The translations under genes were made by a program, and so were the position numbers. The notes beneath the pieces were generated by a model. The model had not been told where the DNA came from. It made no database searches and saw only the letters and a program-made list of their open reading frames with translations. Positions 1-64,000 of a stretch of DNA of 64,000 nucleotides are shown here, piece by piece. Source of the stretch: Chrysochromulina tobinii (Eukaryota); contig JWZX01003205.1 of NCBI GenBank assembly GCA_001275005.1, forward strand, positions 1 to 64,000, in the 5' to 3' direction. Numbering within the stretch: the stretch's first letter is position 1; the number at the start of each line of letters is the position of its first letter.

Positions 1-1920
1 CGAGCCGCACGCCATCCAGCTGCGCCGGGCTGAGGGCGACGTCCCACACCAGCAGGTCCTTCATCTGGCCCGTGAACATCGGGTCGCCGGCCGAGTGGCT
101 CTTGCCCACGTACAGGTTCGAGCGGCTCATCGGCAGCGGGAAGCGCATCGAAGACGTCGTCGCGACGCTCGCACCGTTCCAGTAGATCTGGGCGGGCCCG
201 GAGGTGTCGGTGAGGCTCGCACGCGACTGCACGACCGCGACGTGAGTCCACACGTTTGCGGGGAACGACGGCGGGCTTGCATAGATTTCGGAGTTGTCAT
301 TCCCATGGCGCACATCATACCGCATTGGGTACCAAAATGACACCATGACGCTGTCTGCCCATGGACCGTTGCCGAAATCGATGAGGCGATCCCAAGAAGA
401 TCCTATCAGCGTGCGGTAGACCCACGCGCAGAACGTGAAGCCAAGCCCCCCGCCGACGATTCCGGTGCGCGACGTGGCCGTCAAGAAGGAGGTCGCCGCC
501 CCGGTGAAGGTGTACGCGCCGTCGACGGCGCACGGAGAAGCCGGCGGCAGTGACGGCGGCGGAGGCGACGGCGGCGACGGCGGGGATGGAGGCGGCGCCG
601 CCCCGCACCACGTGCGCATCATCGAGATGAGCGGCGCTGGCGTGCTCGGCAGGCCGCCGCCGAGCCGCACGCCATCCAGCTGCGCCGGGCTAAGGGCGGC
701 GTCCCACATCAGCAGATCCTTCATCTGGCCCGTGAACATCGGATCGGCAGACCAGTGGCTCTTGCCCACGTACAGGTTGGAGCGGCTCACCGGAAGCGGG
801 AAGTGCATCGACGCGCTCGTCGCGACGCTCACACCGTTCCAGTAGATCTGGGCGGGCCCGTAGGCGTCGGCGAGGCTCGCACGCGACTGCACGACCGCGA
901 CGTGAGTCCACACGTTTGCGGGGAATGATGGCGCCGAGCTTGCATAGAACCAGGAGGAGGAACTCCCATGAGTCACATAGTAATGCATTCCGTTTTGGAA
1001 ACTCAGGAAGACGCTGTCTGCGGATGCACCGTTGCCGAAATCGATGACGCGATCATCTGCAGAGCCTGTCCGCGTGCGGTAGACCCACGCGCAGAGCGTG
1101 AAGCCGAACCCCCCGCCCACGATTCCGGTGCGCGACGTGGCCGGCAAGTACGAGGTCGCCGCCCCGGTGAAGCTGTACGCGCCGTCAACGGCGCACGGAG
1201 AAGCCGGCGGCAGCGACGGGGGCCGCGGGGGCGACGGCGGCGACGGCAGCGACGGTGGCGACGGCGGCGACGGCGGCGACGGCGGCGATGGTGGCGGCGA
1301 CGGCGGCGAGGGTGGCGGCGCTGCCCCGCACCACGTGCGCATCATCGAGATGAGCGGCGCTGGCGTGCTCGGCAGGCCGCCGCCGAGGCGCACGCCATCC
1401 AGCTGAGCCGGGCTAAGGGCGACGTCCCACACCAGCAGATCCTTCATCTGGCCCGTGAACATCGGATCCCAACCCCAGTTGCTCTTGCCCACGTACAGGT
1501 TGGAGCGGCTCACCGGAAGCGGGAAGTGCATCGACGCGCTCGTCGCGACGCTCACGCCGTTCCAGTAGATCTGGGCGGGCCCGTAGGCGTCGGCGAGGCT
1601 CGCACGCGACTGCACGACCGCGACGTGAGTCCACACGCTTGTGGGGAATGATGGCGCCGAGCTGGCATAGAACCAGGAGGAGGAACTCCCATGAGTCACA
1701 TAGTAATGCATTCCGTTTTGGAAACTCAGGAAGACGCTGTCTGTGGATGCACCGTTGCCGAAATCGATGACGCGATCATCTACAGAGCCTGTCCGCGTGC
1801 GGTAGACCCACGCGCAGAGCGTGAAGCCGAGCCCCCCGCCCACGATTCCGGTGCGCGACGTGGCCGTCAAGTAGGAGGTCGCCGCCCCGGTGAAGGTGTG
1901 TGCGCCGTCGACGGCGCACA
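1..1920. repeat. Tandem repeat of about 660-720 bp (at least 3 copies) encoding LamG-like domains with SP-rich linkers
   Basis: Near-identical blocks offset by 723 bp (e.g. 968 vs 1691, 690 vs 1413) and 663 bp (435 vs 1098). Confidence 0.95.
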
Positions 1921-4900
1921 GCGGCGGCGGCGGCGACATCGTTTGGCATTCCACGCTCGCCATTCTGCCGAAGCTGAGGAGGATAGCCAGCCAGACTCTC
2001 CATCGAGCACATCCCGGCTGTGACCTTCCTCGCCGACTCCCACGTGCTCCTCGCGTCCCGTCTCGCATCGTGCTCCAACGCAGTGCTCTAAACAGCCCCA
2101 TCAACCGTGCGACGAGGCCAGCCATCGCAAAGAAGGCCATCGAGATTAGGCAAGCGAATCGACCCTTCTCGCCTTGGAGAGCGGTGTAGAGTCGGCATGC
2201 GTGCCGGGGCGACGAGGGGGGATGCATCGGCGGCGGCGGTGGCAAAGGCCGCGGTGACGAGGGTGCGGACGGTGGCGCCAGCGGCGGAGGGGTCATTGAC
2301 TTCGGCGAGGGCGGCGAGGGCGTGCCGGTCGAGATGCTGCCAGAAGTGGGCGGCATCCTCGGAGGCGATGGAGGTGATACAGCCACAGGCGGGGGCGACG
2401 ATTGCACGGCGGTGTGCAATACGCAGTTGGCGCAATCGGCGCCGTAGGCGCACACCGGGAACTCGGAGCTGGAGCCACCGTCATCGCCATCGGCGCAGAA
2501 GCACGTCTCCAAGCAGATGTCCTCGCCCGGGGGTGAACCAGCTGTCGGCAATGGCAGCGGTTGGCGTATGCCGCAGTCGGCGCAGTCGGCGCAGTCGGCG
2601 CAGTCGGCGCAGTCGGCGCAGTCGGTGTCGCACTGGCAATCCGGGTACTCGGCGCCCGAGCCGCCGTCGTCGCAGCAGCCATCCAAGGCATCAACTGGCA
2701 TTCCGATGCGAGTGACAGTGTTGATGCAACGGGCAGAGGGCGCGGCGGGTGCCAGAGGTGTGGACGATGGCCCACAGGGGCGCGGTGGGCCGGAGACCGG
2801 TAGCTGCGGGGGCGAGCGCGGCATGCACGGGGCGCAGTCCACGCAGTCGGCGCCGTACGCGCACATCGGCAACTCGGAGCAGGGGCTGTCGCAATAGTTG
2901 TCCAAGGCGTACACGCACGTGTGCATCCAGAGTATAGGTGGGGCAGGCCTCACCTGAGGCTTGGGTAGGCACTGGCATCCAGTCTCGCTGCTCCGGGAGC
3001 ACGCTGGCGGCAAGAGCTCCGCTCTGGCTCCTGGTGCGATGCTATAGCCCGAGAGGCGGTACTTGAGTGTGTACGTACCTGGGACAAAGACAATGCGGCC
3101 GACGCCTGTGTTGGCGAGTGCACTGAGCAGGCCCGTGCTGGTGGTCACCGCGGTCTGCAGCTCACGGCGGTGGCTCGGCACAAGCTGTACGGTGTACAGC
3201 CTGGGAATGTCGCTGGCCTCGGTGCAGGGCAGTACGGTGCACGGGAGCGGCGGAGGCTGCAATATGGGCAACGAAGGAGGCGGCTGGGATGGCATCCGAA
3301 CGTGTGGAGGCGTTGGAATTGGCGATAGCGGCATGGGCGGGGGCGGTGCCGAGGACCAAGGCGGCGCCGGGGCGGAGTCCGGAGGGTACAAGGATTGCGT
3401 GGGTGGAAGCACTGGTGGGGGTGGTGATAGGCATGGCGGCGGGCGTGTCGGGGATGGCAGCGGCGTTGATGGGGACGACGGAGCCAATGACCATGGGGTA
3501 GGCGACGCGGGCAATGGTGGCAAAGGGAATCGCGGAAACGGAGGGGCCATAACGGGGTTGCTGCCTGCAGAGGTGCTGAGTGCGCTGGTCAGGCTGGGGA
3601 CGACGCCGGCCTGGGCCTGCTGCGCACGACGGTGGTTGAGATGCACTGCCTGCGTCCCAACAGCAAGAGCGCGATGGTTCGTTTCGGCGCCGGTTGAGAC
3701 CACCACGCCCGGGGGATTAGGCGGCGGGCACGTGCCACACGCAACCGGGCACTTGGTCCGCGCGACGAAATATGAGGCACTCGCGGAGGGCTGTGCTGAG
3801 AGGTAGGAGCACGGCAGGGGGGCGCCGCTAGAGTCCAAGGAGCCGCTGTTTACATCATCGGCGCAGAATTGAGTGGGCGGTAGCGGCCGCGTCGGCCGCG
3901 TCTGCGCCGACTCTGCACGATGCTCAACAGTCCCATTGCCATCGGGTGGTGCGGTCGTTGCCATGGCGCTCACCCGCGGGACGAGGAGCACGAGCAAGGC
4001 CAATGCGAAGCGCTGGTTAAATTGCGTCTGATTTGCAAAGCGCTCGTTCGGGCCGGATCGTCTCCGCGACAACGCGCAAATCGCCCAGACGAACGAGGTG
4101 AGCCCGAGCAGCACGAATGCGAGGTCAAAGCACTCCACCCGATTCCAAGGCACACCGTCCGAGTCCGCCGAGTTCTCGGCGGGCTCGCATGCAGTGTCCT
4201 CGTTCGCATTCGTCTGGTCGTACGGGAACGAGTTCTTGCCGTCGGCGTCCCCAATCTTGCCTTTGATGAAGAGCTCCTCGAGTGCGATCTCAAAAACCAT
4301 GCGCGCGCCCTTGCACAGACCGTCGGCCGTCGTCGAGTTACGCTCGGCGCCAGTGCATGTAGCATGGTGAAAGATGGCGCGCGGGTCGATGGTGGACTTG
4401 CCATCTGGGTTGCGGTAGAGGCCAGTGCCACCGACCGCGGTGGACAGGTACGGGCACGACGCCGAGTTCGAGCACGAGCCGTGGTTGCCGCGCAGTGGAC
4501 CGCACTCGATGATGTACGCCATGAGGCCGCCTGCCATCGGCGCGGCCGCCAGGAACCTCTCACGGTCAAGAGGCGAGTCGGCGGCCCAGATGCAGTCGAG
4601 AGACTTGGGGCCGTCGTTGAGATTGCAGGCGAGCTCCGTGCCCACGCTCGTCGACGCGTAAGTGCGGGGGCCGCTGTCGGTGCAGTCGGTGCCAAGGGCG
4701 CAGTCGGTGAGGTTGTATTCAGCGTCGTCGTCGTAAAAACACACCTCGCAGCATATGAGGTCGCCCAAGCGCCAGTTGCACACGTTAAGGTCGTCCCGGA
4801 AGCGGGATTGGGCGGACATGCTGTTGTTGGTTTCGTAGATGCCGCCAGTGCGCTCGACGAAATTGGATGCAAGGCGCTTGCCCGTGGCCCATGCGATGGC

Positions 4901-6679
4901 CATGGCCACGCAGCACTCGGATTCGGGGCACTTGGCATCCGAGCGGCCGTCGAGGGCGAGGAGGCTGCCAGGGAAGTGCATCTGAAAACGATAGAACTCG
5001 TCGCCCGAGTTGGAAGAATCACCAGCGAAGGTAAACGGGGCCGAGATGACGGGCACAGGAAACCCACCGGGTGGTGCGGGCGGCTGTGAAGGTGGTGGAG
5101 GCGAGGATGGCGGGGGAGGCGGCAGCGACAGCGGCAACGGCAACGGCGGGGATGGCTGCAAGGACGGCGGCGGCGATGGGGGCGGCGATGGAGGCGGCGA
5201 CGGGGGCGGCAAAGGAGGCGGCAGCGATGGCGAAGAGGGGGGCGGCGGAGACGGCGGAGACGGCGGAGACGGTGGAGACAGCGACTGGGATGGCGGCGGG
5301 GATGGTGGCGGGGACGGCGGCGGAGATGGCGGCGACCATGGTAGCAACGGCGTCGGCGGCGGAGGCGACGACGGTGGCGACGGTGAGGACGACGGAGGCG
5401 GAGATGGGGGCGGCGACGGCGCGGGCGAGGGCTGCGGCGGCAGCGACATCAAGGGCGATTGAGGCGGCGGCGGCGCCGTCGGGGGCGATTGAGGCGGTGA
5501 CGGAGACGGCAATGGAGGCGGCAATGGCGGGGGCGACGAGGGCTGTGATGGAGGCGGCGACTGGGACGGCGACGGGGGCGGCGGCGATGGAGAAGGGGGA
5601 AGTTGGGATGGCGGCAGAGACTGCGATTGAGACGGCGGCGGGGATGGCCATGGTGGCGTTGGCGGCGGCTGTGGCGGTGGTGGTGGCGAGGGTGGCGGAG
5701 AGGGTGGCGGTGAGGGTGGCGGAGACGGAGGCGGAGAAGGCGGCGTTGACGGAGGAGGTGGTGAGGGTGGCGGTGAGGGTAGTTGTGAGGGCGGTTGAGG
5801 CAATGGAGGCGGGCTTGGCAGTGGCGATAGCGGTGGTGGATGCAGCAGAGATGGAGGGTGCGGCAAGAGGGGGGGGGACGGCTTGGGGGACGGCAGGGGA
5901 GATGCCGGAGGCGACGGAGGCGGCGGAGATGGTGGGGGCGGCGACGGCAGTTGCGGCGATGGAGGCGGCGGACATGGCGGCTGTAGCGAGGGAGCCGGCG
6001 ATGGCAACGGCGATGGCGGCGGCGACTGCGGAGATGGAGGTCGAGACGGGGGGCGTGGGGATGGCGGCGGTGATGGCAGTGGCGATGGAGGCTGCGGAGA
6101 TGGTCGGGACGGCGAGGGTGGAGGCGACGGTGGCGACGACGACGGCGACGGCGGTTGCGGCGACAGCGGCGATGACGAAGGGGGCGACGAAGGAGGCGAT
6201 GAGGGTGGCGGTGAGTAGGCGGACCAGATGAAGACGAGTGAATCGGGGCCATCATTGGGGATGCAGGTGAGCTTCGTGCCCACGACCGTCGACGCATCAG
6301 GGCTCGGCGAGGCGGAGATGTTCGCCACGCGCTCCGGCGACATGTTGCGCTCGCGGTCGACCTTGTCCGACGAGGCGCGCGTCGCAAACGTGGGCGCAGT
6401 GAAGAAGGCCGCGAACCGCTCGAGCGCCTGCTCAAGATTGCTGCTGACCACCTTGAAGAATAAGTGGGTTTTCGCCATGACCGTCGCCACGAGGTTCGGC
6501 TCCGGTGACATGTGGGGGCTCGGCGAGGCGGAGATTTTCGCCACGCGCTCCGGCAACATGTAGCGCTCGCGGTCGACCTGGTCCGACGAGGCGCGCGTCG
6601 TAATCGTGGGCGCCAATGTTGAGGTCGCTCTCTCGGTGCGCGTGGCCAGGACGGCGGTAAGTAGGAGGAAGGGCAACAT
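1..6679 (-). CDS. Giant secreted/membrane multidomain protein (>2226 aa, 3' end outside window): signal peptide, Ser/Pro-rich linkers, Cys-rich modules, ShKT-like domain, two internal TM+signal hairpins, tandem LamG/ConA-like (Laminin_G_3) domains
   Basis: Manual minus-strand translation from ATG at 6679 (MLPFLLLTAVLA...). No ORF in this frame appears in the track, consistent with no stop before the window edge. LamG repeat reads FTLCAWVY..RVIDFGNG..WTHVAVV..IYWNG..LYVGKSHW..MFTGQMKDLLMWDAALS. ShKT-like CADD..C..KCPVACGTC at 3728-3865. CDDGG..E..C..DCxDCG modules at about 2410-2920. Confidence 0.85.
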   Translation of the reverse strand, partial: MLPFLLLTAVLATRTERATSTLAPTITTRASSDQVDRERYMLPERVAKISASPSPHMSPEPNLVATVMAKTHLFFKVVSSNLEQALERFAAFFTAPTFATRASSDKVDRERNMSPERVANISASPSPDASTVVGTKLTCIPNDGPDSLVFIWSAYSPPPSSPPSSPPSSSPLSPQPPSPSSSPPSPPPSPSRPSPQPPSPLPSPPPSPRPPSRPPSPQSPPPSPLPSPAPSLQPPCPPPPSPQLPSPPPPSPPPPSPPASPLPSPKPSPPLLPHPPSLLHPPPLSPLPSPPPLPQPPSQLPSPPPSPPPPSTPPSPPPSPPPSPPPSPPPSPPPPPQPPPTPPWPSPPPSQSQSLPPSQLPPSPSPPPPSPSQSPPPSQPSSPPPLPPPLPSPSPPQSPPTAPPPPQSPLMSLPPQPSPAPSPPPSPPPSSSPSPPSSPPPPTPLLPWSPPSPPPSPPPSPPPSQSLSPPSPPSPPSPPPPSSPSLPPPLPPPSPPPSPPPSPPPSLQPSPPLPLPLSLPPPPPSSPPPPSQPPAPPGGFPVPVISAPFTFAGDSSNSGDEFYRFQMHFPGSLLALDGRSDAKCPESECCVAMAIAWATGKRLASNFVERTGGIYETNNSMSAQSRFRDDLNVCNWRLGDLICCEVCFYDDDAEYNLTDCALGTDCTDSGPRTYASTSVGTELACNLNDGPKSLDCIWAADSPLDRERFLAAAPMAGGLMAYIIECGPLRGNHGSCSNSASCPYLSTAVGGTGLYRNPDGKSTIDPRAIFHHATCTGAERNSTTADGLCKGARMVFEIALEELFIKGKIGDADGKNSFPYDQTNANEDTACEPAENSADSDGVPWNRVECFDLAFVLLGLTSFVWAICALSRRRSGPNERFANQTQFNQRFALALLVLLVPRVSAMATTAPPDGNGTVEHRAESAQTRPTRPLPPTQFCADDVNSGSLDSSGAPLPCSYLSAQPSASASYFVARTKCPVACGTCPPPNPPGVVVSTGAETNHRALAVGTQAVHLNHRRAQQAQAGVVPSLTSALSTSAGSNPVMAPPFPRFPLPPLPASPTPWSLAPSSPSTPLPSPTRPPPCLSPPPPVLPPTQSLYPPDSAPAPPWSSAPPPPMPLSPIPTPPHVRMPSQPPPSLPILQPPPLPCTVLPCTEASDIPRLYTVQLVPSHRRELQTAVTTSTGLLSALANTGVGRIVFVPGTYTLKYRLSGYSIAPGARAELLPPACSRSSETGCQCLPKPQVRPAPPILWMHTCVYALDNYCDSPCSELPMCAYGADCVDCAPCMPRSPPQLPVSGPPRPCGPSSTPLAPAAPSARCINTVTRIGMPVDALDGCCDDGGSGAEYPDCQCDTDCADCADCADCADCADCGIRQPLPLPTAGSPPGEDICLETCFCADGDDGGSSSEFPVCAYGADCANCVLHTAVQSSPPPVAVSPPSPPRMPPTSGSISTGTPSPPSPKSMTPPPLAPPSAPSSPRPLPPPPPMHPPSSPRHACRLYTALQGEKGRFACLISMAFFAMAGLVARLMGLFRALRWSTMRDGTRGARGSRRGRSQPGCARWRVWLAILLSFGRMASVECQTMSPPPPLCAVDGAHTFTGAATSYLTATSRTGIVGGGLGFTLCAWVYRTRTGSVDDRVIDFGNGASTDSVFLSFQNGMHYYVTHGSSSSWFYASSAPSFPTSVWTHVAVVQSRASLADAYGPAQIYWNGVSVATSASMHFPLPVSRSNLYVGKSNWGWDPMFTGQMKDLLVWDVALSPAQLDGVRLGGGLPSTPAPLISMMRTWCGAAPPPSPPSPPPSPPSPPSPPSPPSLPSPPSPPRPPSLPPASPCAVDGAYSFTGAATSYLPATSRTGIVGGGFGFTLCAWVYRTRTGSADDRVIDFGNGASADSVFLSFQNGMHYYVTHGSSSSWFYASSAPSFPANVWTHVAVVQSRASLADAYGPAQIYWNGVSVATSASMHFPLPVSRSNLYVGKSHWSADPMFTGQMKDLLMWDAALSPAQLDGVRLGGGLPSTPAPLISMMRTWCGAAPPPSPPSPPSPPPPSLPPASPCAVDGAYTFTGAATSFLTATSRTGIVGGGLGFTFCAWVYRTLIGSSWDRLIDFGNGPWADSVMVSFWYPMRYDVRHGNDNSEIYASPPSFPANVWTHVAVVQSRASLTDTSGPAQIYWNGASVATTSSMRFPLPMSRSNLYVGKSHSAGDPMFTGQMKDLLVWDVALSPAQLDGVRL

Positions 6680-7498
6680 TTGTGGAGCTGTTGCTGTGTG
6701 GAATCCACAGGAAAGGCTCAACTAACGAGTGTTACCGGTACAAGTTTATCAAGGGAAGCGCAATTGGGGCTTCGATATTTAGCGATGTGGGGTACTTTCG
6801 GACGCTAGGCGGCCTTACGAACGGAGTATGCTTACCGGGTTCGCTGGGGGTGGCCTCTTCTGAGTCGGCCGCGGGGGGCGGTCGACTCCGGGCCTGCGGC
6901 TCTTAAGTCGGCCACGGCTTCGGTCGTCGCGCTGACGTGCGGGTTGTGTGTTGTTGGTGGGTTTGGATGGTTGTGAGGTTCGTCTGTGCGGTCCGTGTGC
7001 CTTTGTGCGTCCGCGTGTCCCGTGTGTGTCCCGGCTCCCCCCGGTGTCTTTTTACCGGGTGCTTTTAGAGAGAACGGGCACAGGGACCCCTGACAGGGAC
7101 CCGTGCGGCCGTGGCCGGGCACGGTTAGAACGTAGGATTTTGACGCTCGTGCTAAAATATGTAATACGAACAGACCAGCATGGCAGCATGCAAACGGCTG
7201 CGTTACATTCACCTGACATAAGACATCTGTCGCTCTACATGTACATACTCAAACACGTCCGAGCCTGTCCGAGGAAGCGGGAAGGTGAGCTTAAAGTGAG
7301 CGCTGAGCGGGAAGGTGAGTCGATCTATGAGATCGTGGGGAATGTAGCGGCGACTCGAGGCGTATCATCTGAGGTGTAGGGAGGCGTGACATTAGGGACA
7401 ACAGGGCAGCACCACTCAGCATGTCGCTCGCTTGTTGAACGGTTCCGGGTGGGCGTTCATCACGGCGCGATTTTGAGGTGAGAACGATCTCTTGTGCC

Positions 7499-7894
7499 AT
7501 GCCGACTCCCGAAGACGAAATCATCGCAGCGACGACTCGCCTCCTTGGCACGGTCGCCACGGGCGACTATACTGCGTACTCGCAGATGGTCGACCCATCG
7601 TTGACGTGCGTCGAGCCCGAGACGAACGGCAACATCATCGTGGGTCTGCCCTTCCACAAATACTTCTTCGATCTGGTGAGGGCGCACCAGCCCGTCGCAC
7701 CCACGCCGAAGCTCAATACCGTGTGCTCGCCGCACGTGCGAATGCTCGGGCCAGACCACGCTCTCATCGTATATGTCAGGGTCATCCAGCAGGGCGATAA
7801 GATTAGCACTGGCGAGGAGACGCGGGTTTGGAAGCGAGACCCCGTGAGTAAAGAATGGCGCAACGTCCACTTCCATCGCTCCAGCAAACTTTAG
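7499..7894 (+). CDS. Standalone CaMKII association (hub) domain protein, NTF2/SnoaL-like fold
   Basis: EIIAATTRLL..GDYTAY..DPSLTCVEPE..GNII.GLPFHKYFF..PHVRMLG..A.IVYVRVIQ..EETRVW..WRNVHFHRS matches the CaMKII hub. No kinase domain adjacent. Confidence 0.9.
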   Translation: MPTPEDEIIAATTRLLGTVATGDYTAYSQMVDPSLTCVEPETNGNIIVGLPFHKYFFDLVRAHQPVAPTPKLNTVCSPHVRMLGPDHALIVYVRVIQQGDKISTGEETRVWKRDPVSKEWRNVHFHRSSKL

Positions 7895-8389
7895 GGCCTC
7901 GCCGCACGCACACCGTGGTGCATCTTTGAGGTTGCAGTGGTGCACGAGACCGACGCGAGTATGGTTTCGTGTATAGACTGGCGGTGGCCCCCAGTGCCCA
8001 GACCCCAATGGCAGTGCAGATCGTGACGTCGAGATTCCTACGCTCTGCGCGAATGTGCGCGCATGGTGTGCGCACAATCAAAACTCTGTTACACAAGTCA
8101 CCGCGCTGGCTCGGCTGGTGCTTCCAAAGCCTGAAACACCTTGCCAGGACCTGTACACAAGAAGGAGGTCCTCTGACAGCTGTCCGCGCGCCATGCCGCG
8201 CGCGCGGACCGGGCGCGGGCGGTATCTCTGTATGAAGACTCTCGTCTCGTTGCCGCCCCCGACTGTCCTCGGACCCCGCGATCGCGTGGCTTTCGACCCC
8301 CCGCGAGAAACTAAAGGTCCAAGTACCCCGCCTCCCGTCTTCCGCATCTTCCCAACTCCGAAGCCAATCATCAGATCGGGTCGCAGAGC

Positions 8390-10069
8390 TCAGTCGTCGT
8401 AGAGAGAGATGCTGCGCAAGGTCTGCTTGCCTGCGCCGCGTGGCGCCGTCGCGAGCACGCGCTGAGCCGAATCTTTATACGACGGGCGCGCGAGTGGGCC
8501 GGACATGCTGCACCGGCGTCGCCCGCTTCTCCCGTTGAGCGCTGTCAGTGCGGCGCTCACCTCAGCGCTCACCTCAGCGGAGCTGGCCGGTGCCTCCGAG
8601 ATCGACTCCGAGATCGACTCTTGCTCGTCAACGTCCTCGCCTTCGCTCGAGGTCTCGTAGTCGGCTTCGTCGAAGGTGGGCGGCGGCAGCGAGGCGGCAG
8701 CGGCATTGGGGCCTTCGTGGGCGTGCGACGAGAGAGGCTCGTCTTGAGGCTCTTCCCAGCCATGCTCCCAGCCATCGTCCCAGCAGTCGGGCGACTTCAT
8801 CAGCGGCTCCGGCGACGGCGCTGCGGCGGTCGCCGGGCTGCTCGCCGCCGGGTTGATCGCCGCCGGGCTCATCGCCGCCGGGCTGCTCGCCGCCGGGCTG
8901 CTCGCCGCTGGGTTAATCGCCGCTGGGTTAATCGCCGCCGGGCTCATCGCCGCCGGGCTGCTCGCTGCTGGGCTCATCGCCGCCGGGCTCGCCGCACTTC
9001 TCGCCCACACGCTTGCTGGGCTACTCGCCAGGCTGCGCGAGCGCCTCGTCTCCTCTGCAGTCGCTTCTTGGCCGACAGCGCTTCCGACGCATGCCTTGTC
9101 GCCATCGCGCCTCGGGGAGCTGCTCGGGGGGCAGACGTCGGCGACGGCGTCGAGGATCATCGTCCACGTTGTAGGCCGGCGCAAGCCACTTGAGGCGCCT
9201 GCTGCAGAGCCGCGCGCGGGTAATGGCGCTAGTTGAGAGGTGGCTGCGATCGGGTGGTGTAGCAGACTTGTAGGCGGAGAACATGCGATCGGCGCGGACG
9301 AGCCTACGGTCGCATCGTCAGCCTCGTCGTCGGCGCCTGCCTCGCCGTCGTCGCCACGCGCCTCCATCTCGCCATGGTCGCTGGCGTCTCCGTCGTCCGA
9401 CGACGAGGACGGCAGTGGCACTTGAGCCGCGATCGCTACCTCGTCTTCGCCGATGCGCTTGCGCAAGGGCGGGCCACTGAGGCTGAGCTGCCGCAGGTTG
9501 AGGCCAAGGCCGACCGGCTTGCGCACGGGCGCGCGGCTCTCCCGGGCGGCCCCGAAGGTGCGGGCGGGCGGCAGTGCATGGAAGCGTGCCTGCTGCCGTG
9601 TCTGGAACAACTCGGAGCACGGCGATGGCGACGGCTGGGCCGGCGGCGCGCTCATCGCTGCCAGCGATGGCGTGCTCAGCGGCGGCGGCAGCACGCCCAT
9701 ACGGCCGCGGGCTCCGAGTGCCGCGTGCAAGTCCTTGACCAGAACGTTCGCTTCAACGAGGCTAGCACGTAGCCGATCGGCCTCGACGCGGAGCTCGCGG
9801 TTCTGGATGACCACCTTCTTGAACTCAACGCCTACCTCGTCCGCCCGTCGGTGAACCCTGGCGAGCTCCCGCACGAAGCGCAGGATCTCCTCGTCCTTCT
9901 TGACGCGCACCTGTAGAGCGTGCGCCGACTGTGTCGCGAGGGCCGCCTTGAGGCGCTCGATGCTCTCATTCTTCTGGTGGAGCAGCACCTCGAACGAGCA
10001 CATGACGTCCCCCATGGCGACTGGAGACTTGGTCGTGCGACAGATGCATGCTAAATCGCCGCGATTCAT
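8390..10069 (-). CDS. Hypothetical protein: N-terminal coiled coil, low-complexity middle with (S/N)PAA(M/I/S) pentapeptide repeats, basic C-terminus
   Basis: 559-aa ORF. Heptad-rich N-terminus. 15-bp tandem repeats at about 8830-8990. Confidence 0.6.
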   Translation of the reverse strand: MNRGDLACICRTTKSPVAMGDVMCSFEVLLHQKNESIERLKAALATQSAHALQVRVKKDEEILRFVRELARVHRRADEVGVEFKKVVIQNRELRVEADRLRASLVEANVLVKDLHAALGARGRMGVLPPPLSTPSLAAMSAPPAQPSPSPCSELFQTRQQARFHALPPARTFGAARESRAPVRKPVGLGLNLRQLSLSGPPLRKRIGEDEVAIAAQVPLPSSSSDDGDASDHGEMEARGDDGEAGADDEADDATVGSSAPIACSPPTSLLHHPIAATSQLAPLPARGSAAGASSGLRRPTTWTMILDAVADVCPPSSSPRRDGDKACVGSAVGQEATAEETRRSRSLASSPASVWARSAASPAAMSPAASSPAAMSPAAINPAAINPAASSPAASSPAAMSPAAINPAASSPATAAAPSPEPLMKSPDCWDDGWEHGWEEPQDEPLSSHAHEGPNAAAASLPPPTFDEADYETSSEGEDVDEQESISESISEAPASSAEVSAEVSAALTALNGRSGRRRCSMSGPLARPSYKDSAQRVLATAPRGAGKQTLRSISLYDD

Positions 10070-10189
10070 GAACGAAACTGAACTGTGAGTTCATTAGATG
10101 GAATACGAACTATTTTCACAGTCCGTTGCGGTCCTATTGCGGTCCCTCAACATTGAACTATTTTACTGCAGACGAAGCTCTGGAATACT

Positions 10190-13100
10190 TCAAAGGTGAA
10201 ACACTGCCGAAGCTCTGGAAGCGGAAGGCGACGCCGTCTGCATCACACGCTCTGCGTGGCCAGCCACTCGGCGCAGGACCCTCAAGCGGATGACGCCATA
10301 CATCCGCTTGAGCCGCTTCGTCGTCTCCATGTGACCGACGGCATTCCATCCACTGACCGAGAGCACCTGATCGCCAACGAACAGCTTGCCGTGCGCGAGG
10401 GCGTCGCTTGCGACCGCATCGAGGAAGGGGTGTCCTTCGCCCGAGAGGGTGACGCCTAGCCGCGCGTTCTTGTCAGGCTTCTCGAGCACCACCTCAAGCA
10501 CGATCCCAGCGAGATCGCGCGAGGGTGCATACGGCGCAACCAGTGCCGTCGCCTCTGGTGCCGTGGCCTCAGGTGATGTCGCCTCCGGTGATGTCGCCTC
10601 TGGTGCCGTCCACTCCGGTTCCGTCCACTCCGGAGGATGCGCCGCCGTCGCCGCGGACGTCGCCGCCGCCGCCGTCGCCGCGGAAGTCGCCGCCGCCGCC
10701 GCCGCCGCGGACGTCGCCGCCGCCGCTGCCCCCCTGGATGCCCCTTTGCCATGCGCGCCCTTGGGCTTCGATGCCGACGGCACGGGGGCCTCCTTGTAGT
10801 CGACAGGGTCACGTGGCGGAGGTCTGCCACGTGGCGTCGCCGCCGGCGGCGCCGGAGCTTGCTGCTTGGGTAACTGTGCCGGCGCGGGCGCGGGGCCGTG
10901 TGTCGGCACCCTTATTTGGGTCGGCACCCTTATTTGGGTCGGCACCACCGCCTCCGGCCCCGGCTCCACTCCAGCTTCGAGAGCCTTCGCACGCGCGAGC
11001 CGATGCCAAGCAAGCACCTGGTGCTCGAGCTGCTGTCCTCGTGCGGAGGCGCTCGTGCACGGCGTGGCGCGCGCCTCAAGTACCTCGCGCATGCCTTCAC
11101 AGAGCTGCGCGAGCGCCTTGGCCGCCAGATGATGCGCCTGCGCGTGATGCACCACCTCCGCTGCCTCCACCTGCCGTCGCCGCTCGTCGAGCCGTCGAGC
11201 GTCAAGAGGCAATCAGCTTGCAATCAGCCTACAATCAGCATGCAGTCAGAGGCTCTCCCACCTGCCGTCGCCGCTCATCGAGCTGCGAGAGGAGGGCCTG
11301 CAGAGTCGGGATCGTCTGATCGGCCGTCGAGAGCAGCTCGCGCGCAGACTCCCGCACGCCCGTCGGATCCGCATAGAGCGCGTCGAGATCCTGCTCGCAG
11401 TGCGTCAGCCGCTGCCGCAGAGCGCCCACCGCGGCCTCATTATGGGCGCGGTTCATCGATAGCTGTTTGGAGAGCTCGGCCTGCTTCTTCTCGTCGCGCA
11501 CCTGTGGGGAAGGACAAGGCGCCGTGGTGAGCACATGCATGCAAGGCCCGCTTCTCATCGTCGCGCACCTCGAAGCTCGCAAGGACGCTCTCTGCCCGTG
11601 AGAGCCGTTGACGCGTCATGTCGAGCTCTTGCTGGCAAGCGAGCAACGCCGCCTCGGCAGCGGCCAGCGCACCCGAGGGCGGCCCACGAGCCGCCGCAGG
11701 CGCCGTGGTGAGCACATGCATGCAGGGCGGCCCACGAGCCGCCGCAGGCGCCGTGGTGAGCACATGCATGCAGGGCGGCCCACGAGCCGCCGCAGGCGCC
11801 GCGACGGCGAGTGCGGGCGCGGGTCTCACCTGTGGGGAAGGGCAGGGCGCCGTGGTGAGCACATGCATGCAGGGCGAGTGCGGGCGCGGGCGCGGGTCTC
11901 ACCACGGTCAGCTGTTGAGGCCCACGAGGGAGGTCGTGCGGAGGCGGCTGTCGTGGCATTTGCTGCGGCTCGCAGCCCAGCCGCCCCTGCCCATTGGGTG
12001 GACTGGGCGCCCAAATTAGTCGCGTGCTCTTGGGCGCCTTGCGCGACGTACCCCATCCCAGGCTCCGCGTCGTCGTGGTCGCGGCATCCGCCCTGCTCGT
12101 TGTAGTAGTCTGCGTCGAAGCCGCCATCTGGGGCAGCGGCACCGTGCACGCCGCCGCCATCGCCAGCGCCGCCGCCGCCGCTGCCAGTACCTACATCGCC
12201 TCCTCGTCCTCCTCGTCCTCCTCCTCCTCCTCCTCCGCCGCCGCCGCCCTTGCAGCCGCCGCCCTTGCAGCCAGTGGATTGCTCAGCTGCTCCGCTCGTG
12301 GGGGCAGCGCTGGCCGCCGCTGACCAGAGGCGCCGCTGCGCCTCTTCCGAGACGGACTGCACCGGCGCGCCCTCCTCCGCCATCCGTGGGCGCGTCGTCG
12401 TGGGCACCGGCGCGCACCCCTCCGCCATCCGTGGGCGCGTCGTCGTGGGCGCGTCGTCGTACGCGCTGTGAGGCTCCTCCTCATCATCGGTGAGTGGAGC
12501 AGCGTCCTCCATCTCGTCCCGCACGTGCAATCTCGACGAGAGCTCGGCTTGGCCACGTGTCGCGAGCATCGCTGGCGTCAGGTTCGCGAGCACTTGCTTG
12601 CTCAGCTTGGCGCCGCCCTTGCCTGTCGCGTGCAGCATGACAACTCCATCTGTAGCCGCGCCGTCCTGAGCGTCGTCCTTGGGCGGTTCCACAGCCACCG
12701 CGTCGTCCTGAGCGTCGCTCCCCGCTCCATCGCTATCCTCATACTCGACACGCTCGAGGCACGCGTCCTCGTGAGCGTGCTCGCCCTCGGCATCGTCGTG
12801 TGCGCCGCGAGCCGTGCGCCGTCGCAGCCCGGGCAGCGGCCCCTCGTCATCACTGCCGTCGGCCGCGCCGTCGTCGTCGTCGTCGCTCTCGAGCGGCTCC
12901 AGCGCTTCTCCCGCGGCGGCACCTGCGAGCGGACCCAGCCACGCCGCAGGCGCGGGCTGCAGCTCGGGGTGTGAATGCATGTGTGTGAATGTGGGGTCCA
13001 GCCACGCCGCAGGCGCGGGCTGCAGCTCGGGGTGTGCCAGCATCGTCTCGGGTTCAGGTTGCGTCTGCAGCACGTCCAGCGCCATCGCCGCCGCTACGTC

Positions 13101-16100
13101 GGCCGCAGCATCCATCGCCTCCGCTGCCGTCGCCCCCGCCTCGGGCGTCGTCTCGGGCGCGCCGCCTCCCCCGGCGAGCGTCTCGAGTGCATCGAGCGCC
13201 TGCCCAAGGAGCGTCATCAGAGATCATCAGCGGTCATCAGCGGTCATCAGCGGTCATCAGAGGTCATCAGAGGTCATCAGAGGTCATCAGCGTACCTGCC
13301 CAAGGAGCGTCACGAGCGCCTCGGGAGAGTAAAACGTCGCCACGAGCTCAGCCGTTGGGTGCTCGAGGAGCATACCGGTGATCTTGGAGGCGAGCGCTTC
13401 GTCACCTAGCTGCGCCGCCACTACTGGGTACAAAGCATTCCCAAGCTGCTGATCACGCATCGCGCTCGGCATCGCGTCGAGCGCCGCCACGTCACCTTCC
13501 GCGCTCGTCCAAGCTTTTGCGCAACAGGCCGCCTCGGAGCGCACGGCCACCGCTGGCGCTGCCTCCACTGCCCCGACTGCCTCCACAGCCTCCACAGCCT
13601 CCACTGCCCCCACTGCCTCCACGGCGGCGGCGGCGGCCGCATCGGCTTCTTGCGCGAGCGCGAGCCGCCACCGAATCAGTTTCTCTTCTTGCGCGCGCTG
13701 CTCCTCGTCGTGTCGACAGCCCTCACGCCGCTGCAGCAGCGCCAGCCACGTCCTCTGGAGCAGATTAGCCGCACGCGCGGCAGCCTCGGCGTCGAGCCGT
13801 TCGGCCTCCACCTGCATGCAATGAGGGAGGCAATCAGATGCAATCAGATGCAATCAGATGCAATCAGATGCAATCAGCCATCCGATCTTTTCGAGCCGTT
13901 CGGCCTGAGCCTTGGCGTTCACCTGCGCAGCGTGCTGCTCCGCCTCGGCCTTCGCGGCTGCCGTCGCGGCTGCCGTCGCGGCTGCCGTCGCGGCTGCCTC
14001 CGCAGCGTGCCGCTCCGCCTCAGCCGCCGCGTGCCGCTTGGCCCTCACAAGCCTCCCTCGACCGGCTGCCTGCAGCAGGCATGCCATACGTTCCTGCTGC
14101 TGCGCGCGAGCGAAGGCGAGCTCATCGGCGAACCGGTCGACATTGAAGCCCTTGCGCGAGAGCTTATCAAGGGGCCACGCGAGCAGCGACTCGAAGACGA
14201 TCTTGTCCGTGTTCTGCACCAGCTGGAGCAGCGCCGTCGCGAGCGCGTCGCCCACCGCCTCGAGCAGCTCGCGGAGCTCTAGCTGCGGATGCGGCACCAC
14301 GTGCACCACGAGCCAATCGCCCTCGGAGAGCGCGCACGCCTTGGCCTCCATCTCGATCGAGGCGAGCTCGCCAAAGCGCAGCGTGGACACGATGCCGGGC
14401 ACCTCGCTCACGACGACGCGCTGCTCACGCAGCGCCTGTTGCATGCCTTCTCGCAGGTTGGGTCGCAGCGGGCATTCGGGCTTGTCCAGGTCGTGCAGCA
14501 GCAGGCACGTGCGCTCCTCGATGCGTCGCAGCACCTGCTGCGTGAGCTTGCTGCTGCTCGGCACACTTCCCGCCACAGGGCGTGCCGAGACGGTCACCGC
14601 TTCCGAAAGCGAGCGCACGCCCAAAAAGGTGTACAACTCTTTCAAATCCGCATCCTCGGGCGCGACCAGCGGAGAAAAGAGCTCAACGTACCGCTGATTG
14701 TCCCCGATGAAGCAGCCCGCGGCGCTTACGGCGCTCCAGCTGCGCGCCGTCGCGCCGCCGCCGCCGCTGCCGCCCTTGCCGCCCTTGCCGCCACCTTCGC
14801 CCTTTGCCAGCTGATGGTAACCAATTAGCTGATGGTAACCAATTAGGCAGGGCGCGCTCGCGAGCGCAACGCGCGTCCTTTCGTCGATGGGCTCGCGCCG
14901 CAGCCCGTTCCAGAGCTCCTTGAGCACGCCGAGGTACGCCGAGATATTGGCCTGCATGCTGTCGATGCCGCGGCTGCCGTTGCGTAGCACGCAGCCGGCG
15001 AGAGCCACCGGCGATGGCGTCGCCGCGACGCCGCAACGGGCCAAAAAGGCGCCGGCCGAGGTCGAAGGGCTCTGGCTGCAGTAGTCGAGCAAGGCGCCGT
15101 ACTTTTTGCGCGCCCCGCTGAAAAAGAGAGCGTGCGGCGGCGCGTGCCCGACTCCTTGCCCGACCCCACTGCGCACTGGCACGACCGGCGCGTCCGAGAG
15201 AAGTCCCCACAGCTCTGTGCTCAGCTCGGCAGAGCGTCGGTGCATGTACTCAAAGGTGCGCTCGGCCGACTTCTCGGTCGGCGGCGCCGTGATGAGCTGG
15301 CGCACAACCGCCTCGATGCACGGACGCAACGGAAGCCGCAGCGCCGCGACGCCTGCGGGCCCGCCGAGTGCGCGCACGTCAGCGACTGCGAAGGCCCCAG
15401 GCCACGGCGACGGCTCCGAAAAAGAGACCGATGGCTTTCCGAGCAACGGCCGCCCGTGGGGCTCGAGTGTGGCCACGGATGCGCCCGAAGATCCGGCATC
15501 AGGCGCGGCGATCGGCAGCAGCGGTACGATCTCGAGGGTGGAGATCGGGTCGTACTCCGCAGCGTAGTGCTCCTCCATGTGGGAGATGAGGAAGGCAAGC
15601 GCGGCCTTTCTCACAGGCGCGTCGGCACCCGCCGCCTTGTCGAGCAGCGTGTCGAGCGGCGGCCGCTCGGCGATGCCCAGCCGCAACAGCATGCGCCGCT
15701 CGACCGCCGTCATCGACGTCCCAGACCACGGTAGGGTGGGCAGGCCCAAAGATCGCAATGCGTCAGTTGGTAGGTAGACGCTGCCGCCGCTGCCGCCGCC
15801 GCCGCCGCCGCCGCCGCTGCTGCTTGCGCGCATGGTCTCGAGCTCGGCCCAATCCTCGGGGCCCAGCATCCCTACTCGCTCGCGTGACTCAAGATAGCCC
15901 ACGAGCTCGCGATAGCCCCATCCGAGCTCTTCCATGCGTGCATGCACCAACACGACCGGTGGGTGTGAGCGCAGGCCGAGGCGTGCGAGCAGTGGGGATG
16001 GCACGCCCTCGAGCCCCGTCGCCACCGGCAGCCCGAGCTTTTCCAGCTGCGCGAGTGCGCTGGACGCCAGGTACGTTTCGGGAGGGCAGAGCATCTTGGT

Positions 16101-18322
16101 AGGCTCCACCGTGCCGCTGCTGACGCCGCCGCCATCGACGGCGCTCCCGCCGCTCGAAACGACGGGCACGCAGCGTCGGCTTCGCAGCGCTTGCACCACC
16201 GCGGCTTGCTGCTCCTCGGGCTGCTGCTCTAGGTGGGCACCCACCACGCGAAGCACAAGCGGCGCACTCTCGGGCGACTCAATGCATGCATGCCCACTAA
16301 TGAAGCCCCACCACATGTCGAAGCGGAGCTTCTGCAATCCGAGCTTCTGCTCGCACTGGCTGATGCTCAGATGGGCGGCCACGTCATGTGGCAGCGTCTC
16401 GGGCGGTAGCGGCAGCTCGGGCGGCAGCAGCGCCATGCCGCCGAGCGGGTGCAGGCTAAAAGTCGCGAGCGCTCGCGACATCCCCTCTCGACCGAGCGTC
16501 ACCTTGACTGACCGTTTGAACAATGCACGGTCGTCGGCGTCGCCAAAGGCCCGTCGGTCGTGCATCTGCGCATACCATACGAGGAGGCGGCCGAGCTGTG
16601 GGGCAGGCAGAACGGTGCCCGCGAGCTGCTCACAGAGCCGGCGCGCATCGAGCGGCCGAATGAGCGGCGGCGCGTGGCGCTCGAGCTGCTCGTAGAAAGC
16701 GAGGCAGTGGCACTCCGCGGCGGTGGGTGGGATCAGTGGCAGCTCTGTGAGGAATTCGAGGGCACCTCGCAGCTCGGCTGGCACGGTGAACACGAGGGAT
16801 GCCGGCTGCGGCCCAAAGGTACTGGGCACCACAAGCCTGTCGCCCTGCGCGAGGAATGCGTCTGAGAGTAGCTTGCTCACTGTTCGGTTGGGTGTTGAGG
16901 GTATAAAGGTATGGCCCCGGAGCAGCGCCGCGAGCCACGGAGTGAGCACAGGCGGCGGCGGCTCCTTCTTCCTCTCCTCCTCGGCCGGCGCCGAAGCGTC
17001 GGCGGGGCCCGTGCTGGCGGCGGCGGCGGCGGCGATGGCGGCGGCGGCGGCGGCGGCAGCGACTGGTGGCTTCTTTTGAAGCACCTTGACCTTGACGGGT
17101 AGCGCGCCGGTGCTACTGCCGCTCAGGCGGAGCAGCTCGTCGGTGAAGTAATGGAGCGCCATGCTGCCGGCCATCGCGAGCAGCGCCGTGTTCCAAAATT
17201 GGCAATTCTTGTCGTTCATATCGAGGGCGGTCCGCTCCATGGTCGGCAAGAACCCGCCGCACAGATGAAATCCACACCTGTCGACTGGTCCGTCTGTCCG
17301 ATTCCGATATAGATGCGGCCGTCCTCGCGCAGCGCGTGCATCGCGGCGAGCAGTGCGGCGCTGTGCGGCGACGCCGTTCCCGGCGCGTCCGCACTCGACG
17401 CTGCTGGGGCACCGCCACTCGGCACGGGGTAGAGGAGCCGCAGCGTGGAGCGATCGGGCAGGCCCTTGCCGAGAAGCCGACACAAGCCCGCGGTGACGTC
17501 GCCGAGCTTGCCGCGGTCCGTCTTGCGCACGTCCAGCTCGCCCTTGAGCTGCACGAGCTCCGTGATCGCGAGCACACGACTGAGGCTCGTGGCCGACACG
17601 GAGAGCTTTGCAACCTCGAGCGATCTCCCGCCCATGGAGAAGAGCGGACGGATCACGGCGCCGTCACGCGTCTCGGCTGGCGCGGGGCTCTCGTACGGCA
17701 CCGTACGCAGCGGTGTCAGCGCCCGGCGGAAAATGAGCGGCGCAGGCTCGTCAGTGCGCACCAGCTCGATCGTGGCGAGCGTTCGCGCGAAGAGGAGCGT
17801 CGAGCATAGGAACGAGCAAAGTTTCCCAAACTCGTCGGGTGACGCCCAGTGGGTGGCGTCCGCGCCAGCGAGCAGCGGGCACACGACGGTGGCGCCGCTC
17901 ACCAGCGTCGTCAATGCCCGCTCGTAGATGCAGTAGGCCTTGTCCTCCTTGGCAAAACGCATGGCCTTGCCGCCCGATTGGATCTCCGGCTGGTCCGAGG
18001 CCGAGAAGACTGAGTAGAAGCCGACACCGAATAGACCGACGGATGAGGAGTCCGTGTTGCCCTTGGCGATCATGGCCACGCGCTCCCAATCGGCCTCACC
18101 GAATTCGCGACCAGAGTTGGACACCTCGAGCTTGGCCACGCTGCCGTCCGCAGCCACGTGCAGGGTGATCCTGCTGTGGGTCGCCTCGGCGTCGTCGCTA
18201 TTCTGCAGCAGCTCACGCAGCACGAAGAAGGAGGCACTGTACCGTGACAGGATTTTGGACATGAGTGCCTCGTAGTCCACGCCGAGAAGCCGGCGCGTCT
18301 CGCCACCATGACCGCCCTCCAT
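10190..18322 (-). CDS. Multi-exon giant protein: sacsin/HSP90-like ATPase (DUF3684-type N-terminus), helical region, MLLE/PABC domain, coiled coil, C-terminal PDZ; one frameshift at about 17277
   Basis: ILSRYSASFFVLRELLQNSDDA..NSGREF..DWERV..IAKGN..VGLFGVGFYSVF (GHKL/sacsin motifs). GRIYIG..FLPTMERTALD..WN. MLLE: QQLGNALYPVV..ASKITGMLLE. PDZ: RLGVTL..GKLFVGDQVLSVSG. Predicted frame-consistent introns: 13812-13922, 13200-13295, 12003-12051, 11830-11902, 11502-11568, 11171-11261. That all exons form a single transcript is inferred. Confidence 0.7.
11502..11902 (-). repeat. Four copies of the cassette TGCATGCATGTGCTCACCACGGC; two are extended by a pyrimidine tract plus CAG and form intron 3' ends
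   Basis: Plus-strand gccgtggtgagcacatgcatgca at 11521, 11702, 11750 and 11849. Confidence 0.9.
13200..13295 (-). other. Predicted GT-AG intron with (CTGATGACCN)n decamer core and duplicated exon end
   Basis: CAG|GTACGC...TGACGCTCCTTGGGCAG|GCG. Removing it rejoins the two halves of the MLLE domain in frame. Confidence 0.85.
13812..13922 (-). other. Predicted GT-AG intron with (CATCTGATTG)n decamer core
   Basis: CAG|GTGAAC...TGCATGCAG|GTGGAG. Phase 0; removes an in-frame stop between the two ORFs. Confidence 0.75.
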
Positions 18323-18645
18323 GATAGCGTCACCGAGAAGGACGCGACGTTCTCCACTAACTTGGCGCCGTCTCGGGCATTTCGTAATATTTAATCTGTT
18401 TTCCACTCACGGGAGACGCTCATACACATCCTCACAAGACACGCACACACTCAAACGTCCAGGTTTTGAGCGATGGTTTTGAGATAGGAGCAGGGGGGAT
18501 GCAGCGGTGCACCAAAGAGATGGCGAGCGCCTTCTGTGCCTCGTTTCGTATTAAGCGAGCTCACGAAACCACTCGTGCACCTCAAGGTGCTAAAGTTAGG
18601 ACTGAACTGAACTTAACTGATGAGGACTGTGAAGCACGATCAAGG

Positions 18646-21600
18646 ATGAGCGACTTTGTTGGGGACGACCCCGACTTCGCGGCGCTCTCCGAAGTCTTCG
18701 CGGAGCCATCCGAGTCGGAGAGTTCGGATTTGATCGAGGAGTTTTTTGGAGGGCAGCCCCTAACACAAATCTCAGACCCGCAGCCTCCGCCGCCGCCCAC
18801 CGTCCCTGGCGCACACGACGCCGGCGACGATTACGGCGAGATCGCTGCGGATATCGCGGCAGATAACGTGGCAGCTCACGTCGCCGCCATGGCGGATAAC
18901 ATGCCGCCGCCGGCGGCGGCTGGGAGGTCGAGCAGTATGGTCGCCATGGCCGGGCCGAGCGCTCCTGAGGTTCTTCCCGAAAGGCTCTTACATCTCGTCA
19001 ACTTAATAGCCAACCGAACCATATGGACACCGCAGAAGCACGACATTGCCCTGCTGCTCATGTACAAGGACAATCCCCAGCTCGCCCGCGTGCCTCGGCG
19101 GCCAGAGGCTGATAAGTACTTGGCGATCGGCCCGTGCGTCTTCTTCGTGGATAAGAGTATGCCAGCGGACGGGAAAAAGAGGAAAATGGAATCCAGTTCA
19201 CAGGCCGGCGGATCCTCCAACGACGAGTTGTGGATCAAGGGTACGAGCACCTCTGCAGCTGGCAGCTCGCTCGACAAGAATTTGCCGCCGAATGCAGGGT
19301 GCAGTGCCTTACTTCGCAAGAGTGGCGGGTTCACCCGAGCAGCTAAGGAGCTGTATGGCCCAAGGAGTATCGGACATTATTGTTTGGGCTACACTGAAGA
19401 GCATTCCAGCTTTCTCCCTGGCTGCGTCGAGGATCGAACACGAACGCTCCTCGTTGGGCGCAGCAAGGAGAAGTTTCAACCCTGTACTACCTGGCTGGTT
19501 CACTGCATGCCGACCGAGCACGACTCGGATGACGCAGAAAGCGCCGGTGCACCAGACAAGCCAGACGCGACCTTCGGAAAGGTCAGCGTGGACGAGTTGC
19601 GAATCAAGGGCGTGGATCTTTGGGAAGAGTTCCTGGAGATGAAACGACAGTGTCAGGAGCTCGTGCAGGAGCTTAACGAGAAGGTGAAGCGCTTAGAGGA
19701 TGGAGCTTCGGGCCACACAAGCCAGCGTGCCGATCTCGCTGAATGGATGCGCAAGTTGTCGGCAGACGAAGTGATTCGCCCGGGGGACATTGGACAAGTG
19801 CGCGGCGAGCGCTTCACCAGAGAAATCACCAGTGAGCCAGGTGGTATCATCTTTGTCGTGAGCTCCGCTCCTGCATTGGCGTTCAATATGCCCGAGGCTC
19901 CCGAGGAGCGCGCGGAGGGTGTGGTGCTCGCCTTTATCGGCCGTGTCCCCGTCTTCTGTGTGGGCGACGCACCGCTCGACTCCTTTCTGGTGCCATCCGG
20001 GCTCGACGATGGTTCGGCTCGCGCAGTGTCGTGGTCGCAGGTGATGAGCAATGAACCTTCTTCTCGAACGGAGCCTCTGCCCCTCTCTGCCTCTCACACG
20101 AGTTTTCGGATGTACCCCGTCTGTGTGCCATGCGCAGCTCGAGTCAGACGAGTCGTTGCGAGACCGGTGCTTTGGAGTCGTCTGGGGACACTTGCCGCCG
20201 GACACCGACGGTCGGCCGATGGTGCTCGCCTTCGTGTGTGCCCATCCGCAACAAACCTTTGGGAGGCTGCGCAACGTGGAACAGGTTGCCCCGCTCCGAA
20301 GCGAGCTCGTGCCTGCGCCTTTGTCCGGGCGGCGTCCGCTCGAACTGCGTCCGTACCAGATGGAATGCTTGAAAGCTGGGATGGCTGAGAACACCATCGT
20401 CTGTTTGGACACCGGCTTGGGCAAGACGCCAATCGCTGTGAAGCTCGTGGATCACTTCCTTGCCGCAGCAACAGAAGCATCGGACGGCAGCAAAGTCCTC
20501 TTCATCGTACCCACCGTTGTCTTGGTGGAGCAGCAGGCGCGAGTGTGCCGACAGTACAGCGCGAACGCACGTTGCGTCACCGAGCTCTGCGGCAACCGTC
20601 TGGGTGGGTGGACACAGGCGAGCTGGGACTTGTGCATCCAGACCAGCGATGTCCTTGTCGGCACACCCGCCATCTTTGCTGATGCTATCATTACTCGTGG
20701 ATACCTCGACTTGTCGCGGTTCTCGTTGATTGTGTTTGACGAGGTGCATAATGCAACTGGCAACAGCCCGATGGCTTCGCTGATGAACGATGCCTACTGG
20801 GCTGCCAAGGACAAGGGAGTTGCGGTGCCTCACATCCTCGGTTTGACCGCTTCCTTTGTCGCCGGAGCCATCGATGACCTCGCCGGCAAGCGTCAAGCTC
20901 TCGAGACGCTGATGGACTCCCAGATCTTTGCCCCAGAGGTGCCCGTCGAGTATTGCGGCACGCCAACGTTCCACACCGTAGCGTATCTCCCTGACGCGCT
21001 CGAGAACTATCAAGAGTTGGCTAGTGACAAGGTGGACGTCCTGCTGTCAAGCTTCGAGGGCGAGCCTATTCAAGTCAAGGATCGCAAGAAGATAGTGAAT
21101 CACGCGGCACACGTGCTCGTCGAGGGCGGCATGTCTGCCTTCCTTTTCTACCTCGGAGAGTCAGTTGCGTACCAGCTGCAAGGTATTGCTCAAAACTTGG
21201 CTGAAATGTCGGACGAGAACGCTAAGGCCTGTAGGCACAAGGCGAACCATCTTTGTAAGATACTCCCCGAGCTCCGTCGAAGGCTCAAGGAGGGAGCGAG
21301 AGGCCTGCAGGAGGACGGCCAGCTCACGAGTGCACCATTCGTCTCAGCCAAGGCCCGGCGTCTCCTCGAACTCGTTGAGGACAATTTGAAACGTCATGCC
21401 AACCAGGCGCAGTACAAGGGCATCGTGTTTGTCGAGCAGGTGGCATTGAGCTTCCCGCTCGCATACCTGCTGAATCAGCACTTTGAACGTCCAGACTGCG
21501 TCGGTGCGGCGTGCGGCGTACGTGCCGACGTCATCTCCGGTGTGGGCACGATGTCAAGCTCGCAACGAAGCGCAGTGCTCGAACGATTCAAGAAGGGAGA

Positions 21601-22726
21601 GGTTCGCATCCTGGTGGCCACCGCTGCCATCGAAGAGGGCCTCGACGTCAGCGACTGCCAATTTGTGGTACGGTACTCGCATTTCAACGTCCCAAAGAGC
21701 CATATCCAGGGCACAGGACGAGCACGCCATCGGAAGGCCGAGATCTACTATTTTGAGAATTCACCTGACGCGGAGTGCTTCAAGGCGGCGGAGATGAAGC
21801 TGGTTGCCCAGGACCCCTCTCTCGCACTGTGCGAAGCTGACCGCACCCAACTTGCGCGTGAGAGCTTGCGTAGCATTGAGGGCTTCTACCCTTTCGGGCA
21901 GGGCAGCGACGGGGGCGTCGTCAACATCTACAACTGCGTGCAAATCTTTACTGAGTACTGTAGCAAAGTGATGGGCCAGGGGCTCAATTTGCGACAGTTG
22001 AAGATCGAGGTCTACCGAACGGAAAAAGTCCGGGCGTTCCCGCTCGAGGAACGCGAATACCTGGCCCTGGTTCGCTACCCTTCTCCCGACGGATACCAAG
22101 AAGTGAGCTTCGAGGATGTGGGGGCGCATTGGGGCGATCGCGCTGTGATGGACGTCTTGATGCCCGGACGAGCCTTGGAGTCCATGGCTGACAAGGAGCG
22201 CCATCGCTTCCTGTACACGGTCGTGGTCAGGATGCGTCTGGCAGGCTATCTGACCGATGCCAACCAGCCGAGCCCCAGGGCCATCGTGGACACGAAGGCG
22301 GCAGTGGCTGCCATCTCGGCGCCCGACGAGTTCAACATCCTCGACCGCTTTGCGCCCGATGCGCTCGATCAAAGGTTCGGCTCCAGCGTCTCAATCAGCG
22401 CACCCGCACTCGAGCCAGACATGGCTGAGGCAGGCATGCCGCCCCCACCCCCGACTACTGAGAACCACAAGGGGAAACTGATGGAGAAGGCAGTGAAGCT
22501 GTGGAAGACGAGCGATGGGGTGCGATTTCAGACGCAAGTGTCTGGCCAGCCCCCAACTCAAATCTTCCAGGCCACCGTCACCCTCCTACCGTTGGGTGAG
22601 GACTGCAAGTTCACGGGTGCGCAAGCCTCGACGAAAATCAAGGCCGAGCAGGCGGCGGCCGCCGCGGCAATGCCTCGCATGGATGCTGAAATCGCCTGGC
22701 CTCTAGCAACGAAGCCAGCAACCTAG
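18646..22726 (+). CDS. Two-exon fusion protein (about 1327 aa; exons 18646-20040 and 20138-22726): acidic N-terminus, putative DNA-binding domain with NLS, coiled coil, Peptidase G2-like autocleavage domain, Dicer-type DExH helicase, DUF283-like domain, dsRBD
   Basis: Phase-0 intron CAG|GTGATG...TGCGCAG|CTC (20041-20137) joins ORFs 18466 and 20051. Helicase motifs: LRPYQ, DTGLGKT, DEVH, GLTAS, VATAAIEEGLDV, IQGTGRAR. DUF283-like EYCSK..LAGYLTD. dsRBD NHKGKLME..FQATV..KIKAEQAAA. ADLAEW..PGD..VVSSAP..GRVPV..LVPSG..G.ARA. The start codon is uncertain (18499 is an alternative). Confidence 0.85.
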
Positions 22727-23098
22727 CTTTTGCTTGCCTCTACGTGTACCTTGGTTCTATAGCTACGACGTACCCTGTTGACGGGCGGACGGGCCTGAAG
22801 CTGTGTTGTGCGGTACATGTACGAGTAGATCTGAATCGGGAGTCTGACTGAACGCATGCGAGCTCATACATGCCGCCATGATGAGCTACAAGCGAGGAGT
22901 TGTGAGGGCGGGATACGGGGATGGGTCCAGGGGTGATACGGGGGGACCGGCATTCGAGTCGATGCTAGTCCGAGACGTGAAGTATGTGGAGTTCGAGTTC
23001 ATTTCACGCTCCATTCGTCAATTCTTTCGTCACGCGACCGCTTCGTCAAAAAATTCACAATCAACGTTCGTGCCGTGTCTTCGCGATCTGCGGACGGA

Positions 23099-23804
23099 AT
23101 GGCGACATGGTGAGCGGCGGCGGGCGGGCGGGCGGGCGGGCATGCACACGCATCGCGTCCGTGCATCACTAACCGATCTTCATGTCATGTGCTGAGTTGC
23201 CAACAGGGATGGAGCAGAAGACTACGCAAGCTCACCAAACTCTTGGCGCTCGGAGACCCTCGCAAAGATGGCCGTGAATAACAATGCAGTGATCATCACG
23301 GAGACGAAAGCGCCCGGCCGAATCATCGCCTGCAACGCCGCGTGGACTCAGCTCTGCGGTTATGCACCAGAAGACGCGCTCGGCAAGACGCCTCGCATGC
23401 TGCAGGGCAAGGACACCTCGGTATGCAAGGCGCGATCCTTCACACGGCAGTGCCACCAGAACAAGATCCGGAGCGAAGAGAACGGATTTGCAGCGTGGCA
23501 GGGAAGGGCGCGTACAAAACTCGTCAACTACACCAAGGACGGCCGCGAGTTTGTGCACTGTCTTCAAACGCTCCGCGTTATGGATGAGGACACGGGCGAA
23601 GAGTTCTTTCTGACGGAGTCGCACGAGGAGACTGATAACGGCATCTATGCCGCCATGATCAAAGGGCAGGAAGCGCCTTCTCGATTCCCGATTCGGGATG
23701 GCGCTCTCTACGTCCTGTTGGTCTCCGCGTGCCTCGCGCCAAGCGTACTGCCAGTCGTACAGGTCTGCCTTTCCGACCTGTCGACCTTCATGAACTGCGC
23801 ATAG
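23099..23804 (+). CDS. PAS (LOV-like, Cys-less) domain protein; intron 23110-23206
   Basis: AVIITE..RIIACNAAWTQLCGY..DALGKTPRMLQG..LVNYTKDG. Micro-exon ATGGCGACATG|gtgagc...cactaac...caacag| is in frame with ORF 23268. Confidence 0.8.
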
Positions 23805-24455
23805 TGGGCATGACGAGCCCAGCCTTGCTGCTGCGGCCCTGCTCAAACGGATGCGAAGGCCATTGACGAACGATCGGCGCCGAGCACATACCATTTCTCC
23901 TCGGGCGCGATCGCTGGCGGTGTTGATCATTTGGCAGAGAAATACGGCGTGCTCAACTGTGAAGCTGTGGGTCTCACTCTGTCTGAACTCTCTGTCAGAG
24001 ACGCGAGTTTTGAGAGCCAAGCGTGCGCGCCGGCGGACCGATCGCGGACGGATCAGGCGCCGCGCCGCTCGTCTTTCTAGACTAACAACCACACATTTGT
24101 GGCGATCGTGTAACACGTACACCCCAGTCCCATGCACAGTCCCCAGGGCGGAGCGCGAGCGGGCTACCGACGAGTACCGCTACTAGAACCACACAGTCAC
24201 AGACGAGACGCAAGACGCCCTGGGCCTGGCGACACCCCGGGATCAGGTTATGCGTGGGAGATGTCCCCCCGCCGGTCTATTGTGGAACCACCCGCCCCGA
24301 GGGGTTTTCGGTCAAATTGTGGGTTTTAATTAAGCCCCCACATCTGGATCATCTATTTCTGTCGGCAGTTGTCACAACTCACTGTAACGTTCGAGGTCTG
24401 CAACAGGGCAACGTTCCCAAGCAACCGCTCACGCACGTCCACTCGCCCGACGACA

Positions 24456-24767
24456 ATGCCATCGCAGGAGTCCTCACCTGTGTCCACACCTCGCACCCCG
24501 GCATCGACACCACGCGCGGATCGCTCGCCGCCCCTCCCTCTGCGCCAGCCACGCGCACGGCCAGGAACTCTGGAGAGCGAAGAGATTTACAATCCTGACA
24601 TGATGCGGCTCCTCCTCAGCGAAGACTGCCTGGAATCGGACGGCAAGGAAAACACGCCCCCATTCATCCTGCGTGCGGCGCGGCGCCACGAGCGCCTGAC
24701 GCCGCGGCGTCTCTCCGATGCGCTGCAGGACTCCAACCCGTCGACGCGTCAGATGCTCACCTTGTAA
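24456..24767 (+). CDS. Small hypothetical Ser/Pro/Thr-rich protein with KEN-box-like motif
   Basis: ORF from ATG at 24456 with multiple S/TP sites and KENTP. No family recognised. Confidence 0.35.
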   Translation: MPSQESSPVSTPRTPASTPRADRSPPLPLRQPRARPGTLESEEIYNPDMMRLLLSEDCLESDGKENTPPFILRAARRHERLTPRRLSDALQDSNPSTRQMLTL

Positions 24768-25001
24768 CTGAGGTTCACGCGCGCCAAGCGGTGAGGCATC
24801 CTATCGACTATGCGACTGCTTCGTGGCGTGGCATATCATGAGTGATCTGCTGAATATGTGTTTACGCGTTGATATTTCTCCCTCAAACCGCACTACTCCA
24901 CACCCGGACACACAGCCGAGCACACACCTCCAGCACACGCCCTTCACACACACACGAACGTGGCGTGGCCGTGGCATAGAGGCACGCAGCGCCGGCGGCC
25001 C

Positions 25002-25966
25002 TCAGGATTCAATCAGCTGCGTTGCAGGAGGTCGCCCCATGCTGCCGTCGGCCCCTGTGTGCATATGTCCCTGAGGCTGCTGCCTGCTCCCTGTTCCACT
25101 GTGGACGCCAAGCTTCCGACAGCGATCGTACATCACTATCGAGCCCGCGACGGCGACATTGTAGCTCGAGGCACGCACGCCATCCAGCGAGATGCAGTAC
25201 TGGCACGCGCTCACGACGCTCTTCGGCAGGCCGGCGTCCTCAGCTCCGAGTATGTACACCGCGCGCTCCGGGTGAACGAACTCGGCGAGAGGGATCCCGC
25301 CCATCTCCACGGCAACCCAGATTGTCGAGTAGGGCGCCGCCGCCGCGAAGGAGGCCCAGTCTTCGTAGCGGAGAGCAGGAATGTGCCGCCATGTCTTATA
25401 CGTATCCGCTGCCTTCTCCCAAGCATTTCGCTGGCCTATGGTGAAAATGTACGCAGCACCAAGCATAAAGGCGGAGCGTCACAGCGTGCCGACGTTCTCG
25501 ACGGACTTGGAGTTGTACACTCCAATCCCGAAGAAGCCACCAGTTGTGATTGCAGCGTCGGCTGACTGCACATCGCCAGCCGTCGCCTGTGCACCCTCTG
25601 CGAGCGACTGCCGACGACGTGCTGTAGTCACTGTCTCCATTGCTTCGTGAGTTAGAGCAGGCTGCTCAAGCATCACCTCGACACGACAGACTCCATGCTC
25701 ATCCGCGATCGGCATCGGTATGCACGAGTGTTCGCGAAGCCGCTCCCAACCCTCGAGCACCTTCGAGTAGAAGTAAGGCACCAGCCTATGCAACGGCACG
25801 TTGGCCTCCACCGAGCCCAATGCGTATAGTAGCTCAGCTCCAGAAATGGTGCTCGCCCCGGAGGCCTCAAGTCGGAGCACGCGTCGTTCCGAAGGGTCTC
25901 ACCCTTGAACATGTAGCGCAGCACCAGAATGGACTCCGCGATCGGCCCGGCTGCCATCGTCGCCAT
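25002..25966 (-). pseudogene. SpoU/TrmH-family RNA methyltransferase interrupted by an in-frame TGA (25479-25481) and an apparent frameshift near 25890
   Basis: FFGIGVYNSKSVENVGTL*RSAFMLGAAYIFTIG..HPERAVYILGAED.GL..SYNVAVAGSIVMYDR. The stop sits where Trp is expected (NxGTLWRSA). Confidence 0.7.
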
Positions 25967-26140
25967 TCGGGTGCCAGAGGCGACGAAGGTGTGAATGCAA
26001 TCAGGCCGTTATCGGCCGGAAATAAGCCCCCCCCGAGTGTGTAGATAAGGTGGTTGGGCTGTTATGTGTGGCGGCGATAATTTTGCGTGTTGCATGTTTT
26101 TCTGTTCAGATGCGAGTGGTTCTAATTCCGCTGGTCCACA

Positions 26141-26650
26141 ATGCTGCCGTCCACAGCGCGTTTTTACGCTGGCGATGCGTACGCGGCAGTTCGAGCCCAC
26201 AATTTGGTCGCTCCTGCAGCTTTGCCCATATATGATTCGTGCGACGGCGTCCTCACACCCAATCATCTGACCGTCACTGCCAACGAGAACCCGATTGTGA
26301 ACCGTGAGAAACTGGTCAGCGCAGTCTCACGGCTTTGCCAAGTCGTAAAGCCACCCAAGCGACCTGCTGTCGTGTCATCGTGCTCGCTAGACGGGCACGA
26401 AGTCCGAGTCATGCACAAACTTGGGGTCGTGCAAGGAATTGAGGGGCAACGGCACGACGATTTGGTGGCCATCTACCATCTCCAACCGAGAAAGCGAGAC
26501 GTCCTCATGACATATCGGCCCACGCCAACACCGATAGGCGCGGCGATGCCTGTGCTGGAGAGACCCGAGTACGCTCCGGCGTTGATGAAAGTGGCGAATG
26601 CCGCGGTCGTCGGGCAACTCGCCCCATCACCGCACCAACCCAACCGTTAG
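26141..26650 (+). CDS. Hypothetical ORF, possibly a 5' exon of the downstream cNMP-binding gene
   Basis: 169-aa ATG-initiated ORF with normal composition. No motif recognised. Confidence 0.3.
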   Translation: MLPSTARFYAGDAYAAVRAHNLVAPAALPIYDSCDGVLTPNHLTVTANENPIVNREKLVSAVSRLCQVVKPPKRPAVVSSCSLDGHEVRVMHKLGVVQGIEGQRHDDLVAIYHLQPRKRDVLMTYRPTPTPIGAAMPVLERPEYAPALMKVANAAVVGQLAPSPHQPNR

Positions 26651-26709
26651 TCCGCAGACCCTTCGTCCCATCGCCACGGTTTGCACTTCGCGCCCGCGCT
26701 CCTGGCGCA

Positions 26710-28104
26710 TTGGCTCATCCGCCGGCCTCGGCACGTGGCACGGCACGTGGCAGGGCGGCAAGTGGGTCGACACTTGGCACCGGCAACACTGTCGGCAGTG
26801 CTCCTGACGCTCCACCCGCGGAGTTACCCGCGGAGGCTGCGTCGTCTGCTACTACTCAAGCCGTGGCAGTCGCTTTGTCCGATGAGGTCGATGCTGCGGG
26901 TCTGTCGATACCGTCGGCGGCAGTCACGGCAGGGCCAGTCGCAGTGATGGCGACGCCCGCGCAGAGGGAGAAGCGCCGTCGGTGCCAGCTCCGAGCAAAG
27001 ATGCGCCGCCTGCTTCGTCAGGCGATCAAGTTGGCTCTGGAGGATGTGGCCCTCGGTCGCACCATTGGAAGCAAGTCGTCCAACGCCCCTCTCGTTGACT
27101 TGGCGAAATTGACGCGCGTGGCGATGGAGACGCGCCGGATTGTCGACGCACTGAAGCGTTCGGACCTATTCGCACAAGTGGACGCGCAGCACTTGAGGCT
27201 CATTGCCTCCTCAGGCACGCGCCGTACGTACAAGAGGTATGACGTCCTCTATCGTGAAGGAGCGCCTGCGCAGTGCTTCTACATGCTCACGCGCGGAACT
27301 CTCATGGAGTCGAGCATGCACACGGCGAGCGCTGCATACGGTGCCGACGAGCCGAAGCTGCTCTCGGCGCGTGAGAACTTCACCATCCGGGGTGTCGGCC
27401 AAGGTGGAAGCGGCAAGGCCGACGAGCAAGGCGGCAGCGGCAAGACCGGCGGCGCGAGCGATGCCACGGGCACGAGCGGCTATGTGCTTTTCGGACTTGA
27501 GACACTGGTGGGACGTGCGCGTGAGTCGACGCTGTTGGCGATGAGCGACGTGGATGTGATCCGGTTCAACTCCAGCAATACCATCCTGGGCGGCGACACC
27601 TTTGCTCGCAGCCTCAAGCTCGACGCGAAGGCAGCTGCCAAAGTCGCCAAGCGCATCTTCCATGCATTCGTGTTCGGCGAGCTCTCGCGCATGCAACTCT
27701 TCCACGGGGTGATAGCAAAGACCCTCCGTGCGCTAGTGCCCCTCTTCACATTCGAAGAGATCGAGGAGGGCGCCCAGATTTTCGGGCTTGGCTACGCGCC
27801 GGACAAGGTGTACATCCTGATGCATGGGTCGGTTTACCTGCGGCGGCGCGACGGCACCCGATTCGCAGCGCTCTCAGCCGAGCAGGGCCAGTCTGGGCGC
27901 GGCCTTGAGCCTCGAGAGCTCCCGACGTTTGGGGAGACGGCGATGCTCGATCGCAAGGCGCGCACGACGTCGGCGATCGCGGTGACAGCCTGCAAGCTTT
28001 TAGTGCTGCACGCGGAGCACTTTGGGGCGTGCACGGACCTCGTGCCTGATATCAAGGAACGTCTGCGTTCCCTGGGAGATATGCCGCTGAAGGGTGCGCA
28101 GTAA
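26710..28104 (+). CDS. Tandem cyclic nucleotide-binding domain protein (5' end uncertain)
   Basis: LKRSDLFAQV..YDVLYREGAPAQCFYMLTRG..FGLETL..RESTLLA. Second domain LFHGV..GAQIF..DKVYILMHGSV..FGETAML..RTTSAIAVTACKLLVL. Confidence 0.85.
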   Translation: MAHPPASARGTARGRAASGSTLGTGNTVGSAPDAPPAELPAEAASSATTQAVAVALSDEVDAAGLSIPSAAVTAGPVAVMATPAQREKRRRCQLRAKMRRLLRQAIKLALEDVALGRTIGSKSSNAPLVDLAKLTRVAMETRRIVDALKRSDLFAQVDAQHLRLIASSGTRRTYKRYDVLYREGAPAQCFYMLTRGTLMESSMHTASAAYGADEPKLLSARENFTIRGVGQGGSGKADEQGGSGKTGGASDATGTSGYVLFGLETLVGRARESTLLAMSDVDVIRFNSSNTILGGDTFARSLKLDAKAAAKVAKRIFHAFVFGELSRMQLFHGVIAKTLRALVPLFTFEEIEEGAQIFGLGYAPDKVYILMHGSVYLRRRDGTRFAALSAEQGQSGRGLEPRELPTFGETAMLDRKARTTSAIAVTACKLLVLHAEHFGACTDLVPDIKERLRSLGDMPLKGAQ

Positions 28105-28394
28105 GGTGCGCGATCAAACTTTACGCTCGTCGCGTGCGGAGCCGCGAGGCACCCGCGTGTGTGCCACATGTTCGTGTTTGCAAGCTTTGACCTTTGTGCA
28201 AGCTTTGTGCAAGCTAAGGGTGCAAGCTATGTGCAAGCTACATGTATGTGCTGCTGGGTGTTTGTGTCGAAGAGTTGTGCGTCAATTTTGCTCTACATGT
28301 AAATTTGCATGCACCCATAATTATATCTCCGACCAACTTACCTATAAATTAAAAGATTAGTTAGCGAAACGATTCTTCCATCTCACAGGCATCA

Positions 28395-29504
28395 ATGAGG
28401 ATCACCTTCGCAATGCTCGCTCGACCACCAGCAAACATCACGCAGGCACCATTCACTGCCTGCCACGCTGGCGAGATGCTTGGATGTGCCTTTGCAACGT
28501 GGGTGCCCCTGCTACCTCAGGCCTCCTCCGATGTAGCGATTCTTCTCGATTGCTCGAAACCATCGGGAGCTCAGGGCACGTTGCCAGTGTCGTACACGAC
28601 AATGGTTCCAGCTGCGATTCACTCGCGCTGTCTATGGGGTGGCGTGTGTGATCGCTACAACAACGACACACGGTACTCCCTCACGTGTGCTCGAGGCACC
28701 ATCGCGCTCCTCGACTGGCTGAACGAGGCCTTCAGCGGCACAGAATTCGTCGTCAAGGTGGACACGGACGCGCTGCTGCTTCCTGCGCAGGTCGATTCGT
28801 ACGTACGCTCGTTAGCGAGTGCAGTCGCGCTCGATCCTAAGCAGGTGGTGATTTATGCCGGCAACGCGCTGCGGACGTATGAGTACAGGCGTTGCGAGGG
28901 CGTCCGCGTCCGCGGCAGGTCATATTGCTCATCGGCGGGAAAACCATGCGGCAAGCTGGTGTGTTTGCGCAGCACCGTGCAATGGCAGCATCTGGAGGCC
29001 TCTATCAACCCGCTGCGGGTGCCCGACTTGCACGAAATGCGAGTCTCGAGGTTCTGGCGCGCGGACAGTCCCTCAGCATCGGGTCCTAAGTCTCCCCATG
29101 CAGCGCGAGCGGCCTTCATGCTTGAGTCGCTGAGCGCCGCCAATCGCTCCAAAAGCGCTGTAGGATACGGGCACGGCGGCACATATGTACTTTCGCGTGC
29201 CGCTGTCGTCGCCATGGCAAGCAAGCAGTGCGTACGCCGCGTCTCTAGCATCCAGTGCTACGGATGGTCAAGCAAGGAGCCGGGCGCGTGCGAGCACTCA
29301 CCGCAGCACGAAGATGCGGCCGTCGGGCTGTGCGCCCATCTGCTCGGCGGCGTGCACCAGCTGACCGAGCGGTGCTTTGTCCGTTATCTCAAGGAGTGGC
29401 CAATCTGCAAGGCGCGGCTCCTCGCGCTGCATCCGATAAAGAATGGAAGCGTATACTTGCGAGAGTGGCAGCACCATCGGCGCGCGGCGGGGTTTACAAA
29501 GTGA
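28395..29504 (+). CDS. Glycosyltransferase family 31-like (galactosyltransferase/Fringe-like)
   Basis: FVVKVDTD (DxD), YGHGGTYVLSRAAV, HEDAAVGLC, ALHPIK. Confidence 0.75.
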   Translation: MRITFAMLARPPANITQAPFTACHAGEMLGCAFATWVPLLPQASSDVAILLDCSKPSGAQGTLPVSYTTMVPAAIHSRCLWGGVCDRYNNDTRYSLTCARGTIALLDWLNEAFSGTEFVVKVDTDALLLPAQVDSYVRSLASAVALDPKQVVIYAGNALRTYEYRRCEGVRVRGRSYCSSAGKPCGKLVCLRSTVQWQHLEASINPLRVPDLHEMRVSRFWRADSPSASGPKSPHAARAAFMLESLSAANRSKSAVGYGHGGTYVLSRAAVVAMASKQCVRRVSSIQCYGWSSKEPGACEHSPQHEDAAVGLCAHLLGGVHQLTERCFVRYLKEWPICKARLLALHPIKNGSVYLREWQHHRRAAGFTK

Positions 29505-30231
29505 TGGAACATGGATGCTGTAAGGCACCTGCCTAATAGAGCGGTGTGTGATTCACAGCCAAAGAGCCATACTCATTCACACTTCATGATTCTCTTTCGC
29601 ACTAGGCTGAATTTGGTAACTGTCGGTTACCATGGTGTACAAGCTCACACTCAGGGAGAGATTGGTAACTGACCAAGCTACCTGCCTATTGGCGGGACCC
29701 CCTGAATTGCGGTGGGGGGATTTGAAGGGGATGTCGGCGTGAGAGTATGGTGGCATGCGACATGGGTACCGGTACATGCAACATGGGACGGCATGTGGTG
29801 GTGACACAGGGGACACGGGTATGGAAACCTGCTTGTTTTCTTCGTTGCTTGTCGTGGGTTCGGGGCTTGTCAACTGTCCGTGCTGATTAGGCTTGTTTCC
29901 CTCCGGTCTCTTGCTGTCTGTTTCATAACGTCGTTCACAGTCCAGCGTCGCTCTTGCGTCGTCTTCAATGCACGTGGTGGCCCGCGCACTCTCAAGGCGG
30001 CCGCCGTGGACACGCTGTTCGTTCTCGTCTCCGGCCTGTGACGCTCCCCGGGCCTTACAAGGAGAGAGCTCCAGGTGATGGTGCGGCAGGTCGTTGAGAA
30101 AACTCTCGGCGTAGATGTGGCGCTTCGGATGATGGAGAAATGGCGCACGCAGCATGAGAAGGACAAATCTCAAGTCCTCTGTGACTTGACCGAGTCACCG
30201 CTCGTGCCCAAGCCAGCACACACGAGGACTG

Positions 30232-31432
30232 GTGGTGGGCACGGGCGATCTCGAGCTCTTGCGCTTACCTTTTTGGCGCAGGGGTGGCGGTGGCAGCGCC
30301 ACCATGCCGATCAGTGCGGTTCGTGCCCGCATGCGGCTCCGGCTACACCCCTCCATTGTACATCAGCTGTCGCGGTGGTGGCGCACGGTCCAAAACTCAA
30401 CGAGCTGCGATATGGAGCTGGACCGTTTGAGCTTTCTGCGGGGTGCGATGCTCTTATCGAGGGCCATGAGTAAGGACCATGTCGACGGCCCGGCACTCCA
30501 CGCATCGTCTGTTGCAGACTACGAGAGCCTTGCCGACCCTGCGGGCGGCGTCTCTCGCGCAGACTTTCTAGACTTTCTCTTCCAAATCGCGGACGCGATC
30601 ACGGAGACAATCGTTGCCGAAGAGTACGCCATCTACCTGCGCTCGCTGGCACCAACACATTTCGAGTACCACGGACGCGTGGCAATGGTATTGGCGAGAC
30701 GAGGGCACTGTGGGATATCATGCTTATTTGTTAGTGCGCGACCAGAAGCGCGCGACGGCGCCATCCCCAGTGCCACCTGAAGCGCCGATGCCGCACACGG
30801 TGAAGCCCACGGTGCCACTCGGTCGGCTAGCCTCGGCCCCGGCGCATCGGTTCATGTACCCTACCCGCTCGACTGACACGCGTGTGGCGCGTGCCGGACA
30901 CGACTCAATGTGGCTTGCTACCTCAATCGGCCTGCCAGACCCACGCACACACCCCAAAGGCGCGTTCACCCTTGTCGAGACCTCCTCGGACCCCCATAGG
31001 CGCAGCCGACCCCGCGTGCTCCTCAGCAAGCACGAGTGGCACATCTCGTCGGCGCCGCGCCAGACCGTGGTCGTCAACGCCTTCGGGGGCGCGGCGCAGG
31101 CTCTGCTGACCGATCGGGCGCAACCGGCTTCGGCACGGGCTGGCAGCTGGGCGAGGGTTCGTGCCCAGCAGCCGCAGCAGCCCCAGCAGCCCCAGCAGCC
31201 GCAGCAGCCGCAGCAGCAGCGACTGCAGCGACTGCAGCAGGGTGCCATAAGCAGCCGAGAACAAGGGCTTGAAGATGAGCCGCGATTGGACTACCCGGAT
31301 GCGCCGCTGCGCTCACTCCAACTGCCGTCGGATAGGCTATCGCATGGGCTATCGCCCCGAGTCCTCGCACCCTCTGCCCCGCGAGTGCGAGTGCAAGCTA
31401 AGCATGAGGCTAAGACAGTGTCGCATGTCTAG
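30232..31432 (+). CDS. Hypothetical protein with degenerate EF-hand-like helical domain; exon structure unresolved
   Basis: PFWRRG..RLRLHPSIV..WW..FLDFLFQIADAITETIVAEEYAIYL in ORF 30232, overlapped by the QP-rich ORF 30614. Confidence 0.45.
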
Positions 31433-31954
31433 AGAGTTCGCCCATGAGTTCGCCCCACCGCCACGGTAGAAAAATTAAGAAAAACGTTGTGCTCCGTGCC
31501 GGACGGACTCGGACAGCGGCTCGTACTAACTGACGTACTGAGCTCCTACCAGCTACCTATAAAGCTCCGGACCCGGCCCATTCCCGCACGTTCTGTGTAC
31601 GAGTGTGCACTTTAGAACCCGCGTGCACTTTGACTTTGGTTTGTACAGCCATAGAGCGAGCTGCTGAGCGCTGTTGCCACTGATCGTACCGCCGAGTACC
31701 GAAAGGGCGGAGGCGAAAGGTGGCCCCGTGTGGCCCCGGACACAGCCTGCTATATACACTATCGATATACACTATACACAGGCCGTTAATCGGCGGAAGG
31801 TGGGGGAGAGGCGGAGTTCTCCCAGTGAACCGGAAGTTGGCAAGTGGGTCGACACGGGCGCGAAGCGCGCTACCGGTACCGGTATTTAGGATTACGGACG
31901 TTTTGATGGCGCGAGTCCCCGACAGATTTTCGTTGCGTCCACGTGACCCTGGGC

Positions 31955-33859
31955 ATGATGGGCAAGTCAGCGCCCAGCCCGCTCGGTGCCGCTGACTACT
32001 TCAGCTGGATCAAGACACCCCAGCAGCTTGCAGAATCTAAGGCCGAATTTGTGATGAACCGCATGACGAAGAACCATGGCCACGTAACCTTCGCAAAGAA
32101 CTTCACAGCGTTGCTGGGCTTTTCGGACTTGACAAAGACGGGACTGGCAGCCGCGCAGCGCCTGCAGCAAGCCGGCCAACCATTCGCATACCTCACTCTG
32201 ACGAACGATCACCAGCCGCTTACAGAAAATGGGCACGACAGCACTCTTGAGTGGGAGCGAGGTGCCTCGTCGGCTACAGCAGATGTGGTCCTGATTGGGC
32301 CACCCGGCAAGCACGTCTTAGAGGGTCCACGCAAGGCCATCTTCTGCAAGATGTCCGAAGGACTTGCCAATCTCACTGGCGACCCCTGGCAACGGTTTGC
32401 GCCGCCGTGCGTGACTAAGGACCCGTCGCGCAGCGGTGTGTCAGCGGGTACTGAGTACCGCTCCCTCATCGAATCTGCGCCATCAGTCGTCAAGTCAGCC
32501 ACCTACGCCCAGTCGACGATGCCCCGTTGGTTGACTCGCAAGGTGGCGACCAAGAAAGTTGCGGCCGCCGGTCAGTTCATGTACCCGATGAACCACCAGT
32601 CTGCCCTGAAGGCCAACGTCGCCGCCAGCCTGCACAACCATGAGTTGCTTCTGCTGCGCTATGTTGATCCGCCGCTGCTGCAGCACGGCACGCACCTGGG
32701 TGCGCCGGTTCAGACGCGCGTCGAGGTGCGCATTTTCGGATTGGTGCAGTGGGAGCCACTGCGCATCTGGACGTCGCGCTACGGCTTTTTCCGCGGCGGC
32801 ACGCCGTGGTTCAACTACTCGACTGCGGTCGATTTCGATGCGAGGAATGGTGCCATGTGGAACATCAACCGTGGTGTGGAGGCGAAATGCGAGTCCACGC
32901 CTCCCAAGACCCCGCCAGCTTGGCGCGATGCAGTCTCGTACGAGGCTGCTCGAACTTGCGGAGCGGGCATGCAGCAACACGTCATTCGCGACCCAAAGTG
33001 CTGCATCTGCCTGACCGTTGCGGACGTCTTCGACATTGATCACGATGAAAGGGGCTTTGCAACGAGCGGCACGTTGCGCCGGCTCGACCACGTTGCGGAG
33101 AAAGCGGGCTTGCAGCCCAAGCGGGTGTGGCAATCGGTCGACGAAGCGCTCATCCGAGAGTTCATTGTCGAGCAACGCCGCTTCCAGCGCGAGGCCAACG
33201 GCGCGCCTCTCTCGCGCTGGTCGACTCTCTTCTCAGCCGATGTAGGCTTTGCTGCAGACGGGCGCGCGTACCTCTACGAGAATCTGCTCATGCCAAACTG
33301 GAAGCGCGCCGGCTACTTTTGGCACGAGGCAGTTGATCGCGCAGGCGCGATAGGCATCTACTCGGGAATGACGCTGGCGATGGCGCCGTTGCTCGTCGAT
33401 CGTGCGGCCGACGACTTTCACCGTCGTGTTATCAATGCATCGCTCGGCGAGCACGCGCAACAAATGGGAAGCAGGCCTAACGAGCGCGATCTGCTGACAT
33501 TCCTGCGCACGCAGGGGTTTGCATCGGTGCTTGGATTCAGGCGCACTTGGCCGACCCCTGCGCGTGCGAAGCCACACGCGATGGAATGGCTCGCCGACGA
33601 GCGCGACCGTACGTTTGCGAAGCAGCTCAACGATCTGAACCTGCTCCTGCCTGGGCTGGACGTGCTCTCGGCCAATCCCCCGGCGGTCGATGCTTGGGGT
33701 GGCGTCGCGGCCAAGCCATCGGAGCGCAGCACGCCACGGTGGCCGGTCGGAAACGGTCGCCTGTTCGGGGCACCCAACGGTCCTGGCCGTGGCCAGCGCT
33801 GCAGCGACAGCGATGCCATCGTAGCCGCGTATGATGCTCAGGCCAAGATGGCACAGTAA
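31955..33859 (+). CDS. Divergent tubulin-tyrosine-ligase-like (ATP-grasp) protein
   Basis: RYVDPPLL..RVEVRIFGLVQWEPLRIW..GFFR..LFSADVGF..RAYLYEN..P parallels TTL-family motifs. Confidence 0.6.
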   Translation: MMGKSAPSPLGAADYFSWIKTPQQLAESKAEFVMNRMTKNHGHVTFAKNFTALLGFSDLTKTGLAAAQRLQQAGQPFAYLTLTNDHQPLTENGHDSTLEWERGASSATADVVLIGPPGKHVLEGPRKAIFCKMSEGLANLTGDPWQRFAPPCVTKDPSRSGVSAGTEYRSLIESAPSVVKSATYAQSTMPRWLTRKVATKKVAAAGQFMYPMNHQSALKANVAASLHNHELLLLRYVDPPLLQHGTHLGAPVQTRVEVRIFGLVQWEPLRIWTSRYGFFRGGTPWFNYSTAVDFDARNGAMWNINRGVEAKCESTPPKTPPAWRDAVSYEAARTCGAGMQQHVIRDPKCCICLTVADVFDIDHDERGFATSGTLRRLDHVAEKAGLQPKRVWQSVDEALIREFIVEQRRFQREANGAPLSRWSTLFSADVGFAADGRAYLYENLLMPNWKRAGYFWHEAVDRAGAIGIYSGMTLAMAPLLVDRAADDFHRRVINASLGEHAQQMGSRPNERDLLTFLRTQGFASVLGFRRTWPTPARAKPHAMEWLADERDRTFAKQLNDLNLLLPGLDVLSANPPAVDAWGGVAAKPSERSTPRWPVGNGRLFGAPNGPGRGQRCSDSDAIVAAYDAQAKMAQ

Positions 33860-34187
33860 GTCGCAGCGTGGGCTGGCGTGGGGATTGCGTATGGCCAAGA
33901 TGGAACAGTAAGGCGCAGCGGCGGGTGAGAGAGATTTGCAGCTCGGAGATTTGTAACTGGACAACCCAAGAACCGCCAACCACGTGGCGGCGGGACCGTT
34001 CAGGGGCTTTAATACTGGTACGCAGTGTGTGGTGATGCGCGCGCGCTTCCGGTCTCGGCGTCTTGCCTCGAACTGTGTTACGTTCACACCGGCACAAAGG
34101 CGAATTCACAGGCGCGCACATGATGCGCCCAGGCACGTCGGCATCGTCGCGACGCAGTCGGCCCCGGGCTGACACACGCTGCAAGGG

Positions 34188-35291
34188 ATGCCGCCGCCCT
34201 CGGGCATCGAGCTACAGCCGGGCGCGCAGGGTCTCGACTTTGCAAATTACTTCGTCTCATATGGATACCTGTACCACCAGAAGGATATGCTGCAGGACCG
34301 TGGCCGCATGACCGCCTACCGCAACGCGATCCTGCAGAACGCGAGCTGCTTCGAGGGCAAGGTCGTGCTCGACGTGGGCGCTGGCTCAGGCGTACTCAGC
34401 ATTTGGGCGGCAATGGCCGGCGCCAAGCGCGTCTACGCTGTCGAGGCCACGAGCATGGCGCAGCATGCGCGGCGGCTCGTTCAGCAGAACGGCGTGCAGG
34501 ACGTGGTCGTCGTGCTCGAGGGCTACATGGAGGCGCAGGAGCTGCCCGAGAAGGTAGACCTCATCGTGAGCGAGTGGATGGGCTACTTCTTGCTGCGCGA
34601 GGCCATGTACGATTCGGTGCTCGCGGCGCGCGACAAGTGGCTTAAGCCGGGAGGCGCCATGTACCCATCGCATGCCTTCCTGCGCATGGCGCCGCTCTGC
34701 TCGGCGCTGTACGGGTCGCGCCTGGCAGAGTTCGACGAGGAGGTCTCGCAGTGGGGCGAGTTCAGCTCGTGGATGCTCGACGGTAACGGGATCAACGTGA
34801 ACGGCCTCACTGGCTTTTTCGCGCGCGAGCAGCAGGAGTACCTGCTGCAGTCGGCACAGTGGTGCCAGCTGCGCCAGAGCGAAGTGATCGGCGACGAGTT
34901 CTCGGTGAGCGAGTTCGACCTGCACACAACGACCACCAAGGAGCTCGCCAGTTTCTCGACGAGCTTCCGCTCGGTCATCTCCGAAGATGCACTGCTCAAT
35001 GCCTTTGGCGGCTGGTTCGACACCGACTTCAACGGCTCGGCTGCCGAGCCGGCGCCCAAGCCGGTGACGCTCACGACGGCGCCGGAGAGCGCGACGCACT
35101 GGGCGCAGCAGGTCTTCCTTGTGCACCCGCCCCTGCTCGTCGAGGTGGGCGACACGCTCGAGGGCATCGTCAAAGTCGCACGTCAGAAGCTCAACCATCG
35201 ACTGCTCTGGGTGCAGCTGACGCTGACGCACTCGCGCGCGGGCGTGGGCCAGGTGGGACCCGAGCGCACCCTCAACTTTCGCATCGACTAA
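34188..35291 (+). CDS. Type I protein arginine N-methyltransferase (plant PRMT10-like)
   Basis: DFANYF.SY..LYHQKDML, VLDVGAGSG, double-E loop SEWMGYFLLRE, THW loop. Confidence 0.95.
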   Translation: MPPPSGIELQPGAQGLDFANYFVSYGYLYHQKDMLQDRGRMTAYRNAILQNASCFEGKVVLDVGAGSGVLSIWAAMAGAKRVYAVEATSMAQHARRLVQQNGVQDVVVVLEGYMEAQELPEKVDLIVSEWMGYFLLREAMYDSVLAARDKWLKPGGAMYPSHAFLRMAPLCSALYGSRLAEFDEEVSQWGEFSSWMLDGNGINVNGLTGFFAREQQEYLLQSAQWCQLRQSEVIGDEFSVSEFDLHTTTTKELASFSTSFRSVISEDALLNAFGGWFDTDFNGSAAEPAPKPVTLTTAPESATHWAQQVFLVHPPLLVEVGDTLEGIVKVARQKLNHRLLWVQLTLTHSRAGVGQVGPERTLNFRID

Positions 35292-35949
35292 CAACTAGCG
35301 CGCAACTGGTCGGCGCGGGGCCGCGCCCGATACGGCGCGGTACCACGCCTCGCGCGCGGAGACACGCGGGCACAGCGCCGGTTCCTTCCTCAGGTTCCTT
35401 CCTCAGGTGAGCGTCACGGTGAGTCAAACCTCACGGCACTATTGGGGGCTGCTGTGTCCTCCCACCTGTCCGCGTGTGTCGATCAGTGTCGCACCTCTCG
35501 AGCGGCGGCAGTCCGCGGATAGGTACGGCTGTTAGCAGTAGCACGTGTGTGGGGGGAGGGCAGCGGAGAGCGGTGGAGACGACAAGCGGCTGCGAAACCG
35601 GGTGACGGTGCGTCCGGCCGGCGTGACCGCCGTCGCTCGCCGCGTCCGGGCCATCTGTCAATGGACAATGCCGCGGTGCGGTGCAGCAAGATTTCTAACA
35701 AGTGAGCGAGCGAAGTCGTGGCGGTCAAACAGATAACAGTTAACACTGCGGCACGATTCCTAATTCCTTGTGACGGTTGTGTGCCTCCGCCCGCGCGCAC
35801 TCACACTCAGTCCGGTCGACTCGCGTCCGCCCTCACGCGCGTCGCCTTGGCGTGACGTGCGGCCGGAGCTGAGATGCCTTCCCACACCCCTTGAGAGGCA
35901 GCGGAGTACACCCAAGTTCAGGTGGGTCGGGATGTGTACTCGATGAACC

Positions 35950-36743
35950 TCACTCCTCACTTCTTGGGGGTTGCATGAGCAGCGTGAGCGGGCGCCCCGC
36001 CGTACCAATGAGTACCATGGCCATTTCAAAGTCGAGGCCTCGCATGTTCTCGCCATTGAGCTCCAGCAGCTCGGAGCCTGGCTCCACTCCATGTGCTGCG
36101 GCGACCGACGCGGGCGTCACGAGCTTGACGATCGTGCCCGGCCGCTCCGGGTGGTTGACCAGAACGAGTCCGAGTGACCCCTTCTCTATGAAGCGCACGC
36201 GCACCGGCTCGGGCGAGCGCACGCGCACCGGCTTTGACGATTCCTCGGCAGCGAGCATCGCCGCCTCGAGGGCCGATGCTGCGAGCGCGCGCCGCAACTG
36301 CTCGTCGTCGTCGTCGTTGCTCCGCGCGCTGGCAACGGCGGTGGCCTTAGCGGGGGGGGTAGCGGGGGCGGTGGTAGCAGCGACGATGGGCCGGCCAGTG
36401 GACTCAAGCTTAGACGCCTCAAGCGCGCGTCTCAGTTGCTCGTCCTCGTCCTCGGCACCAAACGCGGAGGCGGCTATTCCAGCCTGCGATAAAGCCGCCA
36501 TCACTGAGCCCGAGTAGGCGCCGATGGCGGCAGGCGTGGCGGGGGCAGGCTTGGCGGGGGCAGCCGTGGCGGGGGCAGCAGTAGGTTTGCCCGCCTTGGA
36601 GTTGATGACTTCGGCTCCCAAGATCTCCCAGCTCTTAGGCGCGCCCGAGGGCAACTTGGCAGCCGAAGGCGTGGCGTGCGGCGCGCTTCCACCTGTGGCG
36701 CTGGACCGCTCCAGGTGCGTTTCCGCGACGCGCTGTGGAGATG

Positions 36744-36806
<63 letters not shown>

Positions 36807-37911
36807 CGAGACTGGCTGCGAGGGCCCCAGGCGAGAGTTGCTGACTCTTGCGCTTACTGAGCTCGAGTACCCGCTGCAGCTGGCGCTCTTCCTCCTCCGC
36901 CAGCCGGCGCTCACGCTCCTGCCGCTCCACCGCCGCCGAGAGAGGCGGCGGCGGCGGCGGCGGCACCGGCGGCGGCGGCACTGGAGTCGACACGGGCAGC
37001 AAATCGGCGTTGATCTCAAGGTGCAGGGTGAACGGGCGGGGCGCCGACTTGAGCATAGCTTGCACGATCTGCTTGTCGTGAGCGCGTACATCCTCCTCGT
37101 TGATGCCGATGATTAGGGCGCCGTCTGGCACCATCTGCGCGTCCGCCATCGAGCCCGCGGCGACACCATTCACTCGCACGCCGCCCATGGGACTGTCCCC
37201 AAGCACTAGGCCCAAGTGGCCCTGGCCTGCAAATGTGGCTGTGATCACCTTGATGCGCGGCCGCAGGTGACCACCAGGCGGGACCAGCGCAGCCGCGGCC
37301 GGGGGGTCGGCGGGTTCGGGGATCGGCACGCCGGGCGGCAGCCGCATACGTATTTTAATCGGACGAGGGGCACTTACAATCATCGCCTGCACCATCTGCG
37401 AGTCAAGCTCCATGACGTTCTCATCGTTGACCTCGAGGACGAGCGCGCCCACAGGCACGCCCAGCGTATCGGAGAGCGACCCTCCCGATACCCTGCCCAC
37501 GAACGTCCCACCCGCGTTCGTGACCAGTGCTATTCCGAGCAAGCCAGAGGGGAAGACGAACTCCACTTCGAAGCCCCTGGCCGCTTCCACCTCCTCCGCA
37601 TGCGGCTTGCGGACGTTGATGGTGATCGGCCACTGCTCTGTTTCGATGAGTACCTCCACTGCCTCGGGCGGAAGGCCGACCACCTCCTCACCATTCACCG
37701 TGAGGATCAGGCCGCCCACGGGAACGCCTTGCTGCTCGGCGAGTGAGCTCGGCAGAACGCCAATGACCGCAGTGCCCTGCTCGTGCTCACCCAGCACGAG
37801 GCCAGTTGGGGTGTGGGGATTGCGAAAGGTCGCGCGCACCCAGCTTCGTTTGGACGCCGACAACGTGCGTCCCAGGCCATCAGTCGCCGGCTTGCGCCAA
37901 AAGAAAGGCAT
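35950..37911 (-). CDS. Multi-PDZ protein (4 PDZ-like domains) with 3 UIM-like motifs and polyQ
   Basis: Repeated GLVL/GIAL..GS.A...VP.G.LI..VN.E motifs. EERQLQRVLELS, DEQLRRALEAS, DEQLRRALAAS. (CTG)n at about 36745-36805. Confidence 0.85.
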
Positions 37912-38084
37912 AGCTCAACTCATAGCTCCAAGATATCGTGGATGATGAGGAGCGAGCGAGCCCGAAACCCGGAAAAGGGAACGCGAGCTGTGAAGAGTAA
38001 AACGAAACCCCGATGGGAAAAGGTGAGGACAGGCTCCTGCACGCACTATCTTTACCGCTCGAAAAAACGCCTCCGGAACGGGAA

Positions 38085-38802
38085 TCACCGCCGGCCCATG
38101 CTGCTGCTCGCCACAGTCTTGACCTGCTGCCGGTGCTCGGCGAGCTGCCGCTTCCACGTGACGACGAGCCGGTGCGCGAGCGTCTGCACCTCCTCGTCGG
38201 CGTGCTTCCTCAGCTTTCCGACGGTCAGGCCGATGTTGGTCGTCTCGAGCAGGCTGCGCGTGCACGGCCTGCGTTCTCGGCGGAGCACGGTACAAGCCAC
38301 TGGTGAGAGCGGAGCGCGCGATGGCGCGCTGCTTCGCACTGCGTTGGCTACCCTTAATGAAACGGCGGTTAACGCTCTGCGCGGCGGTGGGTGGCTGCGC
38401 GCGTGCTCGCGCGCGTGCGCGCGTTGCGCGAGTGGTGGCGGCGCACATGGCGGACAGCCGGCGCAGCACTCGAAGCAGCGTGGTCACGTCGTCGGCGCTC
38501 TCCTCGAGCTTGTCCCGCAGCTTGGCCACATCGTCCGCACCTAGATAAAGCGTGGAGGGTACGTCCAGGGCCTGTTGGTCGGCGGCGCGGTAGTCGACGA
38601 CAGCGCGGAGATCGCCGATGCGTGCTTGTCGCAAGCGTCCGCTGCCGCCAGTACTGCCACTGCTGCTGCCGCTGGCGCTGCTGCTTCCGGCGCCGCCGCC
38701 GAAGCTGATCGCGGTCTGTTTGAGAGGCGGCGGCTTGAGTAGCGTCGGCGTTGGTCCAGAGCGCTGGGATGGAAGATCTGAAGGCCCTTTGTTTTTCACC
38801 AT
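38085..38802 (-). CDS. TFIIS N-terminal (Med26/LW) domain protein; intron 38269-38446
   Basis: Spliced product LLRVLRRLSAMPCTRSLLETTNIGLTVGKLRKHADEEVQTLAHRLVVTWKRQL. Junction AT|GTGCGC...CGCAG|G. Confidence 0.85.
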
Positions 38803-38919
38803 CTTGTGAGAGCAGGACAAGACAAGGCAAGACGCAAGGTCTAGTTTATTCACGGCAGGGTCGAAGATGGCCTATGGTTTCGAAATTTCCCGTCATGTAC
38901 CGGCCATCAGCAACCCCCA

Positions 38920-38951
38920 ATGCCGCCACTCATGTTCGGCATGCCGACGGC

Positions 38952-38986
<35 letters not shown>

Positions 38987-40134
38987 GCAACTCCATGACG
39001 GGCGACTCCATGGAACCTGCTGTCAAGCACACTTACATGTGCCAGACGGACGAGTGGATCTCGGAGCAGTGCGAGGTGTCAATAGCACCCAACTCCTTCG
39101 CTCAGGGAGGCATGCGCAAGTGCCACAAGTGCGTCGAGAAGGTTCAGGACGGGCGCGACGTGTACTCTATAGGGTCGGTTGCAAAGTTCTCGACGATCCA
39201 CCGCGACGCGCGCAGCGCCAAAAGCGCCGCGTTCGCCGACGCAAAGATGCAGATGGTCGCCGAGTACTGGGCGCAGCAGTTCAACAAGAAGTCGCCGCCC
39301 GAGCACAAGGTGGCCTTCGTGGTCGCTCAGGTGCTCGAGCTGCCGAGGCGCTCGGACGGGCCGCAGCGGTGGGCGAGCCTCGAGCCCCTGCTCTCGGGCG
39401 AGTATGCCAAGTTCAACAACAATGCAGGCGCGGTACTCGGTGGGCGCACGGCGCAGGCCTTCTCGCACTTCACTGTGGTCGAGAGCGGCGAGCAGCTGTG
39501 CATCTGCGACCTGCAGGGCGTGGGTGGCTCGCTCTTTACTGACCCGCAGATCCACTCGCGCGCGGGCAGCTTTGGCGACGGCAACCTCGGCCGCGGCGGC
39601 ATCGATAGGTTCCTCGCGTCACACCGGTGCAACGAAGTTTGCAAGGCCATCGGGTTGCCACCCGTCGAGCCTCGAAAGGGCTCGTCCTCGGGTGGCATGG
39701 GCGGCGGCATGCCCATGCCCATGGGCGGCGGCATGCCCATGCCCATGGGCGGCGGCATGGGCGACTTTGCGCGCATGTTTCAGGGTGGCATGGGCGGTGG
39801 TGCCGGCATGAGCGTCGGCGTGCACAAGCTTCTCGAGCGAATGATGCACCAGATGATGGCAGGTGGAGGCCTCGGCGGTGGCGGCGGCGATGAGCTGCGA
39901 GCGGCTTTGCGCGCCTCGGATAAGGCAGCAGCCGTCGAGGATGAAAGGCGGCTGCGTGAAGCCATCGCAGCCTCTGGCGCCGCCGCTGGGCGAGGCTTGC
40001 CTCCTCAGTACCAGCAGCAGCAGCAGCAGCAGCCTCAGCGCTACGTCGGTCATGCCGACATTGACCTGCAGCGCGCCATCGAGGCTTCGGTCCAGCGCCC
40101 GCAGCCTGGCCAACCGTTCCCGCGGCGGCGATAG
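38920..40134 (+). CDS. Alpha-kinase (eEF2K/MHCK-like) with C-terminal UIM-like motifs
   Basis: FAQGGMRKC, VAK, QMVAEYWAQQFN, EPLLSGEYAKFNNN, QAFSHFT, DLQGVG..TDPQIHS, FGDGNLG..F..H.CN.VC. Confidence 0.95.
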
Positions 40135-40526
40135 AATAGTGATGCCCACCAGAACGTGTGCACCGCAGCGTAGGCGCGAGCGGCAGGCCCGCACCCCAGC
40201 AAGGCACATTGATATTCGATTAGACGCAACGGGCCCCGGTAGTTCGGGGCGACCGTTGGGCGACGGTAGGGTAGAGATCGGGGCAGCCGAGTCAAGTGAC
40301 CGGTGTCCACTGGCTAGCGTCCTAGTGGCTCGTGTGATCAGTACACACGACCATCCACCCTGCCCCCGCTTGCCTGCCCCTGCCCCTGGACGGCTGGACT
40401 GCGCTCGCAGCATGATGTCCCACATGAGAACATCTAATAACAACCATCGTGCTCGCTCGTGCTGCAGTCGAGTTCGCGATATTATAAGCGATATTAATTA
40501 TCATAGTTCACGACGTCCAGCCGAAT

Positions 40527-41351
40527 TCAAGGACTGTGCGGGCTCCAAGCACCTGGCGCTGACCGAGTGGAATCGAGATGGACGGTGATTGGTGTGGCCA
40601 ACGGCTTGCCGTCGGTGCCTTGCTCCAGAACGCGACCAAACGCCCGCTCGTAAGTTGCCGGCGTGGAGAACGTAGCGCGAGAGGTGGCGGCTAACTGCTC
40701 CAGCTTTCGCCGATGCAAAGCGGCCGCCAAGCGGGCCTGCTTGGCTTCGTACGTGTCGTCAGATCCCGCCACAGTGCGACCAAACGTCTGTCCTGTCGGC
40801 CCCTGCTGCGGCGCGAGCTGTTGAGCGCTGAGCTGAGCGGCGTGCTCCTTCGCGGCGGCGGCGGCGGCGGCGGCCCACCACCTGGGCTCCTCCTGCTCCC
40901 GCCAAGCAGCTAGCGGGACTGCATGGATGGTAGCCTGCTCCCGCCAGGCAGAAAGAGGTTTTGCGTTCTTATTCTTTCCGTGGTGGCGCTTCGAAGAAGG
41001 AGAACGGTCGACGTCGCAGCAGGATTGTGAGTCGACCTTCGACTTGGACGCCGTGTGATGAAGTTCGCCGGCGCGTTCCGCAGCTGCGGCCCGTGCGGCC
41101 TCAGAGTGGTCATACAGTCGGCCGCTGCCCAGCGCAAGCGTCGATTTTGCAACTCTCTGTCCCAGGTCGCCACCAGTGTCCTTCTTCCAGTGTTGAGCTG
41201 CGGATCGAAAGTTTGCAGGGTTGTTGAGCTGCGGATCAAATCTGTTCCGCCCGCCGAAGTCGCCAAACGTTTGCGGCCGTAGGCACCACTCGTCCAGCTG
41301 GAGCCGATCCTTGACGAAAGGCCCTCGATGCAAACGAGGCACGCTGCGCAT
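40527..41351 (-). CDS. Hypothetical protein
   Basis: 274-aa ATG ORF between recognisable genes. No domain recognised. Confidence 0.45.
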   Translation of the reverse strand: MRSVPRLHRGPFVKDRLQLDEWCLRPQTFGDFGGRNRFDPQLNNPANFRSAAQHWKKDTGGDLGQRVAKSTLALGSGRLYDHSEAARAAAAERAGELHHTASKSKVDSQSCCDVDRSPSSKRHHGKNKNAKPLSAWREQATIHAVPLAAWREQEEPRWWAAAAAAAAKEHAAQLSAQQLAPQQGPTGQTFGRTVAGSDDTYEAKQARLAAALHRRKLEQLAATSRATFSTPATYERAFGRVLEQGTDGKPLATPITVHLDSTRSAPGAWSPHSP

Positions 41352-41552
41352 GCGGTGGTGTTTGGATGTCTCGCCTGCCGGCCGACTCTCGCTAGGAAAT
41401 TCCTATTTGGTCACGCCTGGCGAAACCGCGGAACCGCAGTGAATGAACATGCATGCGCATCTCTGGAAGCTTTTTTGGGCGCTAACCCCCTCAGGCCTTA
41501 AACCACTGAACACTCTGCAAATCGATCGGACCCGGGGCCAATTGCCCGGGGC

Positions 41553-43613
41553 TCAGCGGCCATTCTTCTTCACTGCGCTCTTGCCATGGAACTTCATACT
41601 GCGCAGCGGGTCGGCGTTCTTCTTGCTACCGCGCTTCTTGCCGTAGAGCTTCTTATGCTTGCCGCCCTTGGCGCTCTTGCGCGCCATGCGTCGCGCCGAG
41701 GAGCCCACCGCCGCGACGCTTTCGGTGGCACCATCGGTGTCGGCCTTGAGGTACGTGGGCACGTGGGCGAGCTGCGTTTGCTTCTTCAGAGTCGCGAGCG
41801 GCCGATCATGCTTGAGCATCTCGAAGTCGTCCGGGTTGGCCTCGAAGTGAGCGGCGAGCTTCTTCGAGTGGAGCAGCTCGCGCTTGATCTCCTCGAGCCG
41901 CGCCTCCTTGACAGCCGTGCGCGTCACCGCGCGCAGAGCGTCATCCACGCGGTATCGGAAGGCGGCGAGCTTGGACATATCGACCTGAAACTGCTGCAAT
42001 CCCTTGTCGTACGTCTTCTGCATCGCCTCGAGCAGCTCCTCGTCGGCTGACTCGGGCGAGACGAGCGAGATGGCGGTGCCGCCCTTGCCCGCGCGCGCGG
42101 TGCGCCCCACGCGGTGGCGGTAGACAGCTAGAGACGTGGGCAGATCCATATTTAGGACGGCCGTTACATCGGTGAAGTCGACGCCGCGCGCCACGCCGAA
42201 TTCAGCGTCGGCGGCGCTCGCGCCCGCACCCGTGGAGGCTGCACCGCCGCGCTTGCGCTTCTTGCCACCTGCCGTGCCCGTCGCCGCCGTCCCCCTCTCG
42301 GACGTGCTCCCGGCGCCCTCCTCCTCCTCGCCGCCGCCGCCGCCGTCGCCGCCGCCGCCCGCTGCTCCAAGGATGAGTTTGGGATCATCGGTGGCGATGA
42401 GGATGTCGAAGAGGCCACGGTTGAAGGCCTGGATGGCGTGCCAGCGCGAGGCCAGGGGCAGCTCGCAGTTCAGCACGCCCGCGCTCACCCCAAACTGCTC
42501 GAGAAAGAGCCGAAGACGGAAGCCGCGGTCGACAGTGTTCACAAAGATCAGGGAGCGGCCGGGGATGCGATTGAGCTTGAACAGAGCGTACATGACGAGG
42601 AACTTGTCAGCATGCGAGCAGCGCAGCCAAAACTGCTTGAGCTGGCCGCCCGCCTGCGCGCCGTCCTCCGCCACGTCGATCGTCTCCGGGTTATGCAAGA
42701 AGAGAGTACGGATGGAGTCAAGGTCAGGGGTGATCGTCGCGGAAAGGAGAAGGGTCTGTACGGCGGGTGGTAGCGCAGCGCCGATGGCGGCGATGTCGTC
42801 ACCGTAGCCGTACGAGAGGAGGAGGTCAGCCTCATCCACCACGAGCAGCTGCACACTCTCGCGCAGCTTAAGCAGCGCGCTGCCACGCTTGCCATCGCTG
42901 GAGCTTTTGGCACCGGCGCCGCCGGGCTCATCGATGAGCTGGCGCAGGCGCGCAGGCGTCGCGACGATGGCGTCGGGCGGCACATCCGTGCTCAGCGAGG
43001 ACGCGTCGTTTGCGGCCGCGAGTGCCACCACGCGCACGCCCGCCGCGCCCGCGTGCCCGAGCAACTTACGCATCACGTCATGCACCTGCTGGCACAGCTC
43101 GCGCGTCGGCACGAGGATGACTGCGCCGACGCCGGGCGCGGAGGACGCGATGCCCGCGTCGTGCCGGCGGAGGAGGAGCTGCAGCAGCGGAATGGCATAA
43201 GCGTACGTTTTGCCTGAGCCGGTCGGTGCGCGCGCGAGCACGTCCCTGCCCTGCAGCACGAGCGGAATGCATCGCGACTGGATGGGCGTAGGCGTGCCAA
43301 GTCCGAGCTTTTTGACCGCCTTGAGTAAGCGCAGGTCCAGTGCGAGGGACGACCACTCGGGCGCTGCGACGGCACTGCTCCCGACACCACTGCCAGTCGA
43401 CGTGTCCGCGGCAGCGCACTCGCCTTCGCCGGCCCGGTCCTCCTCTGCCTCCTCACCGTCCTCATCTTCCTCCTCCTCCTCCTCCTCCTCCTCGTCCTCC
43501 TCACCGTTTTCGTCTTCGTCTTCCAATTCTTCCCCCTCGTCGTCCTCCTCCTCGCCGTCCTCATCGGACTCTTCGGGCTCGGGCTCAGGAAGGGCACGGG
43601 CCTTGGATGGCAT
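41553..43613 (-). CDS. DDX56: DEAD-box RNA helicase DDX56/Dbp9
   Basis: PTPIQ, APTGSGKT, PTRELCQQ, DEADLLLSYGY, SAT, EFGVARGVDF, HRVGRTARAG, and family-specific FRYR..DA.RAVT..AVKEAR..EIK.ELL.S.KL..HFE.NP.D. Confidence 0.93.
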   Translation of the reverse strand: MPSKARALPEPEPEESDEDGEEEDDEGEELEDEDENGEEDEEEEEEEEEDEDGEEAEEDRAGEGECAAADTSTGSGVGSSAVAAPEWSSLALDLRLLKAVKKLGLGTPTPIQSRCIPLVLQGRDVLARAPTGSGKTYAYAIPLLQLLLRRHDAGIASSAPGVGAVILVPTRELCQQVHDVMRKLLGHAGAAGVRVVALAAANDASSLSTDVPPDAIVATPARLRQLIDEPGGAGAKSSSDGKRGSALLKLRESVQLLVVDEADLLLSYGYGDDIAAIGAALPPAVQTLLLSATITPDLDSIRTLFLHNPETIDVAEDGAQAGGQLKQFWLRCSHADKFLVMYALFKLNRIPGRSLIFVNTVDRGFRLRLFLEQFGVSAGVLNCELPLASRWHAIQAFNRGLFDILIATDDPKLILGAAGGGGDGGGGGEEEEGAGSTSERGTAATGTAGGKKRKRGGAASTGAGASAADAEFGVARGVDFTDVTAVLNMDLPTSLAVYRHRVGRTARAGKGGTAISLVSPESADEELLEAMQKTYDKGLQQFQVDMSKLAAFRYRVDDALRAVTRTAVKEARLEEIKRELLHSKKLAAHFEANPDDFEMLKHDRPLATLKKQTQLAHVPTYLKADTDGATESVAAVGSSARRMARKSAKGGKHKKLYGKKRGSKKNADPLRSMKFHGKSAVKKNGR

Positions 43614-44052
43614 CGCACGCGTCGCGTGAACGCCGCTTCCCGGCGACGTCGCTTCGACAGGCGGGCGGCGCGCGTTGCCAGTTTCACAACTTAACTTCGC
43701 AAGACCAGTCGAAACAAGTCAAGTCAAGTCAAGGCACACCTCTCCTTTTTGAGAGCCGTGCACTGGTGTCGACCCGCTTTAACCACTCCACGACCCTGGG
43801 ACCCGCGCACTTGATTTATTGCTTTTCAGTTTTTGAGAACGAACTCGAGCACAGACTCGTGGCATGTCGTGGTTTTTTCTCAATTAATGATTTTATCATA
43901 AAATCCTCACCTTGGGCACACTTTGTTATAAAATCAAAGTCGCGGCATTCGATTGCACTCGCACCGCATGCAATTAAATTGACCGGCCAGAGGGCACGAA
44001 GGCCCAAAACACTCAGCGAAGACGGACCGTCCATCGGAGCCCATCCGAGCAG

Positions 44053-46001
44053 ATGAGCACCCTTTCGACCGAGTCGCAATATCGAGACGCCGACTTCGTG
44101 CAGCGTTATCTCGAGAAGCGGGCGACGCAGCCTCGCACTTGCGCCATGTTCGCCGTATCCGAAAGCGCCGGCAAGGCGCACGCTACCGGCATGAGCGAAG
44201 CCCACAACATGTGGCACACTGTGGACCAGGAGGTTTCACGCTCGCGGCACAAGGCGCGCAAGGCGGCCAAGGAGGCGCGCTGGCAGGCAAGCCTGCAAGC
44301 GGGCCTCCCACCAGGAAAGCAAACACAGGAGCAGTCTATGTCATATCTCGAGCTCAAGAAGGAAGAGGACGAGCGCCTTGCAATCGCACGTCGGCTCGCC
44401 GTGCGTATCGAGCAGCATCGTGAGAGGGAGCGGCAGCTGGAGGATCGCAACGTTAGGCAAGTGCGCATGAATAAGCCCGGGGCCAGTGCAACCACCGACG
44501 GAATGAGCAAGAATGTTCAGCTGCAGGAACAGGACCAGGGCTTAGACCTGGGCTCATGCTCGGCGCCCGCTTCGAGCGTTGCTGCAGATCGCTCTGCTGA
44601 AGCCCAGGCGATCAACGGGCGATCCGGCGCGGTTCCAAACGTGCTCGATTCGGCCCGTGGGGTGATCGATTCGGTCCGCGATGCCTTCGCGGGTGCGATC
44701 AAGTCGTTCAACAGGTTTCGTGAGAAGGAGGCGCCACTACCATACGCGCCACGGAAGCTCACCCACTCCCAAACGCACCGCGGCATGTCCTTTGGCCCTT
44801 CCTCCCTCGAGAACGCCGGAGGCGATTGCCGCGCGCGAGGAGCATGATCGTCTCAACTTTGGTGGCGCGGCTCACGCACAGATCAGCGGCGGAGGCTCCG
44901 GAGGGTGCTGCGATCCTTGGCTATCATGACGCTTATCACGACAGCATGGAGGATCGGTCGGCCATCGATTCTGGTAGCACCGCGCGGCGCGTACTCGCCG
45001 CGCGAGGCGGCGCGCGCGCTCGTCATCGCCCTGCATCTGCGCCTCAGAAGGCTCTCGTCGATCACAGCGCGTCACCAGCGCCGGGGGCACTGGCAACGTT
45101 GACGGCGGTGACGTTGACGGCGGTGACGACGAAGGCAGCCGCAGCAACATCAACGCCCGCCGGAGCAATGTCAAACACGCCTGCCTCGGCTGCGGCGTCC
45201 GCGCCCGGAGACGCCCCCACGCTGCCATACACGCGCTCTCGCAAGCTTAGCAAGGAAAGCGTCGCCAGTGTGGCCACGAGCACCACAAGCCGACATGCTC
45301 TCGACTTCGTTCAGTCAGCGGTTGCACCATTAGCAGGCGCAGAAGATGATGAGGTCCCCACGCACTCTCGCCGGAACAGCCGGGACAGCATCGCCTCGAC
45401 CTGGTCCCCCCCGAGTCAGGTTCAGGCACATCCGCGCAATCACGACCAGATGAGCTCTGTGCCGCTGCCGCCCACGAGTGTGGAAGTGAGAGCGCGCGCT
45501 GTCTTGATCGCTGCCGGCCTCATGCCCTTAATGCCCAGCAGCTTCGAAGGGATGGCACCTGCCATCCCCCAGCCTTCCCCAGCGTGCGCGCCAGCGGGTC
45601 CCTACTCGCACCTGAGGTGCACCGCGAATGACAAGATGCTGCCCGCATCATCCCCCGGGCTCATCCTTCCGACTGGACACTCGCGGTTCGAAGCCGAGCG
45701 CATCGAGCGCAGCTGGAACACGCAAACGTCCTCCAAGGCACAGGATATGCGGCAGGACCATGCTGACCTTAACCCAGCGTGGGTCTCGCGTCCGAAGTGG
45801 AAGAAGCCGATTGGGCGCACGTACCGCGCTCCCGACCGAGCCCCTGAGCACCTGATGCCCGAGAACCTGCTCACCGACCGGAACATGAAGACGGGGCTGC
45901 CAGCACGCGATCCTCGCATGCGCGTCGTCGTTGAGGGGAGTTACATCCGGCTCGAGCGCCCCGAATGGACTCCCTCGCAGCTTCCAGAGCCCTGGTGCTG
46001 A
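44053..46001 (+). CDS. Hypothetical low-complexity protein(s); two overlapping ORFs (44053-44847, 44826-46001), possibly one gene
   Basis: Consecutive same-strand ORFs with a coiled coil in the first. No domain recognised. Confidence 0.4.
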
Positions 46002-46889
46002 GACGGCGGCGTGCTGAGAAGGCGCTGAGCACACGCGCGAACCGCGCACAAAAGAGCGCATGTGTGGGTACATTAAGCCTGTGGCGGGCACCAATCGGTC
46101 CTCGAGGCCCCGCTCTTCTGCAGCCTTTCTGCTCGTGTTGCTTGCATGTGGTGAGTTGAGGGAAGAGGGAAGTCGTAGATGGGCGTACCCGGTGTATGGG
46201 CTGACTGTTCGACGTGCATGTTCGTGGGGGGTGGAGGCTGCGTCACCGTCGCGCGTCAGGACCACACCTCACAGAAGTGGACGGGAAATAGCGCCGAACG
46301 ATCTGCCTGTGTGCCTCTATGCTGGTGCTCGTGCGAGGTGCAGCGCGCGCTGTGTGACCGGCTCGGCTGTTGTCTCCGGCTGTGTGACGCTGACGGTCAC
46401 GTTGACCCTGTGTGTGTGTGTGTCTGAGCCACCGCACACCCCACAGCCACAGGGGTCAAGCGTCCAGTTCAGGGTCCAGTTAGCGTTCAGGGTCGTACTA
46501 CAGTACTACGATCTGCGTATACATGATACTCAGAGCCGATGTCGGATGTGCCGTATAATTCTTATACGGAAGGGCGCCGTCGTGGGCATGTCGCGATATC
46601 TTCACGTTTACAGGATGGCCCCCGCACGCGCACGAAAGACGTCGAACACACGGACACCCTATTCACACAAGTCAGACATGGATGGAATCGCACCCACATC
46701 GCTCATCGGGGCATCGGCCCACCGATCCACATCTTGGTTGAACAGCGACGCAAACATGCACAAACAGCTTAAGGCTCACACGCAAGATAGCCACACAGGT
46801 TCCGCGTGGAGGCGCCCATCATGGCGCCCACCTGAGCGGACCCTGAGTGCGCTCGCCGCGTGTATAAGATGAGGAGATCACGCGGGAGA

Positions 46890-47806
46890 TCACGGAGGCC
46901 GCCGCAGGTGTTGGATGGCTGAGCCGTGCACGCCGCCGTACAAGGGGACTAAGATCGCCTCAGCCTCGGCCAGGTCGATGTTGAGCATGGCATCGAGCAC
47001 TTCAGGCGGTGCGCCCGCAGCACAGCCAAGGGCGTGCGCGATCGCGTTCACATACACTCGCTCGCCAAAGATCGCGACGTATTGGCCTCCTCGCGGAGTG
47101 AGGAGCAGCCGTGGGGCCGCCATACCACGTGGCGAGACGGGCGGGAAGGGGCCCTGAGGGTACGCCACTGCGCCGTTGCCTTCTACTAAACCGGCGGCGG
47201 CGCGAGGGGAGAGAGGCGGCGGCATGACGCGTGGAGGGCCGCGCACGCGGCTGTTGAAGCTGGCCATCTGAGTGACCGACATGAGGCTGCGTGCACCGTG
47301 CGTGGCCATCCGCGCGACAGACCGCGCCGCCGACTGCGGCCGTACGCGCGCTGAGAGCGGTCGCGTTTCGGCGCGTGTCTCCGAGCCTCCCTTGGCCTTC
47401 TGCTCGGAGCGAACCGCCTCCATCAGAGCGCCGCACGCCCTCTCTGCATACCTCCCAAAGGCGTCTTCGCCACCTTCCATGTTAAGGTACTCACGCAGAG
47501 GACCTCGCCCATCTTTCTTAAAGACGAGTCCATCGCAGACGGGCTCGACGCCGGCAGCACGGAGCTTCTCGACGGGAATAATCTCCGGGTGATCGGCCGC
47601 GCCGCAGACCAGGTTCGGATCCGTCAAGTCTTCGAGCACGGCCATGTGGATGATCGTCTGGCGTGCGGCGAGCGACGGCGAGCTGAGGAAGCAATTCTTG
47701 CGCACGGGCAGCTTGTCAAAGAAGGCATTCTTGGCGCCCGCACATTGAGCTTCGCCCGTCGCGCTGAGAGCAGGGCCCACATTCATCGCAGCGGCAAGGG
47801 AGGGAT

Positions 47807-47848
<42 letters not shown>

Positions 47849-48809
47849 TTTCAGCACGGAGCCGCTCTTCGGCGGCAGCGGCGGCGGCGGGATTGTCAGT
47901 GAGCTTGACCCTCTTGCAGTCCTTATCATTGGCTTGGCTCACGAGCATCAGGTGCGTCGCGCCCAAACCGCGCATCGTCATCACAAACTCATTAGCATGC
48001 CCCCGCTTGAAGAGTCTGTACCACAGGCTGCGCTGGTTTTTGGTGAGCAGCCGGTGCCATTTAGCAGTCTCCGCCTCAAACTCGGCGTCGCTCAGATCGG
48101 CCCCAAAGTTGAGCATGCCCTGAACCCACTCATTTAGGTCTACCTTGCCATCGGAATTGCCCTGCTGGTCCAGCAATGCAAAGATGCCCGGCAGCACCAC
48201 ATTGTCCTCGGTGCCCTCGGCCAGATGTCGGAACTCGCCAAGATCGACGGCGCCGGAACAGTCTGCATCCATCTTTCGAAATGTACCGGTCAGCTGAGCG
48301 GTGCGACGCTGGCGCGTCAGGATGTCCCTCCACTCAGCCGCAATCACTCTCAGCTGCTCGTCTCGCGTCTCACGCTCCACCTTGAACACGCCGAGCACCC
48401 ACATGTCCATCTTGATCGTGCCGTCTTCCCGTTCGGCCGCGGTCTCCTTCGCCCACTGCAAATATTCTTCCAGTTGCTTGCCGTTGTGAGCGGTGAGCAG
48501 GTCGACGATGAGCTTCGCATCTACCAGTTTTTGATCCCCCGATTGCGCCATCGACGTCGGCGCCGCGGGCATCTTGTCCCACGCGCTGAGCACGTACGCC
48601 TTGCGCTTCATGTTCCCGGTCAGTCCCTCGCCGATGTCGTCTTTGTCTTGGTTGCCAGTGGATTGGACGGAGTTCTCAGGCGCGGTGATTACGTCTCCCG
48701 GCAGCCTAACCTTCTTGTAGAGCATGCTCGGGGTCGGCTGCTTCTTGAGCGTCGGCCTCCGCGTCGGCGGGGACTCGATAAGGGACTCGAGCGGGGGTTC
48801 TGCGAGCAT
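46890..48809 (-). CDS. EF-hand protein with degenerate histidine-phosphatase (PGM)-like C-terminal domain
   Basis: EF loops DADCSGAVDLGE and DQQGNSDGKVDLNE. HLMLVSQA..LSATGEAQC..LSSPSLAARQT resembles the PGM fold without the RHG motif. Confidence 0.75.
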
Positions 48810-48957
48810 GTCGCGTGTGAGAGAAAAGTGTCGGTCAACAGAAAAAGAAGACGAAACGGATTGCAAACGTGCATGCACACGCGCGCGCCAAGTGCGCGAA
48901 GCATGAATTGAGTTTCCTCGGTATACAATTTTGCACAAATTTTCATCAACCGGAAGT

Positions 48958-50916
48958 TCACCAACGACCGCGACCGCCACCCTTCCCTCGGCCACGCTCG
49001 CTACCACCGCCCCTGCCGCCTCCCCGTGCATACTCGCGCGGCGGGCGGATGAGGCACGAGTGCAGGTGGCGATCGAGGTAGTGATGGACAAGCACGATCG
49101 CGTGTGACGCAAAGAGCACATCGCTCCCGAGCGAGACGCTGCGGACGGCCGAGCCACGCGCCGTCGCCTCGGCCCTTACACGCCTCTCCTCCTCCTCATC
49201 GAGCCCTCGATCGTCCCCGAGAAGGACGACGACTCCACTCGGCGCCGCTCGGAAGGCCGCGGAGGATGCGAGCTCAGCACACAAGTCGCCAATGAAGACG
49301 CCGCTCGCGCTCAGCAGCAGCAGCATCGGGGGCTCTCCCGGCTGATCCAAGGCCTTGCGCACGCATACCATCAAATCTCCCTCAGCCGAGCTCAGCCCAC
49401 GTGTTTCGTCACGCGACCAGACGCCCACCGGCCCATCCTCGCCGGGCGGCGCGCCCGGCGCCACGCTCAACGCGTGCCGCGCCTTGTCTGCAAGGACCTC
49501 CGCGGCCGCCGCGCCGCTGGCGTCCGAAACGGCGCGAAGACGCCGTGAGAGGGAGTGCTCATCGGGACGAAGGTCGCGCACTACGGAGCCACATACCTCG
49601 AGGATCCGTGCGCCGCGGCCTTCAACGATGGCGCCAGCGCCGCCCTTGGCGCCAGCGCCGCCCTTGGCGAAAGCACCGCCCTTGGTGCTGGCGGCCCCCA
49701 TCTCCCCCATCTCCCCCATCAAGCAGAGCAGCACGCGCGAGTTCTGGCGCAGCGATTGCGATCGGAAGAGAGCGGCACTCACACATCGCACCCCCACATC
49801 TACCCGGCCTTGGCGCAGCGCCTCGCAGTCGAACGAAGGGCTCGCGCGTCGGAGTGGCACGATGAAGGTGCGCGTGAAGCAGCGCACGGGATGCGTGCCA
49901 CTGCAGCACAGGAAGCGCTCCGTCGCGCCTAGGCCGAAGGTGCACGCGCGCGGCGTGTGGCCGCTCCGCCCGCAGAAGCCACAGACCAAGCCGGAGGCGG
50001 TGGCCACAGCGGAGGCGAGCACAGGGAGTACGCCCGGTTGGCCGTTGGACGCAACAAACGAAGCGTTGGCGCTCGCGGAGGAGCCGGCCCGGGCGCCACC
50101 TTGGATGGTACCATTCGGATGCTTCGGTGGCGCCTCCTTGCTCTCCTCCTCCTCCTCCTCCTCCTCGTCCTCCTCGTCGTCGTCGTCCTCTTCCCCGGCC
50201 TCGCGTTTGCGCTTGGGCGGCCGCACCTCGCTCACACGCTCGTCGTCGGAGGGAAGGTGCAGCGTGCCCTTGGTGCCGTCCTCCTTGTAGCGCACGCGCA
50301 CCTCACCGCTCGGCAGCACGGATTTCACCTTCGCCGCACGCCCGTCCACGCGCAGCCGCACCCCAGCCTCGAGCTGCGCATGCAGAGCACGCGGCGGCGG
50401 CGGCAGTGGTTTAGCCGCCGCGGCTTGTGGTGGGCTGGGCCGCGGCATCTCGGCCGCGGGCGCGTTCGGCTGGCCGAGTTCGTCGTGCACTTCCAGGAGG
50501 CTCGCGCGCAGTTCGCTTTCGCGGCTGACCTTGGCACGTTGCCGGTCGTCCAGCTTTTCGCCACGGCCTGCCTTCGCGTTCAGCTCCTCAATTTCGCGCA
50601 GCTTCTTCTCGATCGCGCGGCGCTTGGACTGAGTCGACCCCGAAGCAGCAATGGCGGTAGTCGCGGCCTCAGGCTGGTGCATGGAAGCGGTGGCCACGCT
50701 CGCAATCTGCGTGGAAGACTTCGGCCGTTGGGCAGCTGAAGGCTCTTGCCGTCGGGCAGCTTCCAGGGTCGCTCGGACCTCGGCCTCACGCCCCAGCTTC
50801 TCTCGCTGCGCGGCGTCCAGCTCGAAGCCTTGCTGCACGCGCTGGTGGAGCTCTTCGATGTGACGAAGCTTCTTCACCAAAGATTTTATCCAAGATGCGT
50901 GGCTCGAGTCGGCCAT
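48958..50916 (-). CDS. TrmY-like SPOUT methyltransferase with two N-terminal helical-hairpin repeats, CCHC knuckle and RGG tail
   Basis: GRVDVGVRCVSAALFRSQSLR, VRDLRPDE, VLLGDDRGL.EEE, VSLGSDVLFASHAIVLVHHYLD. CGFCGRSGHTPRAC. KKLR(H/E)IEEL..G..LD..QR.K twice. Confidence 0.8.
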   Translation of the reverse strand: MADSSHASWIKSLVKKLRHIEELHQRVQQGFELDAAQREKLGREAEVRATLEAARRQEPSAAQRPKSSTQIASVATASMHQPEAATTAIAASGSTQSKRRAIEKKLREIEELNAKAGRGEKLDDRQRAKVSRESELRASLLEVHDELGQPNAPAAEMPRPSPPQAAAAKPLPPPPRALHAQLEAGVRLRVDGRAAKVKSVLPSGEVRVRYKEDGTKGTLHLPSDDERVSEVRPPKRKREAGEEDDDDEEDEEEEEEEESKEAPPKHPNGTIQGGARAGSSASANASFVASNGQPGVLPVLASAVATASGLVCGFCGRSGHTPRACTFGLGATERFLCCSGTHPVRCFTRTFIVPLRRASPSFDCEALRQGRVDVGVRCVSAALFRSQSLRQNSRVLLCLMGEMGEMGAASTKGGAFAKGGAGAKGGAGAIVEGRGARILEVCGSVVRDLRPDEHSLSRRLRAVSDASGAAAAEVLADKARHALSVAPGAPPGEDGPVGVWSRDETRGLSSAEGDLMVCVRKALDQPGEPPMLLLLSASGVFIGDLCAELASSAAFRAAPSGVVVLLGDDRGLDEEEERRVRAEATARGSAVRSVSLGSDVLFASHAIVLVHHYLDRHLHSCLIRPPREYARGGGRGGGSERGRGKGGGRGRW

Positions 50917-51122
50917 TGCGCGCGGGGGGCGACGTGGGAGGCAGACGTGGGAGAAAAAAGCCTCAGTGAGTGCGCCTTTTTGGGTAAGTTTCGCTGCAAA
51001 CGAAGCACCAAATTCGTGATCATGTCCGAGCACTCCCCAAGCCAGCAAGCAAGCACGATTCGATACCGCTTAAAATACCGCTTAATTTCCAATGTTAATT
51101 TCGACAAAGTGAAGCGCAACCC

Positions 51123-52462
51123 CTACGCAACCCCCCCTTTCCCGAACTGTGGCGTAGGATTCCAACGGTAGTACCATTGTACCGAAATCATCGTGACCCC
51201 GCAAGACTGCTCCTTGTACCACCCCGCCCTTGGGGGCTTGAGCAGCATCTCCTCCCACAGCAACGTGTTGGCCTCCTCGCCGCAGTCGCCGCTGCCCTCC
51301 TTGGTCATCAGTGTCACGTTGTGGTGCGTGTTCATCGTGTACCAAGAGTGCTGCCGGTAGAATTGGCATGCATAGTGCCAGCTGTGCTTCTGGTCGCCAA
51401 AGGGCGTAACGGTCGGATAGGGCACCGTGCGATGACTCGTACGCGCGGCCCAGTCAAGGAGAGACCAATTGGGCGGGAACCGCACCCGTCGCAAAGAGTG
51501 CCCCGGAGCAGCGCGTTCAGCCTGCGCAGGTGCTCCTGACGGGGTTGGGCTCCGACGTTCTCCGTCGGTGCAGACACCACAGTGTACGTGAGAGACGCGT
51601 TACTCTGATCGAGCAACGGCCGCCACACGTTGAGTACAGCCTCCCTCGTGGCATTCAAGTGGTGCTTGGCGCCGCACGCGCCGGTGAGGTGCCAGTACGC
51701 TGGAGCAAAGTAGACGACGTGCCGCCACGGCGTGCTCATCAGCAAGGTCGGGTGCACCTCCTTGGCCGCGTCAGGGAGCATGTACGTGCACGGTGCCCAG
51801 AAGAAGCCGATCGCCGTGCTCTGCACCCTTGGCAGCGGCGGCGACCACCTCTGCTGACGCAAAGAGGCTGCCACGGCGGCACTGGCCGAGACGCTGTGCC
51901 ACTCGGAGAGCACCCGCTCGGCCGCCCAGTCGAAGACGGAGCGTGTCGGCCTCTTCGTGCTCGAGTTAGTGGCCTTCTTGGGAGACTCGGACGACAGGCG
52001 TTGCGGAGCAAGCCAATCAAGAGACAGGTGTTGTAAGCCGTAGCCGTCCGCGACGCGCGCATACGAGGGCGATCCCGGCGGCATCGGCGCCATGTAGAGC
52101 TCATACCTGGCGGCCATGCAGCCTCGCATGGCCATGCGTCGGCCGTGCAAGTTGAAGTCGACCACGGGAAGGTCCGGTCCGCGCAGCCTAGTGACAAGCG
52201 TGATGAAAGCTTGCCGCGACATACTGTCACCCACAATCGCGAGCGGAGCAGCGAGCAGCGCGTCGATCAGACTTGCCTGCCGGCCATGTCGCCTCCGGCT
52301 GATGAGGCTGGAGTGAGCAAGGCAAAGAGGGCACTGGCTAATGGAGTTGCGATCGCCTGCGCATCGCGTACTGCTTGCACCGCAAGACTGTGGACGGTAC
52401 AGGACGCGACGGACTTCTGGAAATATGCACTTGCATTCGCTGGCGGTCACGACGTCGGCCAT
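51123..52462 (-). CDS. Putative SGNH/PC-esterase (TBL-like) protein, apparent frameshift near 51500
   Basis: LAIVGDSMSRQ (GDS motif) in ORF 51332-52462. WSLLDWA..D..SWHYAC in overlapping ORF 51123-51494. Confidence 0.5.
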
Positions 52463-52633
52463 TATTGGTTCCTAGGTCTAACTATCCTAAAATGGAAGAT
52501 TTGTCTTTCACAGGACGTTCAGAAGACAGGAATCCACGAATTGGTTTACAAAACAAGATTCTCCACCTTGCCACAGCCGTTGAGCTGGTAATCAAACCAC
52601 GCATGCGCATGGTGTCGCCTCGATGAAGATCAG

Positions 52634-55522
52634 CTAATATCCGCAATCCCAACTCGTTTCACAGGAGGCAGCTCTCAGGAGAGGCGCGCTTTCCTGCGCG
52701 CTGCGGCACAGCTCTTCGAACCGAGCGCGCACGTGCTCGGCGGTGTAGCTCACGTCGATGACGCCATCGCGCATGAGCCGCTCACGCGCGACCTCATAGT
52801 CGCCGCCCGTGCCGGGGTCGGTCATGACGATGAGGATCGCCCGGTCGCTCTCAATCGTCGGCTGGTCGAACGGACAGAGAGCGACTGGCTCGTCATCAGA
52901 GTCCGACAGCGCCGCAAGCGCTGCGCCCGGGATGTACGTGGTATGCCTGCTCGCAGCGCCGGCGGCGGTGAATACCGACGCCGATGGCGCGCCATCGCTG
53001 CCGACCGCGACAGCTGTGGGCTGTTGCGGGGACGGCGGCCGCAAGGGCGGCCGTGAGCGTGAGCGCCGCCGCCCGCCGCCGGCGCTGCCCCCTGCTGGCT
53101 CCTTGCTCCTTTGAGCGACTGTAAGGCCAGCCGCGCCGGTGCCCGGATGCGCTGCCACGGCGCGTTGAAGCGGCGGTGGCGGCTGCGGCGGCGCGCCCGG
53201 CGGCAGCAGCAGCGGTGGTGGCTCCGATTCGGGCGGCGGCAATGCCCCAAAGACGCTTGGAGCCTGCGGAAGCGGCAGCTGTGTCGAGGCTCCGGCCGCG
53301 GCGACTCTCGCCGCCCATGCCGCCTCAATCTCCTGCTCAGTGCGCCCGGGCAAGAGACGGTGTCGTATGGTCACCCAATCTAGGCCGTGCTGGGCCACGC
53401 CCCACTCGACCAGCGCAATCTCCGCACGCCCGAGCTGCGCCAGCGCGCAGTCCAAGCGCGCTCGTTTGATCGGGTTCGGCTCGGCGCGGCGCGCGCTCCG
53501 CGCCTCATACCGTTTGCGGAGCGCCGTGACGGACTTACACGGCAACAGAAAGGCGCGGATGGCCTCGAAGCGCTCGGGGCCGTAGCGCATGAGGCCGGTC
53601 GCGAGCAAGTTATCCTCAGCCGCGCTGAAGCGGGCCGCGGGGGCGCCGCCGCCGCTACTCGTGGAGTCGCGTCGAATCCCGTAGTGCCGATTGAAAAAGG
53701 GCGCGAACCGCGCGAGCTCCGCCTTCGCGTCGAAGGTCTCGGCACCCACCGCTCGGGCCGCGCTGTCGCGGGCGGAGGCCGTGTCGGCGTCGTAGACGCG
53801 CTTCAAGCCACACCTGGTCGTGAGCAGCTCGGGCAGCAGGTGGAATCCCGGCATGTGGAAGATCGACAGCATGGACGCGTTCGCTGTCGGAGTGCCACCC
53901 AGAAGCTGGCGCAGCCTCGTGGGCGGCGCCGATCCGCCGGCTGCTCCTCCCGCGCCGCCCGTGGCGGCTCCGGCGAGCTGTCCGGTGAGCTGGAGTGGCG
54001 TGGCATACTTGGGCCGCGTGCGCAGCTGCTTGTGCGCGATGGTCACGTCGCAGTGCGTGCAGAGCTCTGTGAGGAGCGAATACGCGAGGAGCGCTACCTG
54101 TGCAAAATGGGGCTCCTGCTTCATAGCCGCGCGCGCGATGACCAGCGTCTGCACCAGCAGCTGCATGTGCACATGCATCTGGATCTGCAGCGTGCGCAGC
54201 TTCTCAGCACTAAAGGGGCGTGTCAACGGCGCGCCCGCCACGGCGCCCGCTACGCGTGCGCCTCCGCCGCTGCCGCCGCTGCTGCCGCCACCGATCGCGC
54301 CGGTGCCGGCAGGGCCGGGGCCGCCGGGGTGCGCTCCATGGCTCGTGAGGGAAGGCGTGGGGCTGGTGCTGCCGCCTGCCATGGGATGGCGTGCGGCAGC
54401 GCCCACACCGCCGCCGCCAAGGCCGCCAAGGCCGAGGGCCCCTGCAGGGCGCAGTGCAGGGCCACGGCCTAGGGGTGAGGCGCGGCCGTCGCCAAGAGCG
54501 TAAGGGCGGGGCAAGAGGCGGCCGAGGGGAGATCCGCGACCATCGGCGCCGGTGCCGCTCGCGCCACCGTGCGGGTGTCGTTCCGAGCGCTTCGTCTGCT
54601 CATTGACGACCTCGCGCAGCTCATCAATTGGGTTCTCCAGGTCGGCAAACTCCTCCTCGACCTCGTGAAGTCGTGTCTCGTCCGCCGCGTACACGTAGTC
54701 CTGATCCTCCTGGTCATCGTCCTCGTCCTCCTCCTCTTCGGCACGCTGCCGGATACCCATCAGGAAATCGCGCCAGTCGCCCTCGTCCTCCTCGTCCCCC
54801 TCGTCCTCGTCCTCGCTCCCGTACCGACGCGCCCGACGCGGCGAGGCTCTGGGCGAGGGCTCGATGAGCGCCGCCTCGAGCGCTTCGAGCTCCATCGTCT
54901 CCAGAGAGAGCTGGGCGCGAGTCCGCCGGGCGATGGCCGCGGGTGCCTCGGCAGGTGGTTCGGCGCCGGGGGCAGTGTCAGAGGCGCCGGCAGTGCCGGA
55001 GGCAACGGTACAGGCGGCGGAGGCTGCGTGTTCCTCGTCCTCCTCATCATCGTCGTCATCCTCCTCGCCACCGTCCACATAGTCGTCGTCGTCCTCGTCA
55101 TCCTCGTCACCACCACCCTCCTCGACGGCTCCACGTGGCGTGCCCGGCACGATGTGCTGCGGCGTCCCACCACTCTCAGCTTCGCTGGTCGACGCATCAG
55201 CGCTCTCATCGTCGTCCTCGTCCTCATCGTCGTCGTCCTCGTCATCATCCCTGTCGTCGTCCTCCTCTTCGTCCTCCTCACCTTCCTCATCACTCGCGTG
55301 CCAGTCATCGTCTTCGCCGCCGTCCGCGGCTGAGCCGTCGGCGTCGCTCTCTGCTGCTCCACCATCTTCATTTTCTGACTCCTCCTGCTCGTCCTCGTCA
55401 TCGTCTTCCTGGTCGTCCTCGATCTCCTCCTCCTCGTCGTCATCTTCGTCCGCATCCTCTGCCTCGGCAGCAGCTGGATCCCAGTCGGCATCCTCGCGCG
55501 CTTCACCCACTCCAATCGTCAT
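52634..55522 (-). CDS. GON4L/YY1AP1/DUO3-like Myb/SANT-domain protein with acidic N-terminus
   Basis: IARRTRAQLSL..LE.LE..L, L..Q...H.QLLVQ, RFSAAEDNLLATGLMRYG..I..FLLPCKS..NPIK, second SANT GVAQHGLDW..I...LLPGR. Confidence 0.8.
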   Translation of the reverse strand: MTIGVGEAREDADWDPAAAEAEDADEDDDEEEEIEDDQEDDDEDEQEESENEDGGAAESDADGSAADGGEDDDWHASDEEGEEDEEEDDDRDDDEDDDDEDEDDDESADASTSEAESGGTPQHIVPGTPRGAVEEGGGDEDDEDDDDYVDGGEEDDDDDEEDEEHAASAACTVASGTAGASDTAPGAEPPAEAPAAIARRTRAQLSLETMELEALEAALIEPSPRASPRRARRYGSEDEDEGDEEDEGDWRDFLMGIRQRAEEEEDEDDDQEDQDYVYAADETRLHEVEEEFADLENPIDELREVVNEQTKRSERHPHGGASGTGADGRGSPLGRLLPRPYALGDGRASPLGRGPALRPAGALGLGGLGGGGVGAAARHPMAGGSTSPTPSLTSHGAHPGGPGPAGTGAIGGGSSGGSGGGARVAGAVAGAPLTRPFSAEKLRTLQIQMHVHMQLLVQTLVIARAAMKQEPHFAQVALLAYSLLTELCTHCDVTIAHKQLRTRPKYATPLQLTGQLAGAATGGAGGAAGGSAPPTRLRQLLGGTPTANASMLSIFHMPGFHLLPELLTTRCGLKRVYDADTASARDSAARAVGAETFDAKAELARFAPFFNRHYGIRRDSTSSGGGAPAARFSAAEDNLLATGLMRYGPERFEAIRAFLLPCKSVTALRKRYEARSARRAEPNPIKRARLDCALAQLGRAEIALVEWGVAQHGLDWVTIRHRLLPGRTEQEIEAAWAARVAAAGASTQLPLPQAPSVFGALPPPESEPPPLLLPPGAPPQPPPPLQRAVAAHPGTGAAGLTVAQRSKEPAGGSAGGGRRRSRSRPPLRPPSPQQPTAVAVGSDGAPSASVFTAAGAASRHTTYIPGAALAALSDSDDEPVALCPFDQPTIESDRAILIVMTDPGTGGDYEVARERLMRDGVIDVSYTAEHVRARFEELCRSAQESAPLLRAASCETSWDCGY

Positions 55523-55819
55523 TGAAACTCGCGCACTTCCGCGAAACTTGGGACATTTTCACAGCCGATGTGTGTGAAACAACTCGTTCAGACGGGACCA
55601 TCTCCCTCTCGCTAGCCCCGCACGTTTGGACCAGCCTCCTGTGTACACACTGCTAGTGTGACTGCTTCACAGAAAGCACGTACAGGTTTCGTTTGCGCAC
55701 CGCCAAACCCAAACCTACCGTACGGTTCGATCACACCTCCTACATCTCACCCTTCTACCCACTCTCGTTTCTCGGGACTTGTTTCTCGATCCTCGAAAGC
55801 ACGATGGCGTTCGGACGAA

Positions 55820-56818
55820 CTATGGCGAGCAACTCTCGAGCAGCTCCCCGTGGAGGGCCCGCCGCTCTCGGTCGAGCAACTTGAGACGTACCAGTTCGGC
55901 TCGCATTCGCTCGCCTTGGCCATCCCCTAAAGAGGCTACCGCTGGGCGGCTAGCAACGGTGAGAGCGGCGCGGGCAGTGTCTGATGGAGGAGGCGTGCAA
56001 GATGGCGAAGCCTCGGAAGCGAAGAGCAATCTTGCAGCAGTCCTCATCGCTGAATCTGCCCGATCCCAATCGCTGCGCTCGCATGCACAGCTAGCGTCGA
56101 GGAGCCACGCCTGTGGAAGACACGAAGCGCAGGCACGAGCTGCTTCTGCCTCGGCGGCAGCTTCATCGAGGCGCCCGACAGAACCAAGGAGCCCACCAAG
56201 CATGCAGCGCAGTGCACCTTCGGCCACGACAGCGCCGTGATCGTATGCCTCAGCGCAAAGCCACCTGAGTGCGGCCTCGGTGCTAGCATCTCTCCTCTGC
56301 TGAACGATCGCGCGGGCAACCAGCGTAACATCGGCCCAGCGGCGCCAGTCACGGGGCCTTGCAGGGTGGCAGTCGGCCGGAAGAAGGGTCAGGGGCCCTT
56401 TACTCACGCCGTGTGAGTCATGCTCTTCGAATCCGAGAGTCAGATGCAGGTCGGTCTCGGGGAGACCAACATGCACACGGTATTCCTGCGCTGCCGGCCA
56501 TAGCACGACCACATAGTAGCTGCGGCCCGCCCGGCCTACGCCAAGTGGCAAAAGCACCGACGCTGCCAGATCTGTGAGCGCTTGCTCAGCACAGCCTTTC
56601 CAGGGGTCTCCAGCCGGCATTTCCATCTTCGGTATGATTGTGATGTGATGTCTGGGGCCGTCGCGCTGCTCGCGATGACGTTGAGCATGCTGGGGTACAG
56701 CAGCACGCAGCACGGCAGCAATCTTCTCCACAGCTGGGCCTACGGCTAGTAGCGCGCCACGGCAATTCACCACAGAAAGCGCCTCGTGCTGCGGCCGGGT
56801 CGCTGTCGGACAACGCAT
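55820..56818 (-). CDS. 2H phosphoesterase (Swiss Army Knife-type) with helical/TPR-like C-terminus
   Basis: Two HxT motifs: RDGPRHHITI and DLHLTLGF..D.HGV.KG. YYVVVLWP..R..GL. Confidence 0.8.
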   Translation of the reverse strand: MRCPTATRPQHEALSVVNCRGALLAVGPAVEKIAAVLRAAVPQHAQRHREQRDGPRHHITIIPKMEMPAGDPWKGCAEQALTDLAASVLLPLGVGRAGRSYYVVVLWPAAQEYRVHVGLPETDLHLTLGFEEHDSHGVSKGPLTLLPADCHPARPRDWRRWADVTLVARAIVQQRRDASTEAALRWLCAEAYDHGAVVAEGALRCMLGGLLGSVGRLDEAAAEAEAARACASCLPQAWLLDASCACERSDWDRADSAMRTAARLLFASEASPSCTPPPSDTARAALTVASRPAVASLGDGQGERMRAELVRLKLLDRERRALHGELLESCSP

Positions 56819-57251
56819 TTTGTCGTGTGCTCGTGTTTAGGAGTTCCGCTGCTCGCAATGCTCCAACTTCCGCACCCCGTCCGCACAGGAAAACGCCGCG
56901 CCCTCAATCTATCGTACTTGAAGAGTTTCTTGCGCCCATGCCGACCTCGAACTCGAAAGATCTGGAAACAATCTCGCCCCGCCTTGGCCGCGCGGCGCCC
57001 CCGGTGCGCCGTGCCGCAGGACCAGGTCACCAGGAGAGTGCAGGAGGAGGAGCGCCCGCGCCGCGTCTCCCGCGTTCCGGACTTGCGGTGGACGCCAGGA
57101 CGGTCGCGTCTTCCGTCTATAAGTATATGCTCACACCGGCGGCAGCTCCTTCAGCGCATGCACGTACCAGCTAGCGGGGAGCTGTGATGCCACACACCAT
57201 GCCACACACCAGCTCAAGCTGCAGCCTATCTCCGCTTCGTCAAGCTGCAGC

Positions 57252-58190
57252 CTATCTCCGCTTCGCAGAGGACGTCGTCGAGCGCAGCGTGTCGAGCAGA
57301 TCGGGTCGATGCGCGCACACCAGATTGGACCAGCGGTGGGAGATGCGCGTCTGGAACTCGTCGACCCAGCAGCCGCCCGAGGCTTGTGCGAGCGCGCCGC
57401 GGTTCCCCTGCCAGAAGCACGTATACCCAATCCCGTCGAGCCAGCGCAGCGTGTCCGCGAGCCCTGTGGCGCCGAGGTGCTGTTTCCATGCACGCATGTA
57501 CTCGAACTCGAAGACGTCCACTGCCTTGCGCTCGAGTGCGCCGCGCATGCCGCGTAGCACAAAGCCATCCCATCCCTCGGTGTCGACGGAGACGAACGAC
57601 AGGCGCTCGATACGGCGCGCTGCCATGAAGGCATCCACGGTCGTCACGTTACGCACCAGCCCGTTCCGAACAGCGCGCCGTGAGGCGGCCACCGACTCGT
57701 ACCCGGGCGCCCCAGAGTCACGGGTGAAGACCGTGCCGGTCACATTTGAGACTGCTTCGCCGTGCACTTCGACGGGAGCGTCGGTGAGCGCTACCAGCTG
57801 TCGCAGCAGCCGCTCATTAGATGGCTGCAGCTCGAAGGCGTGCATCCGCAGCCGTGCGCCAGCGTCTGCACGCTGTTGAATGCGCGCGCGGTGGCAGATG
57901 AGGCACACGCCGCAACACTGCAGCGCACACGGCGGTGAGGCGCTATGCATCATGAGCTGGTGCCACTTCTTGTGACTGATGTCAGCGGCCGTGTACCGCT
58001 GCATCCACTCAGCGAGGTTGTAGCCCTTATTTGCTCCGATGTTGAGCATCACAACATCGCCCGAGCCCACCACGAGCAGTGGTGCCACGCGGTCATGCCA
58101 GGTGTCACTCGGGCAATTTGAATGACGCCCGATGTCGACGCCTTCAATGTGGCACGGCGTGGCGCGCGTCGGCGTTGGAGAAGCCGCCAT
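57252..58190 (-). CDS. FkbM-family methyltransferase
   Basis: MLNIGANKGY, HAFE, VTTVDAF, VSVDTEGWD..VLRG, FEFEY. Confidence 0.85.
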   Translation of the reverse strand: MAASPTPTRATPCHIEGVDIGRHSNCPSDTWHDRVAPLLVVGSGDVVMLNIGANKGYNLAEWMQRYTAADISHKKWHQLMMHSASPPCALQCCGVCLICHRARIQQRADAGARLRMHAFELQPSNERLLRQLVALTDAPVEVHGEAVSNVTGTVFTRDSGAPGYESVAASRRAVRNGLVRNVTTVDAFMAARRIERLSFVSVDTEGWDGFVLRGMRGALERKAVDVFEFEYMRAWKQHLGATGLADTLRWLDGIGYTCFWQGNRGALAQASGGCWVDEFQTRISHRWSNLVCAHRPDLLDTLRSTTSSAKRR

Positions 58191-58322
58191 CGAGACCGAT
58201 CTTTCACGACACTTCACGCAGCTGCTGTGTTCCAAACGAGGTTACTTTTGTCCGAAAGGAGGGTCGGTCGGGAGCACGACCTTTTCGCATTCAATTTACC
58301 TTCACACTTGAGGGACCAAATC

Positions 58323-59742
58323 ATGGCGTCGCCTGTTTACAGCGGCAGCAACAGCGCGGCACGGGCCATCCTGCAGATCGATATCGACTGCTTTTACGCT
58401 CAAGTGGAGATGCTGCGCGGTCGTGTGGATCCGGACCGGCCGTTCGCTGTGACGCAAAAGTTCCTCGTGGTTACCGCCAACTATGCAGCCCGTGCGGCTG
58501 GTGTGGGCAAGCTGATGCCCATCGACCGCGCTAAGGCCAAGTGCCCAGAGCTGCTACTCGCCTCCGGAGAGGATCTGACGCCATATCGCGAAGCCTCGGC
58601 CGCGATCTTCACCGCGCTCACCCCGTTCGGACCCGTTCAGAAGCTCGGGCTTGATGAGATGTTTGTCGACGTGACGGCTGCAGCGCGCGAGCTGCTGCGT
58701 GCGGATGGTGCGATCCAATGGTCCGAGACCACGAGAATACATGCCGCTCGGCACGGCACCACATCTGCCGAGGCGCAAGCTCGCACCGGCACGGATTACC
58801 GTCCACAGGACCTACGTGCTTCGGATCAGATTGGCGTTGCAGCGGCTCTGGAGGCGGCGGCGGCCGAGGACGACGAGCAGGCACGGCTTCTGCGCGCCGC
58901 GAGTCACGTGGCGGTGCGCTGCAAGGCGGCAATCCGCGCGCAGAGCGGCCTGACCGCCTCTGTCGGCGTCGCCTCCTCGAAACTCCTCGCTAAGCTCTGC
59001 TGTGGATTGCACAAGCCGGATGGACTCACCGCTCTCCCACAGTCGGAAGCGCGTGCCTTTCTGGCGCCGCTCGACGTGCGCGTCCTGCCAGGCGTGGGCA
59101 GCGCCGCCACTGGCATGCTCCACTCTCTCGGCCTCACCACCGTCGGCGATCTCGGCGCGATCTCGACCGGCGCGCTGCACCGAGCGCTGAGCGAGCTTCC
59201 CGCCGCGCTGCTCAAGACGACGCGTCTGAGCGCCGCGCGATTGACGAGCCTCGCGGCGGGCCTCGACGTGGAGCCGGTCGTGCCGAGCGGCCCGCCCAAG
59301 AGCCTCAGCGTCGAGGACTCCTTCCGAGGAGCGAGCAGTTTCGAAGCCCTCGAGAAAGTGGTCGCCGTCCTCGTACCGGACTTGGTCGAGAGGCTTGCGC
59401 ACGACCGCGCGAGTCACGCACGAAGGGCGTGCACGCTCCTTATCCGCTGGCGCCACAGCGGCTCGCGCACGATGAATCACCCTCATGGCGCCGCGTCAGG
59501 TCACTCGATGTCGCGTAGCACGCCCATGCCGCATCTGGTATGCCGAGAGGGCTCAGGACAGCGCCTGGCTGACGAGCGCGCGCTTGCTGAGGTGGCGCTG
59601 GCCGTGTTGCGTGAGCAGCTGGCCCCAGCGCCATTCACACTCACGCTCCTGGGATTGGGCGCGACCAACTTTGAGCCGGCGCCGCGCCAGAGAGGTGGCG
59701 ACGCCGGCCAGGCCAAGGGCAACAGCGGCAGCAGCGGCAGCA

Positions 59743-59801
<59 letters not shown>

Positions 59802-60956
59802 TTGCTCGTCGCGCCGTCGCCATTGCCAATGGGCATGGCGACCGCCGCTGCTGCCCGCGCCGCTGCCGAGCTGCAGCGCAGCTGGCGCACCGACTATGCG
59901 GTGGCCGACGAGGCGAGATTGGGTCGAGATTGGGTCGTGTGCAGTAAAGCGGCTGAGCGCCGAAAACGCGAGCTCGGGATGGGGATGGTCGAGATCGGGT
60001 CGAGATTGGATCGAGATTGGGTCGAGCTCGGGGGCGGCAGCACGATAGGCGGCGATGCGAGCGGCAGCGGCGCGGGAAGGAGCGGCGCGACCGTTCGCGG
60101 AGCGAGTGGCAGCATCAGCGCCCGGTACAGCTCCCGCTTCCCGGAGGATGCCGAGTCAGTTGCCTGGGATGGCGGCGAGCCGGAGCTCGAGCTGGACTGT
60201 TACGGCAATGACGGCAACGAGGTGGAGACCACCGGCTGGTTCGAGAGTGACGAGCGCTGTCTCGAGCACTGTGTGGCGTCTGCGGCCGAGGACGACGAGC
60301 CGCGGGGCGGGCGCACCGGCACGCTCGTCGCACCTCTGGCGACGGCGACGAGCACCAGTGTGCAGCAGCCCTTGTCCGCGTACCTACGATCGCCATCCAA
60401 AGGTGTGGTGGCTGGTGGTGTGGTGGCTGGTGGTGTGGTGGCTGGTGGTGTGGTGGCTGGTGGTGTGGTGGCCTTAGGCAGCAAAGGTGCGGTGGCTATG
60501 GGCACGGTTGCCTCAGCCAGCGGCTCCAGCAGTGTGGGGGCAAGAGCTGCGCCGGGTCAGTCTCCTCCAGCCCCCGCCGTGCAAGCTCGCGAAGCAGCGG
60601 TGTCGGAGGCGCCTACTTGCCCTGTTTGCGGCCAAGTGCTTCGGCTGGACAATGCGCAAGTGAACTCTCACATCGACGAGTGTTTGAACAGCTCGCTGCT
60701 GCCGGCGGCGCCGAGCTCGTCGGCAGGCCTCGCGCCGTCCGGCTCGGCGAAGAAGCGATCTGGAATCTCCAGATCCAATCTCCAGATTCACATCTCGGCG
60801 AAGAAGCGAGCCCTCGTGCTGGAGAAGCCGCGAGAAGGGGGCAAGCGCAGGACTCCAACTGCTGCACGAGGCGGGCGTCAGCGCGACGACGGAGCGATAC
60901 AGTCGACGCTCGAGAGTTCTTGGGGCTGCCTTGGTGTCGGGTTGGTGCGTGAATAG
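58323..60956 (+). CDS. POLI: Y-family DNA polymerase iota-like with UBZ4-type zinc finger and C-terminal PIP-like motif
   Basis: IDIDCFYAQVE, AVTQKFLVVTANY.AR..GV.KLM, GEDLTPYREAS, KLGLDEMFVDVT, KLLAKL..GLHKP. CPVCG..NSHIDECL. QSTLESSW. Confidence 0.9.
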
Positions 60957-61080
60957 CACAGCACCAGCACGTCGATCTGTGAATAGCACAGCACCAGGAC
61001 GTCGATCTCGGATCTGTGAATAGCACAGCACCAGAACGTGCAACGTCGATAGCACAGCTCACCAGGGCGGACGTCGATCT
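60949..61080. repeat. Short imperfect tandem repeat (gtgaatagcacagcaccag-acgtcgatct, 3-4 copies) overlapping the Pol iota stop codon
   Basis: Unit visible at about 60949, 60979 and 61016, with a partial copy at about 61049. Confidence 0.85.
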
Positions 61081-61441
61081 GCGCCGCACGCCAGGACGAC
61101 CTCCAGATTCCTCCAGATCCACTGCCCAGGCATCACGACTCTCTCGAGCATCGACTGACGACTACCGGGCCACATTGCGCAGGGGACTGAAAAGGGTGCA
61201 CGTATTGGGAAAAGCGGATATGAAAAGATCTAGTACTATGTAGAATTGAACTTCTTGTCACTGAGTTCAAAATCAGGAGGTGGGGAAAGTGTGTGAATCC
61301 AGAAGGAATACCTCCCCTACCCCTTTGTGTCAAAATGCATCGCGCCGAGATGATCAAGCGCCGAGGTGAGCTCTCGCGGACTGCACTCGTGTTGAGCAGC
61401 CTAAGCTGCACTCGCGGCCGGCCGATTACTTGGGGATCGAC

Positions 61442-62233
61442 ATGAACTTCTCTTCGAAGAAGCGCGCGCGCCCGAACGCGTGGAAGGAGCTGCAGCGCGA
61501 GCTGGACGAGCGCGAACGCCTTGAGGAGGATAACGCAGCCAAATTCGCGCGGATTGAAGCTCTGCAGATGCGTTCAGCCCTCGAGGACGAAATCGACCCG
61601 CAGAAGATGCACGCGTATCTCGACATCAGCATCGGCCACAATCAGGGCAAGGATCCCAAGCTCACGCGCGGTCGGCTGATTTTTGAGCTCTTCGACGACA
61701 TCATGCCGCGCACAGTCGAGCAGTTCCATCGGATGCTCGGCTCCGAAAAGCAGCCAACCTACGTGGGCTCGTCCATTTCCAAGATCTGGCCGGGATTCAA
61801 ATGTGAGGCGGGCGACCGCACGAGCAAGGTGGAAGGCTCGAGCTCCGGGCAGGAGCTGGTCTTCTCGCGCGTGGACCAGGAGGCCAACTGGCAGGTGCCG
61901 CATCTCAACCCGGGCGTGCTCTCGCTCACGGATGCCAAGTCATCCAAGTTCAACATCACGCTCCGAAAGGCAGAGGAGCTCGATGGATGGCACGCTGTCT
62001 TCGGCAAGACTGTGTACGGCTTTGACGTGCTCAAGGCGATCTCCGAGCAGGGCAACGACAACGGCGAGCCCAAGGTGCCTGTGATCATCACGGGCGGCGG
62101 CAGCGTGCCCAAGGGCACGCACCCTCGTGAATTCCTCAAGGCGATGGAGAAGCCCAAGCTGGATGAGCATCCCGAGAAGAAGGTCATGCGCTACTCAAGT
62201 ACTTACCGGCATACGGGGCTTATTGGGCACTAA
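61442..62233 (+). CDS. Cyclophilin-like protein with N-terminal coiled coil, probably catalytically degenerate
   Basis: YLDISIG..GRLIFELFDDIMPRTVEQF..PGF...GD..H..PGVLS..FNITL..LDGWHAVFGK. Confidence 0.88.
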   Translation: MNFSSKKRARPNAWKELQRELDERERLEEDNAAKFARIEALQMRSALEDEIDPQKMHAYLDISIGHNQGKDPKLTRGRLIFELFDDIMPRTVEQFHRMLGSEKQPTYVGSSISKIWPGFKCEAGDRTSKVEGSSSGQELVFSRVDQEANWQVPHLNPGVLSLTDAKSSKFNITLRKAEELDGWHAVFGKTVYGFDVLKAISEQGNDNGEPKVPVIITGGGSVPKGTHPREFLKAMEKPKLDEHPEKKVMRYSSTYRHTGLIGH

Positions 62234-62713
62234 TGCCGCCTCTCAGTCGGAGCACGTGCACAGAAAAAAGGGCTCAGACAAACGAGATAGTTACGACCGG
62301 CGGCGGGACCGGCGCGACTGGTGGGTCTCGGCGGTTGTGCAAATTGTGCTGCACCTTCCTTGTAACTTCCTAGGTCACCTTGTTCGCTCGTACCTTGGTT
62401 CGCGATCGCGTACAACAAGATTAATAGCTTGTGAGTGTGGCAGTGTAGAGCCGTGTGACCTAGATCCTAGTTTGGTTAAACGCTTCTCGTTCCCGGGACC
62501 GAGACGGAGCGAGAGATCAGAGAAGATTTATCTTTGTAATTGTATCAACATGAACATGGTCGATGGTGCTGGCCGCTCCGAGGGGCGACCACACCGCGCA
62601 CACAACCTCTTCTAGAGACGTGCCGTACGACGTGCACATGCGCAGTACCGTGCCACAGTCCGGTGACTCCAAGAGCTGATCGGCAGAGGTATTCCACTGA
62701 AGTTGTAGAAGTA

Positions 62714-63040
62714 TTAGACAAAGCGGAGGAGAAAAAGCAAAATCATGCAGACAGCGCACGCGCCAGCGGCCAAGCGAAACGTCTTGATGCGCAAGCCGGG
62801 TACTGTCTCTACGCAGCGCGTCACCACGCGTTGAAGTTTTCCGTCCACTGCCAGTGGGTTTTGCTGCGACGCCATTTGGGCGGGGTCGGGCGAGATTGAG
62901 TCCAGGTCGTGGAAAACATGGCCACCGCTGGCGGTGCGCCTGTGAGGTCGTCCCGACTCGCCCACTTGCTGTGCCAACCACCGTCCCTGGTCTGTTCCAA
63001 ACGCAAGCCTGGTGTTGTAGTCGGGCACGTCGTCGCTCAT
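62714..63040 (-). CDS. Small hypothetical tail-anchored membrane protein
   Basis: 108-aa ORF from ATG at 63040 ending in hydrophobic LAAGACAVCMILLFLLRFV. Confidence 0.45.
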   Translation of the reverse strand: MSDDVPDYNTRLAFGTDQGRWLAQQVGESGRPHRRTASGGHVFHDLDSISPDPAQMASQQNPLAVDGKLQRVVTRCVETVPGLRIKTFRLAAGACAVCMILLFLLRFV

Positions 63041-63131
63041 GGCGGCGGCCGGCGAGGTTTTGGAGGGTGCGCCGCCTTGCTTCCGCGGCGTTCGCACCCT
63101 CCGAGTTTTGACGAAATTTCTCGACACACTT

Positions 63132-63226
63132 TCTGTTTAAGTCAAGTCAAGTCAAGCACATTCGATAGGCTTCCGTTTGGTTGTCTGTTGTTTACATAAA
63201 GACTTGACTTGACTTGACTTCACAGA
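63132..63226. repeat. Inverted repeat built from (AAGTC)n/(GACTT)n arms
   Basis: tctgtttaagtcaagtcaagtcaag (63132-63156) versus cttgacttgacttgacttcacaga (63203-63226). Confidence 0.85.
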
Positions 63227-63521
63227 CAACTGATTTGACGTGCGACTGTCACCGAATCAGGAAGCGCCAATTTCATGTCTTCGGAACGGTTGAGTCTTGT
63301 GGTGTTTTGGACTTTTGGTGCGGGAGCGTGTGAAACTTTTCCCTGGGCCTGGTCGGTGGGTCGCTAACGAATCTAGGCACCAGCGCAGGCGCTGCGCCTG
63401 GTTTAAATATTAGGCTGGAGCTCGGACGGCGCGTGAGTGAGTGAGTGAGTCAGTTATTGAGATAAGTTTCACTCACACACAGACTCTCTCACTCGGACGC
63501 ACGGCGGCAGTTTGGTGCTCC

Positions 63522-64000
63522 TCAAATGACCCTCTTGACTTCGAAGAACGATTTGAGATCTGCCGGGCAGAGGGGTGAAGCGGTGCGCTGATCAGCCCAG
63601 GGAGCAGTCGCAAGGCGCGCGGGTCGGGCACGTGCGCAGTGCAATGCGCGGCTCGGGCGCGCCACACATAGGTTCTGCCATACAGTGACCCCAACGAGAA
63701 CGGCGGCCTCGATTAAAGTGAAGTAGAGGAGCCATGTGCGCGTGCTGTGCGTCATCTTAAGCTGCGCCGCATCGTGCTCGCGAATCTCATCTTGCACATC
63801 GCGCACCATGTTCATCGCCTCGTGCAGCTGCGTGGGGGAACATTGGGCGAGGGCACACTCGCACAAGGGTTGGCTGGAGCATGGTGCGAAAGGTGCGCTG
63901 TTGTGGCATGGATGCGAATATCGCGTAGCCTCACGTTTTTAATGCGCTCTTCGATGGGTGAGAGGTGTTCTGTCTTCGCCAGCTTGATCAGGTCCGGCGG
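63522..64000 (-). CDS. emp24/gp25L/p24 (TMED) family protein, 3' part; introns 63828-63934 and 63560-63667
   Basis: Spliced product EHLSPIEERIKNLHEAMNMVRDVQ..RE..T..WLLYFTLIEAAVLVGVTVWQNLYLKSFFEVKRVI. Confidence 0.9.

Follow-up and report, generated by a model that had tools for sequence, protein, structure and literature searches.

Two short introns in a gene of Chrysochromulina tobinii end in one shared module and open with a copy of the exon that follows them, and the same arrangement recurs at many sites in metagenome contigs. From their sequences, the members of this family are very probably real, young and spliced introns. The module appears to be the 3' half of a single intron of about 75 nt, whose 5' half makes a mirror class of introns; this source was reconstructed from overlapping pieces. 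The origin that we favour, with a probability of roughly 0.55, is templated, microhomology-primed repair of staggered breaks, in which the template would often be an intron of the same gene and splicing would act as a filter. The window mentioned throughout is the whole stretch of 64,000 nt that was analysed (contig JWZX01003205.1, positions 1 to 64,000).

Family introns in the window gene

A pattern for the 42-nt module matched the window exactly twice, both times on the minus strand (11502-11543 and 11830-11871), and none of 100 shuffled sequences gave two matches. These are the very coordinates at which the initial annotation had placed a piece shared by the ends of two introns. Its claim that both introns open with a copy of the following exon was also borne out, with about 24 nt in each: in intron 11502-11568 the first 24 nt are such a copy (21 of 24 identical), and intron 11830-11902 has a 24-nt exon copy at its start plus a 6-nt slippage repeat. 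The proposal that both splices are phase 0 and bridge the frames of different ORFs stands for intron 11502-11568, where the flanking frames both look coding under a codon model trained on the window gene, and is uncertain for intron 11830-11902. The latter is phase 0 solely against the ORF at 11555-12190, just upstream of which lies a stop. If the 465-codon ORF at 11826-13223, the continuation of the gene, is taken instead, it is phase 1 and runs into stops. A GC donor at 11912 was the sole one of four donors tried that restored a single open frame for this intron. Used as a protein query, the exon upstream of 11568 found no match.

The earlier reading overlooked two acceptor-less copies of the module core and three related introns of the same gene (Table 1). 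The core copies lie in the 48-nt tandem region between the two A-type introns, each with a 29-nt duplication, and the 48-nt unit shows microhomology to the adjoining intron at both joins. The window gene carries both A-type introns, which open with a copy of the downstream exon, and B-type or mirror introns, which have a copy of the upstream exon at their end. All six family pieces counted in the window fall within 11100-13950, in one gene, and none was found in the other 60.1 kb, which holds about 20 ordinary genes.

The host-gene span may represent one gene or two. At 12190-12300 (minus strand) the codon scores change frame across a low-complexity stretch and an acidic run ends in a stop; there may be a hidden intron, a frameshift or the end of the gene at this place. 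Elsewhere in the window, a Y-family DNA polymerase gene (IMS) was noted at 58122-60953 on the plus strand, and no link to the introns was seen.

Table 1. Family introns, related repeats and host gene in the window
Feature	Position	Strand	Size	Composition and remarks
A-type intron, phase 0	11502-11568	-	67 nt	Donor GT and exon copy 11568-11545, module 11543-11502; putatively spliced
A-type intron	11830-11902	-	73 nt	Exon copy 11902-11872, module 11871-11830; donor either GT at 11902 or GC at 11912; putative splicing and frame
In-frame tandem unit	11676-11801	-	2.6 copies of 48 nt	29-nt target duplication and acceptor-less piece of the module; presumed local copying
B-type (mirror) intron	11171-11261	-	91 nt	Short repeat block; acceptor from copy of about 22 nt of the upstream exon end; polymorphic
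B-type intron	13200-13295	-	96 nt	Donor and 10-nt repeats; acceptor from 17-nt copy of the upstream exon end
Probable family intron	13812-13922	-	111 nt	16-nt copy of the downstream exon and 10-nt repeats, with the first bases of the module at its end; putative, candidate donor position
Host gene	10190-18406	-		Sacsin/HATPase, DUF3684, MLLE and weak PDZ match (Pfam); low-complexity, coiled-coil-like region; one gene or two

The module in metagenome contigs

The module is not confined to the window locus: it matches at least 142 stretches of metagenome contigs, in unrelated genes. Copies were chosen by an exact 16-nt core; the matches listed comprise 155 distinct copies, of which nine with short flanks were left out and 146 analysed. 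Repeat records of one site and the probable chance matches L060, L062 and L077 were excluded from the divergence, hybrid, join, neighbour and strand counts. An anchored duplication of the start of the downstream exon was found in 122 of the 146 copies listed, against 7 of 600 mismatched pairs, and is lacking in the other 24. Among the matches listed, the 122 duplications are 9 to 58 nt long (median 29) and start with GT in 99 cases and with GC in 13. The introns that they imply have a median length of 78 nt, 119 of the 122 lying between 64 and 99 nt, and multiples of three are not in excess (46/37/39 by length modulo three); AG precedes the donor in 44 of these 122 listed copies. The length of the rest of the intron is negatively correlated with that of the duplication (rho -0.52), as would follow from a filter on intron length.

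The initial annotation had described a shared branch and acceptor piece combined with a long duplication whose GT becomes the donor, without terminal inverted repeats. That architecture fits the 122 of the 146 copies listed, and inspection of the module ends revealed no such repeats. Its insertion of a module of about 42 nt has to be reworded: a shared piece does stand at the intron end, but it is a variable-length part of a longer intron with a mirror class, not a fixed cassette. The part common to family introns is the 3' 40 to 55 nt or so alone, and the base profile is flat more than about 8 nt upstream of the core. The core itself is well conserved and holds the CTCAC branch-like site. The base just before the branch-like hexamer is hypervariable (A 63, T 20, C 12 and G 3%), lies between columns that are 90-98% conserved, and varies even in the youngest copies. 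An Rfam search over the module gave nothing relevant and no family at E values up to 10; a suspected resemblance to part of U1 snRNA is accordingly unsupported. The module folds no better than its shuffles, with no stable structure.

Concerning the origin of the contigs, the UBA1 gene of one metagenome locus clusters with KOO22127.1 of C. tobinii and with a C. parva protein. Through this one gene the contigs can be tied to C. tobinii/parva, and they are likely from Chrysochromulina. Prokaryote genomes and viral contigs yielded two chance-like acceptor-less matches (L143 and L144) and one copy at a contig end (L001/L145). The last, a contig of a viral collection that ends in a module copy, is likely host contamination or a chimera, and viral carriage is unsupported. 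Head-to-tail tandem repeats of a whole A-type intron together with its exon copy were observed in P0046, L020, L049, L059 and L079, and likely arose by unequal exchange between the long duplications.

Evidence for splicing

The introns are likely spliced, to judge from the restoration of reading frames and from codon-biased divergence. When the best frame was chosen independently on each side, the two frames were those expected from removal of the intron in 81 of 112 copies and in 60 of the 68 confident ones. The latter include 45 copies with a length not divisible by three, of which 39 fit removal and 1 fits reading through. When 62 of 90 candidate junctions were submitted to Pfam, the same family was found on either side in 11. 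JmjC, aldo-keto reductase and ferrochelatase matches rejoin within about two profile positions across inserts of 79-83 nt, and RmlD, AMPK-CBM and UBA matches are collinear but looser. Copy and exon differ at 5.2% of positions on average, or 4.6, 3.6 and 9.5% by codon position, and the differences are synonymous in 46 of 100 cases against the 24% expected, as if the downstream copy were a constrained exon. A purge of AG dinucleotides from the intronic copy was looked for and failed to appear (96 against 95). Among acceptor-less copies, a class that mixes intronic, B-type and misclassified copies, 4 of 27 lengths are multiples of three.

Young and polymorphic alleles

Presence/absence polymorphism at matching sites, which the initial annotation had proposed to look for, does occur: at one A-type site of UBA1, to which the filled/empty evidence belongs, 6 empty and 17 filled genomic alleles coexist. 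The six proteins in question show no break at the site but continue into the following intron, which indicates that they come from empty genomic alleles. One UBA1 product is contiguous at all three junctions checked, and a C. rotalis transcript is likewise contiguous across the site. With 97-98% identity, the empty alleles may belong to a sister lineage. The filled alleles hold several versions of the insertion, one with a pristine duplication, and many have frame-shifting versions. Far from being ancient and shared with distant taxa, the intron positions are young and polymorphic, and 23 of 69 duplications are perfect.

In the window gene, intron 11502-11568 is present in 9 of the 15 near-identical alleles listed and absent from none of those listed that reach the site. 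Nine of the 15 listed begin inside its module, with the intron unspliced there, and lack the 91-nt intron. In L069 (UBA1, an essential gene; reverse complement 120-350, 800-1065, 2090-2430 and 2560-2790) several repeat-rich B-type introns were seen besides the A-type one, and several alleles in which the A-type intron is read through lack the intron near 800-1065.

The mirror class

Of the 40 candidates with a donor followed by repeats, a set that includes some false starts within repeat blocks, 19 close with 10-42 nt copied from the end of the upstream exon, against 5 of 600 controls. Three of these 19 B-type introns continue into the module core. In L142, L056, L113 and L036 a donor is followed by a short repeat-like stretch and then by the core, and in some of them a copy of the upstream exon comes last. 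In 13 of the 115 A-type copies a B-type half occupies precisely the same junction; there the upstream exon is followed by the 5' half, then by a copy of the junction as spliced, the 3' half and the downstream exon. Repeat blocks are common near copies anyway, occurring in 17% of random windows. Inspection of the 24 copies free of a downstream duplication and of the 40 donor-plus-repeat candidates revealed no clean full-length copy free of duplication, L036 and L004 being the closest.

Joins, strand and clustering

Exon copy and shared sequence are joined directly in 26 of 97 cases, with an overlap of at least 3 nt in 15 of the 26 against 6% in simulations; the other 71 joins have filler of unexplained origin. 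A filler of about 25 nt upstream of the core is common to the unrelated contigs L002 (near 1475) and L009, and suggests that filler may be inherited from a template intron. At the other join, the final G of the module, or a longer match, precedes the donor in 66 of 90 cases, against 219 of 762 background GT sites. Core mismatch rises with divergence of the duplication (1.1, 3.2 and 5.2% versus 1.3, 5.6 and 11.8%), and this decay in step with the duplication indicates that the core is not strongly preserved after insertion. The pyrimidine tract is diverse even among the youngest copies, and in 14 copies with a perfect duplication both the repeat blocks and the pyrimidine tracts are already diverse in a slippage-like manner.

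The strand counts, which cover gene-proximal DNA only and to which selection may contribute, are strongly uneven: 40 acceptor-less cores are sense and 2 antisense (one site seen twice), and repeat blocks are sense in 149 cases versus 1. Family pieces occur at 1.13 per kb in the flanks of known copies, versus 0 in the 60.1 kb of the window outside the host gene. Of 121 pairs of neighbours less than 1.5 kb apart, 15 pairs, from 12 of 32 contigs, have at least two variant features in common; for pairs of the same record sets the figure is 26 of 3543, and none of 300 permutations reached the observed neighbour similarity; the remaining 106 pairs are not close matches, and an earlier, cruder overall test on undeduplicated neighbours was borderline (p = 0.056). 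Iterated partial copies were found in the window and in L009, L056, L066, L086 and L130.

Proposed mechanism and alternatives

The templated repair of breaks is suggested by microhomology at both joins, by the near-exclusive sense orientation of the copies, by their concentration in single genes and by the variants that neighbours have in common. Two nicks 10 to 60 nt apart would leave both ends carrying the same stretch. One end would prime at a G|GT or AG|GT junction of a family intron and, slipping in the repeat block or the pyrimidine tract, copy a part of that intron; the extended end would rejoin the other end at 2-9 nt of microhomology. Selection would then retain those products in which the duplication gives the missing splice site and the intron measures about 65-95 nt. 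If the 3' half were copied, the duplication would supply the donor (A type); if the 5' half, the acceptor (B type). The template could be DNA or the pre-mRNA of the gene itself, and the strand bias favours one linked to transcription. Several findings stand against this proposal, among them the 106 of 121 neighbour pairs that are not close matches, the borderline result of the cruder neighbour test, the filler at 71 of 97 joins and the 24 of 146 copies that lack an anchored duplication. Cores of young copies are near the consensus (1.1% mismatch versus 5.2% in old ones), which a conserved master would explain better than random copying from decayed copies. In addition, inserts of 40-55 nt exceed the 1-25 nt of polymerase theta, and antisense copies are nearly absent. 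We advance more tentatively, at somewhat less than even odds, the wider idea of a self-spreading system free of transposase, in which a family intron would template break repair within its own gene and either of its halves would be pasted beside a long exon duplication; the template of such a system would probably be pre-mRNA.

The main rival, which we hold to be unlikely, is a non-autonomous retroelement of about 75 nt, mobilized by a LINE-type RT (TPRT) with long variable duplications, whose truncation at either end, together with selection, would give the two classes. Variable-length duplication and one truncated end with microhomology are hallmarks of TPRT, and the family has long duplications of variable length, one fixed end and one variable end with microhomology. 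The consensus core of young copies and the slippage-like diversity of the perfect-duplication copies also speak for such an element, and the hypervariable base within the conserved core could reflect misreading by the RT. However, antisense copies are nearly absent, and the clustering in single genes and the variants shared by neighbours are left unexplained. Nor did the module show an Rfam match at E up to 10, a derivation from tRNA, 5S or 7SL RNA or a stable fold, and no partner element was found within the window.

Less probable still is a two-step route in which a full-length intron comes first, by reverse splicing into DNA or an R-loop or by introner insertion, and is then half replaced from an intron-less template such as spliced mRNA, the duplications being scars of aborted homing or loss. 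The 13 of 115 A-type copies with both halves at one junction are what it would produce, and the strict sense strand, the exact joins at splice sites and the several filled versions at one UBA1 site agree with it. The full-length, duplication-free intermediates are nevertheless absent among the 24 and 40 copies inspected, the frequency of repeat blocks in random windows weakens the case of the hybrids, and C. tobin is reported to be haploid (PMC4580454, as far as that source was covered), which would leave few allelic templates.

It is very improbable that plain tandem duplication of exon sequence made the introns and that the module is an unusually long conserved splice signal gained later, introns never having been copied from one another. 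That tandem duplication can give rise to introns is documented (covered part of PMC3443670), and the core is well conserved around its CTCAC branch-like site, but copies with a perfect duplication already hold the complete core while empty alleles have none of it, the core decays in step with the duplication, and AG precedes the donor in just 44 of the 122 listed. The young complete copies largely refute this explanation. Assembly artefacts or unspliced insertions in dead genes, to which the whole-intron tandem copies at L020, L049, L059 and L079 and the ambiguous frame upstream of 11902 might point, are just as improbable, given that the same sites recur with slight differences in independent records, that divergence is codon-biased and that many UBA1 alleles have frame-shifting versions.

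Implications

The origin of new spliceosomal introns has long been an open question, with transposons as the usual explanation for mass gains. The data presented here are more in keeping with local templated copying than with a free transposon; if the copying of half introns holds, introns would be made without any transposon enzyme. One intron of a gene would then give rise to others there, as an ongoing and polymorphic process, and the products would be invisible to introner screens based on similarity at both ends, which implies that present screens miss one class of intron gain. With its young, perfectly duplicated copies and with filled and empty alleles side by side, the family opens the mechanism to direct tests in a cultured alga. 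In such genomes the long exon copies are also a possible source of confusion for read mapping and gene models.

Comparison with known systems

As in the introners of Gozashti et al. 2022, many similar introns stand at unrelated sites, one splice site being carried and the other taken from a target duplication, and at the one UBA1 site the gain is recent, with presence and absence among close relatives; the similarity does not, however, reach near both intron ends, which is the criterion given in the covered part of PMC9860276. C. tobinii was scored with 0 introner families in a screen of 8,716 genomes (PMC12130899, in the part covered). It appears in the assembly list of the 2022 screen and in no other sheet of the covered part of the supplement (PMC9860276), and the methods of that screen, as far as covered, suggest that the zero score is plausibly due to the required similarity near both ends. 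A lineage so scored appears to be gaining introns in numbers. We found no published description of this architecture in a search that most subscription papers and parts of key supplements lie outside.

Several introners come close in one respect or another, as far as the parts of the sources covered describe them. In introners of Symbiodinium and in classes 4/5 and 6/8/10 of Polarella glacialis the acceptor is carried and the donor is the 5' end of the duplication, seamlessly and at unrelated sites (bioRxiv 10.1101/2020.10.14.339549; PMC9860276), but a whole element is inserted with a fixed duplication of 4 or 8 nt, against a partial insert here with 9-58 nt, up to half of the intron. Introner family 5 of a Chrysochromulina sp. 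(Tara MAG, PMC9860276) is of the same genus, lacks terminal inverted repeats and, like the B class, carries the donor and co-opts the acceptor; its duplication is 4 bp, the comparison is by description, and the covered part of the supplement holds no match to the module. The nearest listed architecture is fam24 of another haptophyte, Emiliania huxleyi (PMC12130899), which measures about 70 nt, co-opts the 5' splice site and carries the 3' one, and has 10-bp terminal direct repeats; it has five copies, two of them in paralogues, with an automated duplication call of 2 nt, and was compared by description. MITE-type DNA-transposon introners differ in their fixed 3-9-bp duplications (9-58 here) and terminal inverted repeats. 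SINE/non-LTR insertions made by TPRT share the variable-length duplication and the one truncated end with microhomology, but unlike them the family is almost wholly in sense orientation in the gene-proximal DNA covered, to which selection may contribute, and shows no tRNA, 5S or 7SL RNA origin in Rfam. Fungal stwintrons are without such duplications in the covered part of PMC8469720.

Concerning repair, tandem duplication and double-strand-break repair are reviewed as separate routes of intron gain in the covered part of PMC3443670; there too an exon duplication gives a splice site and direct repeats flank the intron, but the gains are described as one-off events, whereas here, at far more than 100 sites, the branch region as well as the other splice site comes from one shared sequence. 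Introns from tandem genomic duplication take both sites from a duplicated AGGT, and here the acceptor comes from the module. Staggered breaks that give tandem duplications (PMC8355091) and iterated templated insertions (PMC7407515) are documented in other organisms, in the parts of these papers covered, and TMEJ/SD-MMEJ resembles the present case in its two-join microhomology, nearby templates, iterated synthesis and duplication of overhangs. According to the covered part of PMC7407515, polymerase theta inserts 1-25 nt and SD-MMEJ gives inverted as well as direct repeats, in contrast to the family, known here from its sequences, with inserts of about 40-55 nt, one recurrent template and almost no inverted copies. 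The proposed route would join three mechanisms that have been put forward separately, namely tandem duplication, break repair and intron transposition.

What the first reader, a model, noticed from the sequence alone, without database searches (positions are those of the whole stretch)
18646..22726. Candidate dsRNA-sensing, self-cleaving transcription factor: DNA-binding-like domain + phage-type autoprotease + Dicer helicase/dsRBD without RNase III
Seen: a canonical phase-0 intron (20041-20137) fuses two apparently separate ORFs into one protein of about 1327 aa. The order is acidic N-terminus, globular domain containing KKRK, coiled coil, ADLAEW..GRVPV..LVPSG domain, complete DExH helicase, DUF283-like domain, dsRBD, stop. 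No PAZ or RNase III follows. Known: this helicase+DUF283 arrangement is the Dicer N-terminal module, related to RIG-I-like dsRNA sensors. MYRF-type factors release a DNA-binding domain through a phage-derived trimeric intramolecular chaperone, although of the S74 type. Inference: dsRNA binding could drive oligomerisation and autocleavage, freeing the N-terminal fragment to enter the nucleus, giving a single-protein antiviral sensor-effector. I know of no description of this architecture.
Basis: partly seen in the sequence, partly recalled or inferred. Interest (0 to 1): 0.92.

Follow-up and report, generated by a model that had tools for sequence, protein, structure and literature searches.

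The report
Algal RNA-sensor with phage self-cleaving switch
A eukaryotic microbe, likely an alga, splices one gene that joins a possible DNA-binding domain, a phage-tail-spike-type domain predicted to cut itself, and a Dicer-type RNA helicase with no dicing part; it may cut itself on meeting double-stranded RNA and so send its front piece to the nucleus, which would be an undescribed one-protein antiviral alarm.

The parts
18646..20040 (+). Exon 1, aa 1-465
   Evidence: Open frame from ATG; RNA contigs over parts of it
20041..20137 (+). 97-nt phase-0 GT..AG intron, inside the G2 domain
   Evidence: Skipped in 5 of 6 RNA runs laid, crossed unspliced by X16; flat codon-position GC 0.55/0.59/0.56
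20138..22726 (+). Exon 2, aa 466-1327 and stop
   Evidence: X9 contig 19229-22483; contigs through the stop
18646..18963 (+). Acidic, low-complexity N-terminal tail, aa 1-106 (net charge -18); possible activation region (inference)
18781..18927 (+). In-frame 147-nt (49-aa) insert absent from close relatives; resembles a multi-copy sequence
   Evidence: many unrelated contigs lie on 18789-18896; similar stretch in P0004
18964..19512 (+). N-terminal globular domain, aa 107-289: three helices plus an antiparallel sheet; possibly of the CG-1/NAC/Ssr4 (WRKY-GCM1) fold; invariant W196
19174..19185 (+). KKRK, aa 177-180, in a low-confidence loop; candidate nuclear localisation signal or DNA-contact loop (untested)
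19570..19704 (+). Short beta stalk (FGKVSVDELRIKG) and coiled-coil helix, aa 309-353; part of the predicted trimer interface
19729..19743 (+). A362|D363-L-A-E366: predicted self-cleavage site and catalytic Glu
   Evidence: Model residue 257 (D363) aligns with gp12 692; 3GQH begins DFAEY, 3SUC has DFAQY; mature gp12 ends at 691 (PMC6542822)
19732..20242 (+). Peptidase G2 / gp12 D4-type autochaperone domain, aa 363-500, split by the intron
20345..21763 (+). Dicer-type DExH helicase, aa 535-1007 (RPYQ, LDTGLGKT, DEVH, GLTAS, IQGTGRAR)
21887..22351 (+). Conserved post-helicase domain, aa 1049-1203; starts like Dicer DUF283
   Evidence: First helix aligns to ancestral Dicer; 29-52% identical in P0002, P0003, P0011, P0014; no independent hit
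22469..22669 (+). dsRNA-binding domain (dsrm)
   Evidence: PF00035, 24.6 bits against cut-off 23 on the C-terminal piece

Best explanation
The gene encodes one spliced 1327-aa protein that likely works as a self-cleaving dsRNA sensor: its Dicer-type helicase and dsRBD would gather copies on double-stranded RNA, the gp12-type G2 domain is predicted to trimerise and cut between A362 and D363, and the freed 39-kDa trimeric front piece, a possible CG-1/NAC-fold DNA-binding domain with an acidic tail and KKRK, would act in the nucleus. Shown: the spliced gene, the domain order, the G2 and Dicer-helicase identity, intact motifs, and conservation of the fusion. Predicted: the trimer and the cut site. 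Inferred only: cleavage itself, its control by dsRNA, DNA binding, nuclear entry and an antiviral output.
Confidence: 0.4

Rival explanations
1. Constitutive polyprotein: G2 trimerises and cuts as soon as it folds, as in phage tail spikes and MYRF. This gives a trimeric N-terminal factor and a free helicase-dsRBD protein that serves RNA silencing beside a separate RNase III protein (a split Dicer, or a DRH-1/RDE-4-like helper).
For: Trimer predicted with no RNA; chaperone domains cut on correct folding (PMC8326128, PMC3357383, passages); E. huxleyi has 3 of 4 Dicer-like models without RNase III and one with RNase III but no helicase (PMC4839659); the helicase is closer to Dicer than to RIG-I-like receptors.
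Against: It does not explain why the fusion is kept across 9 groups at 36-68% identity between groups, or why the same N-domain plus G2 is found with other C-terminal modules (ankyrin-like in P0189).
Confidence: 0.25
2. The sensor and self-cleavage are real but the released piece is not a host transcription factor. It is a fast-evolving effector or decoy that binds viral DNA or a viral protein, or triggers cell death.
For: The N-domain beta half diverges to 41-43% identity in P0159/P0161 while G2 stays 95-96% and the helicase 90-95%; some fusions carry N-domains with no detectable profile similarity to this one (P0006, P0155, P0214).
Against: Acidic tail, basic loop, invariant Trp and the weak CG-1/NAC-subgroup fold match all fit a transcription factor.
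Confidence: 0.2
3. G2 serves only as a trimerisation module and is never cut. The intact trimer links DNA or chromatin to dsRNA, for example in co-transcriptional silencing.
For: Uncleaved auto-chaperone domains exist (P22 tailspike, PMC3357383, passages); the window's domain does not itself score on PF11962; the residue before D is Ala, not the Ser of gp12.
Against: D and E are kept in 188 of 200 extracted G2 domains, near-duplicates included, and in all 12 fusions listed; Ala before D is the norm in this subfamily (89 of 137).
Confidence: 0.12

Closest known systems
Bacillus phage phi29 gp12 D4 autochaperone (Pfam Peptidase_G2, PF11962; PDB 3GQH, 3SUC)
   Same: Fold, D-x-x-E start of the domain in register (D363/692, E366/695), predicted trimer, upstream beta stalk.
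   Different: In gp12 it is the C-terminal piece thrown away after folding a tail spike; here it is internal, in a spliced eukaryotic gene, followed by about 830 residues of helicase and dsRBD.
MYRF / Dictyostelium MrfA self-cleaving transcription factors
   Same: Design: N-terminal candidate DNA-binding domain, beta stalk, phage-derived trimeric autoprotease, release of the front trimer.
   Different: MYRF uses the Ser-Lys S74-type ICA domain and an ER membrane anchor (PMC8326128); its DNA-binding domain is Ndt80-like (recalled). Here the protease is the G2 type, the N-domain gave no MYRF hit, and an RNA helicase replaces the anchor.
Dicer N-terminal helicase module (ancestral Dicer AncD1D2, DCL4, Dcr-2)
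   Same: Best sequence and Foldseek match; alignment continues into the first DUF283 helix; C-terminal dsRBD.
   Different: No PAZ, no RNase III; a new N-terminal unit of about 500 aa.
RIG-I-like receptors and C. elegans DRH-1
   Same: Non-dicing duplex-RNA helicase carrying an N-terminal signalling unit that needs oligomerisation (inferred analogy).
   Different: No CARDs or RLR C-terminal domain seen; the helicase ranks closer to Dicer; the inferred output is self-cleavage, not adaptor nucleation.
CG-1 (CAMTA) / NAC / Gti1-Pac2 / Ssr4-N subgroup of the WRKY-GCM1 clan
   Same: Helices followed by an antiparallel sheet, an invariant Trp after an acidic loop; weak fold match to 7K7V.

Membership tests
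Peptidase G2 (gp12 D4-type autochaperone) | Sequence relationship to PF11962 / gp12 | tested here: met
   Indirect: window has no Pfam hit; 43 of 86 scanned relatives do; family profile hits gp12 E 8.5e-5
Peptidase G2 (gp12 D4-type autochaperone) | Same fold | tested here: met
Peptidase G2 (gp12 D4-type autochaperone) | D at the new N-terminus and Glu three residues on | tested here: met
   D363/E366. The catalytic role of E695 is recalled from Xiang 2009, which was not held; the E-to-Q 'pre-mature' structure 3SUC agrees
Peptidase G2 (gp12 D4-type autochaperone) | Homotrimer | tested here: met
   Predicted only, on homolog P0154: 0.88 against 0.00; may be from memory of the solved gp12 trimer
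Peptidase G2 (gp12 D4-type autochaperone) | Actual self-cleavage | not testable with these tools
   Needs expression
Dicer | DExH helicase of Dicer type | tested here: met
Dicer | DUF283 domain | tested here: inconclusive
   First helix aligns; no Pfam or phmmer hit for the region alone
Dicer | PAZ and two RNase III domains | tested here: not met
   Stop after the dsRBD, contigs run through it with no onward joint; no such Pfam hit in exon 2 or in P0001, P0002, P0003, P0011, P0014, P0154
MYRF / MrfA | S74-type ICA domain with Ser-Lys dyad | tested here: not met
   The domain is identified as G2 type by profile and fold
MYRF / MrfA | Transmembrane anchor after the autoprotease | tested here: not met
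   The helicase follows within about 35 aa; the P0154 model shows soluble domains; no dedicated TM predictor was run
MYRF / MrfA | Ndt80-like DNA-binding domain | tested here: inconclusive
   Not listed in Pfam, Foldseek or VIA results
RIG-I-like receptors | Tandem CARDs and zinc-binding C-terminal domain | tested here: not met
   No such Pfam hits; the C-terminus is a dsRBD; RLR matches break into two stretches and rank below Dicer
CG-1/NAC/Ssr4 subgroup (WRKY-GCM1 clan) | Shared fold | tested here: inconclusive
CG-1/NAC/Ssr4 subgroup (WRKY-GCM1 clan) | DxxxW recognition-loop motif | tested here: inconclusive
   W in 24 of 24 rows, exact DxxxW in 9 of 24, D at -4 or -3 in 14 of 24; many rows are near-copies; that this W is the equivalent one is inferred
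CG-1/NAC/Ssr4 subgroup (WRKY-GCM1 clan) | Sequence-specific DNA binding | not testable with these tools
   Needs SELEX, DAP-seq or EMSA

The most novel reading that the evidence does not exclude
Algae (probably haptophytes) have built a one-protein innate immune pathway: a Dicer-derived helicase reads viral dsRNA (in some lineages Z-RNA too), which trimerises a phage-derived G2 autoprotease and frees a CG-1/NAC-type transcription factor. It is one branch of a wider protist family of G2-cleaved factors whose C-terminal sensor is swapped (helicase, ankyrin-like, membrane anchor), a second invention of the MYRF design.
Probability: 0.33. Interest if true: 0.95.

Novelty: categorically new. Interest (0 to 1): 0.82.

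Why it matters
How algae sense viral RNA and turn on defence genes is largely open. This gene offers a concrete, testable route in one polypeptide with two point mutants (E366Q, Walker A). It would extend self-cleaving transcription factors beyond MYRF to a second phage protease family and to ligand control by an enzyme. Even under the rivals, it is an undescribed, conserved eukaryotic use of the gp12-type autoprotease and may account for some RNase-III-less 'Dicer-like' gene models in haptophytes (not checked in E. huxleyi).

Tried and rejected
Two separate genes: rejected (and intronless single ORFs L001 943-4068 and L003 3-3887). Splicing on to RNase III: no joint seen; a crude recalled RNase III motif scan of the window's six frames printed nothing. 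No whole genome is held, so paralogs and a separate RNase III gene could not be sought. L002 is another assembly of the same DNA (99.97%) and was not counted as support. Viral contigs: the one scan that ran, with the window's G2 alone, found 0 relatives among 9 pattern matches; it finds close relatives only. Naming the N-domain failed with Pfam, PDB sequences, the Atlas and Foldseek; NAC, GCM and WOPR were not among the 50 VIA rows shown. Its likeness to the N-domain of P0027/P0055 is collinear but not significant (hhalign prob 0.5%; 4-5%, P 0.002-0.011). The first fold (P0154) left the N-domain at low confidence and its searches were filled by helicases. The G2 tree is the quick one (81 rows, 139 columns, careful search unfinished; cluster members P0157-P0204 except P0189 dropped, other hits cut to 45): all 18 rows I grouped as helicase fusions (6 of them close relatives of the window's exon 1) fall on one side of a branch with SH-aLRT 95, along with 8 other rows; it shows no donor. 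Xiang 2009 was not held and two searches for its mechanism gave nothing useful; the reported ATP need of gp12 D4 is recalled and was not examined. PMC12917162 and PMC10417383 were opened and not used. No supplements were read.

Full report
Setting. The window is GC-rich (57-69% in 2-kb bins) eukaryotic DNA with a spliceosomal intron. No whole genome is held. RNA holders are mixed-culture and freshwater samples. I take the host to be a haptophyte alga from recalled features; no call tested this.

The gene. From ATG 18646, exon 1 gives 465 codons, a 97-nt phase-0 GT..AG intron spans 20041-20137, and exon 2 gives 862 codons: 1327 aa. Of 19 runs listed I laid 8, six of them RNA. Five of the six show the 97-nt skip (X1, X9, X12; X3, X4). 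X1, X3 and X4 are 2019 mixed-culture runs and may be one campaign; X9 (2025, polyA) and X12 (2017) are separate studies. X2 shows no joint and has a contig holding intron sequence. X16, of unrecorded kind, crosses the intron unspliced. X9 has one contig from 19229 to 22483 and an overlapping one from 18898. Contigs of four runs pass the stop without a joint, and the next gene is a PAS protein. So this is one gene with no RNase III exon in view. The intron lies inside the middle domain: homologs read straight across the junction with no gap, and L001 and L003 carry that domain and the helicase in one open frame.

Conservation. Twelve stored proteins join G2 to the helicase start; over G2 to Walker A they are 36-92% identical and form 9 groups with at most 68% between groups. 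Several are partial gene calls (P0006 and P0214 stop at Walker A; P0007, P0010, P0155 and P0208 stop within the helicase). None of six long ones shows PAZ or RNase III. None has a useful source name. C-terminal parts vary: L003/P0014 has a Z-alpha-like winged helix (PF02295 E 0.002, 18.6 bits against cut-off 21; DprA_WH scores alike; N..LY.L and P.W align to ADAR1), seen by eye in P0003 too; other strains duplicate the dsRBD region (back-joint 22689 to 22413 in X9, X12, X16). The same N-domain and G2 occur with an ankyrin-like tail in P0189 (E 0.05).

Mechanism. Most likely (0.4): dsRNA clusters the helicases, G2 trimerises and cuts, and the front trimer acts on transcription. Shown are the gene, the parts and their conservation; predicted are the trimer and cut site; inferred are cleavage, RNA control, DNA binding and the antiviral role. 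The main weaknesses are that such domains cut once the trimer folds (PMC8326128, PMC3357383, passages) and that no anchor holds the precursor. C. elegans MYRF cleavage is reported to be gated (PMC12803276, search listing only), so control is possible. Rivals: constitutive polyprotein feeding RNA silencing (0.25), a non-transcriptional effector (0.2), an uncut trimer (0.12).

Novelty. It fails membership of Dicer, MYRF and RIG-I-like receptors while borrowing the logic of each. A search for Peptidase G2 terms gave 14 papers, none by title or abstract start on a eukaryotic protein of this kind; a search combining tail spike, autoproteolytic, Dicer, helicase, algae and transcription factor (5 of 6 terms) gave 0; listings showed no such architecture. 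The library lacks most subscription papers. PMC4839659 (passages) reports that 3 of 4 E. huxleyi Dicer-like models lack RNase III; G2 was not among my search terms there and the passages do not mention it. Scan look-ups by sequence and by Dicer words found nothing.

Noticed in passing
window 18781-18927: In-frame 147-nt insert missing from close relatives (P0001, P0061, P0206, P0207); many unrelated RNA contigs and protein P0004 carry a similar stretch, so it may be a small mobile or repeated element. X2 shows a weak joint 18727 to 18927.
   Followed up: partly
P0001 cluster: In 6 of 9 members the intron region reads through in frame as a 32-aa insert inside G2, so intron retention there would give a full-length protein with an interrupted protease domain.
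   Followed up: no
window 22413-22689: Back-joint in X9, X12 and X16 with 11 extra letters (288 nt in all): other strains appear to have two tandem dsRBD copies.
   Followed up: no
L003 3075-3290; P0003: Z-alpha-like domain between the post-helicase domain and the dsRBD, hinting at Z-RNA sensing.
   Followed up: partly
P0027, P0055: N-domain, G2 and several membrane-like segments: a MYRF-like layout with G2. One cluster member is labelled MMETSP0958 by its source.
   Followed up: partly
P0017, P0018, P0020, P0025, P0044, P0045, P0047: A separate eukaryote-like G2 clade with an N-terminal C-x2-C pair repeat, a coiled coil, G2 and long helical tails; not studied.
   Followed up: no
P0009, P0156, P0189: Same N-domain and G2 but an ankyrin-like tail and, in P0189, a dsRBD-like end (by eye) instead of the helicase.
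   Followed up: partly
window 13854-18406 (-): Divergent neighbour: a sacsin/HATPase plus DUF3684 gene, split in the window but one 1517-aa frame in L002, with a C insertion after 17274 in an X2 contig; likely a window assembly error. The SpoU (25002-26008) and cNMP-binding (26126-28104) genes are also joined in L002 (L002 differs by 4 gaps and 1 mismatch).
   Followed up: partly
window 23196-23804 (+): Short PAS-domain gene directly downstream, covered by high-depth RNA contigs.
   Followed up: no
G2-like domains also appear in giant-virus proteins (8H2I P22, Chlorella virus B170R, Pithovirus and Klosneuvirus collagen-repeat proteins), a possible but untested route into algae.
   Followed up: no

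What the first reader, a model, noticed from the sequence alone, without database searches (positions are those of the whole stretch)
19560..20240. Phage tail-appendage-type intramolecular chaperone (Peptidase G2-like) domain in a eukaryotic gene, split by an intron
Seen: short beta segment and coiled coil (FGKVSVDELRIKG..ELNEKVKRLE), then SQRADLAEWM..IRPGDI..IFVVSSAP..VLAFIGRVPV..DSFLVPSG.DDGSARA, continued after the intron by CFGVVW..MVLAFV. Known: an (A)D-x-A-E motif with a catalytic Glu marks the phi29 gp12-type autocleaving chaperone. Inference from remembered motif similarity: the domain is domesticated (intron-containing) and cleaves just upstream of ADLAE.
Basis: partly seen in the sequence, partly recalled or inferred. 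Interest (0 to 1): 0.75.

Follow-up and report, generated by a model that had tools for sequence, protein, structure and literature searches.

The report
Self-cleaving transcription factor fused to helicase
A spliced, transcribed gene of a probable freshwater alga places a phage phi29-type folding domain between a likely DNA-binding domain and a Dicer/RIG-I-type RNA helicase, so the protein is predicted to form trimers and cut itself, and would release a transcription factor, possibly in response to viral double-stranded RNA.

Summary
The 97-nt GT-AG intron (20041-20137) is spliced in 3 of 4 RNA runs, and one RNA contig runs from the chaperone through the helicase. The domain fails the Pfam Peptidase_G2 HMM directly. 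An intronless homolog's model, however, matches phi29 gp12's cleaved C-terminal domain best (Z 13.1, Asp aligned to Asp692), the Glu is kept in 149 of 149 covering rows, and a homotrimer is predicted (0.90 against control 0.00). The 1327-aa protein reads: acidic tail; a domain whose best structural match is NAC (Z 5.7-6.2, with Ssr4, WOPR and GCM next); beta stalk and coiled coil; predicted cut A362|D363; G2 chaperone; intact Dicer/RIG-I-type helicase; dsRBD-like end. It works like MYRF but with a different chaperone family, a different DNA-binding fold and a dsRNA helicase instead of a membrane anchor. Relatives swap the C-terminal module for a protease with dsRBD-like domains, IQ-like motifs or membrane helices. 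Cleavage, DNA binding and dsRNA control are inferred, not shown.

The parts
18646..20040 (+). Exon 1 coding part, 465 aa (ATG at 18646 is the likely start; an in-frame upstream ATG at 18499 also exists)
   Evidence: RNA contigs cover from about 18770
18646..18972 (+). Acidic, proline-rich N-terminal tail (aa 1-109; 20 D/E, 1 K/R, 15 P); possible activation region (inference)
   Evidence: poorly conserved among close homologs
18973..19515 (+). Folded domain (aa 110-290) of likely NAC/CG-1/WOPR/Ssr4 (WRKY-GCM1 clan) fold; contains KKRK at 19174-19185 in a low-confidence loop (possible nuclear localisation signal, inference)
   Evidence: AF2 pLDDT 83, pTM 0.80; VIA best matches NAC Z 5.6-6.2; no Pfam hit
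19573..19611 (+). Short beta stalk (aa 310-322), at the three-chain interface in the homolog's trimer model
19618..19701 (+). Coiled coil (aa 325-352), heptad contacts in the homolog's trimer model
19729..19734 (+). Predicted self-cleavage site A362|D363 (phi29 gp12 S691|D692)
   Evidence: PMC6542822 passages give gp12* as residues up to 691
19741..19743 (+). Glu366, equivalent of gp12 Glu695 (catalytic role of E695 is recalled, not read)
   Evidence: 149 of 149 covering rows; register
19732..20040 (+). G2-type intramolecular chaperone, first part (aa 363-465)
20041..20137 (+). Spliceosomal GT-AG intron, 97 nt, phase 0
   Evidence: spliced in 3 of 4 RNA runs; intronless homologs
20138..20236 (+). 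G2-type chaperone, second part (aa 466-498)
20345..21727 (+). Dicer/RIG-I-family SF2 helicase: Walker A TGLGKT 20411-20428, DEVH 20738-20749, motif III 20840-20854, motif VI 21707-21727, all intact
   Evidence: Pfam DEAD E 1.3e-21, Helicase_C E 4.8e-15; best PDB hit AncD1D2 E 4.8e-50, then DCL4, DCL1, Dicer-related helicase, MDA5
21911..21976 (+). Start of a region that aligns to the segment after the helicase in AncD1D2 (DUF283-like by recall; Pfam Dicer_dimer was not hit)
22469..22669 (+). C-terminal dsRBD-like domain
   Evidence: Pfam dsrm E 2.4e-4, 22.1 bits, just under the cut-off 23; homologs P0014, P0018, P0019 pass the cut-off
20138..22726 (+). Exon 2 coding part, 862 aa and stop; no PAZ or RNase III domain
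   Evidence: RNA contig X9/25 spans 19229-22483 across the intron

Best explanation
The gene is spliced and transcribed as one unit encoding a 1327-aa protein whose central phi29-type chaperone is predicted to trimerise it and likely cuts it at A362|D363, which would free a 39-kDa trimer with a likely DNA-binding NAC-like domain from a 106-kDa Dicer/RIG-I-type helicase part that likely holds it until double-stranded RNA is bound. Shown: the splice, the fusion in one transcript contig, the domain order, intact helicase motifs, the invariant Glu. Predicted by models: the G2 fold, the trimer, the NAC-like fold. Inferred: cleavage (about 0.75), DNA binding (about 0.65), control of cleavage or release by dsRNA and ATP (about 0.4). 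Proposed steps: helicase and dsRBD domains load on dsRNA; this favours trimer folding of the chaperone, or the ATP-driven letting-go of the cleaved chaperone; the N-terminal trimer, held by stalk and coiled coil, enters the nucleus.
For: Splice and fusion. Fold and register against gp12 692-854, Z 13.1, rmsd 2.9, 116 residues; next unrelated chain Z 9.3; only Foldseek hit with E<=0.001 is 3GQH. Glu in 149 of 149 and Asp in 146 of 149 covering rows. Trimer score 0.90, best of 3 controls 0.00, runs agree in at least 82% of contacts, pLDDT at least 80; the mark was reached by 21 of 30 solved homo-pairs and 0 of 23 monomers (eukaryotes 17 of 29 and 0 of 30), and the pass may come from likeness to solved gp12. 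N-domain: NAC is the only Z>=5 match among 48,161 chains, with Ssr4, WOPR and GCM at ranks 2, 3 and 6; PMC9252788 passages group exactly these folds and report Z 5.4-6.5 between members. Chaperone-helicase fusion recurs in 13 selected homologs with Walker A intact in all and DExH in 12. A Chrysochromulina parva paralog keeps the N-domain (75% identity) and a G2 domain but ends in a protease and two dsRBD-like domains, so dsRNA-binding ends recur. MYRF gives the precedent for stalk-held trimers released by self-cleavage (PMC5436001 abstract, PMC8326128 passages).
Against: No experiment on cleavage, DNA binding or dsRNA response. No Pfam G2 hit for the window's exons or the eight rows of alignment A1, and the first-round profile scored gp12 at -0.8 bits. 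The chaperone and trimer models are of an intronless homolog (L002, 62% identical), not of the window's own spliced domain. The residue before Asp is Ala here and Ser in gp12, and gp12's 45-residue insert is absent. NAC Z scores are under 8 with rmsd 4-5 and 10% identity, Foldseek gave no significant hit, the DxxxW motif is strict in only 6 of 26 rows and not in the window, and Ssr4 of the same fold is reported not to look DNA-binding. Helicase fusions P0011-P0013 carry an N-terminal domain with no detectable likeness to this one. MrfA cleavage is constitutive (PMC3828593 passages), which argues against gating by a sensor.
Confidence: 0.5

Rival explanations
1. Cleavage is constitutive, as in Dictyostelium MrfA: the chaperone only builds the N-terminal trimer and splits a polyprotein, and the two products (transcription factor, Dicer-related helicase) then act separately.
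For: MrfA is cut rapidly and constitutively (PMC3828593 passages). C-terminal modules are freely swapped among relatives, which fits loose coupling.
Against: The fusion with an intact helicase is kept across homologs 46-62% identical in the domain, and dsRBD-like ends recur in a paralog with a different middle; a permanent fusion is easier to explain if the parts are coupled.
Confidence: 0.28
2. The domain is only a trimerisation module and does not cut: the protein is a trimeric DNA-binding factor with attached helicases, for example linking dsRNA or small-RNA pathways to chromatin.
For: Ala rather than Ser precedes the Asp; gp12's insert is missing; no direct G2 HMM hit.
Against: The Glu is invariant, Asp nearly so; Ala (96) and Gly (46) are the usual residues at that place in 147 covering rows, including prokaryote-type members that pass the Pfam G2 cut-off.
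Confidence: 0.12
3. The protein cuts itself but the released N-terminal domain is not a transcription factor; it is some other effector (for example a protein-binding or toxic domain) that only shares a beta-sheet arrangement with NAC.
For: Z under 8, no sequence match to NAM or CG-1; ESM Atlas gave only unnamed clusters under 0.9.
Against: Four members of one clan are among the top six of 48,161 chains and the match covers the whole domain; the domain is basic (25 K/R, 17 D/E) and follows an acidic tail.
Confidence: 0.1

Closest known systems
Bacillus phage phi29 gp12 C-terminal autochaperone (Pfam Peptidase_G2 PF11962; PDB 3GQH, 3SUC)
   Same: Same predicted fold over the whole domain, same D-x-A-E register at the domain's start, predicted trimer.
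   Different: Internal, not C-terminal; lacks about 45 residues of gp12 (about 741-790); follows a short stalk and coiled coil, not a long spike; intron-containing eukaryotic gene; below the Pfam cut-off.
MYRF / Dictyostelium MrfA (NDT80 domain, stalk, S74-type ICA, membrane anchor)
   Same: Same layout: N-terminal likely DNA-binding domain, trimeric stalk, internal phage-type self-cleaving chaperone, C-terminal tether (PMC8326128, PMC3828593 passages; PMC5436001 abstract).
   Different: Glu-type G2 chaperone instead of the Ser-Lys dyad (no S-x4-K at the site in 11 of 11 checked); NAC-like instead of NDT80 fold; helicase and dsRBD instead of a membrane helix (no hydrophobic segment in exon 2).
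RIG-I-like receptors, nematode Dicer-related helicases and Dicer helicase domains
   Same: SF2 helicase most similar to Dicer and RLR helicases with an N-terminal effector region and a C-terminal RNA-binding domain.
   Different: No CARDs, no RIG-I CTD, no PAZ or RNase III by Pfam; the effector is a likely DNA-binding domain joined through a self-cleaving trimeriser.
NAC / CG-1 / Gti1-Pac2 (WOPR) / Ssr4 subgroup of the WRKY-GCM1 clan
   Same: Best structural matches of the N-domain; grouping from PMC9252788 passages.
   Different: About 10% identity, no HMM hit, DxxxW motif not strict; predicted trimer context, whereas NAC domains are dimers (recalled).

Membership tests
Peptidase G2 (phi29 gp12-type) intramolecular chaperone | Match to Pfam PF11962 at the gathering cut-off | tested here: not met
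   No hit at E<=10 for the window's exons or the 8 rows of A1; one helicase fusion, P0203, hits at E 0.02; 35 of 72 scanned relatives hit at E<=0.01, 12 at or above the cut-off
Peptidase G2 (phi29 gp12-type) intramolecular chaperone | Fold of gp12 C-terminal domain | tested here: met
   Homolog model pLDDT 86.6; Foldseek E 2.9e-4; VIA Z 13.1, rmsd 2.9, 116 aligned, model 46-182 to chain 692-854
Peptidase G2 (phi29 gp12-type) intramolecular chaperone | Glu equivalent to gp12 E695 in a D-x-A-E motif at the domain start | tested here: met
   Register; Glu 149 of 149 covering rows of 162
Peptidase G2 (phi29 gp12-type) intramolecular chaperone | Homotrimer | tested here: met
   Prediction only, on homolog L002: 0.90 against best control 0.00; may reflect likeness to solved gp12
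Peptidase G2 (phi29 gp12-type) intramolecular chaperone | Autocleavage after trimerisation, and ATP-dependent release (recalled) | not testable with these tools
   Needs protein work
Peptidase S74 / MYRF ICA | Ser-Lys dyad (S-x4-K) at the cleavage site | tested here: not met
   0 of 11 members checked; no S74 Pfam hit
MYRF family | NDT80 DNA-binding domain and transmembrane anchor | tested here: not met
   No NDT80 Pfam hit; no hydrophobic segment above 1.7 in exon 2
NAC/CG-1 subgroup of the WRKY-GCM1 clan | Shared fold over the whole domain | tested here: inconclusive
   NAC best, Z 5.6-6.2, rmsd 3.9-4.9, 102-111 aligned; under the tool's Z 8 caution line but well above unrelated rows
NAC/CG-1 subgroup of the WRKY-GCM1 clan | Pfam NAM or CG-1 match | tested here: not met
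   No hit at E<=10
NAC/CG-1 subgroup of the WRKY-GCM1 clan | Sequence-specific DNA binding | not testable with these tools
   Needs DAP-seq, SELEX or EMSA
Dicer/RIG-I-like SF2 helicase | Helicase core closest to Dicer/RLR, intact motifs I, II, III, VI | tested here: met
Dicer | PAZ and two RNase III domains | tested here: not met
   No hit in exon 2, which ends at the dsRBD-like domain
RIG-I-like receptor | CARDs and zinc-binding C-terminal domain | tested here: not met
   No Pfam hit for either

The most novel reading that the evidence does not exclude
A one-protein antiviral relay in algae: a Dicer/RIG-I-type helicase senses dsRNA and, through a domesticated phage G2 chaperone, releases its own trimeric NAC-like transcription factor, with no adaptor or kinase cascade. 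It is one branch of a protist toolkit in which G2 chaperones join DNA-binding domains to interchangeable sensors (dsRNA helicase, protease with dsRBD-like domains, IQ-like motifs, membrane helices), evolved independently of MYRF.
Probability: 0.3. Interest if true: 0.92.

Novelty: new variant of a known kind. Interest (0 to 1): 0.8.

Why it matters
MYRF is the textbook case of a eukaryote using a phage self-cleaving chaperone to release a transcription factor. This gene points to a second, independent recruitment, from the unrelated G2 family, wired to a dsRNA helicase. How unicellular algae sense viral RNA and turn it into transcription is largely open (my own knowledge); this protein gives a concrete, single-gene hypothesis with a named cut site and point mutants, in a genus with cultured members. 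It also suggests a NAC/CG-1-like fold in haptophytes that sequence searches miss.

Tried and rejected
Pfam, PHROGs and PDB sequence searches with the window's domain or alignment A1 found no chaperone family. No close relative in IMG/VR contigs (14 pattern matches, none confirmed) or in 50,697 phage records (one weak hit, E 4). Artefact of assembly: rejected, locus L001 from another contig is 99.96% identical over 16 kb and RNA contigs bridge the parts. Provirus or transposon: no viral or transposase family among 36 long ORFs scanned and only short chance-like repeats in 17500-24500; the local GC dip remains unexplained. S74/MYRF-type dyad: not found. N-domain: no match by Pfam, PDB sequence profile, ESM Atlas, Foldseek PDB or viral library. 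A resemblance to CG-1 that I recalled could not be tested because no CG-1 structure or AlphaFold library was on hand. Tree of 153 chaperone rows (12 of 165 dropped for lacking the motif, near-duplicates and window fragments left out beforehand): only the quick tree finished; 32 eukaryote-type rows formed one branch with support 80, unstarred and with long branches, and the paralogs P0163-P0170 (which include intron read-through) fell elsewhere, so origin and number of transfers are unresolved. A dsRBD-like end that I suspected in P0270 was not detected. Profile comparison of the window-type N-domain with that of the membrane type gave only probability 8.5, E 0.004. No whole genome is held. A second read-laying over 13000-26000 with possible DNA runs did not complete, so there is no DNA-run control for the splice. 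The original gp12 paper (Xiang et al. 2009) is not held. No supplements were read.

Full report
Gene structure. A GT-AG intron at 20041-20137 joins them in phase 0. Of 19 runs listed as holding the region, 14 are on record as RNA. I laid 4 of them: 3 show a joint skipping 97 nt with GT..AG ends, and the fourth has a contig starting inside the intron. In the poly(A) run X9 one contig covers 19229-22483, from upstream of the stalk to the start of the dsRBD-like end; in X1 one covers 19188-21131. These are contigs, not reads, and no DNA run was laid as control. Six database homologs without the intron align across the junction with no gap, and P0003, a close strain with a 96-nt intron, is read through it in frame by a gene caller. 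The spliced product is 1327 aa. An independent contig, L001, is 99.96% identical over 16 kb.

Organism and setting. No genome is held. Neighbours are ordinary eukaryotic genes. The N-domain is 75% identical to part of a Chrysochromulina parva protein named by EukProt, and the RNA holders are freshwater or mixed-culture samples, so a freshwater haptophyte is likely (inference). GC is 0.57-0.62 over 18001-34000 against mostly 0.64-0.69 elsewhere; GC3 of this gene is 0.69-0.72 against 0.69-0.87 for eight other ORFs. This does not show recent transfer.

The chaperone. Direct HMM tests fail: no Peptidase_G2 or S74 hit for the exons or for 8 aligned rows. Indirect tests agree with one another. The ESM Atlas returned Peptidase_G2 clusters for 21 of 30 hits, best score 0.92 with 198 shared features, the family being on about 20% of cluster members. 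A profile of 8 rows found 2004 representatives at E<=0.001. Of 72 proteins scanned (71 of the 150 listed plus P0014), 35 hit Peptidase_G2 at E<=0.01 and 12 reach the cut-off; none of the helicase fusions in that set did. The first-round profile scored phi29 gp12 at only -0.8 bits; a second-round profile from 162 rows scored it 23.3 bits (pairwise E 1.9e-9; best of 1000 shuffles 9.8), aligning A-D-x-A-E with S691-D692-F693-A694-E695. A 71-row profile gave probability 90.9. The Glu is present in 149 of 149 rows that cover it, the Asp in 146; 13 rows are fragments, and about 7 are near-copies of the window's protein. AlphaFold2 on the intronless homolog L002 (62% identical) gave pLDDT 86.6. Its best matches are 3GQH and 3SUC (Foldseek E 2.9e-4 and 1.1e-3; Z 13.1 and 12.9, rmsd 2.9 and 2.8), with the model's Asp46 aligned to residue 692, the first residue of the 3GQH fragment; phage capsid decoration proteins follow at Z 9.3 or less. 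Three copies scored 0.90 against a best control of 0.00, with stalk, coiled coil and the cleavage strand in the interface (21 of 30 solved pairs and 0 of 23 monomers reach the mark; the calibration was for two copies; a like complex is solved, so this shows likeness). Mature gp12* ends at residue 691 (PMC6542822 passages; PMC4690869 passages). The cut is therefore predicted at A362|D363. That E695 is catalytic and that release needs ATP is recalled from Xiang et al. 2009, which is not held.

What lies downstream. Exon 2 carries DEAD, Helicase_C and a near-cut-off dsrm hit. The closest solved sequences are the ancestral Dicer construct AncD1D2 (E 4.8e-50), plant Dicer-like proteins, Dicer-related helicase and MDA5, ahead of Hef and FANCM (E 1e-16 to 1e-15). 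Motifs I, II, III and VI are intact in the window; among 13 homologs I selected as fusions, Walker A is present in 13 and the DExH box in 12, the rest being cut short. There is no PAZ, RNase III or CARD.

What lies upstream. Residues 110-290 are conserved in a group of homologs and fold with pLDDT 83, pTM 0.80 from 26 rows. Sequence searches and Foldseek give nothing significant. Full structural alignment does: among Foldseek's top 1000, four NAC chains score Z 5.6-6.2 and the next row 3.1; among 48,161 representatives NAC is the only Z>=5 match, with Ssr4 (4.6), WOPR (3.7) and GCM (3.5) at ranks 2, 3 and 6 and an unrelated ribosomal chain at rank 4. PMC9252788 (passages) groups NAM, CG-1, Gti1/Pac2 and Ssr4 in one subgroup, with Z 5.4-6.5 between several members, and notes that Ssr4 does not look DNA-binding. 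The tool warns that Z under 8 may mean only a common arrangement. The DxxxW motif is strict in 6 of 26 rows, not in the window, though the Trp is invariant. I rate DNA binding likely, not shown.

A modular family. The same chaperone appears in eukaryote-type proteins with other ends: (i) a C. parva paralog with this N-domain, a longer beta-repeat stalk, a G2 domain only 36% identical to the window's, a trypsin-like protease, RanBP zinc fingers and two dsRBD-like regions (about 16 bits against 4.2 for the best of 400 shuffles); (ii) 8 proteins with an N-terminal CxxC...CxxC motif, 7 of which have an IQ-like pattern after the chaperone, with Pfam IQ below cut-off; (iii) 4 proteins with hydrophobic C-termini, one named as Mucochytrium quahogii by UniRef. 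Three helicase fusions (P0011-P0013) have a different N-domain. The prokaryote-type majority have the chaperone near the C-terminus followed by a coiled coil. The quick tree cannot fix the origin.

Mechanism. The layout matches MYRF, where the stalk holds N-terminal fragments as trimers after self-cleavage (PMC5436001 abstract; PMC8326128 passages), but each part comes from another family. I commit to self-cleavage releasing a trimeric NAC-like factor, with the helicase part acting as tether and dsRNA-dependent gate (0.5 overall). The main rival is constitutive cleavage as in MrfA (PMC3828593 passages).

Novelty. Ten searches of the held library found no description: Peptidase G2 with eukaryote or chaperone terms and PF11962 gave 0 papers (one search read the term as one word); RIG-I-like with haptophyte gave 0; a six-term search for a self-cleaving factor with dsRNA sensor gave 0; some searches gave only phage, MYRF, small-RNA and fold papers (listings seen). 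PMC12220804, PMC12917162 and PMC4156623 were seen as passages and added only background. Subscription journals and supplements were not seen. Earlier scan notes hold no look-alike of this sequence but include the membrane-anchored G2 type and an S74-kinase fusion; these are unchecked notes, not support.

Verdict. Real, expressed, G2-like by fold and motif though not by Pfam cut-off; a new variant of the MYRF design, with a real chance of being an undescribed dsRNA-to-transcription relay. Interest 0.8.

Noticed in passing
window 13854-18322 (-): Divergently transcribed neighbour: sacsin/HATPase N-terminal ORF and a DUF3684 ORF in overlapping frames, probably one intron-split gene.
   Followed up: no
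window 19646-19678: The strain in RNA run X9 has a net 21-nt in-frame deletion (one heptad) in the coiled coil; P0216 shows a similar shortening.
   Followed up: no
P0285 (Chrysochromulina parva, EukProt) and P0163-P0170: Paralog with the same N-domain but a different stalk, a divergent G2 domain, a trypsin-like protease with His, Asp and Ser motifs, RanBP zinc fingers and dsRBD-like regions.
   Followed up: partly
L004:196-1788, L008, L009; P0031, P0051, P0059, P0088, P0100, P0101, P0107, P0144: Another eukaryote-type architecture: CxxC...CxxC, coiled coil, G2 chaperone, IQ-like motifs; possibly calmodulin-controlled release. L008 and L009 appear frameshifted within the chaperone.
   Followed up: partly
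P0072, P0142, P0158, P0161: MYRF-like architecture with N-domain, beta-repeat stalk, G2 chaperone and hydrophobic C-terminal segments.
   Followed up: partly
L005:3135-4088, L006:854-2161, L007:3-758: Bacterial-type proteins with a C-terminal G2-like chaperone followed by a coiled coil; L006 has a signal-peptide-like start.
   Followed up: no
window 18001-34000: GC falls to 0.57-0.62 against mostly 0.64-0.69 elsewhere in the window; unexplained.
   Followed up: partly
window 23196-23804, 26443-28104, 38845-40134, 55820-56836 (-), 58122-60956: PAS-domain protein, cyclic-nucleotide-binding protein, alpha-kinase, 2H phosphoesterase and Y-family polymerase genes.
   Followed up: no
P0014, P0017 (L003): These helicase fusions have an extra region before the dsRBD that looks like a winged helix by eye (Z-alpha-like, recalled, untested).
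   Followed up: no
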